DNA of 43,363 bases from Macrostomum lignano. Its lineage: Eukaryota. Within the stretch, counting starts at the first letter, position 1. Every line of letters begins with the position of its first letter. The notes below the pieces were generated by a model that was not told the DNA's origin, did not search any database, and was given only the letters and a program-made list of their open reading frames with translations. Location: assembly GCA_002269645.1 (NCBI GenBank), contig NIVC01002909.1:1-43363 (forward strand), in the 5' to 3' direction. A program made the translations under genes and the position numbers. Shown in pieces: positions 1 through 43,363 of this stretch.

Positions 1-181
1 AAGAGCGGGATGAGCCGTGCGTCAGAATAACGAATAAGCTTCGGAGTGTGCTACTCACTATAAGTAGCATAGAGCAGCATAATTTGTTACCGTCAAATGA
101 AGTGCCGGATTTTCGGCACCCGTTCGTTCGTTTCGTTACAGGTTTCATAGAATTTCCGACCTATGACATCGGACATACCGA

Positions 182-254
182 CCTAACCCTAACCCTAACC
201 CTAACCCTAACCCTAACCCTAACCCTAACCCTAGCCCTAACCCTACCCGTAACC
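182..254. repeat. Interstitial telomere-like (CCCTAA)n tract, ~10 units plus degenerate tail, intronic
   Basis: Direct read cctaaccctaaccc...ctagccctaaccctacccgtaacc; one CCCTAG variant. Confidence 0.9.
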
Positions 255-382
255 TTTTGGCAGTCGAATTTCTGGAAGTCAAATGACATCCTAAGAAGTC
301 TACGTTTTCTCTAAGAATAACTGGGCTTGAATATGAACGTAAACACATCTCGTACTAGCATGATGACTAACTGCAGACTCAC

Positions 383-3300
383 TTCTTCTTTCCACTTGTG
401 CACCAGAAATGAGACCTGTGTCATCAGTGTCTCGAGCTTCAGCTCTTCTTGGTTGTCCTCGGCCGCCTCCAGCGTTATGGACTTGTTCAGCGGAAAGAAG
501 TCCAGCTTTTCTTTTTCGTACTAGAATAGATTAGGGTGAGGGTTAGTGAGTTATTTTACGTTTTGTTTATATGAACCTCATCTTTGACGATTATGAAGAT
601 CACACGCCCGTTCAAATTTAGGAATCTGTTACAGCAAACGTAGTTCTCCCTTGCTTCAGAAAACTGTTCAGTTGGTAAACAATAAAATGTGCCGAACTCA
701 CTAGTCGAGATACATAGAGCTCAATGGCAGTGTAGTCATTCTCTCGGGTCTCCTCCAGGTAGAGCATAAAGAACAGGTAGGCCCACTGGTTGTGCTCTTC
801 TTTCACGTGCTTCTCGAATCCCTAAAAGCAAGTTGAGCTCATTTTTATAGAAAGCTGGGCAGCTAAAGCTTGTGTGCTCAAGACTTAAAATTGTTTTTTT
901 TTGTAAAGCCGTGATCCGGAGCCAGTCAAAACAGTGACTCACTTCTCCATGATGCTCAAAATCGTAGGCATTCCTGGAGCAGATGAAGCACACGGATGTC
1001 ATGTCCTGGTCGATCTGCCATTTGGAGTCTCTCAGCTCGCTGAAGGTGTCCACGATGATGCCGAAGATGATGTTCAGTCCGATGGTGGTGATAATGATGA
1101 AGAAGGAGATGTCGAATACCGATTTTGCCAGGTGATAATTGAACGGTCTGTTTTCGGGAACCGGTAGATACTGAAACGGTTTCGCCATTCGACTTTTACG
1201 ATTTCAATAATCATGATGGTTGCTACTTCGAAGCATTACACATTTGGTAGCTTTAGTCGATAGTGACTAGGGGCCTCACACGTCAGTGCTGCATGCAAAA
1301 TGCACAAATAAAAAGCAGTGAAAACTTAAGTGTCGTGCGCAGTAGCATTAGACTCAGAGTAGGAAGTTACGGACTATTAAGGTGGCAAACCGGTACGAAT
1401 TATGGGTTACAATAGGAAATTGACTAAGGTAGACAACACGATATCAAGGAAGTAGCTGGAAACATTCATCGATTACTTACATCGCCCTCCTGGGATAAAG
1501 TTCAGACGGGTTTTTTACTTTATTTAATTATTCACAGTGAAAATTTACAGGCAAACAAAGAGCATCAAACAAGAATTTCGAGTTCTTAACCAATGCTTAC
1601 GTCGTAGATTCCGGCGATGAGGCCCCTGTGGATCACGGTGACTGTGCACTGGTACATGGTCTCACAGAAGTTGCCAGTTGAGGAGTCATAAATTTCTCGG
1701 TAGAAAGCGAAACTGAGCAGCGCGTAGATGTAGAAGAAAGCCAAGGAGTAGATGAGTACCCATAATAGTGATAAGCCTGCAATGCCAGTACAAGTATTAT
1801 TTAGAGTACTAGTTGTCAGCAATCCACCGCTCTTCAAGCTGATAGAAATTTATGAGTCTACCATAATATCCGTTCACGAATCTGAAGCAAATATATCCTT
1901 ACCGTTCTTGGTAACAGCCTGGATAACCCTAGCCAGCAGCTGGTTGTGGTTGGCAATGTGCAGCAGATGGAAGGCAAAGAAGTAGCCATAGAAGACGGTA
2001 CCCAGCACTGACATCAGCAGGAAGGCGATGTAGTAAAACGTGCTAAAGCTGAACACGGAGGCTTGAAGCTTCCCTTCGGCGTTGTCCTCGTCTTCTGTGG
2101 CCGTCTTGGAGCCAATTCCGATCAGCTTCCTGAGTAAAAGAGTTAGAAATCTGAAGTTTTACCCTACGTTAGAAGATAGGTAGAAAAGTATGAAATGCCC
2201 AGGCGCAGTGAAGGGCGAGGCAGAAGAGCACAATGGAACCCCCTAGATAGCTATTAGAAGGCGAACAAAAGCAGCAACAAAAGTCAATTCAGATATGAAT
2301 GACCGAATCTAATAAAGCCTCTTTCCATTCCAGTGAGTAGCAACACCCCGCCGCAGGCACAATGGCGCTCAAACCGGCTGGGAGAAGCAAACCGAGGAGA
2401 GGCCCGACTTAGGATGACGTCAAAAAGAGCAATCGGCCAGTGGCACGCGTCAGAACCTGGCAAACTTCAGAGGAGAGTCGCACGGCCCGCCCACGGACTT
2501 CTATCCAACCCGAAGCTGCCCAAGAAGTCGAGATCAACCCCAAGTAGTTTGACAACCGAGAGAGAGAGAGAGAGGACTGTGTGATCATCTATGGACAGAG
2601 TTAAGAGAGCTCTCTTAGACTAAGCTCTTTTTCTGTGATCTTTCTATCCCAAAATTTATCCAACTCAACGCATGGATTTGCAAAACCCCGAATAATCTCT
2701 AACCCACACACTTAGCAACCTACTAGAACTAACTAAATTCGTGTACAACTAGGGGACTGAGTCCCAGATTTTTATTGTTTAAACCCCCCGCCGTTGCTAA
2801 CCACGCGAAGACACCCCACCGGCGGCGGGATAGGTAAAAAATGCCAATCTGTATAAAATAGACGCCCATCTCAAACTGGAGCGGCGCTTCTTCCTGACGC
2901 AGTTTTCAGATCTCAACTGGCTCAAATCCAAGACTTAAAAACCAATTATTTGCCTTAAAAGTTACGCAGAGCGAAATACTCGTGAGATTCAAATTCAGCC
3001 TAGATACTAGGAGATCCCGTCAGTTTATACGATTTTCTCTGACGGTCTGATAGAAGAAAGAGCTGTAAGAACCTTAGGCCGCTAGACCTATATTATAGAA
3101 AGTGAGAATACCAAACAATAAACCCCCAGAGAAAACCCGTATACTGAGTGTGGTGATTCCAGTGCAGGTTAATCAATATGAAAGCGAATTCGATTGATAG
3201 AGCAGAAACTTATTTAAATATAACTTTTGGTTTCTTCAGACACAAGGCTGGGAATTTTTTTAAATAATGCACGCTTATAGCGGTAACTTACGACCAAAAG

Positions 3301-6300
3301 GTACGAATTTGTTGCATAGACGGAAAATATGGATGATTGCTGAGGAAGAAACTGATCAGAATGAACAGGCTGAGTATATTGTGCACGATTCCAAGAGCAT
3401 AGGTCGCATAAACGGCTCCATCTGCTCGAACTGGCACAGGATCCGTGATATTTTCAGGCGTGTCCCAGCTGCTCAGCACCACAATGCTGATAGCCAGGCT
3501 CAGGATGATGCACAGGATGTTAAACGCCTTCCAGCCGTGCACGAAGAAGGAGCCGAGAGGGTTGCTGAGGATTCGCTTCTGCCACTTGATGTCCTTGATG
3601 ATCTCGCGAAGCCAGTCGGAGAAGTCGCGCAGCTTATTAGTTGGAGAGGATCTGTTTAAGTTAAATAAAGTTGTGATCGCTTATGTTGGGTCTTTCTCCC
3701 GTTAAGAAACTCCGTCAAATTATAGCGAGTTCATCAAAAATCTTATTCCGTAATAGGACTAGGAATTCGTATATCTTCTCTAGGGGCATGTTGGTGACAG
3801 AAATCTCAGTTTGGGGCAAGTATTAGAGCTTGTTAGGGATTATTTTTAGTTCTACGAGTATACTTCGGAAGACGCATTATTAAGAAGTCAAGAGAAGTTA
3901 GATTAAAAACTTAGGAAACTTTACCTGTCCACATCGTACTTAAAGCGATCCTTCACTTCCTCTCTCAGCACCTTCTTATCTTTGACGCGGAAGTAGACTT
4001 TCTGGAGATTATTGTCCTTAAGGATCTCAATGGACATTGTGTTTGATTGGTAGAAATCCCAGATGAGTCGCTGCTCGTCAGCGTCAGCATCTTTCTCGAC
4101 CATTGCCTCGAAGTTAACGGTCTTCATATGATCGAGATCTTGGAAACGCAGGAAGATGTGAAAGTACTTGAATCCCACAGCTATAATCGACTCCCGCGTG
4201 TCTCTGTCCAGCGCGGCGTCCAGATGTCGCCTATAGCAGTCGACAAAGACATTCAGAATGCTGTCGGCATCGATTGTGTCTTTGACTTCATCGGCAACCC
4301 CCGCGATGGCTTTCAGCCTCTTCTCCAAATGCGAGATTCCCGCGGCGCCGACAACCGCCTGCTCAGAGGCGTCGCGCTCAGCGTCACGTTTAACATTCTC
4401 TTCGATCATGGCCACGATGAGGTTCGCAATGGATCTCTTCAAATCCATTTCCTCTTGCAGACCGCACTTTGAATAGGATTGCTTAGACCGTAGCAAGTAG
4501 TTAATGTAGTCACAAACCTTGTTGTCGTAGCACACGGCCTGATTGCTGAGGTTTCCAGAGGCAAACTCGACCAGCGAGTCAAATATTTGAATTATTAGCG
4601 ATATACTTGACTTGTTGATGGCTGTGTAGGTGAGACCGAGGAAACGTGAAGTCTCCGCCACCAGGTTGATAGACTTGATGTTGTCCGGCTGCTCTCTCAG
4701 GTAGTCCTGCAGCTTAGTGTTCTGCCCGTCGCATACATAAGCGAGCACGCGGAGCACCAGCTCAATGTAGCCGTCGTCCTTCATCTGCATATTCTCATCC
4801 TCCATTACAATCCGCGTCGCCAGTTCCTCAATGTCACCCTCGTCAATGTTTGAAGTGGCCGCGTCGGCTGGCGCCACCCGGTTGCCTGTGGCGTGGCTCG
4901 GTGCCTCTTGGCCCATGTTTTGCATCTCCGTCGCGTCACCTCTGATCAGCTGACGAGTTGAGTCCGTGGAGCCTGGGCCTCGACTATCGCCAGTAAAACC
5001 GTGGTTGCGAATACCGCCTCCGCCGACGTCATGCAGGTTGCTGCGAGATGCTCGAAGTTGAGCCGTTGATCCTTGATTTCGAGTCTGCCGCCGCCGCATT
5101 TCCGCAGTGCTGCCAAGTGCGTAGCTCCGGCTGCCCCGCATTCGAGCCCCGCTGCCAGTGATGCTGCCCTTGCTTGATTTCAGATTGAGCAGCATCGAGC
5201 CCATCTTGCTGCCCTGGAGCGCCTCTGCTGAGATCCGGCCCTCCTTCATTGCCTGTTGAAGGTCTCGCAGCTCAGCGATGGCTTCCTCGATTTTCGCTTG
5301 ATGCTGATTGATGAGGGCTCGGCTGTGAGATTAAAGGATTGCTCAACAGAATAGTGCTTCGAACCTATCATAAAGGTAAGTAGAGGTGAGGGATAAAACA
5401 AAATACATTGCTCTCACTTCTCTTTCCAGGCCATGGAGGACATGCTGATCCGGTTCTTCACTGCCACGAAGAACTTCTCCTCGCGAGTGCCGTAGAAATA
5501 GTCCAGCAGGCTGCCCTGGACCTCTTCATTGCCGTTGAACAGCATGTTGGCGAGGAAGCTGAGCACCTCGCGCACGATCTCGTCCGACTGCTTGGATAAG
5601 TGCGGCAGCACTTTCAGCATGGCGTCGTGCTTGTTTAGCGCCATCTGCACCTGAGCGATCGCTGCGATTCGTCTGGAAGTCAGCGCGATTTTTATCGATT
5701 TAACTGCGCAGCAATCGATTTTCAAAATTAGGCTCAACGAACATTAGTGAGCGACGAATCAAGGCGGCCCACTTAATCACAATTAGATGTTGAGTATCAA
5801 CAAACTGACAAATAAAAAAGGAAGGTACGACCAATCTCAAAGTTCAGATCTGGAAGTGTTTTCCAGAGTTAATAGATAGCAGCCAGAATATAAGTCCAGA
5901 ATGACTCAGAAAAATGTATTTAATTTCAACGACAGCCTTTTACCAATCAGCACAATCCTTTTACCATAATCAGCACAATCCTTTTACCACAATCAGCATG
6001 TCGTCAATTTGAGTAAATTTCATACCAGAACTACCGGTAAAAGACCCTGGCCACTCATTGATGAACAAAATTGAACTGCTCGAATGCCTTGATTGCTGCC
6101 TTGAAATGCGTTAATCGCCATCTGCTATCTGAATTATGATTAATCCACAAATTTTTAAAACACATTTCGGTGTTAATTAAAATCACGCGATATATAATTA
6201 TGTATAATAAAGCTTCGCTTCTACAAGCGTACAATCATTAAATAGAAACTTTTTTATCAGATAGTATTTAAAAGGTTACCAGAGTAACTTCAAGACACAT

Positions 6301-9300
6301 TTAATGCTACCAGTGTTGATGCATTCCACGATAAATGTCGGTACGAATGCACCTTTACCTGTAATATAGTTTCTTTCCTCGACCAGCCATTCTGAAAGAC
6401 CAGCGGCTTGCTAATGCAGTGCAGTGCACTAATAGGCTCAGATAGAAGTGAACATGGAAGGCTATTTTTTGCAACGACATTTAAAGCTCATGTGAGACTC
6501 CCAGAAGAGAAAAAGCAGACGAAAAAGGCACTTACTCTTTGAAGTCGACGGTGTCAAAGTTGGTCGGCAGCTTGACAATCTCGTTGTGTATGATGGCCCG
6601 CAGCAGTTGAAGACACTTCACGTCAAGGATCTCCTGCTCAATGCGCTCCTTCTCATTGCTCAGCTCCATCTGGTTGGAGATGCTGTCAATGATGACAGTT
6701 TCCAAGTGGCTATATGTAGACACGTGCGTCAAGCATATAAGCTCAAAACAAAGCATATCTTTTACTCACAAAAGCTGTTCCACGAGCTTCCCAGTAAGTT
6801 TGTACTTTTGTGGGTCCGAGATCGGCCGATTGGCATCGATGAAGCAGGCCGCGTGGTCCTGGAACTCCTTGCCGAGAGGGAGCTCTTCGTCGCTGCCAAT
6901 TCCAGTGTATTCTAACGTGGTTTGGATTGGTTTTGGAGTTTGGATTTCGAACTGTCATAGCGTGAAGCATTGCACTAGGAATTAAAAGAGTCCATCATAT
7001 ATTCCTAGCTTATTTGATCGGTTTACTTGCAAACTTGATAAGAACTTATTGAATCAAAAATGTTTCCACATTCTGGTAGACTTTCATCGAGCATAATGTA
7101 CTACTATAATCTTCCGGCAACACTACAAGGGCGGGATGGCAGGTAGAAAACTAAAGGAAAATGACTAAGGGTAAAAACGCCTAGGTTAAATACTTCTGTC
7201 TTCAAGAAGCGCATCAACTTCTTAAACGAACCCTGGTCGCTGGGAAAGCCGATCTGGTCTTTGACGGTGTTCTCGCCTCCGTAAGAGATGCTGTAGTTGG
7301 TTGCAAACACGTTTAGCTGCACGTTCAGCTCCTCCTCGGATGAGTAGTACTCTTCGTATCGCTGAAGTTGTATTACGAGTATATTAAATATTTCTTTTTC
7401 TCAAATTTTCAGTTCATAATGCCTTTTCAAAAATACAATCTGCTTCCTTAAGCACCTTTCGAGCCTCGCTTCTGACGTCCCAGTTGATTTGGACGCCTCC
7501 TCCGTATTTTCCGCGAAATTCTTCAATAGCCTGTCAGAGTTTGATCGGAGAAAGGAAAGGCCATTAATGTTTTAGAAAGCCATTCGGAAATTCAAAAGGC
7601 ATTTCATCGAATCGTTTGATGAGTTTCATTTTTTCGCTTTGTCAGATGCTTTGTCAGATGTCAGAATCAAGTGAATTTTATATTACGAAGGCGCACAATG
7701 CACAAGTCTTACTGTACGAGGGTACAATTTCGGTCATAAATCAGAGAAAACTACTGCACATTGGCGCCTTTCATCTTAAGTATTATCCAAAAATCAATAT
7801 TAGCATTTTTGATGGCTGAGTCCTTTTAGAGCATAGATTACAAGCTCGGTCGGACTTATATCAATAATCAATAATGCAATTTCCGTAGCGCTATAATGCT
7901 TAATTATTAATTTAATTTGTCCAGGAATCAGTGTTCGTGGTAACTAAGATTCAAGAAAGTATTGTAACTTCTGTCCCATTCAAACCTTTTCTTTCACCTT
8001 TAGACTGCTAATTTGCCTGTCCTGTAGGTGTTTGTTGAAAAACAATCAACACTGTGTATGAAATATGTTTTGCTTTTTTGTTTTCAAACAACCAGTTTCA
8101 GCGCTACTCACTTTAGCAGGCAGGGTGCAAACTGTGAGCAGGCTGGTTGCACTGCTCAGCAGGTACTTTACGTACTTTTCCTCCGAGATTAGTGGCATTG
8201 CTGCTTCGATGAAGTTCTGCGTAAACGGGACAGCAGGCCAGTAAATTAGCAGAATCTTTTGTATCATGGGTAAAAAAACAGATTCTACCATCAAAGGACA
8301 TCTTTTTCTCTTACGATGAGAATCTTGGCGAGTTTGTTAATCTCTTCTATTTCGTTCGGGTGATCCTCCAAGTCCTTGATGTAAATGCTCTTGAAAAAGG
8401 CCTAGAAGAGAATTTTCAAGTGGTTATTTACTGAACAATCTTAAGGCAACCTGTGCGCGTAATTTTACTGTACGTACATTGACCACGGGGAGGGCTCCCT
8501 CGAACAGGTATTTCAGGGTGCCGTGAGCAGCCTCGTCTGTCATGTCCTGCTTCTCCTTGCTGGATGGGTCTTCCATCTCGCTGCAACGGGACGGTTCTCC
8601 TATTAACTTTCTGATTATCAAATTTTGCAGGCACAGCATCAATAAAACAGAAAGGGTATCATGTACTTTTTAGCATGAGTAAAAGTGCATTTTTCTATTT
8701 GACACATATCTACTAATTCTTAGATCAGGAAAATCGAAAATGGAAACGGGCTCAGTAACCCGAAGTGGCTCAGATTTCAGTGGCTCAGAGACTTCAGTTC
8801 CGATGAAAATACAAAAAAGTTAAGGTAAAACTGCAAAGCATGAGTCAGCTGAATCTCACTGCTCTGCATTAACCAAAAGTCCTACGAGTATCTTAAAGCT
8901 AGCAGAGAAGAGACAAACTCAGGGATGCTTGCGACAGGGACGAGCTATCTAAAGCAGATTAAAACCGAAAGCGGAACTACCACCCCACGGCACTCAAAGG
9001 TCAGAGGAGAGCGCATGCGGAGCAGATTTTCATATTACACTTGGGGCAGCGACTCCAGCCTGTGCTTGTGCGATCGCCTCCTCTTTGAGGAGTGCCTCTT
9101 GTGCCTGGAAAGCGGTATTGTCAGCAGATGCGGCTAATAATGTAAGCCCGCATAGGGAGAAAAATGAGTAATAATTTAGTAATAAATACTTGCACAAGCA
9201 TGCGTGAAAAAGGAATTATGATTGTGATTTTTGATCCGTTATTAGGAATGGCAATCGCGGCTATACGACTAATAATATTGATATTTCTGTATACACTCAT

Positions 9301-12300
9301 GCCGTTGGCAACAAAATTGATGCATGAATTTTTGGATATTACATTACATTTGAATCTTCACCGGCACAGGGTTCTGAGCCTCATAGTCGATCACTTGCAG
9401 ACTTGGCTGCTTCCTGCAAGGCAGTGCAACAGTGTCTGTGGACAGAACTGGAACAGCAAACTTGCTCAGGTATAAATGCCGCTGTGCTAAATAGCTACAG
9501 ATAGCTGGCTTGCTGACGTGGACGAACAACAGCTCAAGTTAACCCGAGCAGGCCATAGACTATTTTTACACCCCCGTAGCCAGCGATAGCCGGCGGATTA
9601 GCTTATACTCGTAGCAATAAACGATAAACATGAAAGCAAAAAACAAAGTGGAGTGGGGTGGATGGACGGGTGGGTGGGTAAAGTTTGAAGCTAAATGATC
9701 AAAGTCAAGTGCCAATTAATTAATTAAATCATCGATCAGCAACTTTATTTTGTGCAATAATTTCCAAGTGTCGGACAGTGTTTGTCATGGCTGCGGCTCA
9801 AATGCATTTTGATCCGGATACCGACTCCGAACTAGAGGAGGAGGAAGGCTGGCTAACAGCGGACAAGGGTAAAGATGAAGAGGAGGAGGACCTGCATCTC
9901 CAGCCAAATGAAGACGTCGGAGACTTGTCAACTGATGCTTGGGTGGCACGGGAAGCTGGGCAGGATCAACGGCCAGATGCAGACCCCGAGTTCTGGGGAA
10001 TGCCTGGTGTGGATCCTGACTTGCCGAGGCCAGAGACTGCTGATGACGATCCAGCTGCGTTTTTCAAGCTGTTTCTGACTGCTGACCTGCTGCAACAGTT
10101 CTGCGCTTGGACCAATGGCGCAAATTCGACGAGCTACAAGCATCGATGCCAAACCTGCCTCAAAGGTTCTCTGCGTGGAAAAACGTGACCGTGGACGAGA
10201 TGAAGAAAGTTTGTCGCCATGTTGCTTTACATGGGAATAGTTAAAAAGCCCGAGATCGCCAACTATTGGAGCAAAGATGATTTCTACGCAACACCTTTCT
10301 TCCAACAACTCGCTTGCCTGACAAGGGACAGGTACCAACAGATCAGTAGCCAGCTGCGCTTCTATGACTGCAACAACTTCGATGGAAACGACTTGCTAGC
10401 AAAGGCAAGACCATTTATTACGCGTGTAGCTGAGATTTGTCGCAGTGCATACATGCCAGAAAAGGAAATTAGTGTCGACGAAGAGCTTGTTCTGTTCAGG
10501 GGTCGCGTCATGTTTCGTCAATATATCCCATCCAAGAAAGCGCGATATGGCATCAAACTGTATTGTCTTTGCGAAGCTAGATCCGGTTACGTGAGCAATT
10601 TCTTAGTGCACTCTAGTAGAGCTGAGAATGAGCGATTCGGTCAAGGTCTCGGGTGTTGGGGCTGTCTCTGAGTGAGAAAGTCCTGGTGGAGGCAGTTGAT
10701 ACGTATTGGATTCACAACAGTGAAATGTTTTTTTCTAGAATCTGTCTTACTAGTGACAGAAGACAGTTGGTGCTCCGCAACAAAGAGACAGTCTGCTGTT
10801 CGTTTTTTATAGCTGTGACAACTGATAAACTCACTTCTTGAAGACGCGAATCTTCAGCAGCTGTCGAACAAGCTGCGGGCTCTCCACGGCGAGCTCCGCC
10901 ATGCGCCTCAGGTCCTCCCTCACCATGCCGAACAGCTGCCACATGTTGGCGTCGTGCGGCAGGTCTCCGGCTCCGCTCTCGATGATCCCGCCGGCCGTGT
11001 TGAGGTAGACCCACAGCAGGAAGCGCGCGAATGGCCGCTTGTTGTGGTTCGGGATGGCGGGGTCCGTCAGAATCGCCAGCACGTCGCTCACCTTGTAGAT
11101 GGTCTGGTTGATGGACTCGATGAAGCGGTTCTCGCCCTCAGCACAGGTAGCCAGCAGGTCGACCAGAGCGATCATGTAGTCGGACTCCGGCGTGCGAGTT
11201 GGCGATCGCAGCAGACCCTGCTGGACCTCTTTGTCCTGGTCCAGGCACTCAGCCACGTCCGTTCGCTGCTGCATGAAGTACTTCATCACGTAGGCCTGGT
11301 TGCGCTTGAGCGGCAAGTCCAGCTCCTCCACCTTCACCAGAGCGTTGAGCATGTCCAGGAACTCTGGGGCTCTCGGCCCATGCTGAGCAATCAGTGACAT
11401 AGTTCTGGCAATGTGATGCGGCAGAACTTTCATGCAGGTGTTCTTGTTTCCAGTGAACACCTCAGCGAGAGCCAGGGCCAGCTCGGACTCGGCGCCAACG
11501 CAGCTCAGCAGGGCGTCCAGGCGATCGAACAGGTGGTTTTGTACGACCGCGTTTCCTCTGGCCATGAGGCGCAGCAGACTGAAGCACTTGGCGAACACTT
11601 TGCGAAGTCCGCTGTACTCGTCCTGAAGCGAATTCGCAATAACTTAAGCATTTTGTACGTAGCACTGCGAAAATTCAGTTATTAAAGAAAGAGTAGGAAA
11701 AGTAGAGTTAAGTGAGCACAACAACGTCAGTTATTTAAACAACAAAAGTTAGACAATTAGTAAATCCGAGTGAAATTCTTTACGTATTTGGCTATCATGT
11801 AATGTTTTTAGACAACTACTAAATGCACTTCAAATGTGCCGTGCGAAAACATTTCATGTACAGTTTTTGGGTGTAATTTTCAGTAAAGAAACATTCTATC
11901 CTTAGCATTGTACAAAACAGGCTACAGGTACTCTGTAGTACTGTGCGATAAAGCAGGTGGTGAATCGAAAACTCAAGGAAGCAGCTTCAAATTTTTTCTG
12001 TGTGCATCAGATGCTCATCTACAAATGAGGAAAATATACCTTTTTCTTCTTTTGTTTTTTTGAATTGCGCGCGGTCTTGAAGAAGCAAATGGGTGGCAAA
12101 GAAGTGTTAACGATTTGGTAGAATTTGAACCGCTACGTATTTGAAGTTTATGTCTAGGAAATGGAACTGGCAAGACAGCTTGGCAAATAAAATGAGACAA
12201 AACGGCAATGTATTCATTGGTTTCAAGATTGAGAGGTAATTTGAGACAAAAACTTTTCCGGTTGGTGCAATGAAACGCTGAGAAAAGTGCGATGGACTGA

Positions 12301-15300
12301 AAGCTCATGGCAGGCTGGCCTTGCAAAGCCAGCCTGGTTAGACAAACCGTGTGCGTGATGGGTTGAGAAAAAATCTCCGGGCTTCTGGTTGTCAATGGTG
12401 CAATCAATAGGAAAACTTGCTCTTACCTGAACATTTAATCTCGTCTCGTTGTCCACAACAACGTTCTTGAGTTATGGGAATATGTATGTTGGGGCCGTTT
12501 CAAATTTAGTCCTGAGTAACATGGTCTTTAAAGAAAATTTCTAGTTCATTTGCGTTAGGCCGAACGAACTCTTAAAACCTTGGAATACAGCATTTCACGG
12601 CATCGCAGTTCAATTTTGATGATTCGATACGGTAAGTTAAATCGGCTCGACCGACTTACCAGCAGGTTGATGTCGATGTCCTGAGACACTAGATCGAAAA
12701 TATCGTTGAGAAGTCCGTGGTTGTACAGAATCGCCTGGTTCATCGGGTGCCTCTCTTCTGGCTCCTCTTCAAGGTGGCAGACCCTGATGAGTTCGTACGA
12801 GTAAGTGGTGTATTGATCGCTTTGTCAATTCATAACGTTTTCCCAGCTATCTGAATAATTGTTGGGCTTCATGAAGTGTCATCACTACGAGTAGGCTATA
12901 CGCCTTTTGTAACATGGATGCGTAGCTAGCTTTGTATTAGTTTTATAAATCTGTTTTATAATTAATTTACCTGCTAAATTTAGACAGAATGGAGCACATC
13001 TTTTCCACATCGGAGTCTGTCATCTTGGAGCCGATAAGCCGGCGCATCACGTGACTTTCATCGTCCACCATTTTGTGCACCGCGACCGACTTGTCCGTGA
13101 TGAGCACCTGGGCCAGCACTGCTCGCTTGAACAGCAGGTTGTGCGCTGAGTAGTAACGGTTGAGCAGCCACATTGACATCTGCACCATCTTCGGGTACTC
13201 ATAGTGGCTCAGGTCCTGCAGCGGTTTCAAAAGAAGCTTTGAAACGTGGTGCTTTTAAATTTTCGGAAAAGCCTAACTTATCCCTATACGTTATGCATTT
13301 TTTGTAACTGTCGAGCGTATCAAGACGTACGAGCAAAACATTGACGATGTCGAAGTCCTTGAAATAAGAGGACTCGGTGAACATTTCTGCCAGTCGCTGA
13401 CTCGCAACCGTATCGATGCTGAATAAGGTTAACAGGTTACTTCATCACGGCTATATTTGTATGCACTCCATAAAGTATGAGACTAGCAAGCTTTGAACGG
13501 ATCAGCTCACCTTTTATTTAGGTCGTAATTCTCGTTCAGTAAGCCAGCAAGTGGATCCTGAGCGCTACTCAAGGTATTCTGCGCCATAAACTGAACATCC
13601 TTGAACTCAGCCACAAACCTTTTTAGGCGAACATTGAATCGAAAGTTGAAAAACAGATCCAGAACTCGCATCGCTCTGAAAGGTGTCACCATTTTCTTTC
13701 ACTAATACTGACACGTCAACCGGCAGTTTTGTAAACGCCCCAACTTACTGGTGCTTTGCATCGACCACAGCCTTCGTTTCCCTGGATTTTTTGTAGCGAT
13801 CCACCGTCTGGTAGTGCTGCAGCACTTTGTCATAGTCAGTTGTGGCAGCTGCAGATTGTAGATTCGATTCGGAATTAGTTTCGGAATTTGACATCAAAAC
13901 TAAACTACGTGTTCGCAAAAAGGTTCGTCGGCTCTCAAACTACAAGCCGTAGCGTCAGACGTTTTTGTTCTATAAAACATTTTAGCGAAGCAAGTAAATT
14001 TAAGTTCCAGGATAGGTCAAGGAAGTTTTTTGGCAGTGTACAGAACTGGCGGTACGTTTGTGTACGAAATGATGTAAGAGTATCGTAGAGAATGGTAAAG
14101 TACAGTTTAAATAGTTCAAGCAGAGAAGTCTATAGTTTTAAAATGCTGATAAATATTTGACTCTAGAAAGCCAAAAATGCTGATTTACTTCCTGCCACAT
14201 CTGCCACCATCCCGCCGGAGAAGGCGCCTGGAAAGTGCGGCCATGGGATCGCAGTTTGAAATACAGCATCGAAAAGCGTCCCAGATATCCGGAATCAAAT
14301 TTGCAATTGTCAGTGTGGATCAAATTGCAAGTTAAATGGGATTAAAGTAATTTTTAAATTAGACCCATTATTCCTCAGGAAAAGATCAGGATTCTTGCTA
14401 AAGGCTGTGAAGCCTGGACTACAATAAATTATGCACCTCTGGGCAGTGGCTTGTCGTTTCGTCCGTCCAGCAGATCCAGCAGCGGCTTGAGAAGCTTCTT
14501 GATGTCGGTGGTGGAGTTGTAGTATCCGAACCTCACCAGATAATGCAGCATCTGCATCACGTGCGCAAGCAGAATGTTGTGCCCGACCTCCGAGGCCGTC
14601 ATGTCGTGGTTCTGGTCCAGAAAGTTGGCCAACCAGTCGCGCAAGGCTGGGAAGTAGCGCTGGGTTGAGGCGTTTCTCAGAGTCGTCTGCGGGAAGAGTT
14701 GAGTGAGTTTGTTGCTCTTAATACAATAATTCTAAGCTTAGAAACTTTAAATTCCTTTCCCGGCAAGCCGCGAAGCAGCTTCTCAAAGCCATCAATTCAG
14801 TTTAATAAATTAGAGCTCAACTTACCATTTCACTCGTCTTGGCCTGCGAATGCTTTGAAACATCGTCATATACGAATGTGAGGTCGATCCTGTCCAGCAC
14901 GCTGATGTTGTCGTCAACGTCTACGAACATGGTGGTGATGAGCTCGCAGTACTTGGCTCGCAGCTGGTCCGGCAGATCCTCATCAGTGAGGCAGATGAAA
15001 GCCTCATCCCAGGTGAGGTAGTTGAGCCGCTTTGTGACCACCTCGATTGACTTTGCGTTGCGACCCTAATTGGTAACGGAAAGCGAGATAACAAGATCCC
15101 TGATCCCGATCCCTGATCCCGATCCCTGATCCCGATCCCTGATCCCGATCCCTGATCCCGATCCCTGATCCCGATCCCTGATCCCGATCCCTGATCCCGA
15201 TCCCTGATCCCGATCCCTGATCCCGATCCCTGATCCCGATCCCTGATCCCGATCCCTGATCCCGATCCCTGATCCCGATCCCTGATCCCGATCCCTGATC

Positions 15301-18300
15301 CCGATCCCTGATCCCGATCCCTGATCCCGATCCCTGATCCCGATCCCTGATCCCGATCCCTGATCCCGATCCCTGATCCCGATCCCTGATCCCGATCCCT
15401 GATCCCGATCCCTGATCCCGATCCCTGATCCCGATCCCTGATCCCGATCCCTGATCCCGATCCCTGATCCCGATCCCTGATCCCGATCCCTGATCCCGAT
15501 CCCTGATCCCGATCCCTGATCCCGATCCCTGATCCCGATCCCTGATCCCGATCCCTGATCCCGATCCCTGATCCCGATCCCTGATCCCGATCCCTGATCC
15601 CGATCCCTGATCCCGATCCCTGATCCCGATCCCTGATCCCGATCCCTGATCCCGATCCCTGATCCCGATCCCTGATCCCGATCCCTGATCCCGATCCCTG
15701 ATCCCGATCCCTGATCCCGATCCCTGATCCCGATCCCTGATCCCGATCCCTGATCCCGATCCCTGATCCCGATCCCTGATCCCGATCCCTGATCCCGATC
15801 CCTGATCCCGATCCCGTCTTACCTGGCAGAGTTTTCCGAACAAGTCTAGCTGGTGCTGTAGAAACATGAATTCTTCTATGATTGTCGAGTTTTGCTGAAG
15901 CGTATGGGAAGTTGAATACAGGAAAATGATGGAACGCTATTGGAAATTTTGGTGGTATCATGAGTCATTGATACTTATAGAAAGCTGTAAATTCTGGAAG
16001 TAAACCTGTCGAGATTGACAATGGTCCGCAATCTAGAGAAAATGGGGGACTTCACGCAGGGTACGCTTTGCGAGAATGTGAATCACGATGCACTCAGAGT
16101 GACTGAACGGTGAGGCTAAAGCTATTTTCTCCATCTCACCATCTCCTCCAAAGAGTCTTTGTTCCGGCCATATGCTTTTAGCTTCAAATTGGTTGATAAA
16201 ATAAGTGAACACTAGTTTGGTTAACTTAACGCACTTCTCACTGTCTCGCACTGCAAAGTTTGAACTAGATAACAATTAACTTCTTTCTCCATCTCGCTGT
16301 CTCACCTCTTCTGGGCTCAATTTGCGCTTGTTGAGCTGCCGTTTGCGCGACTTGACGTGCGTGATTTGCACCGAGCCGTCCGCGTTTGTCTTCGACGCCG
16401 CGACCGCCTTCTGGTACTGAAAATCAGAGGGAGTCTAAGGGTTCCTCGGTTCTTTCAGTGTTTGGGTTATCACTCGTCATTCCTCACTGGTCATTCAATG
16501 ATCTGGTTCCTCACTTGTCATTCAATGATCGGATTCCTCACTGGTCATTCAATGATCGGGTTCCTCACTGGTCATTCAATAATCGGGTTCCTCACTGGTC
16601 ATTCAATGATCGGATTCCTCACTGGTCATTCAATGATCTGGTTCCTCACTGGTCATTCAATGATCGGATTCCTCACTGGTCATTCAATGATCGGGTTCCT
16701 CACTGGTCATTCAATGATCGGGTTCCTCACTGGTCATTCAATGATCGGGTTCATCACTGGTCATTCAATGACCGGATTCCTCACTGGTCATTCAATGATT
16801 GGGTTCCTCACTGGTCATTCAATGATTGGCTTAAACGGTTTGGCTTGGGTTTTGGTATTCAGTTTATTCTCGACATGGCACCCCGCTCACATCTTTGGCG
16901 AACTGAGCCAGCGAGACCCAGCGTCGCTTGTTGTCCACAGACACGAACACTTTGTCCTTCTCCTTGCCAATTTTCTGTCCTAGATCCGTGAAGAAGACCA
17001 GACTGAAGCTCTGGCCCTCCACCAGCCACTTATCCGTGATGTAGTTCTGGTTCTCCGGCATGCTCAAACCGTCGCAGACGCACAAGACGCTCAGCAGTTC
17101 GAGATACCGGAAATTCTGCACGATTGGCAAAAATATCAGCTGCAGAATAATTTGTCACTGAAAACAGCCGGCCGCACTCGAGCCGAAACTCACCTTGTTC
17201 TGTTTCAATAACTCGATAATTTCGTCCACGTAGCTGTGCGGAATTCTGTCAACAATCTTCCGGTTGTCCTTGATGAGCTCCATGATCATGTGGGCAGCGT
17301 TCAGGCCGACCTCTTCCTGCGAGTGGAGTCAGCAGGGGTTGGGACAGTTACAGACGGGTTCGATATCGGTGTATTAATTTATAGGTTTCTAGGAAACACT
17401 CAAGCACTTTGGTAACTTTTCGAAGCGGAAGTGGGGTAACACACGTAGCGCACGCCGGACGATGGTAGGGGGGGGGGGCTTCAATACAAGCGGAATCGAA
17501 TTTTGCGTGCAAAAAAAAGTTGTTGCAGAGCCTTTTTGGTGACCGCCAATTCGAATAAAAATGAAACCAGAACGCCTCTTTGTTCAGGCTCTCTTTATGA
17601 GAGTGGTCTACAGGCTATATAGCACTCTTGCCCCCCCCCCCATCGTATTTTTGCTCCTTTAAGTAACCCAAGGTGTCCCCAAAGCACACCAAGCCTCCCA
17701 TAAATATCCGAGGTGTCCCCAAAGCACTTCAAGCCTCCCATAAACATCCAATGTGTCCCAAAGCACTTCAAGCCTCCCATAAACATCCGAGGTGTCCTAA
17801 AGCACTCCAAGCCTCCCATAAACAGCCAATGTGTCCCAAAACACACCACGCCATCCATAAACATCCGAGGTGTCCCAAAGAACACCAAGCCTCCCATAAA
17901 CATCCAAGGTGTCCCAAAGCCCATCAGGCCTCCCAGAAAAATTCAAAACTACTAAAATGCTACCATCATGATGAACGTCACATCAATTTTTTAAAAACAA
18001 CAGTATCAATGGCGGAACAGCAAGAGGGGCATGATGGGAGACAAGTCTAATTAGTAGGTCTGGTTAGTAGTCTGGTTAGTAGCATTCGTGAATCCAGTCA
18101 GTACTTTTAGCAAATTCGAAGCAAAAAGTAAAATTCTTGTCTTCGACATTTTGAGCTCGACTTAGTCAGTGTGTACTTTTAATGATGCTATACTAGTATT
18201 AATAAAATCTGTGCATCCGGTTCGACAGGACAAAGCAAGGTACTGCAAGATACAAAAGCGGGCACAAAATTGAGCAGGTAATCCGGCTGGCACCAACCAG

Positions 18301-21300
18301 AGCTGACTGTGTGAGCACTGTGTGAGCAGCCCCGCTAGTCACATCGAGTCTTAGAAGGTATGCGCTCTCTCGGCGATCTACTTACACATTCTGGCGAGCT
18401 CTTGAAATTTGAGGCGAGCGAGGGATCACATTGTTGAAGTGCATACTGTGGAATTCCTGTAAAGTTTTACTCGAAAGCAATGCTCATTAAAAGGAAAAGT
18501 TGAGCAATTTCTCACCTCCAGCACAACCTGGCTGCGGAAGAAGTCGATATGCTTAGCAATGTACAGCTCGTTCTTGCGACTGTCGCCCATCAGGTAGGTG
18601 TACAGGACCTCGTAGCACTCGACGAAGATTTTCACCAGATACTGCTGGTCCGGACCGCCTCTGAATGGCGTCTGCAGCAGCCGCACCAGCAGCTCCACGA
18701 TCTGCAGGAACCACAGTGAGAAGGCACTATTGCTAAGCCTATCTTTATTTACACATTCACAAATTCACAAATTACCCGCTCACAAGTTCACCCATTCACA
18801 AATTTACACATTCACAAACTCACATTCACAAGTTCATTCATTCCCCTATTTTTTCAGCTACGCATTTAACCATTTCCAAAATTCAAACTCTTAACGATGG
18901 AGTCCATGCGCAAGTGTTGGTTGCACAATTCCACTCGATCTCACCCTGAGATTCCTGAGCAGCTTCTGTCGTTTCTTGACGGGCTCGCTGTTGACAATCA
19001 TGAAGTCGCGCAGCTCCTTCAGCGCGTTGGCGATCGTGTGACTTCTATAGGCATTCAGTGTGGACTGACTGCCTTGCTTGCGCTAAAAAAGTTCAGTTTC
19101 GAATTTGAGTTTTGACTTTGAGTTTCACTTGTTAAATTTGTTGTCAGGTTGGTATCATCTCTGAAGTTGGAATTTTTATTCACCACCGCACAAAGCCTGA
19201 TATCATGTTTGCTTAACTGATCGTGAACTTCACCGGTAAAAAAATCTAGCTCAGGTGCTAAATTACCAGCCTAAGCACGTGTCACAGAGTGAGGCTGCAG
19301 ATCAGCCAATCAGCACCAGTTTGAGTCTTTACCTCAGCAGATGCACTCCCCTCGGCTGAGCTAAACGGCACTCCGCGCAGCTAAAATGTGTGTCAGGGAG
19401 AGCAGTCTTGGTGATGCGCCTCTGAGCGCCCAGTCGCCATCGACTTCATGGCGACAGCATACTGTACCGTACGTGTACTGCCTGCTGTTCGTACTGGTAT
19501 TGAAGTACATGTCTCTGACGCAACTCCCAGCCTGAAAGAGTGTGCACTTTTCCCTGACAACCCAGCTCGCCCGCTCCAACACCGGTCCTTACCTGCAGGC
19601 AGAGCTTCTGAATGAACGGGACGCAGCCGGCCGCGAAGTTGAAAATCCTGACCAGCTCCTCCTCCACCGAGTAGATGGTGAAGGCGTCGTCGAACTGCAT
19701 CTCAGACACGATCTCCACCTGCAGTTCCAGTTGGAGTGGTTCCGCAGTCATTGAAACTCAATGGGGTTTCAGTGAGCCATTGCCTATTGAGTGTAAAAAT
19801 ACAATTCAAGGGGCAGGGCAGCTCAGCGGTAGACGCGTCTGACTCTCACGATTAAACTGTGGCGCGATTCTTGCAATTCACACGCATGAGAGCCAACCTC
19901 CACATCACAGAGAGGGTACATGCCTAACGATTAGCGTGTGAATGTAATCAGGAGTCAGCATTATCGGTGTTCTGAAAGGCTTCAAATAAATACCTTCTTT
20001 AGGGGCGCCTGAGACCAGACCAGGCCGGCCATAGAGTTGTGACTGCTAGCTTCATCGCTTTGGGTCTTTCGCGAGTAGTCCTCTGAAATAAAAGAGGCCG
20101 TATGTTAGTACTCAGTGTCAACAGGTGCTTCTCGTTCAATCAAATAGGGCTTGTATTTGTGGAATACGCTTCTCACCTTTGCTACCATGCAGCCAGTTAC
20201 CGGTGACCACGTGTTCGATTCGGCAATATGTTGTGTCCTCAATTTCATCTCTTTCCTAGAAATACAAATTAATCAATCAAGGATTATTCCTATAATGTTG
20301 TCAATTAGTCTTAAGACAATAAATAACTGAACCACCAAATGCTAAACAAGGACTTCTAGACTAGCAGGACGTAAAACTCAAAGATCGTGTAAATTTTTAG
20401 GAGGACGATTTCCTGGAAAAAATACACTGCGGAGATAGGAGCAAATCATTTTTTCATCACAAAATCAATGATTGCATTTGATCTAAGGCAGCTAAGATAA
20501 CCATTCTTTTTATTTAGCACGCACAACATGTTACTCTATTATATTTTAATGTAGTTGTGTCTTGAAAGTTTCATCTTCATATTATTTTCTTTTTATTTCA
20601 TAAGCCCCAAGTTGCAAAATACTCACAAGTGGCATTAGCCGAACTTTGTATTTTTCCTTTTTAAAATCAAGTATATTTGCAATAAAAATGCTGCATTACG
20701 GTACTATTAAGCCATTATTGTAGGTATAATTCCATTTCAATGTAGTAACTATACTAATAGACCTGTCTATGTAGTTAAATATATAAGGACAATATTTACA
20801 ATATGCCCCCACCATTTTCATTTTTCTTGTTTTACCTAGGCCTCAAGTCTTTAGAAAGCTATCAGTTTTTACCTGAAAGCCAGACAGAAAAAAATGGTTA
20901 GGGCCTAGGCCTAGTCACAAAAATGGGCACTAACCTTTTTTCTAGGTTTTTACACTTTTAATTAGGCTTAGATTTTTAATTTTTTATTGCAAATTTGAAT
21001 ACACTATACTATATAAACTAGGCCTAGCACCCAGCTGGTTTAGGTTTACCTTCCTTGAATTATATATTTTGTTGAATATAATACCTTTAAAATTGCAATT
21101 TTAATTTGTAATGGTATATTTCATATCATATTTGAATCATAGGCCTCATACATGCGCAACCTTGGGAATCACTCGGCCATTTCTATTGGCAACACAGAAC
21201 ACACACATGTAAGTTGCTATTGGATGGAATAGTAGTCACGTGATTGCTCTCAGCCAATAGCAACTTACATATGTGTGTTGCCAATAGAAATGGCCGGGCG

Positions 21301-24300
21301 AATCCCCAGGTTACACCCAAGCATGATAGGCCTAATTATTAGATTATTATGATAGGTCTTTTATTATAAACTAAAAAATGGGTAATACAATACTGCATGC
21401 CCACATTTATCTTAACTTTAGCATTTATTTACTATTGAAACTAGGCCTAGGCCTTATTGCACTCATAAAGCTTTGAAACTAGGAATATTTAGGCCTATTC
21501 ATTTTACTACCTTATATCTATTTATAAAACTAAGCTGGCTCTAATAATTGACAATGAAAATCTAGTTTTTAGTATTAATTTAAAATTTGTTTATTAATTT
21601 AGTTATCTATATTCAGTTTTAATTTTATTTTTTATAGGTAAATATGATTTTTTAATTAGTATTATTTAATAACTTAGATTTTGGCTATTAGGGTCTAATC
21701 CAAATACTAAATAGTACTTAGATGTCTAATTGTTACATTTTTATTCAATAATCTTTAATTTTACTATAAGTATTTTGTACCAATATATTATCCTATCATC
21801 TATCTTAATAGATAGATAGTTATCATGCCAATTAAATTTTTGGTAGTAACTTACACTAGCAACCATTTTAGACAAAAGGCTGCAAAATCTAATCTTGTTA
21901 GATTTCAAACAGATTTCCTTATGATATAAATTATGTCTAGCATTGTATTTGACATACTTAATCCTTTGATCTTTCCAGTGCCTATCTGACTTCAGTGGAA
22001 ATTTTTGCAAAGCATCAACCTGCTAAAATGCCATTGCACAAGATGATATACTTTTGGATACCAATTAAAGTGATCCACAAAGTGTCTTTCCTGACACCAC
22101 AAGGTCTTCATTACATTTGACTTTAGCAAGTGAGTAAATTTTCTAAATGTTGTTTTTTTTAATATATGGATAAGGGTTAGTAAAAAGCAAGGGTCAATGT
22201 GGTTGGGGCAAAAGATGATATATCCTTACCTTTTACATGGCTAGTTTCCCTAAATTTATGATGGCATAGTTTGTAGCAAAATTTATGGTATAACCTTTTA
22301 GGAAAGTTCATTCCAATGAAAAGACAAAATTTCTCATTTTACCATTGCCCATACCTACCAACATTTTAGTGTGGTGGATGGACTCCAGCACTAGGCCTAT
22401 TGCTCATCATTGCAGCACTCAAGTCAAAGTTTTGCATTTTTGGGCTTCCAACATCAACTAGAGCGATAGTCTCAATTGGAGGCCATGGAAAGCAATCTCA
22501 AGCATGCTGGTAGAGCCTGGTGCCAACCTTGGAAAGAATTTGGAGCCCACCTGATTGTTAATCATTTTTCATCTGGCAGCTGCAACTGAGCATTGGAAAT
22601 GGAATTCACTATATCTATAACTGGCCAGCGGGAACTGCACACTGAGAAGCAATGCCCATGTCCTTCACCCCACATAACATTGAGGTCTCACTTTAGTGGT
22701 CTTAGCGATGTAGGATGCGATCTTCATAGACATGCCATTGAACCTGATCTGCTATGCCACATCTCAAGAAAGCTGACTAATGTTTTAAGGGTATAGTGCG
22801 GCAAGACTGAGTCTGATAGATAGTCCAATTTCAGCCACTGTAGGCCGACTGTGCAAAATTAATTGAAGCAAATAAGCTTCATGGTACTTGCTAATTTGCC
22901 AATTTTTTCTCTTTTTAAATACTGATATCTGCTTTTCTGTTTAGTTTAGCTACAAGTTGCGCAGCCATTGGAGCTAAGGCCGCCCACGCATTGCCTGGAT
23001 GTAGTGCTCCTCACTAACCCCGTGCATAAAACTCCACATGGCCATGACAATCCAACTGCACTGTTAGTTCCACAAAAAAATTCTATGCTGCATACATGCG
23101 CAACCTGGGGAATCACTCGGCCGTTTCTATTGGCAACACACATGTAAGTCGCTATTGGCTGAGAATAGTCACGTGACTACTATTCCATCCAATAGCAACT
23201 TACATGTGTGTGTTGCCAATAGAAACGGCCGGGTGAATCCCTAGGTTGCGCCCAGGCATGCTATGCCTGGTAAACACTTAACACTACACTGCTGGTTATT
23301 ATACTCATATTTCGACCTCCAAATTAAGCCAAGCCTTTACAGTATTTAAATTTACTTTTCTGATTTACTTTTGATTTACTTCATAGATACAAGTACCATG
23401 TCATACAAAATATTTACTCAATTTTGCCCTTGCAGTTGCATATTATGAGCTGTGCATCTTTGTGCCTGGTTTATTTTTCCATTTCTGAAACATCAAACAT
23501 TGCAAAAAACCAATTCAAAAACAAAGAACATTTTCTATTTTCTACATCAGTATGTATAAAGAATGTATCTATACATTGCTCTTTTAATGTTTCAATGCAC
23601 TGTATATATATTATAAATTACATCTTACATTCTTTGCAAGTCAAAACAGTTGAAAGTTCACATTTCAGATCTGTGAAACAAAATAAAATTCATTTGAAAT
23701 GAAAAAAAGTCTTGTCTTTTTTATTTACTAAGGTGAAAGAGAAGTTATTAACTTTGAGTTATTTATAAGAAAGACATCACCAGCAAAAATTAAGGTAGTG
23801 CCAATGAGTCTTGAAGTGCTAGTGTCAGCCAGCAAGCAGTTAAAGAACTGCAGTTGCTCATCTTGAATGCAGTGCACAGTAGAATAGCCTCAAAGCTTGA
23901 TGTTGTCTGGTTACTAGAGCACAGCAATCTTCTGTATGTTGACAACCAAACCAATTGCCAGCACAAAACCAACCAGCCTGCCTAGCTTTTTGGGTGGCAG
24001 GCTAGGTCACTGAGTTGTGACAAGTGAGCAGGACATGGAATGCCATAATGCAATCATTAGGTTGATCAAACATGAAGCATTGGCCAATACACAGCTAGTA
24101 GATAAGCTCAGAATGTAGGCTGAAAATCAGGCAGTGGCAATTGAGGCTTGTTGCTGGCAGCTGAAACAAAATATGTTGAAATATAAAGAATTTAATTGTT
24201 CAGGGTTAATGCAAAAATAAATATTATCAAAGGTTGTCAATTGTATTTTAATATATAAGTCAACATAAAAAAAAAGCTAATACATAAGCAAAAGGTACAA

Positions 24301-27300
24301 AAATTCAATTAGAAGTTTTACTACTATATGATGTAAATTTTTAGCTAAAAAAGTAATTTAAACTTAAAATAGTACACATATAAAACTATTTTAACAAATT
24401 CCTTTTTCTTAAACTATTATTTAACATTTACCTTTTCTAACGACTAATCTATTTATTTTGTTAATTATTAATGCAAATATATTTCTTATTAACACATTTT
24501 AACCTATAAAACTTGCAATTTAATAATAATAATAATAATAATATTAAAAGTTAAATACTAAAAAAATCTAGAATATTTCTTATAGATAGGCCTACTTAGT
24601 AAAAATGGTTAGAGCTTGTTTTTGTGCCTAGGTCTATATGACTATATTCTTGGTCCTATATATGCAGGTCTAGCTTAAAAAACTGATAGCTTTCTAAAGA
24701 CTTGAGGCCTAGGTAAAACAAGAAAAATGAAAATGGTGGGGGCATATTGTAAATATTGTCCTTATATATTTAACTACATAGACAGGTCTATTAGTATAGT
24801 TACTACATTGAAATGGAATTATACCTACAATAATGGCTTAATAGTACCGTAATGCAGCATTTTTATTGCAAATATACTTGATTTTAAAAAGGAAAAATAC
24901 AAAGTTCGGCTAATGCCACTTGTGAGTATTTTGCAACTTGGGCCTTATGAAATAAAAAGAAAATAATATGAAGATGAAACTTTCAAGACACAACTACATT
25001 AAAATATAATAGAGTAACATGTTGTGCGTGCTAAATAAAAAGAATGGTTATCTTAGCTGCCTTAGATCAAATGCAATCATTGATTTTGTGATGAAAAAAT
25101 GATTTGCTCCTATCTCCGCAGTGTATTTTTTCCAGGAAATCGTCCTCCTAAAAATTTACACGATCTTTGAGTTTTACGTCCTGCTAGTCTAGAAGTCCTT
25201 GATGCTAAAATTATGAAATCATTTAATCAACAAATCAAGTCGAGCATCGAACATATTATAATGAATCAATGACAGCTAACTGGATGCTAACAATTGTTCT
25301 CTTCACAAGACTAGGCCTGAGCCTGCCAAAAGAACTCAGGCCGCCAACTTACGCTGTAGTTGATCTTTACATTCGACTCCAAGTTTACCATCTTGGGAGT
25401 AAAAATTTGGGGGGATGCAAAAGGTAAATCAGGTAGTGAGTAACTCCGCACCCTGTACTCGCTGTAATTTGCTACCATTTGGGTCCCGCCTAGAAAACTT
25501 GTCATTGCCATGCATTTACGCCACGGGACATCGGTTGTGAACTCGCACCACTGTGACTCCAAATCACAAAGCCAAGCTCACCCTGAGCACGGGATGCAGC
25601 CGAAACACGGCCCTGGCGTCCTTGCAGTCTTCCGTGAGCGCAAGACGGCCATCATTGTCGATAATGAGGAATTTCCTGGTGCACATGTGCCGGATGCGCA
25701 CCTGCTGCTCCCACTTGATGATGTCGCCGCTGATGCAGCCCTCGAAGAACTCCAGCTGCCAGTAGCAGATGGCGGATGTGGGCGGGAACATGGTCTTCGG
25801 CTTTGTCTGTTCGACAGCTCGGACTCGCAGGTGAACGTCTTCGACTTCGGGCTCGTTGAATGTACCCTCACACACCAGGTAGGCCTCCATCTCGGTGTGG
25901 AAGAACCTGACGGGCTGTCCGGCTCGTATCTTCTTGGCCTCGTCCTCGGTCTCGTGGTACCGCCTGATCAGCGTGAAGCCGCTGAACCTCACGGACAAGT
26001 TAAGCTCGTAGGAGTCCGCGTACACCGGCATGTGGGCTTCGAACTTGTGCCGGCTGACGTGCAGGAACTGGCCGGGACTCTTGACGCTCTCCAGCACCAC
26101 CTGGTCCTCAATCTGCACGAGGTCGCCCTCGCCCTTCACTTTGAAGCGCGGCATCACGCGGAACAAGGCGAAGGCGGCGTTCTCGCTGCTCAGCGTCACC
26201 TGCATGTTGCTGCTCTCCGTCGGCGACGTGTTCTGTGTGCTGATGTGCACGAACTTTCCGGTGAAGACATGCTGCAGCTGCACCATCTGGCCGTACAGCA
26301 CCTTCTTGCCTTTCTGGCGCCTCTGCTCTACGGCGTTGTCCTCCTCCTCGGCCGCTGCCGCGATCTGCACGGGAGCGAATTTTGTACCTTATCCATTGTT
26401 TGTGGTCATATCGTACAGGAAGCATTGTTTGATGATTTAAAAAGTTGACTCATTAGCTATTGTAACCTCTAGAAAGTTGCTCAAGACATTTCACAAATGC
26501 CTGCTGACCCAGTCAGTTGGACTCACCTTGGCTTGCGTCAGCTGAGCCATCTGAGCCACGCTGCTCGTACTTGACTGAGCAGCTGCCAGCTTTCTGTAGG
26601 CCTTTTGCAGCTTGTACCGATTGGCAGAGCAGATTTTGAAGGACAGCACTGAAAGTTTGGGATAGGAAGCTGTCTAAAACTTTTCTGTTTTTTCATTTCT
26701 ATTTTTAGACCAAATTATGCCTGACATCGAAGGGGACCAGTAGTTGGTTCTAAACAGCGTCGTTTTCTCTCCCACGTCTTCCCGGTGGTCCTCGCTTCTA
26801 AACTCCACATAGCTCCCTTTCGGCCAGCTTGGCTCTGTGAACCGAAATCCCCTCTCTCAACAGGAAATTTATATTAAACCGACTGCAGCTTTGCGCCAGT
26901 TCGTCTGGCTGAAGACGCACCCTGAGCATCTGGACAGCGGGGCTGGACTCGGTCCTCCTTGCTATTCACTGCCAACACAGCATGGGACGAGCTGAAAAGA
27001 GGACAGATGCAGATAAGCTTTTGAAAATATGGTTGACATTCGTCAGAAATTTTGCATCTCCTCTGGTGAGCATCTTTTTTGCTAGTTTGAACAGTTCTTT
27101 TGCTATAGAGATTAAAAATATTTCAATTGAGCTGAGGTCACAGCAACCGTTTGACTCTGCGAGGAGAAGGTCGGCGTTTGTTTTTGTGCCCTGCGGCGCT
27201 TGAATTGATAAGAGACAGCACCGAGTCATTCTAGGCTGAGCTCGGCACTGATATCTGCAAGACCGCGCATTCACTGCGCATGGTCGAGATGTTGGGCTTC

Positions 27301-27809
27301 AATGGGCGATGAGAGAGAGCTCTGCTCTGCAAGCCGGTTCACGAGATAGCAGTGAGTGAGTTAGTGTCTAAATATGAAGATAAGCGCTCCCTCAGGTCTG
27401 ACACTGGCATGGCAACGGAGTCTTCAATCGGCCACTCAGGCTGGCAGGTTGACCCGCGATCTCAGGCAAAAAACTCATAGAATACTCGTGTGTCATTCAC
27501 TATTAGGGTTTGGTCTGTCTGCATGCCAGGGCAAAAAAGCCAAATTTAGAACATTCATTTTTTAACGATCGATTTGGACTCACTCCATCAAATTCTAAGA
27601 GTTTGTGAGAGCAGACTTCTGACCGACCTGCCTTCAGTAATCGATAAGTGAACTTCCAACACTATTAAGTTTCATGAAGAAGCACTACTTCAATGGAAAT
27701 TTTCAGAAGCTCACCTGGACTGCAAGGCGTACACATAGCCCAGCACATCATCGGAGTACAGTGCGATGGTGTCGCCGATGCAGAGAACATCCTCTGCGAT
27801 AGCCGCCAT
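383..27809 (-). CDS. ITPR: Inositol 1,4,5-trisphosphate receptor-like Ca2+-release channel (divergent), ~36 coding exons, >=~2650 aa, 3' end not found in window
   Basis: Manually spliced GT-AG exons with consistent phases: 27715-27809 (ATG; [12 protein letters not shown] resembles ITPR LHIGDIVSLYAE), 26921-26991, 26527-26648, 25582-26364, 20177-20255, 19994-20082, 19593-19718, 18945-19082, 18516-18701, 17194-17316, 16891-17115, 16306-16416, 15823-15894, 14826-15065, 14437-14686, 13749-13848, 13511-13675, 13331-13418, 12971-13215, 12660-12783, 10835-11622, 8478-8610 (acceptor uncertain), 8315-8401, 8112-8216, 7456-7530, 7232-7361, 6770-6911, 6536-6709, 5418-5672, 3925-5322, 3292-3651, 1903-2129, 1601-1776, 943-1170, 702-821, 383-520. 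Motifs: [33 protein letters not shown]...[11 protein letters not shown] zinc site. Exon 383-520 ends in a GTGAGT donor and no further exon was recognised. Confidence 0.93.
943..3651 (-). CDS. ITPR: ITPR-like transmembrane and pore exons (3292-3651, 1903-2129, 1601-1776, 943-1170)
   Basis: Hydrophobic helices; FAFHLLHI...[13 protein letters not shown]; [16 protein letters not shown] pore helix; [31 protein letters not shown]6 helix. Confidence 0.92.
3925..5322 (-). CDS. ITPR: ITPR-like large exon: S/G/R-rich linker plus RIH-associated region
   Basis: [50 protein letters not shown] and [18 protein letters not shown] are RIH-associated-type motifs; phase 2-2. Confidence 0.9.
5943..5998. repeat. 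Short tandem repeat, ~23-bp unit, ~2.5 copies
   Basis: aatcagcacaatccttttacca occurs twice plus a partial copy. Confidence 0.75.
9543..10700 (+). mobile_element. piggyBac (PGBD4-like) DNA transposon, 3'-truncated and frameshifted
   Basis: TTAA at 9539-9542 followed by CCCGAGCAGG (piggyBac-type CCC terminus); acidic N-terminus; [25 protein letters not shown]...[38 protein letters not shown] (DDE_Tnp_1_7-type). Frameshifts near 10150-10220 and 10665; second catalytic Asp and right TIR not found. Right boundary approximate. Confidence 0.88.
15095..15815. repeat. Homogeneous 13-bp minisatellite (GATCCCTGATCCC)n, ~55 copies
   Basis: Direct read; fills most of the ITPR-like intron 15066-15822. 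Confidence 0.97.
16480..16829. repeat. 27-bp minisatellite (TTCCTCACTGGTCATTCAATGATCGGR), ~13 copies, intronic
   Basis: Direct read; gives the FLTGHSMIG and PHWSFNDRV periodicity in the ORF track. Confidence 0.95.
17673..17935. repeat. 39-40-bp minisatellite, ~6.7 copies, intronic
   Basis: Units like gtgtcccaaagcacttcaagcctcccataaacatccgag start at ~17673, 17713, 17753, 17792, 17831, 17870, 17909. Confidence 0.92.
18749..18845. repeat. Degenerate (ATTCACAA)-like simple repeat
   Basis: tttacacattcacaaattcacaa...cattcacaaatttacacattcacaaactcacattcacaag. Confidence 0.7.
21147..21325. mobile_element. Palindromic MITE-like element, copy 1, nested in the P-like element
   Basis: Arms ggccatttctattggcaacac...atgtaagttgctattgg and ccaatagcaacttacat...gtgttgccaatagaaatggcc around a 30-bp loop; second copy at 23091. 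Confidence 0.8.
23091..23260. mobile_element. Palindromic MITE-like element, copy 2, nested in the P-like element
   Basis: Same ends as copy 1 (catacatgcgcaacc...cccaggcatg) with the central loop inverted. Confidence 0.8.
25582..26364 (-). CDS. ITPR: ITPR-like exon 4: suppressor domain and MIR/beta-trefoil region
   Basis: [46 protein letters not shown] and [19 protein letters not shown] match ITPR/RyR beta-trefoil repeats; cag acceptor and GTGAGC donor, phase 0-0. Confidence 0.92.
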
Positions 27810-28545
27810 TTTCACCGGCTGGCCGACGCCTGACTAGTGCTGGTCGACTGCGCCTTGGATCTGATCAATATCGAGCGATGATGTGGCTATAAAACCTTTC
27901 TGAACCTGTCGGCTGCTCCGACAATTTACTAGTGGGTTGTTGGGCCAGGGGGCTCAACAACACGAGACTAAAAGCTATCGGGATGCGTAGCTATGGGGAA
28001 ATTGTGTACTTATTCAGCGTGTACGGAAGGAGCGCGAGAGTGGCAGGCCTAATGGAGCAATAGGAGAAGAATTGGGGATCGCTACTGGGATAAACAGATG
28101 CGACGGTTGTGGAACAGAAATTTGGCTGCGGGTCATCCCACACAGCTCTGCGTGAGTCGCCGGTGAGGTGTGCTCGCTTCTTTCTCTCTCCTCTCGTAGC
28201 AACTAAGTGCGGTTTTAGGAGCGGGTCCGCAGCAGCGACCTGGGGCAGAAATGGCCACGGATTGGCTGCCACCTGTCTGAGACCTGTCATAGGCTGCTTC
28301 CTCAGCTCATTGCTCTCTAGACTGGAGTGCAGAACCGCCTGGAGGCGAATGCGAGGGCGGAGCGAGAGCTGAGCATAACCACTGACAGCGCACACTGGGA
28401 GTCGCGATCTCCCTCTCGCCACATCCTTTTTCATCCTATTGTCTTTCCGTCACACGGGCTCCCCTCGTGCGATTAAATATTCTCATACTGTATCGTATGC
28501 TCCCAGCCTACTGTAGCTTCCAAAATCCTTTCAAGGCCTCTCTGA

Positions 28546-28559
28546 GTTGCCTAAGCAAC
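28546..28559. promoter_or_regulatory. RFX X-box
   Basis: GTTGCCTAAGCAAC fits GTNRCC-N(0-3)-RGYAAC; lies ~740 bp upstream of the ITPR-like ATG, between divergently oriented ITPR-like and IQUB. Confidence 0.6.
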
Positions 28560-29278
28560 AGCGTTGCGTCCTCCTCACACCTGATAGCTGTGAATGCTTA
28601 GCGGGGGACTCTAGGCGTCTCGCTATCTTCCTCTCCATTTTTGCAGTTCTCTGCGTACTTACAGTGTCTGGCGTGGGGCAATTACATCAATCAAGTAGAG
28701 TACGGAGTAGATTCAGCTAGGAAAATATTCACTAGCCAGGCAAATATCAAAGATCAAATACAGATAGAATCAAATATCTAAATAAATGAGCTGCATATTC
28801 AGGTCTGCATACACTAGCAACTGCTATAAATGCATTCAAGCTGGTTTTCCGACGAAGATTTTGATGCAGTCATTGATGTCGGATTATTTGCTTGCCCAAA
28901 CTAGCATGATCCGGACAGGAAATCCATTAGCCGAGCGTATTGAAGTCGTATTATTCAGGAGAGCGATAGTAAGTACGTTCTACTAATGGCATGGTTGAGG
29001 CCGAGTATGGCATCGGTCGTGCATGCCGAAAAAAACTCTTCTAAACTAACGCGTCTGTTGGGGCTGCAAAACTATAAATTTTCTATTTAAAAGGTGTAAC
29101 TTATCGGTCTTTAAATTTATTCATAAGTTTGGTCTGCTCTTTGATGCATTCAAGGTCCCGTTCAGTAAATTAAGCTGAGAAATCAACATTGAAAACTGGT
29201 TCTGGGCGACGACGTTTCGCTCGCTAACTTGGTTACGTGGCTGCTTATCTTATTAAGTAATATATGTATCAGATTAAA

Positions 29279-29363
29279 CATGCCTTTTGAAAGAGTTATT
29301 TGTATAAATCACGAGGGCCTGAGGCCCGAAGGATTTATGAAAATAACTCCCGAAAAAGGCATG
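29279..29363. repeat. Imperfect ~85-bp hairpin element
   Basis: catgcctttt..gagttattt..ataaatc..gggcc / ggccc..gatttat..aataactc..aaaaaggcatg. Confidence 0.7.
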
Positions 29364-29368
29364 TGTAA

Positions 29369-29822
29369 GTATAAGATATTCTATGGGTTTGAGGTCGGTA
29401 TGTGATTAAATCCCGAGAGCTGAAGGCAGAGCTGAAGAGCTTAAACCACTTTAAAGCTCACTTTCAGGGAGGTTAATGACATAGATTTTATTTTGCGGGA
29501 TTTAATCGATCACTTTCCCGGACATATTGCAAGGATTATTGTATGTATCTAAATAAACGAGCTTCTCTCTTCTCTTCCTTCGTGACTCGAGAAATTTCTT
29601 AATGAAATTTTGTCTATGGTAAGAATGTGGGGGCTTCGCCCCACACCCCCAGCAGGGGCTTCGCCCCCACACCCCCATCCTCAACTTCAACCATAGACAT
29701 ACAAGTATGGCTCCGGGATTTATCTGAATGCATCCCGCTAAATTAAAGTAGTTTAAATAAGATAAATTCCGCTCTCGGGATTTAATCACATACCGACCTC
29801 AAACCCATAGAATATCTTATAC
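29369..29822. mobile_element. MITE-like element with perfect 52-bp inverted repeats
   Basis: 29369-29420 (gtataagatattctatgggtttgaggtcggtatgtgattaaatcccgagagc) is the exact reverse complement of 29771-29822; a TA target duplication is compatible; no coding content. Confidence 0.82.
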
Positions 29823-29827
29823 ATAAA

Positions 29828-29923
29828 CCATAGACATAAAGACTTTACGGGATATTATTGAATATTACCAAATAAAATCCCGGAGAACGCAAATATTGTC
29901 ACGGAAAGTCTTTATTTCTATGG
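29828..29923. repeat. ~96-bp foldback element with CCATAG...CTATGG termini
   Basis: ccatagacataaagactttacgg pairs with cggaaagtctttatttctatgg. Confidence 0.7.
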
Positions 29924-29951
29924 ATTATAACCATTTACAGGAAAAGCCTAG

Positions 29952-30141
29952 TGTTGTGTCTTGATTTAATATTACTTGTCACTGAGACTACATAAACTAG
30001 TGTCTATGAGCCGGACCCTTTTTGCAGTTAATTTCGCAATAAATACACGGACTCGGTCCCGGCGTCAATGGTCAAGACGCAGCTGAGCTGAACTACGCTT
30101 GCTAATAAAAAACGATATTTGTTTATCCACGAGATATAACA
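29952..30141 (+). repeat. 5' LTR of the gypsy element (~190 bp)
   Basis: TG...CA ends, internal AATAAA signals, PBS 2 nt downstream. Confidence 0.75.
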
Positions 30142-30143
30142 AC

Positions 30144-30158
30144 TGGCGACGAGGATGG
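30144..30158 (+). other. Primer-binding site complementary to tRNA-Ser(GCU) 3' end
   Basis: TGGCGACGAGGATGG is the reverse complement of CCATCCTCGTCG-CCA, the metazoan tRNA-Ser(GCU) 3' end as recalled. Confidence 0.8.
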
Positions 30159-33100
30159 CCCTCAACAACGTGAACCCGCCAGCACCGTTTCTGCCAGCAA
30201 GCGGATCGCCGGCAGTTCCATGGAATCGATGGCTCGATGCTTTCGATATATATTGCCAAGCCGTGCAAATCTGGACTCCAAGGCCAAAAGGAGAAGAAGC
30301 TCCGAGTCAGTAGGCTATGCGCCTGCAAACGGTGTGCCGAAACATGCTGCTTCACTTGCTCGATTTCGAAGGGCAGCGAATAGCTAGGGCTAGAAATGCA
30401 ATTGCCGATGAGCAGACCTTTTGGCAAACTCGTGATCTGCTGACGCCTGTATTCGGCGACCGGCCGAATGTGATGCTGGCGCGCCACAGATTCCGGGAAA
30501 GACATCAGCTACCTGGAGAGGACGCAGCCACCTTTGTCGCAGCACTGCGAGAGCTGTCAGCGACCTGCAACTACGGTGTCCTGGTGGACGAAATGATTCG
30601 TGACCAGCTGGCCCAGAGGACGAGCAGCACCCGGATACGCGAGCGTCTTCTGACGGAGGACGCGGCTACGCTGACTCTGGACCGTGCCATCACGATCGCG
30701 ACGACCATCGAGGACGCAGCAGCAGGAAGCAAGGCGATGGCAGCCACAAGCTCGTCAGGAACAGTCCAGGCCGTTCAAGATGCAAAGCCTCGGGGCCAGC
30801 GCGGCACTCCGGCCAGCAAGAGACTCCAGCGCCAAGCCGGAGGGTCCTGTCTGCGATGCGGCCGTAGCCATGATGCGAAAGCGAAATGTCCCGCTCATGG
30901 CAAGAAGTGCAACAACTGCGGCAAGCTCAATCACTTCAGTCGATGCTGCCGCAGCAAGGCTCTGCAGGTCAGCACAGAGGACACGGTTACGATTTACTCG
31001 GTGCACGGCAATGGCGAGATCAGAGTCGCGTTACAACTGGGTGGCAGCCGGAAGATTGTCAACCTGATGGTCGACTGCGGGGCCAAGGTGTCCCTGCTCT
31101 GCGAAGCCAAAGCAAAGACTCTAGACAACTTGGAGCTAAGACCTTCAGCAATGCAGCTAAAAGCTTACGGCGGAAAGCAGATCTCACTGGCTGGGATTGC
31201 AAAGGTTGTCGTCAAGCACGAAAGTTGGGAGCTGCATCACGATTTCTATATCTCGAGGTCGGGCGAAAACATCATTGGCCGTGACCTAATGGAAAAGCTG
31301 GGATTCCGGGTACAACTGCAGCCTCCGGAGGTTGAAAATAGTATCGCCAGTGTAGACTTAGCGGAGGAGTTCCCAGCGGTTTTCAGTGGTCTAATCGGAC
31401 TATGCAAAGGGGCGGTGCACAAGCCGAGAGTAAATGCAGCTGTGCTACCAGTGCAGCAGCCGCTACGCCGCCTTCCACTTGCAAAGCAACAGAAAGTAGG
31501 CAATGAACTTGACCGCATGGAGGCAGCGGGCATCATTGAACGAATAAACTCCAGCCCGTGGATATCCAACCTGGTTGTCGCAAACAAGAAAGACGGCAAC
31601 ATTCGAATCTGCATCGACGTGCGAGAGCCGAATAAGTCGCTCGTAATCGATCGACATCCGATGCCTCAGCTGGACGAGATTTCGGCAAAGATCAAGGCAG
31701 CAAGTGGCCACGTATTTTCAAAGATCGATCTCAAAGCTGGCTACATGCAGATGCAGTTGCATGAGGCATCGCGTGACTTGACAGCGTTCATCACGCACCA
31801 GGGGTTGTATCGGTATTGCAGAGTGCCGTTCGGCTTAGCGTCAGCGCCAGCAGCCTTCCAAAGGATGTTGGACGACTTAGTAGCCGGACTTCACGGTGTC
31901 GAACATATTCTGGACGATTTCATTGTTTTCGGAGCAAACATGACTGAACATGATTCAAGACTGCGAGCGCTATTAGGGCGTATGAACGACGCTGGCCTAA
32001 CGGCCAATAAGGACAAATGCCTGCTGCGCAAGACGGAGGTAGAATTTTTCGGCTTCATCTTCTCAGCCGACGGTATGCGACCTTCAGAGTCCCAGACCAA
32101 GGCATTCAGCCAGTTGCGCTCACCGTCTAACCGGAAGGAGCTGCAGGCGTTCCTAGGATCTGCAAACTACCTGATGCGCTTTGTATCCAATTTTGCTGAA
32201 GTCACAGCGCCTCTGAGGGCCCTACTGAAGGGGGATGCGGAGTTCGAGTGGTCGACGGACTGCGAAAGAGCATTCCAAGAGCTAAAGCAGCAATCTGTAA
32301 TCCACCGATCCTGGCGCATTTTGACCCAGAGGCCGAGACGATTGTCACCAGCGACGCTAGTGCGGATTCTCTCGGTGCACAGCTATCCCAGGTCCAAGAC
32401 GGCGTCGAGCGTCCAATCGCCTTTGCCGCCCGAGCCTTGACCGACACCGAGAAGCGATACGCTGCAAATGAGCGGGAGGCATTGGCCAGTCTGTGGGCCA
32501 TGGAGAAGTGGCACTACTACCTATATGGGCGTCACTTTGAGCTGCGAACAGACCATCAAGCGCTACGTCAGCTACTGTTGGGACCCAGCGGTACGGGACA
32601 TCGGCCTCTGCGAGACGGTGCTTACCGACAACGGACCGCAGTTCGGCAATGCGCTGACGGGGTTCCTGCGGGAGCGCGGCATCCAGCACCAGAAGACCAG
32701 CCCGTACCGTCCGAGCACGAACGGTCAGACGGAGAGGCTCAACCGGACTCTGGTAGACAGCATACGAGCGGCCAGGGCAGAGAATTTCCCCATGCAAGAC
32801 GCGTTGCTGCAATTCCTTGAGACCTACCGCAGTACGCCGCACGCGCTGACTGGCAAGAGTCCAGCGGAGCTGATGCTAGGAAGACGTTGGCGCACTGCAC
32901 TGTCTTTACTGGCTCCGTCTAAGGACACTACGGCGGCACGACCAGATATCGCCCAGCGAATTTGGGAGAGACAGCAGCGAACGGCAGCTTATACCGACCG
33001 GCGGCGGAAGGCGCGACCACAACATTGTGCGCCGGTGACTGGGTTCGAGTGCGTCGTCCAGTGCGAAATGGGAAGCTGGGGACGCGGCTCTCTGGACCAC

Positions 33101-33264
33101 TACAGATCGTGAAGACAACGAACGCCGTGTGTAGGCTAACGGACGGCAGCACCTGGAATCAGCAGGCGCTTGTACCAACGTCTCTGCGGCCAAATTCTGA
33201 GCCACCAGGACCAAATGAGCTTGACCCCCTCGTGGACATTCAAAGGCAACAACCTGCACAATGC

Positions 33265-33276
33265 GGGGGAGAGGAG
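33265..33276 (+). other. Polypurine tract of the gypsy element
   Basis: GGGGGAGAGGAG at the end of pol; not followed by an LTR. Confidence 0.75.
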
Positions 33277-33488
33277 TCTATACATGAATGAGTACAAACG
33301 ACCATGTCTCGTGATTTATTAGGATACTAATTGCTTCTAGCCAATAACAGACAAAAATGTGAGAAACTTTTTTCTTTTCTAGTGATTTTTTAAAGCCAAA
33401 AATGCACAAAATCAATAGATTTTTTCATGTGTAACTGTTTTGGACTTCAGGGGTGAAATATTTGCTTTTCGACTTTGCTATTCAAATT

Positions 33489-33552
33489 GGGGAGCCCAGG
33501 CCGGAGCCACTTGCGCCAGCGCCAACTCATGCGAACCTACAGCTGCTGGCAA
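33489..33552 (+). pseudogene. 64-bp orphan copy of an IQUB coding segment (35628-35691)
   Basis: 58/64 identity; GEPRPEPLAPAPTHANLQLLA versus GEPGPEPLAPAPTQANLQQLA. Confidence 0.8.
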
Positions 33553-34994
33553 TTCATACACCTACGGTTTTCGGTTGCAATTTTCACATAGCTACATTTG
33601 GCTCTTATTCGAACTACAGATTGCAGAATTGTAAAAGTTGCCAGTAGCAATTCACGTAGACTAAAATTTGATTACGGGTTTTAAAGATATATTTAAAACA
33701 AAACACTCCAGCGAGATTATCCTAAGAATCGTTTCTACATCTAAAAAATGTAGAGAAACAGGAACAATAACGTTTTATTTTTTTCCAGTGTAAGCTGTAA
33801 ACATTCTATGCTGTTAAAAGATTGTTCCTCAGGAAACAGTTTGTAAGGGAGTTTTGAATTGCAGAGTAACTTGTATTGTATCAGATTATTCTTAAAAAAT
33901 TAGTTCAGTTTCACTCTTACGATTAAGGTTTTTAGCACGATCATTTTATAGTTTGGATATCCGTTTACTTTGTTGACGCTATGGTATTTCGTGACTTTTA
34001 CAAAATTTAGAACTCATTACTAACACTGGTAAACTTCTTACTTTGCGCAAGTAATTTTTCAACTATGTGTTTCATTTTTGTCAAACAGTAGAGTAGTGAT
34101 GCATCATTTATTTTCCTTTCTGGTGGCACATGCAGCGGCTCTGAATATTAAGTGTTTTATTGTACTAAAAAGAAATAAATTATCCTGAGATCCATGACCA
34201 TCGAAATTCTTTATGATTTAGTACTATCAATAACTGAATAAGGAATAAAAATGCACTAATTGCTCATGACATTTTTGTGCTTATGACTTGTGTGGCATGC
34301 TTTTAGATATTTTATAAATTCTTCGAAACTACTTTAATTGTCTGTGAAATCATAGATTTAAATTAGTTCTCTAAATACAGAATTAATGAATATTATTGTC
34401 TGAACAATATTAAACTTGAATCTATATCTATCTTCACATTTTGTTTGTAGTATAAAGTCAATATAGCTTGTGTGAAATATCATAGAATAATATAAATCAT
34501 TTTTATTAAATAGTTTGAAAGCTTTTGCTTACAAACTCTTAAACAGTATATTTGAGTCCAAATTATTCTATCAAAAATATTTAATACTAATTTCATGTTT
34601 CTACAAGTGTAACTTCAATATTCCAGAAAGATTTGCTTTGGCTAGTGTTGTCTGGCGAGTCTAAGTTAGTGCTCGAATTAAATTGATTTTTTCATACCAA
34701 TCAGAAAATCGATGACTGCTTGCTCGATAGGAAAAGTATCACTTTGGTTTTTTGTTAATTTTACTATTATGCATTAAAATAATAAAAAAATTATATAGCA
34801 TTACAAAAAGATATTGTAAAGTCTACAGATAAGCAGAATAAAATAAGTGGCCTGGATTTTTTAAGCTTAGATTCTCTAAACTAATCTCAGATTTTTTGTC
34901 TGTTAGACGAATAGGATTATATCATCGTGTATTATTTCTAGTATTTGAACCAATTATTGATAATTGCGAATCTATCTTGAATTACAGCACAAAA

Positions 34995-37734
34995 ATGTCG
35001 GAAAAAGACGAGTCTGCCGAGGTGGACGAGCAGCCCGAGCCGGAGTCGCAGGAAACAGTCGACCAGCCGGCTGAACCCGAACCCGATGCTGGTGCGGAAG
35101 CTGAGCAGGAAGATGAGGAGGGTCAGGAGAAGCCTGCAGATGAGACTGCAGAAGAGCCTTCCAATGAAGCGGCGGAGAGAGTTGCGGATGAGGCGGGAGA
35201 TGAGGCGGTGGAGAAAGAGGCGGATGAAGCTGCCGAAAAGGCGGCGGAAGAGCCGGCCGATCAGATGGTGGAGAAGGGGGTGAAGGACTCGGCGGAGCCT
35301 GCAGAGGAGGCGGAGGCTGAAGCGACAGCATCAGATAAGCGAAAAGTTGGTAGTGCGCCTGCGAAGCAAATCGGCGGCGGTCTGGGTGATGAAGAGAACA
35401 AAGAGGAAGGCGGGGAACAGGCAACTGAGTCTCAGAACGATGTTGAAGGTGAAACGCAAGAAGAGTCGGAAGAGGTGGAGCAGAAGGAAGCTGCTGTAGA
35501 AGAGGACGGTGGCGCTGAAACTGAGCGCCAGAAAGATGAGGCAGAGGCAGCAGCGGGAATGCAGGAGGTCGAAGAGGATGGGGCGCAGGAATCCGAGGAA
35601 AAGGAGAATCAGACAGGCCAGGAGCAAGGGGAGCCCGGGCCGGAGCCACTTGCGCCAGCGCCCACTCAGGCAAACCTGCAGCAGCTGGCAACACTTCGAC
35701 TTGTGCTGCCGGCCTCCAATCAGGTGCTGACAGTTGCCATGCCGCTGCTGAGCACCATCGGTCAGGTGAAAGCCCACGTCTCAGCCGAGACACGGCGTGA
35801 TCCCACGGAGCTCCAGGTGCTATTCAATGGCAAGCCGGTCGCTGATCACTTCGCAGTGGCCGACTTCGGAGTTGATGCAAACGAAACTATCGCCTTCGAG
35901 GTCGAGTGCGGAAGTCCGGACGGTCGGCCGCTGCGACTTCCAGCCTCCGCAGAGGCGAGACGCGGCGCCGGAGCTGGCGGCGGTGACGTCATCACGGTCC
36001 GCGTGCCGGGACTAGACGGTTCAACCAAGGAGGTGAACGTGGAGATTGATAGGCAGCTAAGACGCAAGCCTTTCCTCGGTGGCTACCGGCACAAACGGTC
36101 GGGAGTCGAGTACCACCATGCGCAGACGCAGACAAACCCGAAGCCGAAGCCGCCCAGCCTGGTGCCGGTGTTCAACCGGGACACGCAGACTGTGGAGTCA
36201 AAGCACCAGACGCAGCAGACCAGCAACGCCACCAGCACGCAGATGACGAAGCCTGGTGTCTACGTGAGCACCGCCGAGGATAAGCTGGTTGTGCCAGGCC
36301 GATACGAGAATGCGGACGAGTACCAGAAGCGAATGCTGAGCAAAATTGTCACCGTGCAGACCTACTACCGACGCTGGCTAGCCAAGCAGTACGTCAGCCG
36401 GCTCAAGCAGGAGCGGGACACGCGGCTGGAGTGGGAGCGCCAGGAGGAGGTGCGCAAGCGGAAGGAGAAGGAAGACCGAACCAGGCGGGAGTTCGAGCGG
36501 CGCATGAACCCGAAGACTAAGGAAGACTTCGAACTTTTGTACAGGTACGAGAGTCTATTTGAAATTTTTAATGCAGTTTATTTACGAGTACTCTGGTTTG
36601 AATGAATCATTTAAATTTTGCGATATATTTCCCACCCACAGCACCCTAGAGCAGTGGCGCCGCGAGGAGCTAGACCGCATCAACGCCACTCTGACGGGCG
36701 CTGAACGGAAGGCGGCCTTGTGCCAGCTGCTGGACCAGGAGACGGAGCTGATTGCTGCCGTGGACCGGCACCAGCTCGACTCCAGCAAGGAGAACAAGGA
36801 GAAGGCCGTGCAGAGCCTCCTAAAGAAGGCGGCCGCGCCCAAGAAATGGCGCAACGGGGAGGGCAAACTGTTGGAGATGGACACGCCGTTCACCCTGCGA
36901 GGCCGCGAGCTACTAGGGATCTACAACAGCCTGCAGATGAAGTACCTCACGCAGGATGAGCGGTTGGACGTTTTGCTCACGCTGAAGCACACGGTGAAGG
37001 AGCACGAGTGCAAACTGACGCGGGACCTCATCGAGCTGATCGACCGCGAGGCCGACCTGCTGATCCGCGGAGTGGCGGAGGACAAGCTGTCCGGCCTGCG
37101 GAAGCGCATCAGCACGCTGTTCCTGCAGTACTGCAAGACGCCGACCTTCAACCCTGAGATCGCAGACCTGCTCGCTGTGCCCCAGGACCCGGCGCAGCTG
37201 CGCCACAATGTTCATTACTGCTCCTCCTGCGGCCGCTACCTCAAGAGTACAGAGTTTCCACTGGGCGTTAAGTCTGATAAGATTGGCAAGTGCCGCCGAT
37301 GCCTCGCCAAGGACAACGTCGCCCGCGCCCGCGAAGATCAGTCGGCCTTCAAGCGTATGCTGTGGCTGCTGCGCAAGAAGGAGGGCGGCCAGGCGCTGCT
37401 TATCGAGGAGGCCGACCTGAAACACCTGGTGAACAACATCTGGGAGGGCCAGTCCATCCTCAGCTGCTGGGACGACATCGCTGACCTGGAGCTCGTCCGC
37501 TGGGACGTCAACAAGCCGTGGAGTCCCAGCAACTGCGTGCTGCTCACCAAGGACGAAGCCGATGCGCATGAAGCAGTCGGAGACTTGTCAAAGGCCTATG
37601 GCAACATGCTGATCCACCGCGTCAAGCAGAAGCACGTTCTGGCCACCAACTACTTCCACTCTATTAGCGGCGCATCGGAGAAGATGCAGGCCCGCGAGCT
37701 CGAGCTGCGAAACGTGCGAATCACCACAAAGTGA
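34995..37734 (+). CDS. IQUB: IQ and ubiquitin-like domain-containing protein (radial spoke), 2 exons (34995-36544, 36642-37734), 880 aa
   Basis: Acidic N-terminus; ubiquitin-like segment; KPFLGGYRHKRSGVEYHHAQTQT; IQ-like IVTVQTYYRRWLAKQYV; RRMNPKTKEDFELLY/STLEQWR joined across a GT-AG intron (36545-36641); YLTQDERLDVLLTLKHTVKEH; FLQYCKTPTFNPE; WDVNKPWSPSNCVLLT; TGA at 37732. Confidence 0.95.
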
Positions 37735-37981
37735 GGCAGAGTAGTCTCACCTGCTCCATTAGACTCTCTTAAGCTTTCAATCTGAGAGAATTGCTGTTGC
37801 TTTGTTTCCTTGAGTTGCGCGCTGCTTACGCTGCCAGGCGGGCCGGTGCCCCTGCGCCCGTTCTCCCCTGACTCACTTGCTTTGTTTAATTATATATACA
37901 AATACATATTGTTACGCGCTCTCTAATTCTTGATGTACTACCTGATTTGCAAACCCGTCTCGATCTGTAATTGAAATTTTT

Positions 37982-37987
37982 AATAAA
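37982..37987 (+). terminator. Candidate polyadenylation signal for IQUB
   Basis: AATAAA ~250 nt after the stop codon in AT-rich sequence. Confidence 0.4.
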
Positions 37988-38303
37988 TTCAAAAGCTTAA
38001 TAGGGAACTCAAATTGATATTTTTTTAGCTGAAAGATTCGCTCCTTTCTTGTGATTTATGGTCTTTTTCTGCTCCCGCAAATGGTTTAAAGCAAATGGTT
38101 TAAACGGATTAAACATTCCCTTTGTACTTGCGTACTGAAAAGTTTTTATGCCCACCGGACCCAACAGGCTGCACTATACTGTGGGTATTACCTAATGCTT
38201 CGGTATAACTTGATTTGTTAAAATAAACATGTTTAATTTTTAGCCTTTTATGGTCTGAAACATGGAGTAGATTTCTATTTTTTCTTTGCATACGCTTTTT
38301 AGC

Positions 38304-38713
38304 AGCTGAGTCCAGTCTCACCCTAGCTGAGTCCAGTCTCACCCTAGCTGAGTCCATTCTGACCCTAGCTGAGTCCATTCTGACCCTAGCTGAGTCCATT
38401 CTGACCCTAGCTGAGTCCATTCTGACCCTAGCTGAGTCCATTCTGACCCTAGCTGAGTCCATTCTGACCCTAGCTGAGTCCAATTCTGACCCTAGCTGAG
38501 TCCATTCTGACCCTAGCTGAGTCCATTCTGACCCTAGCTGAGTCCAAGCTGAGTCCATTCTGACCTAGCTGAGTCCATTCTGACCCTAGCTGAGTCCATT
38601 CTGACTCTAGCTGAGTCCATTCTGACTCTAGCTGAGTCCAAGGTGACCCTAGCTGAGTCCAATTTGACCCTAGCTGAGTCCATTCTGACCCTAGCTGAGT
38701 CCATTCTGACCCT
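38304..38713. repeat. 21-bp minisatellite (AGCTGAGTCCATTCTGACCCT), ~19-20 copies
   Basis: Direct read; intergenic between IQUB and ODAD1-like. Confidence 0.95.
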
Positions 38714-38729
38714 AACAGCTGATTCTAAG

Positions 38730-38743
38730 GTTTCCTTAGTGAC
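38730..38743. promoter_or_regulatory. Possible degenerate X-box upstream of ODAD1-like
   Basis: GTTTCCTTAGTGAC, an imperfect match to GTNRCC-N-RGYAAC, ~120 bp before the ATG of an axonemal gene. Confidence 0.33.
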
Positions 38744-38862
38744 GCAAAGTTCTGATTCCCATTTTTTCGAACATTATTTCCAAATATTTTCGAGAAACCC
38801 GGCCTGACTTCGCCACTCCAAATCAAAATCGTCCCTTCTTCCAGCGCAGCCGAGCTTGAACA

Positions 38863-40816
38863 ATGCCGCGCCCCAGATCCGCCGCCGAGGACGGTGAAGA
38901 GTCAAACGACGCCCTGCTGCAGGAAGAATACGAGCGGCTGCAGAACCAGTACCGCATACTGGAAAATGACCGCCGGAAATACATTGTGGAGTCGCAGGAC
39001 ACGCTGCGCAGGCAACAGTAAGCCGCGTTTGTTAATAAGAATTATGCTTATCTTTATTGCTTTTTTAATTAATACTTTACCTTATAAAGCTCACCTAACT
39101 AAAGCGTTGGCTGCTAACGGGGCAGACACTAATACCAGAAATTGCCCCGGAAAAAAACTTCAGAGAGGAAATCGACCATCTGGAGCAGGATAACAAGGAG
39201 ATCCGGACGAATCTGAACCAGGCCCAAAGCCAGCAGAACCAGAAGGCCGACAAGCAGACGCTGAACCGACTCAGCGAGCTCACCAAGGAGAAGGACGATC
39301 TCGACGAGCAGATCGAGCTGGAGCGCAGCAATATCGCCGGCCTGGACGCCGACATCCGCAAGGCGGAGCGCGACAACAAGACCATGAAGAAGAAGAGCGG
39401 CGGCAACGCCGAGAAGACCAGCCAGGAGAGGTCCAAAACTCTGCACAAGAGGCGCCAGACACTCGAAAACCGGCTGGAGAAGGACAATAAGAGGTTTGTT
39501 TATTTATTTTTATGAGATTTTTACTTTTTCCAAGTGATTGCAGGAAGACGGGTTGAATTGGAAAAGTACATCTCTGTCTGTGATATGTTAGAATAGAAAA
39601 AATGTTTAAGTTTCCAGCTACAACTTTGTTAAATCTGAATTGTATTTCTCACTTCGCAAACCAACACGGACAGGTACAATGACACCCTCACCGAGAACTC
39701 GCGTCTTCGGGATGAGATCGAGAAGATGCGCACCGAGAAGTCTCTGTACGACGATCTCTATCGGAAGCTGAGCGAGGAGCTGGAGGAGGTGCGTCAGCGT
39801 CGCAGCTACCTAACCGAGTCGGCAACGAAGGCCTACGAGCAGCGCGACGACTGCAACAACAAAATCGTCGCCCTGCGCGAGAAGAATGAGAAAGACGAGG
39901 TGCAGTACAAGAACGAGAAGCGCGATCTGGAGCGCTTCATCGATCACGACAACAAGCTGCGCGAGTTCATGACTCGCAAGGCCAACACTCGCGAAGAGTG
40001 GAAGAAGGAGGCCGAGGAGCGCAGGCTGAAGCACGGCTCGCACGGCGAGAAGGCCAAAGAAGCGCAGCGGCGCATCTACGAGAAACACGACGAGGCGATG
40101 CAACGCATAAAGGAGATCACTGAGGAGGACGATCTTGACATCATCGTGAAGGAGTTTATCCAGAAGGAGGACGAAAACTTTGCCCTGTTCCAATACGTGT
40201 CAGAGCAGAACAACATCATCGAGATGCTGATTGAGGAGATCGAAAAGCTGAAGAAGGACATGGAGCAGTGAGTTAAACAGGCCTATATATTATAGATTAG
40301 TGCTTTCTATTATTTATTCATTTCGCCTGGTAACCGCGGATTGTTGCCAATTTTTGTCATTGATCTATGCAAATCTAGGAAACTAATGCGATAAGCCAAC
40401 GCTTAAGCTTACGTTACATTGAGAAACTTTAAAGAGAGATTTAAACACCAAATGCTGCCACATAATTTCAGCCATACAATCCGCAACTCTCCCCACCTGG
40501 CAGGTTTATCGAGGAGGACAGCGAACTGGAGAAGGAGCGCGAGAAGATTCTCGCCGAGCTGGAGCGGAAGATCGCCGCAGTGAAGGAGGCCCGCGTGGAC
40601 TCGGCCGGCAAGCAGGAGGCGGTGAAGAAGACGCTGGAGGAGCTGCAGAAGGCCATTAAGTCCATCTTCGACAAGTGCGGCTGCTCGGACGGGCACATCA
40701 GAGAGATGCTGGGCGCCGATGACGACATCTCCAGCCGCAACTGCATGCTCTACCTGGGCGAAGTTGAGCAGAAAACCAACGAACTGCTGGCCGTGCAGTA
40801 CTACCTGCAGACAAAG
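38863..40816 (+). CDS. ODAD1: Outer dynein arm-docking complex subunit (ODAD1/CCDC114-CCDC63 family); exons 38863-39017, 39164-39493, 39674-40267, 40504-40816; 464 codons, terminal exon not found
   Basis: MPRPRS...ERLQNQYRILENDRRKY; LENRLEK; LREKNEKDEVQY...ERFIDHDNKLREFM; FIQKEDENFALFQYVSEQNNIIEML; IKSIFDKCGC; NCMLYLGEVEQKTNELL; phase-consistent GT-AG introns. Confidence 0.88.
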
Positions 40817-41990
40817 GTGAGTTGTCATGGTTTCCTATGCAAAATACTGATGCTATCCTGAAGTAACAGCAGTGCTGATTGATGTTTGGAAATGAGAAAC
40901 GGTGACAGTGAAATGAGAGAACTAAAAACATCTTGCAGAAGTAAGATTTATTCAAGAAACATCAAGTTAAAACTGCTGATTCTGAAACGGCGTAGTGCAT
41001 TTCAAATCCGACTGTCTACTTCTTGCCATATTAATTATATGTAGACTGATTTTTTATGCTTGCACGTTTGCATTAGTGGAATTTTTTAATTAACATTAAA
41101 TCGTAAACTTTTTAAAATGAAATTAGGCAGTCTTGTTTGTGTTTATTGCAATTAGTTAATTAATTATTGTCCAATTCACTGATTATATGCCTAAGAGTAG
41201 CCACTGAGGATTTGAGATAAGATAAGAACTCGCAGCACTGGTAAATACGACAGCTGCTAGAAAAAGTGTCATCTCATTTTTATCTTCAGATATTTTTCAT
41301 TCGATAAGCTCTGATATGATATCAGGCTGTCAAAATAGCGATAAGATAAAGTGTACAGAGCTAGTTGCCAGTGCACTCATAGCAGCTTAATTAGCAAATA
41401 ACTTCATCCCTTTTGGCCGGCCGGCCCGCACAGCAAGGGAGGGCTGGAAAACCGTACACCCAAAACACGTCGCTCTCACCCTGCCCAGGCAAGTGAGGGT
41501 TGAGTCAGAACAGACTTGATTATTGATCGCCTCCAACCCAACGGCCGCACGACGGCGCGCGCGAGGAGAGCCAGAGTAGAGAGAATATACGAGAAGGAAG
41601 AGAAGCCGGGGGTGAGGCTTGTGAGCTCTCGCTTCATGGAGTCCCCGGGTTGCGCAGCCCTCACTCTCTCCTCTCAATGCCCTTCGCTTCCATTCCTACT
41701 TCTAGCACACAATGGTGAGACTGGCGGAGAGGGGTGGCTGGCCTCCTTTCTGCTCCTTGCATTTCATTTCAGCCAAAGCTCTTTCTGTACCCCCGTCCCC
41801 CACCAAAGCCCGTCTCCCTAGCCAGCAAGCGCGCCAGTTTAAATTCTCTCTTCCGCCTTCTTTTTCCTTATTCTGGCAAAGCCATCTGCAATCCGGCTGT
41901 GTTCTACCGGCTTGCCCCGCGTTGCGAGACTGCAGATCTTGGACACAGTTTTTAATATCAGAGACAGGGGAAGCTCTGCAGCAATCAGCA

Positions 41991-43116
41991 ATGGCTGAAA
42001 AATATTATCAGAATTCGCTATATTCGTCGAATAAGCCGAAAGACGATGGCGGCGGCGGCGGACCCACCCAGTACGAGGAGGCGGGCTCCTTTCACCAGCA
42101 GCCGGGCCGCTCCCGCAGCGTCATCTCGGCGCGAACCGGCGCCAGCATGTACAGTCAGGTGACAAAAAAGTCCAGCGAATTCTTCCGCACCGACGTTGGG
42201 AGCATGGAGCGCAAGATGCCGTTGGCCGAACGAATCTCCAAGTTCATTTGGAACCCGGTGGATCGAACATTTTTGGACCGGAGCGGCACAGCCTGGGCCA
42301 GGCTCATTATCTTCTACATCGTCTTCTACACAGTCATCGCGCTGATCTGGGCCGGCAGTTTTGCATTGTTTGACTTTGCCGTGCTCAACGAAGATCGTCC
42401 TGTGCTCACGGGAGAGCAGAATGTGCTGCGCTTGAATCCCAGTCTGAGCTACATCCCCCAGCCCGATTACTACACCAGCCTCATTCGCTATCGCAACAGT
42501 CGTTTCTCCAGCGCTCGCAAGTACATTGACGACCTCGTGGCCTTCACGCAGTGGTACGAGGAATACGGCCAGCAGAACATCCTGTCGTCCAACGAGATGT
42601 CAAGGACTGCGCCGCCGACGGCCAGAACCTCGACCCGTCAACACCGTCTGCCGATTCAACCTGGACGTAGGTCGACGCTGCAACGCCTACGTCAACTTTG
42701 GCTTCGTCGATGGCGATCCATGCATCGCGCTGAAGCTCAACCGCGTGTACGGCTGGGTGCCGGACCCCGTGGAGGAGGGCATCTCTACCAACGCGTCCAA
42801 CACTGGCGTGCTGGTGAAGTGCCAGGGCCGGACCCCGACAGACCGCGACTTCATCAAGCAGATTTGTTACCACTACACCAGCAACGGCTGGGACGGCACT
42901 GAGAGCTACTGCAAGGAGGGCTACGGAGTATTTGAGCACTATTTCTTCCCCTACCTGAAGCAAGTGCGCTACATGTCGCCCCTGGTGTTTGTAGAATTCA
43001 AAGGCATCACCAGGAATGTGGTCACGATGATCGAGTGCTGGGCCCAGGCCAAGAACATCCAGGTGGACCGCACCTACCGCATCGGCATGGTCCAGTTTGA
43101 GATCCTCATCGACTGA
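41991..43116 (+). CDS. ATP1B: Na+/K+-ATPase beta subunit (nervana/ATP1B family), intronless, ~375 aa, two apparent 1-bp deletions near 42600 and 42635
   Basis: KFIWNP...FLDRSGTAWARLIIFYIVFY TM anchor; NPSLSYIP; KDC...VCRF; FGFVDGDPCIALKLNRVYGWVP; FFPY; YMSPLVFVEF; IECWAQAKNI; GMVQFEILID-stop. Confidence 0.92.
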
Positions 43117-43363
43117 GAAGGCGCCGTCTCTGAACTCCAGCTTGTGCGGACGATTACACACAAATAATAATTTGACTGATTGAAAATATTTAATGTTATT
43201 AAAACTACCCGCCGACCAAAGCTATTAAACGACTAGCATTTTAAAGCGACATTTACAATTTTGATTTCGGCTGTGGCCGAAAGTGTCCGAATCTCTCGCC
43301 GTTATTTATTTTTTTAATGCTCTTTTTAAACCTGTTTATCGCTTATTATTTAATGTAAATTCA

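What the first reader, a model, noticed from the sequence alone, without database searches (positions are those of the whole stretch)
943..1776. IP3R-like channel with a rewritten selectivity filter (GLIAGIYD for GLRSGGGVGD)
Joining exons 1601-1776 and 943-1170 gives [27 protein letters not shown]. ITPRs have GLRSGGG(V/I)GD and RyRs have GGGIGD at this position. Here the glycine triplet is reduced to one Gly, the loop is two residues shorter and a Tyr precedes the Asp. The pore helix, S6 gate (LNIIFGII) and Zn site remain intact and no stop or frameshift was seen in the assembled exons. This suggests a maintained Ca2+-release-family channel with altered conductance or selectivity, probably from the poorly characterised invertebrate RyR/IP3R-like class (inference).
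Basis: partly seen in the sequence, partly recalled or inferred. Interest (0 to 1): 0.78.

Follow-up and report, generated by a model that had tools for sequence, protein, structure and literature searches.

The report
Flatworm IP3R-B channel lacking canonical pore filter
The window holds an intact gene for an IP3R-B-type channel, a third and little-studied branch of the IP3-receptor/ryanodine-receptor family; its odd pore loop is real, but every bilaterian member of that branch has the same kind of loop, so it is not special to this gene.

Summary
Minus-strand exons 1776-1601 and 1170-943 join in phase 0 to give ...[22 protein letters not shown]|YLPVPENR...[12 protein letters not shown]...CFIC. 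This is the only in-frame GT-AG join, and no hidden exon can restore GGGxGD.

The two exons belong to a 35-exon gene (W27809 to about W383) encoding about 2,590 residues. It has no internal stop and the full IP3R domain set. The last coiled-coil exon seems to lie off the window.

In trees the channel domain groups with the published leech IP3RB1/IP3RB2 and with limpet, nemertean, acorn-worm and amphioxus proteins. It does not group with IP3R-A or RyR. The source is probably a Macrostomum flatworm.

The rewritten filter is a family trait. All 24 bilaterian IP3R-B sequences lack the same two glycine columns. In this family the loop is the most variable part of the pore domain, while S6 is almost invariant. 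GLIAGIYD itself recurs only in M. lignano.

The gate residues, the zinc finger and the Ca2+-sensor positions (D/E) are kept. Five of eleven IP3-contact residues differ.

The gene is a new member of a known but functionally uncharacterised family. Whether the pore has altered permeation or does not conduct at all is untested.

The parts
383..27809 (-). IP3R-B-type gene: 35 coding exons from the ATG at W27809 to the consensus donor after ...KWKEE at W383. If that donor is read through, the frame reaches a stop at W311.
   Evidence: tblastn is collinear with the 2,567-aa Patella caerulea protein P0064. All 34 junctions are GT-AG and in frame. The model is 2,609 aa with no internal stop. Pfam finds Ins145_P3_rec, MIR, RYDR_ITPR, RIH_assoc and Ion_trans. 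The terminal coiled-coil exon of the orthologues was not found in W1-380.
1601..1776 (-). Exon 32: S5 end, luminal turn, pore helix and filter loop (...[59 protein letters not shown]).
1625..1666 (-). Pore helix [14 protein letters not shown], with the conserved Cys pair.
   Evidence: In the 27-sequence alignment one Cys is invariant and the other nearly so. Across the family, C88 is at 100% and C94 at 96-100%. The AlphaFold model places a helix at fragment residues 236-249.
1601..1624 (-). Filter-position loop GLIAGIYD, aligned to GLRNGGGVGD of human ITPR2. The middle two Gly are absent, Arg is replaced by Ile, the last Gly by Tyr, and the Asp is kept.
1171..1600 (-). Intron 32 (430 nt, gtaagc...tttcag), phase 0.
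   Evidence: Stops in all three frames and no GGGxG[DE]. It is the only in-frame GT-AG pair.
943..1170 (-). Exon 33: post-filter linker, S6 and the first half of the zinc finger ([76 protein letters not shown]).
1030..1128 (-). S6 helix. It carries the IP3R-type gate: N, F, G, V, D and R at the positions of hIP3R3 N2510, F2513, G2514, I2517, D2518 and R2524.
   Evidence: Alignment to ITPR2. Residue roles come from PMC8930994. Mean entropy is 0.79 bits in IP3R-B.
792..990 (-). C2H2 zinc-finger motif C-x2-C-x16-H-x4-H. It spans intron 33: CFIC in exon 33, and H...H in exon 34 (W821-702).
   Evidence: Read directly. It aligns to the ITPR2 CFICGL...FEEHIKSEHN segment.
25582..26322 (-). Exon 4: beta-trefoil/MIR region. 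It includes the loop [15 protein letters not shown] at the place of the IP3R1 IP3-contact loop FLRTTGR.
   Evidence: phmmer alignment to mouse IP3R1 5xa0. Family comparison.
3925..5322 (-). Exon 29 (466 aa): RIH_assoc/ARM3 region. It holds the two Ca2+-sensor positions, CDGQN (Asp at hIP3R3 E1882) and LVEFASG (Glu at E1946).
   Evidence: Pfam RIH_assoc. Alignment to 6dqj numbering. The site is defined in PMC8930994.

Best explanation
What it is. The window carries an intact, selectively maintained gene of the IP3R-B subfamily. IP3R-B is the third branch of the IP3R/RyR superfamily. It is present in many invertebrates and in unicellular relatives of animals, and it is reported lost in vertebrates, Drosophila and C. 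elegans. The source is most likely a Macrostomum flatworm.

What is shown. The protein has the full IP3R-type architecture:
- an N-terminal beta-trefoil/MIR ligand-binding region, RIH and RIH_assoc solenoids, and a six-helix transmembrane domain with pore helix and S6;
- a C2H2 zinc finger;
- the S6 gate residues (Phe, the Gly hinge, Val in place of Ile, and the Asp/Arg pair);
- acidic residues at both Ca2+-sensor positions (Asp and Glu);
- in place of GGG(V/I)GD, a loop that is two residues shorter and has a Tyr before the Asp.
This loop design is ancestral to all bilaterian IP3R-B proteins. Within the family it is the most variable part of the pore domain, while S6 is nearly invariant.

How it most likely works (inferred). 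It assembles as a tetramer in the ER membrane. It is gated at the cytosolic S6 bundle by the same Ca2+-driven mechanism as IP3R and RyR. It may also respond to a phosphorylated ligand, because the binding pocket is basic but rewritten. Ions would pass a luminal mouth that is not built from the glycine-carbonyl ring. That mouth has a loose G-[LF]-[IV]-x-[GD]-x-[YF]-[DE] consensus. The expected result is a cation pore with different, probably lower, Ca2+ selectivity or conductance than IP3R-A or RyR.
For: - Gene integrity and architecture.
- Superfamily homology: (ITPR 1e-35, RyR 1e-33). Fold: (mean pLDDT 73.5; best Foldseek hits are RyR and IP3R transmembrane domains, probability 1.0, TM-score about 0.5).
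- IP3R-B placement: the NJ tree gives the bilaterian GGG-less clade 95/100, the subclade with the query 82/100, and the sister subclade 94/100.
- With published leech references added, IP3RB1/B2 fall in the sister subclade in 45/50 replicates and the whole clade holds in 43/50. The distance from the query is 0.61-0.66 to leech IP3RB, 1.25 to leech RyR and 1.43-1.47 to IP3RA.
- Named members of the clade: Patella, Saccoglossus, Tubulanus, Branchiostoma, Dreissena, Sinanodonta and M. lignano. Capsaspora is the nearest outgroup.
- Family-wide loop: both Gly columns are empty in 24/24 IP3R-B sequences. Filter entropy is 2.05 bits, against 1.05 bits in 87 canonical sequences. S6 is 0.79 against 1.38. 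Position 7 is aromatic in 20/33 and position 8 acidic in 20/33.
- Purifying selection: dN 0.18 with pS 0.73 over 124 codons against L001. The filter is identical, and the two exons 93% and 88% identical, in an M. lignano fragment.
- Gate and Ca2+ site.
- The family is expressed. Leech ip3rb2 is highly enriched in touch neurons (PMC7992859).
Against: - Nothing here measures ion flow.
- In IP3R-A, single substitutions of filter glycines give dead pores: G2498S in IP3R2, and G2506R/A in IP3R1 (PMC7939385). The window protein lacks the residue equivalent to G2498 altogether.
- The loop varies freely among orthologues. That pattern fits a segment that no longer has to coordinate ions just as well as it fits a tolerant, wide mouth.
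- From my own memory of Alzayady et al. 2015, which I could not open here, Capsaspora IP3R-B neither bound IP3 nor released Ca2+ in IP3R-null cells.
- Five of the eleven IP3-contact residues differ: T266V, T267R, G268A, R269P with a 5-residue insertion, and Y567S.
- The trees are neighbour-joining on about 226 columns, not maximum likelihood.
- The last approximately 25-45 residues of the protein are not in the window.
Confidence: 0.6

Rival explanations
1. Non-conducting pseudo-channel. The protein keeps the tetrameric scaffold, the ligand- and Ca2+-sensing domains and the S6 bundle, but it no longer passes Ca2+. It would act as a sensor, scaffold or regulator, for example at ER contact sites or by titrating partners. 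The filter loop would then drift because it has no permeation job.
For: - The loop is the least constrained segment of the pore domain in the family, and it has no fixed acidic ring (acidic at the last position in only 20/33).
- The residue whose single substitution kills IP3R2 (G2498) is deleted.
- The Arg of GLR, the N2496-equivalent and the R2506-equivalent that shape the IP3R2 luminal vestibule (PMC13503717) are all replaced by Ile, Ala and Val or Pro.
- From memory, Capsaspora IP3R-B gave no Ca2+ release.
Against: - S6 is almost invariant over more than half a billion years. This includes the pore-facing Asn, the Phe/Val gate, the Gly hinge and the Asp/Arg pair that forms the cytosolic ion path. 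That is hard to explain without gating of a real pore.
- The pore-helix Cys pair and the first Gly of the loop are also kept.
- Most members retain an acidic or polar residue at the loop end (29/33) or at positions 4/5.
Confidence: 0.3
2. Artefact of the hand-made gene model. A missed micro-exon, an alternative exon or a wrong splice site hides a normal GGG(V/I)GD filter.
Against: - The whole loop lies inside exon 32, so no junction choice can change it.
- There is only one in-frame GT-AG pair, and the spacing matches Patella at 46 against 47 residues.
- The intron has stops in all frames. On the gene strand no GGGxG[DE] peptide exists, and canonical ITPR2 and RyR pore peptides find no second pore-loop/S6 copy.
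- L001 encodes the same design without any intron.
- More than 30 independent orthologues share the design.
Confidence: 0.01
3. Decaying pseudogene or recently released paralogue, in which the filter change is simply damage.
For: The filter motif is broken, and there are transposon insertions in the introns.
Against: - All 35 exons are open and all junctions are canonical.
- Identity to a limpet orthologue is 42-84% over nearly all matched exons, and about 37% in two of them.
- dN is far below the saturated pS.
- The same loop length occurs in all bilaterian orthologues.
Confidence: 0.02
4. A species-specific innovation: this gene alone re-engineered its filter for a new selectivity.
For: The exact octapeptide GLIAGIYD is seen only here and in M. 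lignano.
Against: The two-residue deletion, the loss of the Arg and the loss of the last Gly are shared by spiralian subclades a and b and by deuterostome members. The near relatives differ only conservatively: GFITGIYD, GMIVGLFD, GLIGGIYS.
Confidence: 0.05

Closest known systems
IP3R-B subfamily (Alzayady et al. 2015 MBE; leech Helobdella/Hirudo ip3rb1 and ip3rb2, Heath-Heckman et al. 2021, PMC7992859)
   Same: The query groups with these proteins in the tree. It shares their size of about 2,500-2,700 aa, their domain set, the nearly identical S6 ([20 protein letters not shown]), the CFICSR...YDFEHHG zinc finger, and a filter loop two residues shorter than canonical with no glycine run (leech: GLVGQIFD and GLVGDIFS).
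   Different: The query sits in the sister spiralian subclade b, with limpet, bivalve, Elysia, siboglinid and orthonectid proteins. The leech genes are in subclade a. M. lignano also has a subclade-a paralogue (P0070). The loop sequence differs (G-x-Y-D type against G-D-x-F-[DES] type). Neither the leech paper nor any paper I could open comments on the filter.
Canonical IP3 receptors (IP3R-A: ITPR1-3, Drosophila Itpr, leech IP3RA)
   Same: Overall architecture and best PDB sequence matches. IP3R-type Phe at the S6 gate, Gly hinge, Asp/Arg pair, C2H2 zinc finger, an acidic pair at the Ca2+ sensor, and six of the eleven IP3-contact positions kept or conservatively changed (R265, R504K, K508, R511, R568, K569).
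   Different: No GGG(V/I)GD, and the residue equivalent to the disease residue G2498 is deleted. The Arg of GLR is lost. The long luminal S5-P loop of IP3R-A is absent. The T266-T267-G268-R269 IP3 loop is rewritten and Y567 is Ser. Tree distance is 1.43-1.47, against 0.6 to IP3R-B.
Ryanodine receptors
   Same: PDB sequence similarity of the channel domain is almost equal (1e-33). The continuous S5-P-S6 alignment needs no large luminal insert. RyR transmembrane domains are the best Foldseek hits. The loop start G-V/L-x-A-G resembles RyR GVRAGGGIGD.
   Different: Half the size. Pfam finds no SPRY or RyR-repeat domains. The gate position has Phe, not Gln. There is no GGGIGDE.

Membership tests
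IP3R/RyR superfamily | N-terminal Ins145_P3_rec + MIR, RIH, RIH_assoc and a C-terminal Ion_trans domain, in this order | tested here: met
   Pfam on the 2,609-aa model scores all five families above their curated cut-offs.
IP3R/RyR superfamily | Transmembrane fold: S5, pore helix, S6 with a long cytosolic extension | tested here: met
   AlphaFold2 model with mean pLDDT 73.5. The top 50 Foldseek PDB hits are all RyR1-3 or IP3R3, with probability 1.0 and TMq 0.46-0.53.
IP3R/RyR superfamily | GGGxG(D/E) selectivity-filter motif | tested here: not met
   The window has GLIAGIYD. Two Gly columns are absent and the last Gly is replaced by Tyr. No alternative exon supplies the motif.
IP3R/RyR superfamily | C2H2 zinc finger C-x2-C-x16-H-x4-H after S6 | tested here: met
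   CFIC at W990-979 and H...H at W809-792. They align to the ITPR2 motif.
IP3R/RyR superfamily | Ca2+-activation site (hIP3R3 E1882 and E1946; PMC8930994) | tested here: inconclusive
   The aligned residues are Asp and Glu. The acidic character is kept, but E to D at the first position may or may not support binding. The third ligand is a main-chain atom and cannot be judged from sequence.
IP3R-B subfamily | Groups with published IP3R-B sequences to the exclusion of IP3R-A and RyR | tested here: met
   NJ bootstrap 43/50 for the clade including leech IP3RB1/B2, and 95/100 without the references. Distances are 0.61-0.66 to IP3RB, against 1.25 to RyR and 1.43-1.47 to IP3RA. This is NJ only; no maximum-likelihood tree was made.
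IP3R-B subfamily | IP3R-like size (about 2.5-2.7 kaa) without SPRY or RyR-repeat domains | tested here: met
   The model is 2,609 aa and has no SPRY or RyR-domain hits. Orthologues are 2,473-2,674 aa.
IP3R-B subfamily | Taxon range: invertebrates and unicellular holozoans, absent from vertebrates | tested here: inconclusive
   All named members of the bilaterian clade come from molluscs, annelids, a nemertean, flatworm, orthonectid, hemichordate and cephalochordate. No vertebrate protein appears among the 150 best, but absence was not tested directly.
IP3R-B subfamily | No IP3 binding or IP3-evoked Ca2+ release (reported for Capsaspora IP3R-B; recalled, source not readable here) | not testable with these tools
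   Sequence evidence only. R265, K508, R511, R568 and K569 are kept, R504 is Lys, and T266V, T267R, G268A, R269P and Y567S differ.
IP3R-A (canonical ITPR) | Complete set of IP3-coordinating residues and a GGG(V/I)GD filter | tested here: not met
   The tree places it outside IP3R-A: Helobdella IP3RA and human ITPR2 pair in 50/50 replicates, away from the query.
RyR | About 5,000 aa with SPRY and RyR-repeat domains; Gln at the S6 constriction; GGGIGDE | tested here: not met
   2,609 aa, Phe at the constriction, no GGGIGDE.

The most novel reading that the evidence does not exclude
Bilaterian IP3R-B proteins as a whole may be a functionally distinct third kind of IP3R/RyR-type machine. They have kept the gate, the zinc finger and the Ca2+ sensor under extreme constraint. 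At the stem of Bilateria they discarded the glycine-carbonyl filter for a short aromatic/acidic loop. They would then either conduct with a different selectivity (for example poorly selective or monovalent-preferring ER cation flux) or not conduct at all and signal by conformation. They may also be driven by a ligand other than IP3, bound in the conserved but rewritten basic pocket (DVHLR[VI]R..[RK]P[KH]).
Probability: 0.35. Interest if true: 0.7.

Novelty: new member of a known kind. Interest (0 to 1): 0.45.

Why it matters
IP3R-B is an ancient branch of the main intracellular Ca2+-release channel family, and it has essentially no physiology attached to it. The one expression study I could read found it highly enriched in leech touch neurons (PMC7992859).

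Every bilaterian member lacks the motif that defines the pore of its relatives, yet has an almost frozen S6 gate. That gives a concrete, testable question about what these proteins conduct, if anything. In human IP3Rs, single changes in the same motif cause disease by killing the pore (PMC7939385). A natural family that works without the motif would therefore be informative about how permeation in this superfamily is built.

For genome annotation the practical point is smaller. These genes are routinely auto-named 'ITPR type 1/2/3-like', which hides the fact that they are not orthologues of vertebrate ITPRs.

Tried and rejected
- Hidden or alternative exon restoring GGGxGD: rejected. I searched six-frame translations for the motif, translated the intron, and ran canonical ITPR2 and RyR pore peptides by tblastn against the window.
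- Pseudogene: rejected.
- Reading the founding IP3R-B paper (Alzayady 2015): it is not held under its PMC id or DOI. What it says about IP3 binding, Ca2+ release or the filter therefore rests on my memory and is marked as such.
- Literature searches for IP3R-B plus selectivity filter: these found no paper that comments on the IP3R-B filter. Most 'IP3R-B' hits were unrelated strings such as IP3R-BKCa or IP3R-binding protein.
- Looking for IP3RB accession numbers in the leech paper's supplements: none were found, but the sequences themselves were in supplementary file 7 and I used them as labelled references.
- dN/dS: only one relative with DNA was fetched (L001). Its synonymous sites are saturated, so only the bound that dN is far below dS can be stated.
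- Exact species: none of the proteins returned by the searches is a near-identical full-length match. The best are M. lignano fragments at 88-93%, so the species is given only as Macrostomum-like.
- Terminal exon: the C-terminal coiled-coil of the orthologues was not found in W1-380.
- A monomer AlphaFold model cannot show whether the four Tyr side chains face the pore axis. No tetramer prediction is available here.
Full report
**1. The observation**

On the minus strand, exon 32 runs from W1776 (after ...gcattgcag) to W1601 and ends ...CAC AGG GGC CTC ATC GCC GGA ATC TAC GAC | gtaagc. Exon 33 runs from W1170 (after ...ccgtttcag) to W943 and ends | gtgagt. Joined in phase 0 they read ...[23 protein letters not shown]|[76 protein letters not shown].

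A 226-residue peptide spliced from exons 31-34, which includes these two exons, matches ITPR2/ITPR3 at 1e-35 and RyR1-3 at 1e-33 in a phmmer search of PDB chains. Pfam calls Ion_trans on it. In the printed alignment human ITPR2 has GLRNGGGVGD where the window has GLI--AGIYD. The published leech RyR has GVRAGGGIGDE and the leech IP3RA has GLRNGGGIGD.

**2. No missed exon**

The whole octapeptide lies inside exon 32, so no junction choice can change it.
- I enumerated all GT and AG sites between anchors in the two exons. Only one pair is in frame and free of stops, namely 1601|1170. It leaves 46 residues between the filter and S6, against 47 in the full-length limpet orthologue.
- The 430-nt intron has stops in all three frames.
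- No GGGxG[DE] peptide occurs on the gene strand. Canonical ITPR2 and RyR pore peptides find only this one pore-loop and S6 locus on the gene strand.
- A related scaffold from a TARA ocean metagenome (L001) encodes S5, pore helix, GMIVGLFDQDYVPLPENR and S6 in a single uninterrupted ORF.

**3. The gene**

tblastn with a 2,567-aa Patella caerulea protein (P0064), and with other full-length relatives found in the representative library, is collinear along the minus strand from W27794 to W389. Low-stringency searches recovered the small exons that were missed at first.

A splice-site search between consecutive cores gave 34 GT-AG junctions. All are in frame and nearly all match the residue count of the limpet guide.

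The assembled model has 35 exons, starts at an ATG at W27809, has 2,609 codons and has no internal stop. Pfam finds Ins145_P3_rec, MIR, RYDR_ITPR (RIH), RIH_assoc and Ion_trans.

After ...KWKEE there is a consensus donor, gtgagt, at W382-377. The C-terminal coiled-coil of the orthologues is not found in W1-380. The last exon therefore probably lies beyond the window edge, and the final 23 residues of the model are likely intron read-through.

**4. Which family**

The closest proteins in both large libraries come from spiralians: Intoshia, Elysia, Paralvinella, Ridgeia, Capitella, oysters, Mya, Lymnaea and Macrostomum lignano. Full-length relatives include Patella, Tubulanus (a nemertean), Saccoglossus (an acorn worm), Branchiostoma, Dreissena and Sinanodonta.

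An M. lignano fragment (P0013) is 93% and 88% identical over the two exons and has the identical [23 protein letters not shown]. The source is therefore probably a Macrostomum flatworm. No near-identical full-length match turned up in the protein libraries searched.

A neighbour-joining tree of 147 channel domains gives these bootstrap values:
- a bilaterian clade: 95/100;
- spiralian subclade a (loop type G-[LV]-[IV]-G-D-x-[FxL]-[DE]): 94/100;
- spiralian subclade b (loop type G-x-x-x-G-x-[YF]-x), which contains the query: 82/100.
Capsaspora CAOG_04510 is the nearest outgroup, and choanoflagellate proteins with GLLSGGGLGE lie further out.

The supplement of the leech neuron transcriptome paper (PMC7992859, file 7) prints the sequences used to define leech IP3RA, IP3RB1, IP3RB2 and RyR. 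I added these and human ITPR2 as labelled references:
- IP3RB1 and IP3RB2 fall in subclade a in 45/50 replicates.
- The whole bilaterian clade holds in 43/50.
- The query is at distance 0.61-0.66 from leech IP3RB, 1.25 from leech RyR and 1.43-1.47 from IP3RA.

The gene is therefore a member of IP3R-B. The literature describes this subfamily as present in the bilaterian ancestor, lost in vertebrates, absent from Drosophila and C. elegans, and physiologically uncharacterised.

**5. The filter is a family trait, not a feature of this gene**

All of the roughly 35 closest homologues lack GGGxG[DE].

I compared 24 bilaterian IP3R-B sequences with 87 sequences that carry the canonical motif.
- The two central Gly columns are empty in 24/24 IP3R-B sequences.
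- Mean column entropy by segment, IP3R-B against canonical:

| Segment | IP3R-B (bits) | Canonical (bits) |
|---|---|---|
| S5 | 1.17 | 1.82 |
| Pore helix | 1.51 | 2.22 |
| Filter loop | 2.05 | 1.05 |
| S6 | 0.79 | 1.38 |
| Zinc-finger region | 1.20 | 1.87 |

IP3R-B is thus more conserved than the canonical set in every segment except the filter loop, where it is less conserved.

Across 33 loops of this length the consensus is loose: G(30/33)-[LF]-[IV]-x-[GD]-x-[YF](19/33; 20/33 counting His)-[DE](20/33). GLIAGIYD itself is seen only here and in M. lignano. Close relatives have GFITGIYD, GMIVGLFD and GLIGGIYS. Molluscs have GLSDGMYN, GIVEGMYS and GFVDTPYT. Deuterostome members have GLLESFHE and GLMENLHK.

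**6. What else is kept or lost**

In the numbering of human IP3R3, the residues named in PMC8930994 as pore-facing, gate, hinge or ion path map as follows:
- N2510, F2513, G2514, D2518 and R2524 are all identical in the window protein.
- I2517 is Val.
- The constriction residue is the IP3R-type Phe, not the RyR-type Gln.

The zinc finger has the spacing C-x2-C-x16-H-x4-H.

The two side-chain ligands of the activating Ca2+ site, E1882 and E1946, align to Asp (CDGQN) and Glu (LVEFASG).

Against mouse IP3R1, the IP3-contact residues (their identity recalled from the crystal-structure literature) map as follows:
- kept: R265, K508, R511, R568 and K569;
- conservative change: R504 to Lys;
- changed: T266V, T267R, G268A, R269P (next to a 5-residue insertion) and Y567S.

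The replacement loop DVHLR[VI]R..[RK]P[KH] is itself strongly conserved from choanoflagellates to bilaterians. This suggests a maintained, basic, but different pocket.

In IP3R2, the luminal vestibule is described as shaped by N2496, D2502 and R2506 (PMC13503717). Only the Asp survives here.

**7. Selection**

Over 124 aligned codons (S5 to S6) against L001, pN is 0.163 (dN 0.18) and pS is 0.730, which is saturated. The ratio is therefore well below 1, though it cannot be stated exactly.

**8. Structure**

An AlphaFold2 model of the last 388 residues, made with a 27-sequence alignment, has mean pLDDT 73.5. It shows a pore helix (fragment residues 236-249), a short turn over I-Y-D-Y (residues 252-255), and a long S6 (residues 264-313). 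All of the top 50 Foldseek hits in the PDB are RyR or IP3R3 chains, with probability 1.0 and TMq about 0.5. A monomer model cannot say whether the Tyr ring faces the pore axis.

**9. Interpretation**

Shown: this is an intact, constrained IP3R-B gene. It has the gating hardware of the superfamily and a non-canonical, family-wide, variable filter loop.

Inferred: it forms an ER tetramer, gated at S6 by the Ca2+-dependent mechanism, and its luminal mouth no longer uses the glycine ring.

Two readings remain:
- a conducting pore with altered, probably weaker, Ca2+ selectivity or conductance. The near-frozen S6, including its pore-facing residues, favours this. I put it at about 0.6 together with the family assignment.
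- a pore that no longer conducts, at about 0.3. The freedom of the loop favours this, as does the lethality of single Gly changes in IP3R-A (PMC7939385). My recollection that Capsaspora IP3R-B gave no IP3-evoked Ca2+ release points the same way.

**10. Novelty**

The family is known and named, so this is a new member of it. I found no paper in the accessible library that comments on the IP3R-B filter. However, I could not read the founding paper, so I do not claim that the family-level observation is new.

**11. Surroundings**

The introns carry a piggyBac-type transposase fragment (W10204-10668, + strand). They also carry three minisatellites and a perfect 524-nt inverted-repeat pair.

Upstream of the gene lie a retroelement (RT plus integrase, W30314-33109) and, on the + strand, an IQUB-like gene, ODAD1 and a Na/K-ATPase beta-subunit gene. 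A (CCCTAA)12 block sits at W182-254.

Noticed in passing
window 182-254: Twelve copies of CCTAAC, which is the telomere-type repeat (TTAGGG)n read on the other strand. The block is interstitial and lies just 3' of the last recognisable exon of the channel gene.
   Followed up: partly
window 20347-20870 and 24678-25201: A perfect (100% complementary) 524-nt inverted-repeat pair, 3.8 kb apart, inside the 5.3-kb intron 4. It could be a very young foldback or long-TIR transposon, or an assembly artefact. Smaller nested inverted repeats lie at about 21154-21312 and 23098-23251.
   Followed up: partly
window 15095-15815, 16480-16826, 17668-17946: Three minisatellites inside introns of the channel gene: a 13-mer in 55 copies (100% matches), a 27-mer in 13 copies and a 39-mer in 7 copies. 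Each creates long spurious ORFs in several frames.
   Followed up: partly
window 10204-10668 (+): A fragment of a piggyBac-type transposase (Pfam DDE_Tnp_1_7, 4e-36), antisense to the gene inside intron 20.
   Followed up: partly
window 30314-33109 (+): A retroelement pol region: reverse transcriptase (RVT_1, 1.5e-24) followed by an integrase core that scores below the Pfam cut-off. It lies 2.5 kb upstream of the channel gene's start codon.
   Followed up: partly
window 34842-43113 (+): Three neighbouring genes on the opposite strand: an IQUB-like gene (ubiquitin plus IQUB domains), ODAD1 (outer dynein arm docking, 7e-67) and a Na/K-ATPase beta subunit. A 21-mer minisatellite of about 20 copies at 38304-38714 lies between the first two.
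   Followed up: partly
window 25582-26322 (-), exon 4; also P0064, P0071, P0072, P0075, P0076: Where IP3R1 has its IP3-contact loop FLRTTGR, all IP3R-B proteins from choanoflagellates to bilaterians have a different but strongly conserved basic loop, DVHLR[VI]R..[RK]P[KH]. The alpha-domain basic residues (K/R504, K508, R511, R568, K569) are kept in the window protein, and in the bilaterian orthologues where the motif scan found them. This suggests a maintained pocket for a possibly different anionic ligand.
   Followed up: partly
window 377-382 (-) and 1-380: There is a consensus donor, gtgagt, right after ...KWKEE. The C-terminal coiled-coil exon seen in the orthologues was not found in the remaining 380 bases, so the 3' end of the gene seems to run off the window.
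   Followed up: yes
P0104, P0110, P0098, P0114, P0178 (representative library): A separate, unnamed group of IP3R-like proteins, known from ENA assemblies only, also lacks the glycine run (GLLDTIGLF type). It branches away from bilaterian IP3R-B in the NJ tree. Loss of the canonical filter may therefore have happened more than once in this superfamily. Capsaspora (GLENGLASVGIAD) and Hartaetosiga (GLRDGVIFPGGESE) are further odd cases.
   Followed up: no
P0070, P0214, P0215 (M. lignano) compared with the window gene: Macrostomum lignano has at least one subclade-a IP3R-B paralogue (GLIGDLFDN) in addition to the subclade-b type found in the window. Flatworms, like leeches, therefore keep two IP3R-B lineages.
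   Followed up: partly
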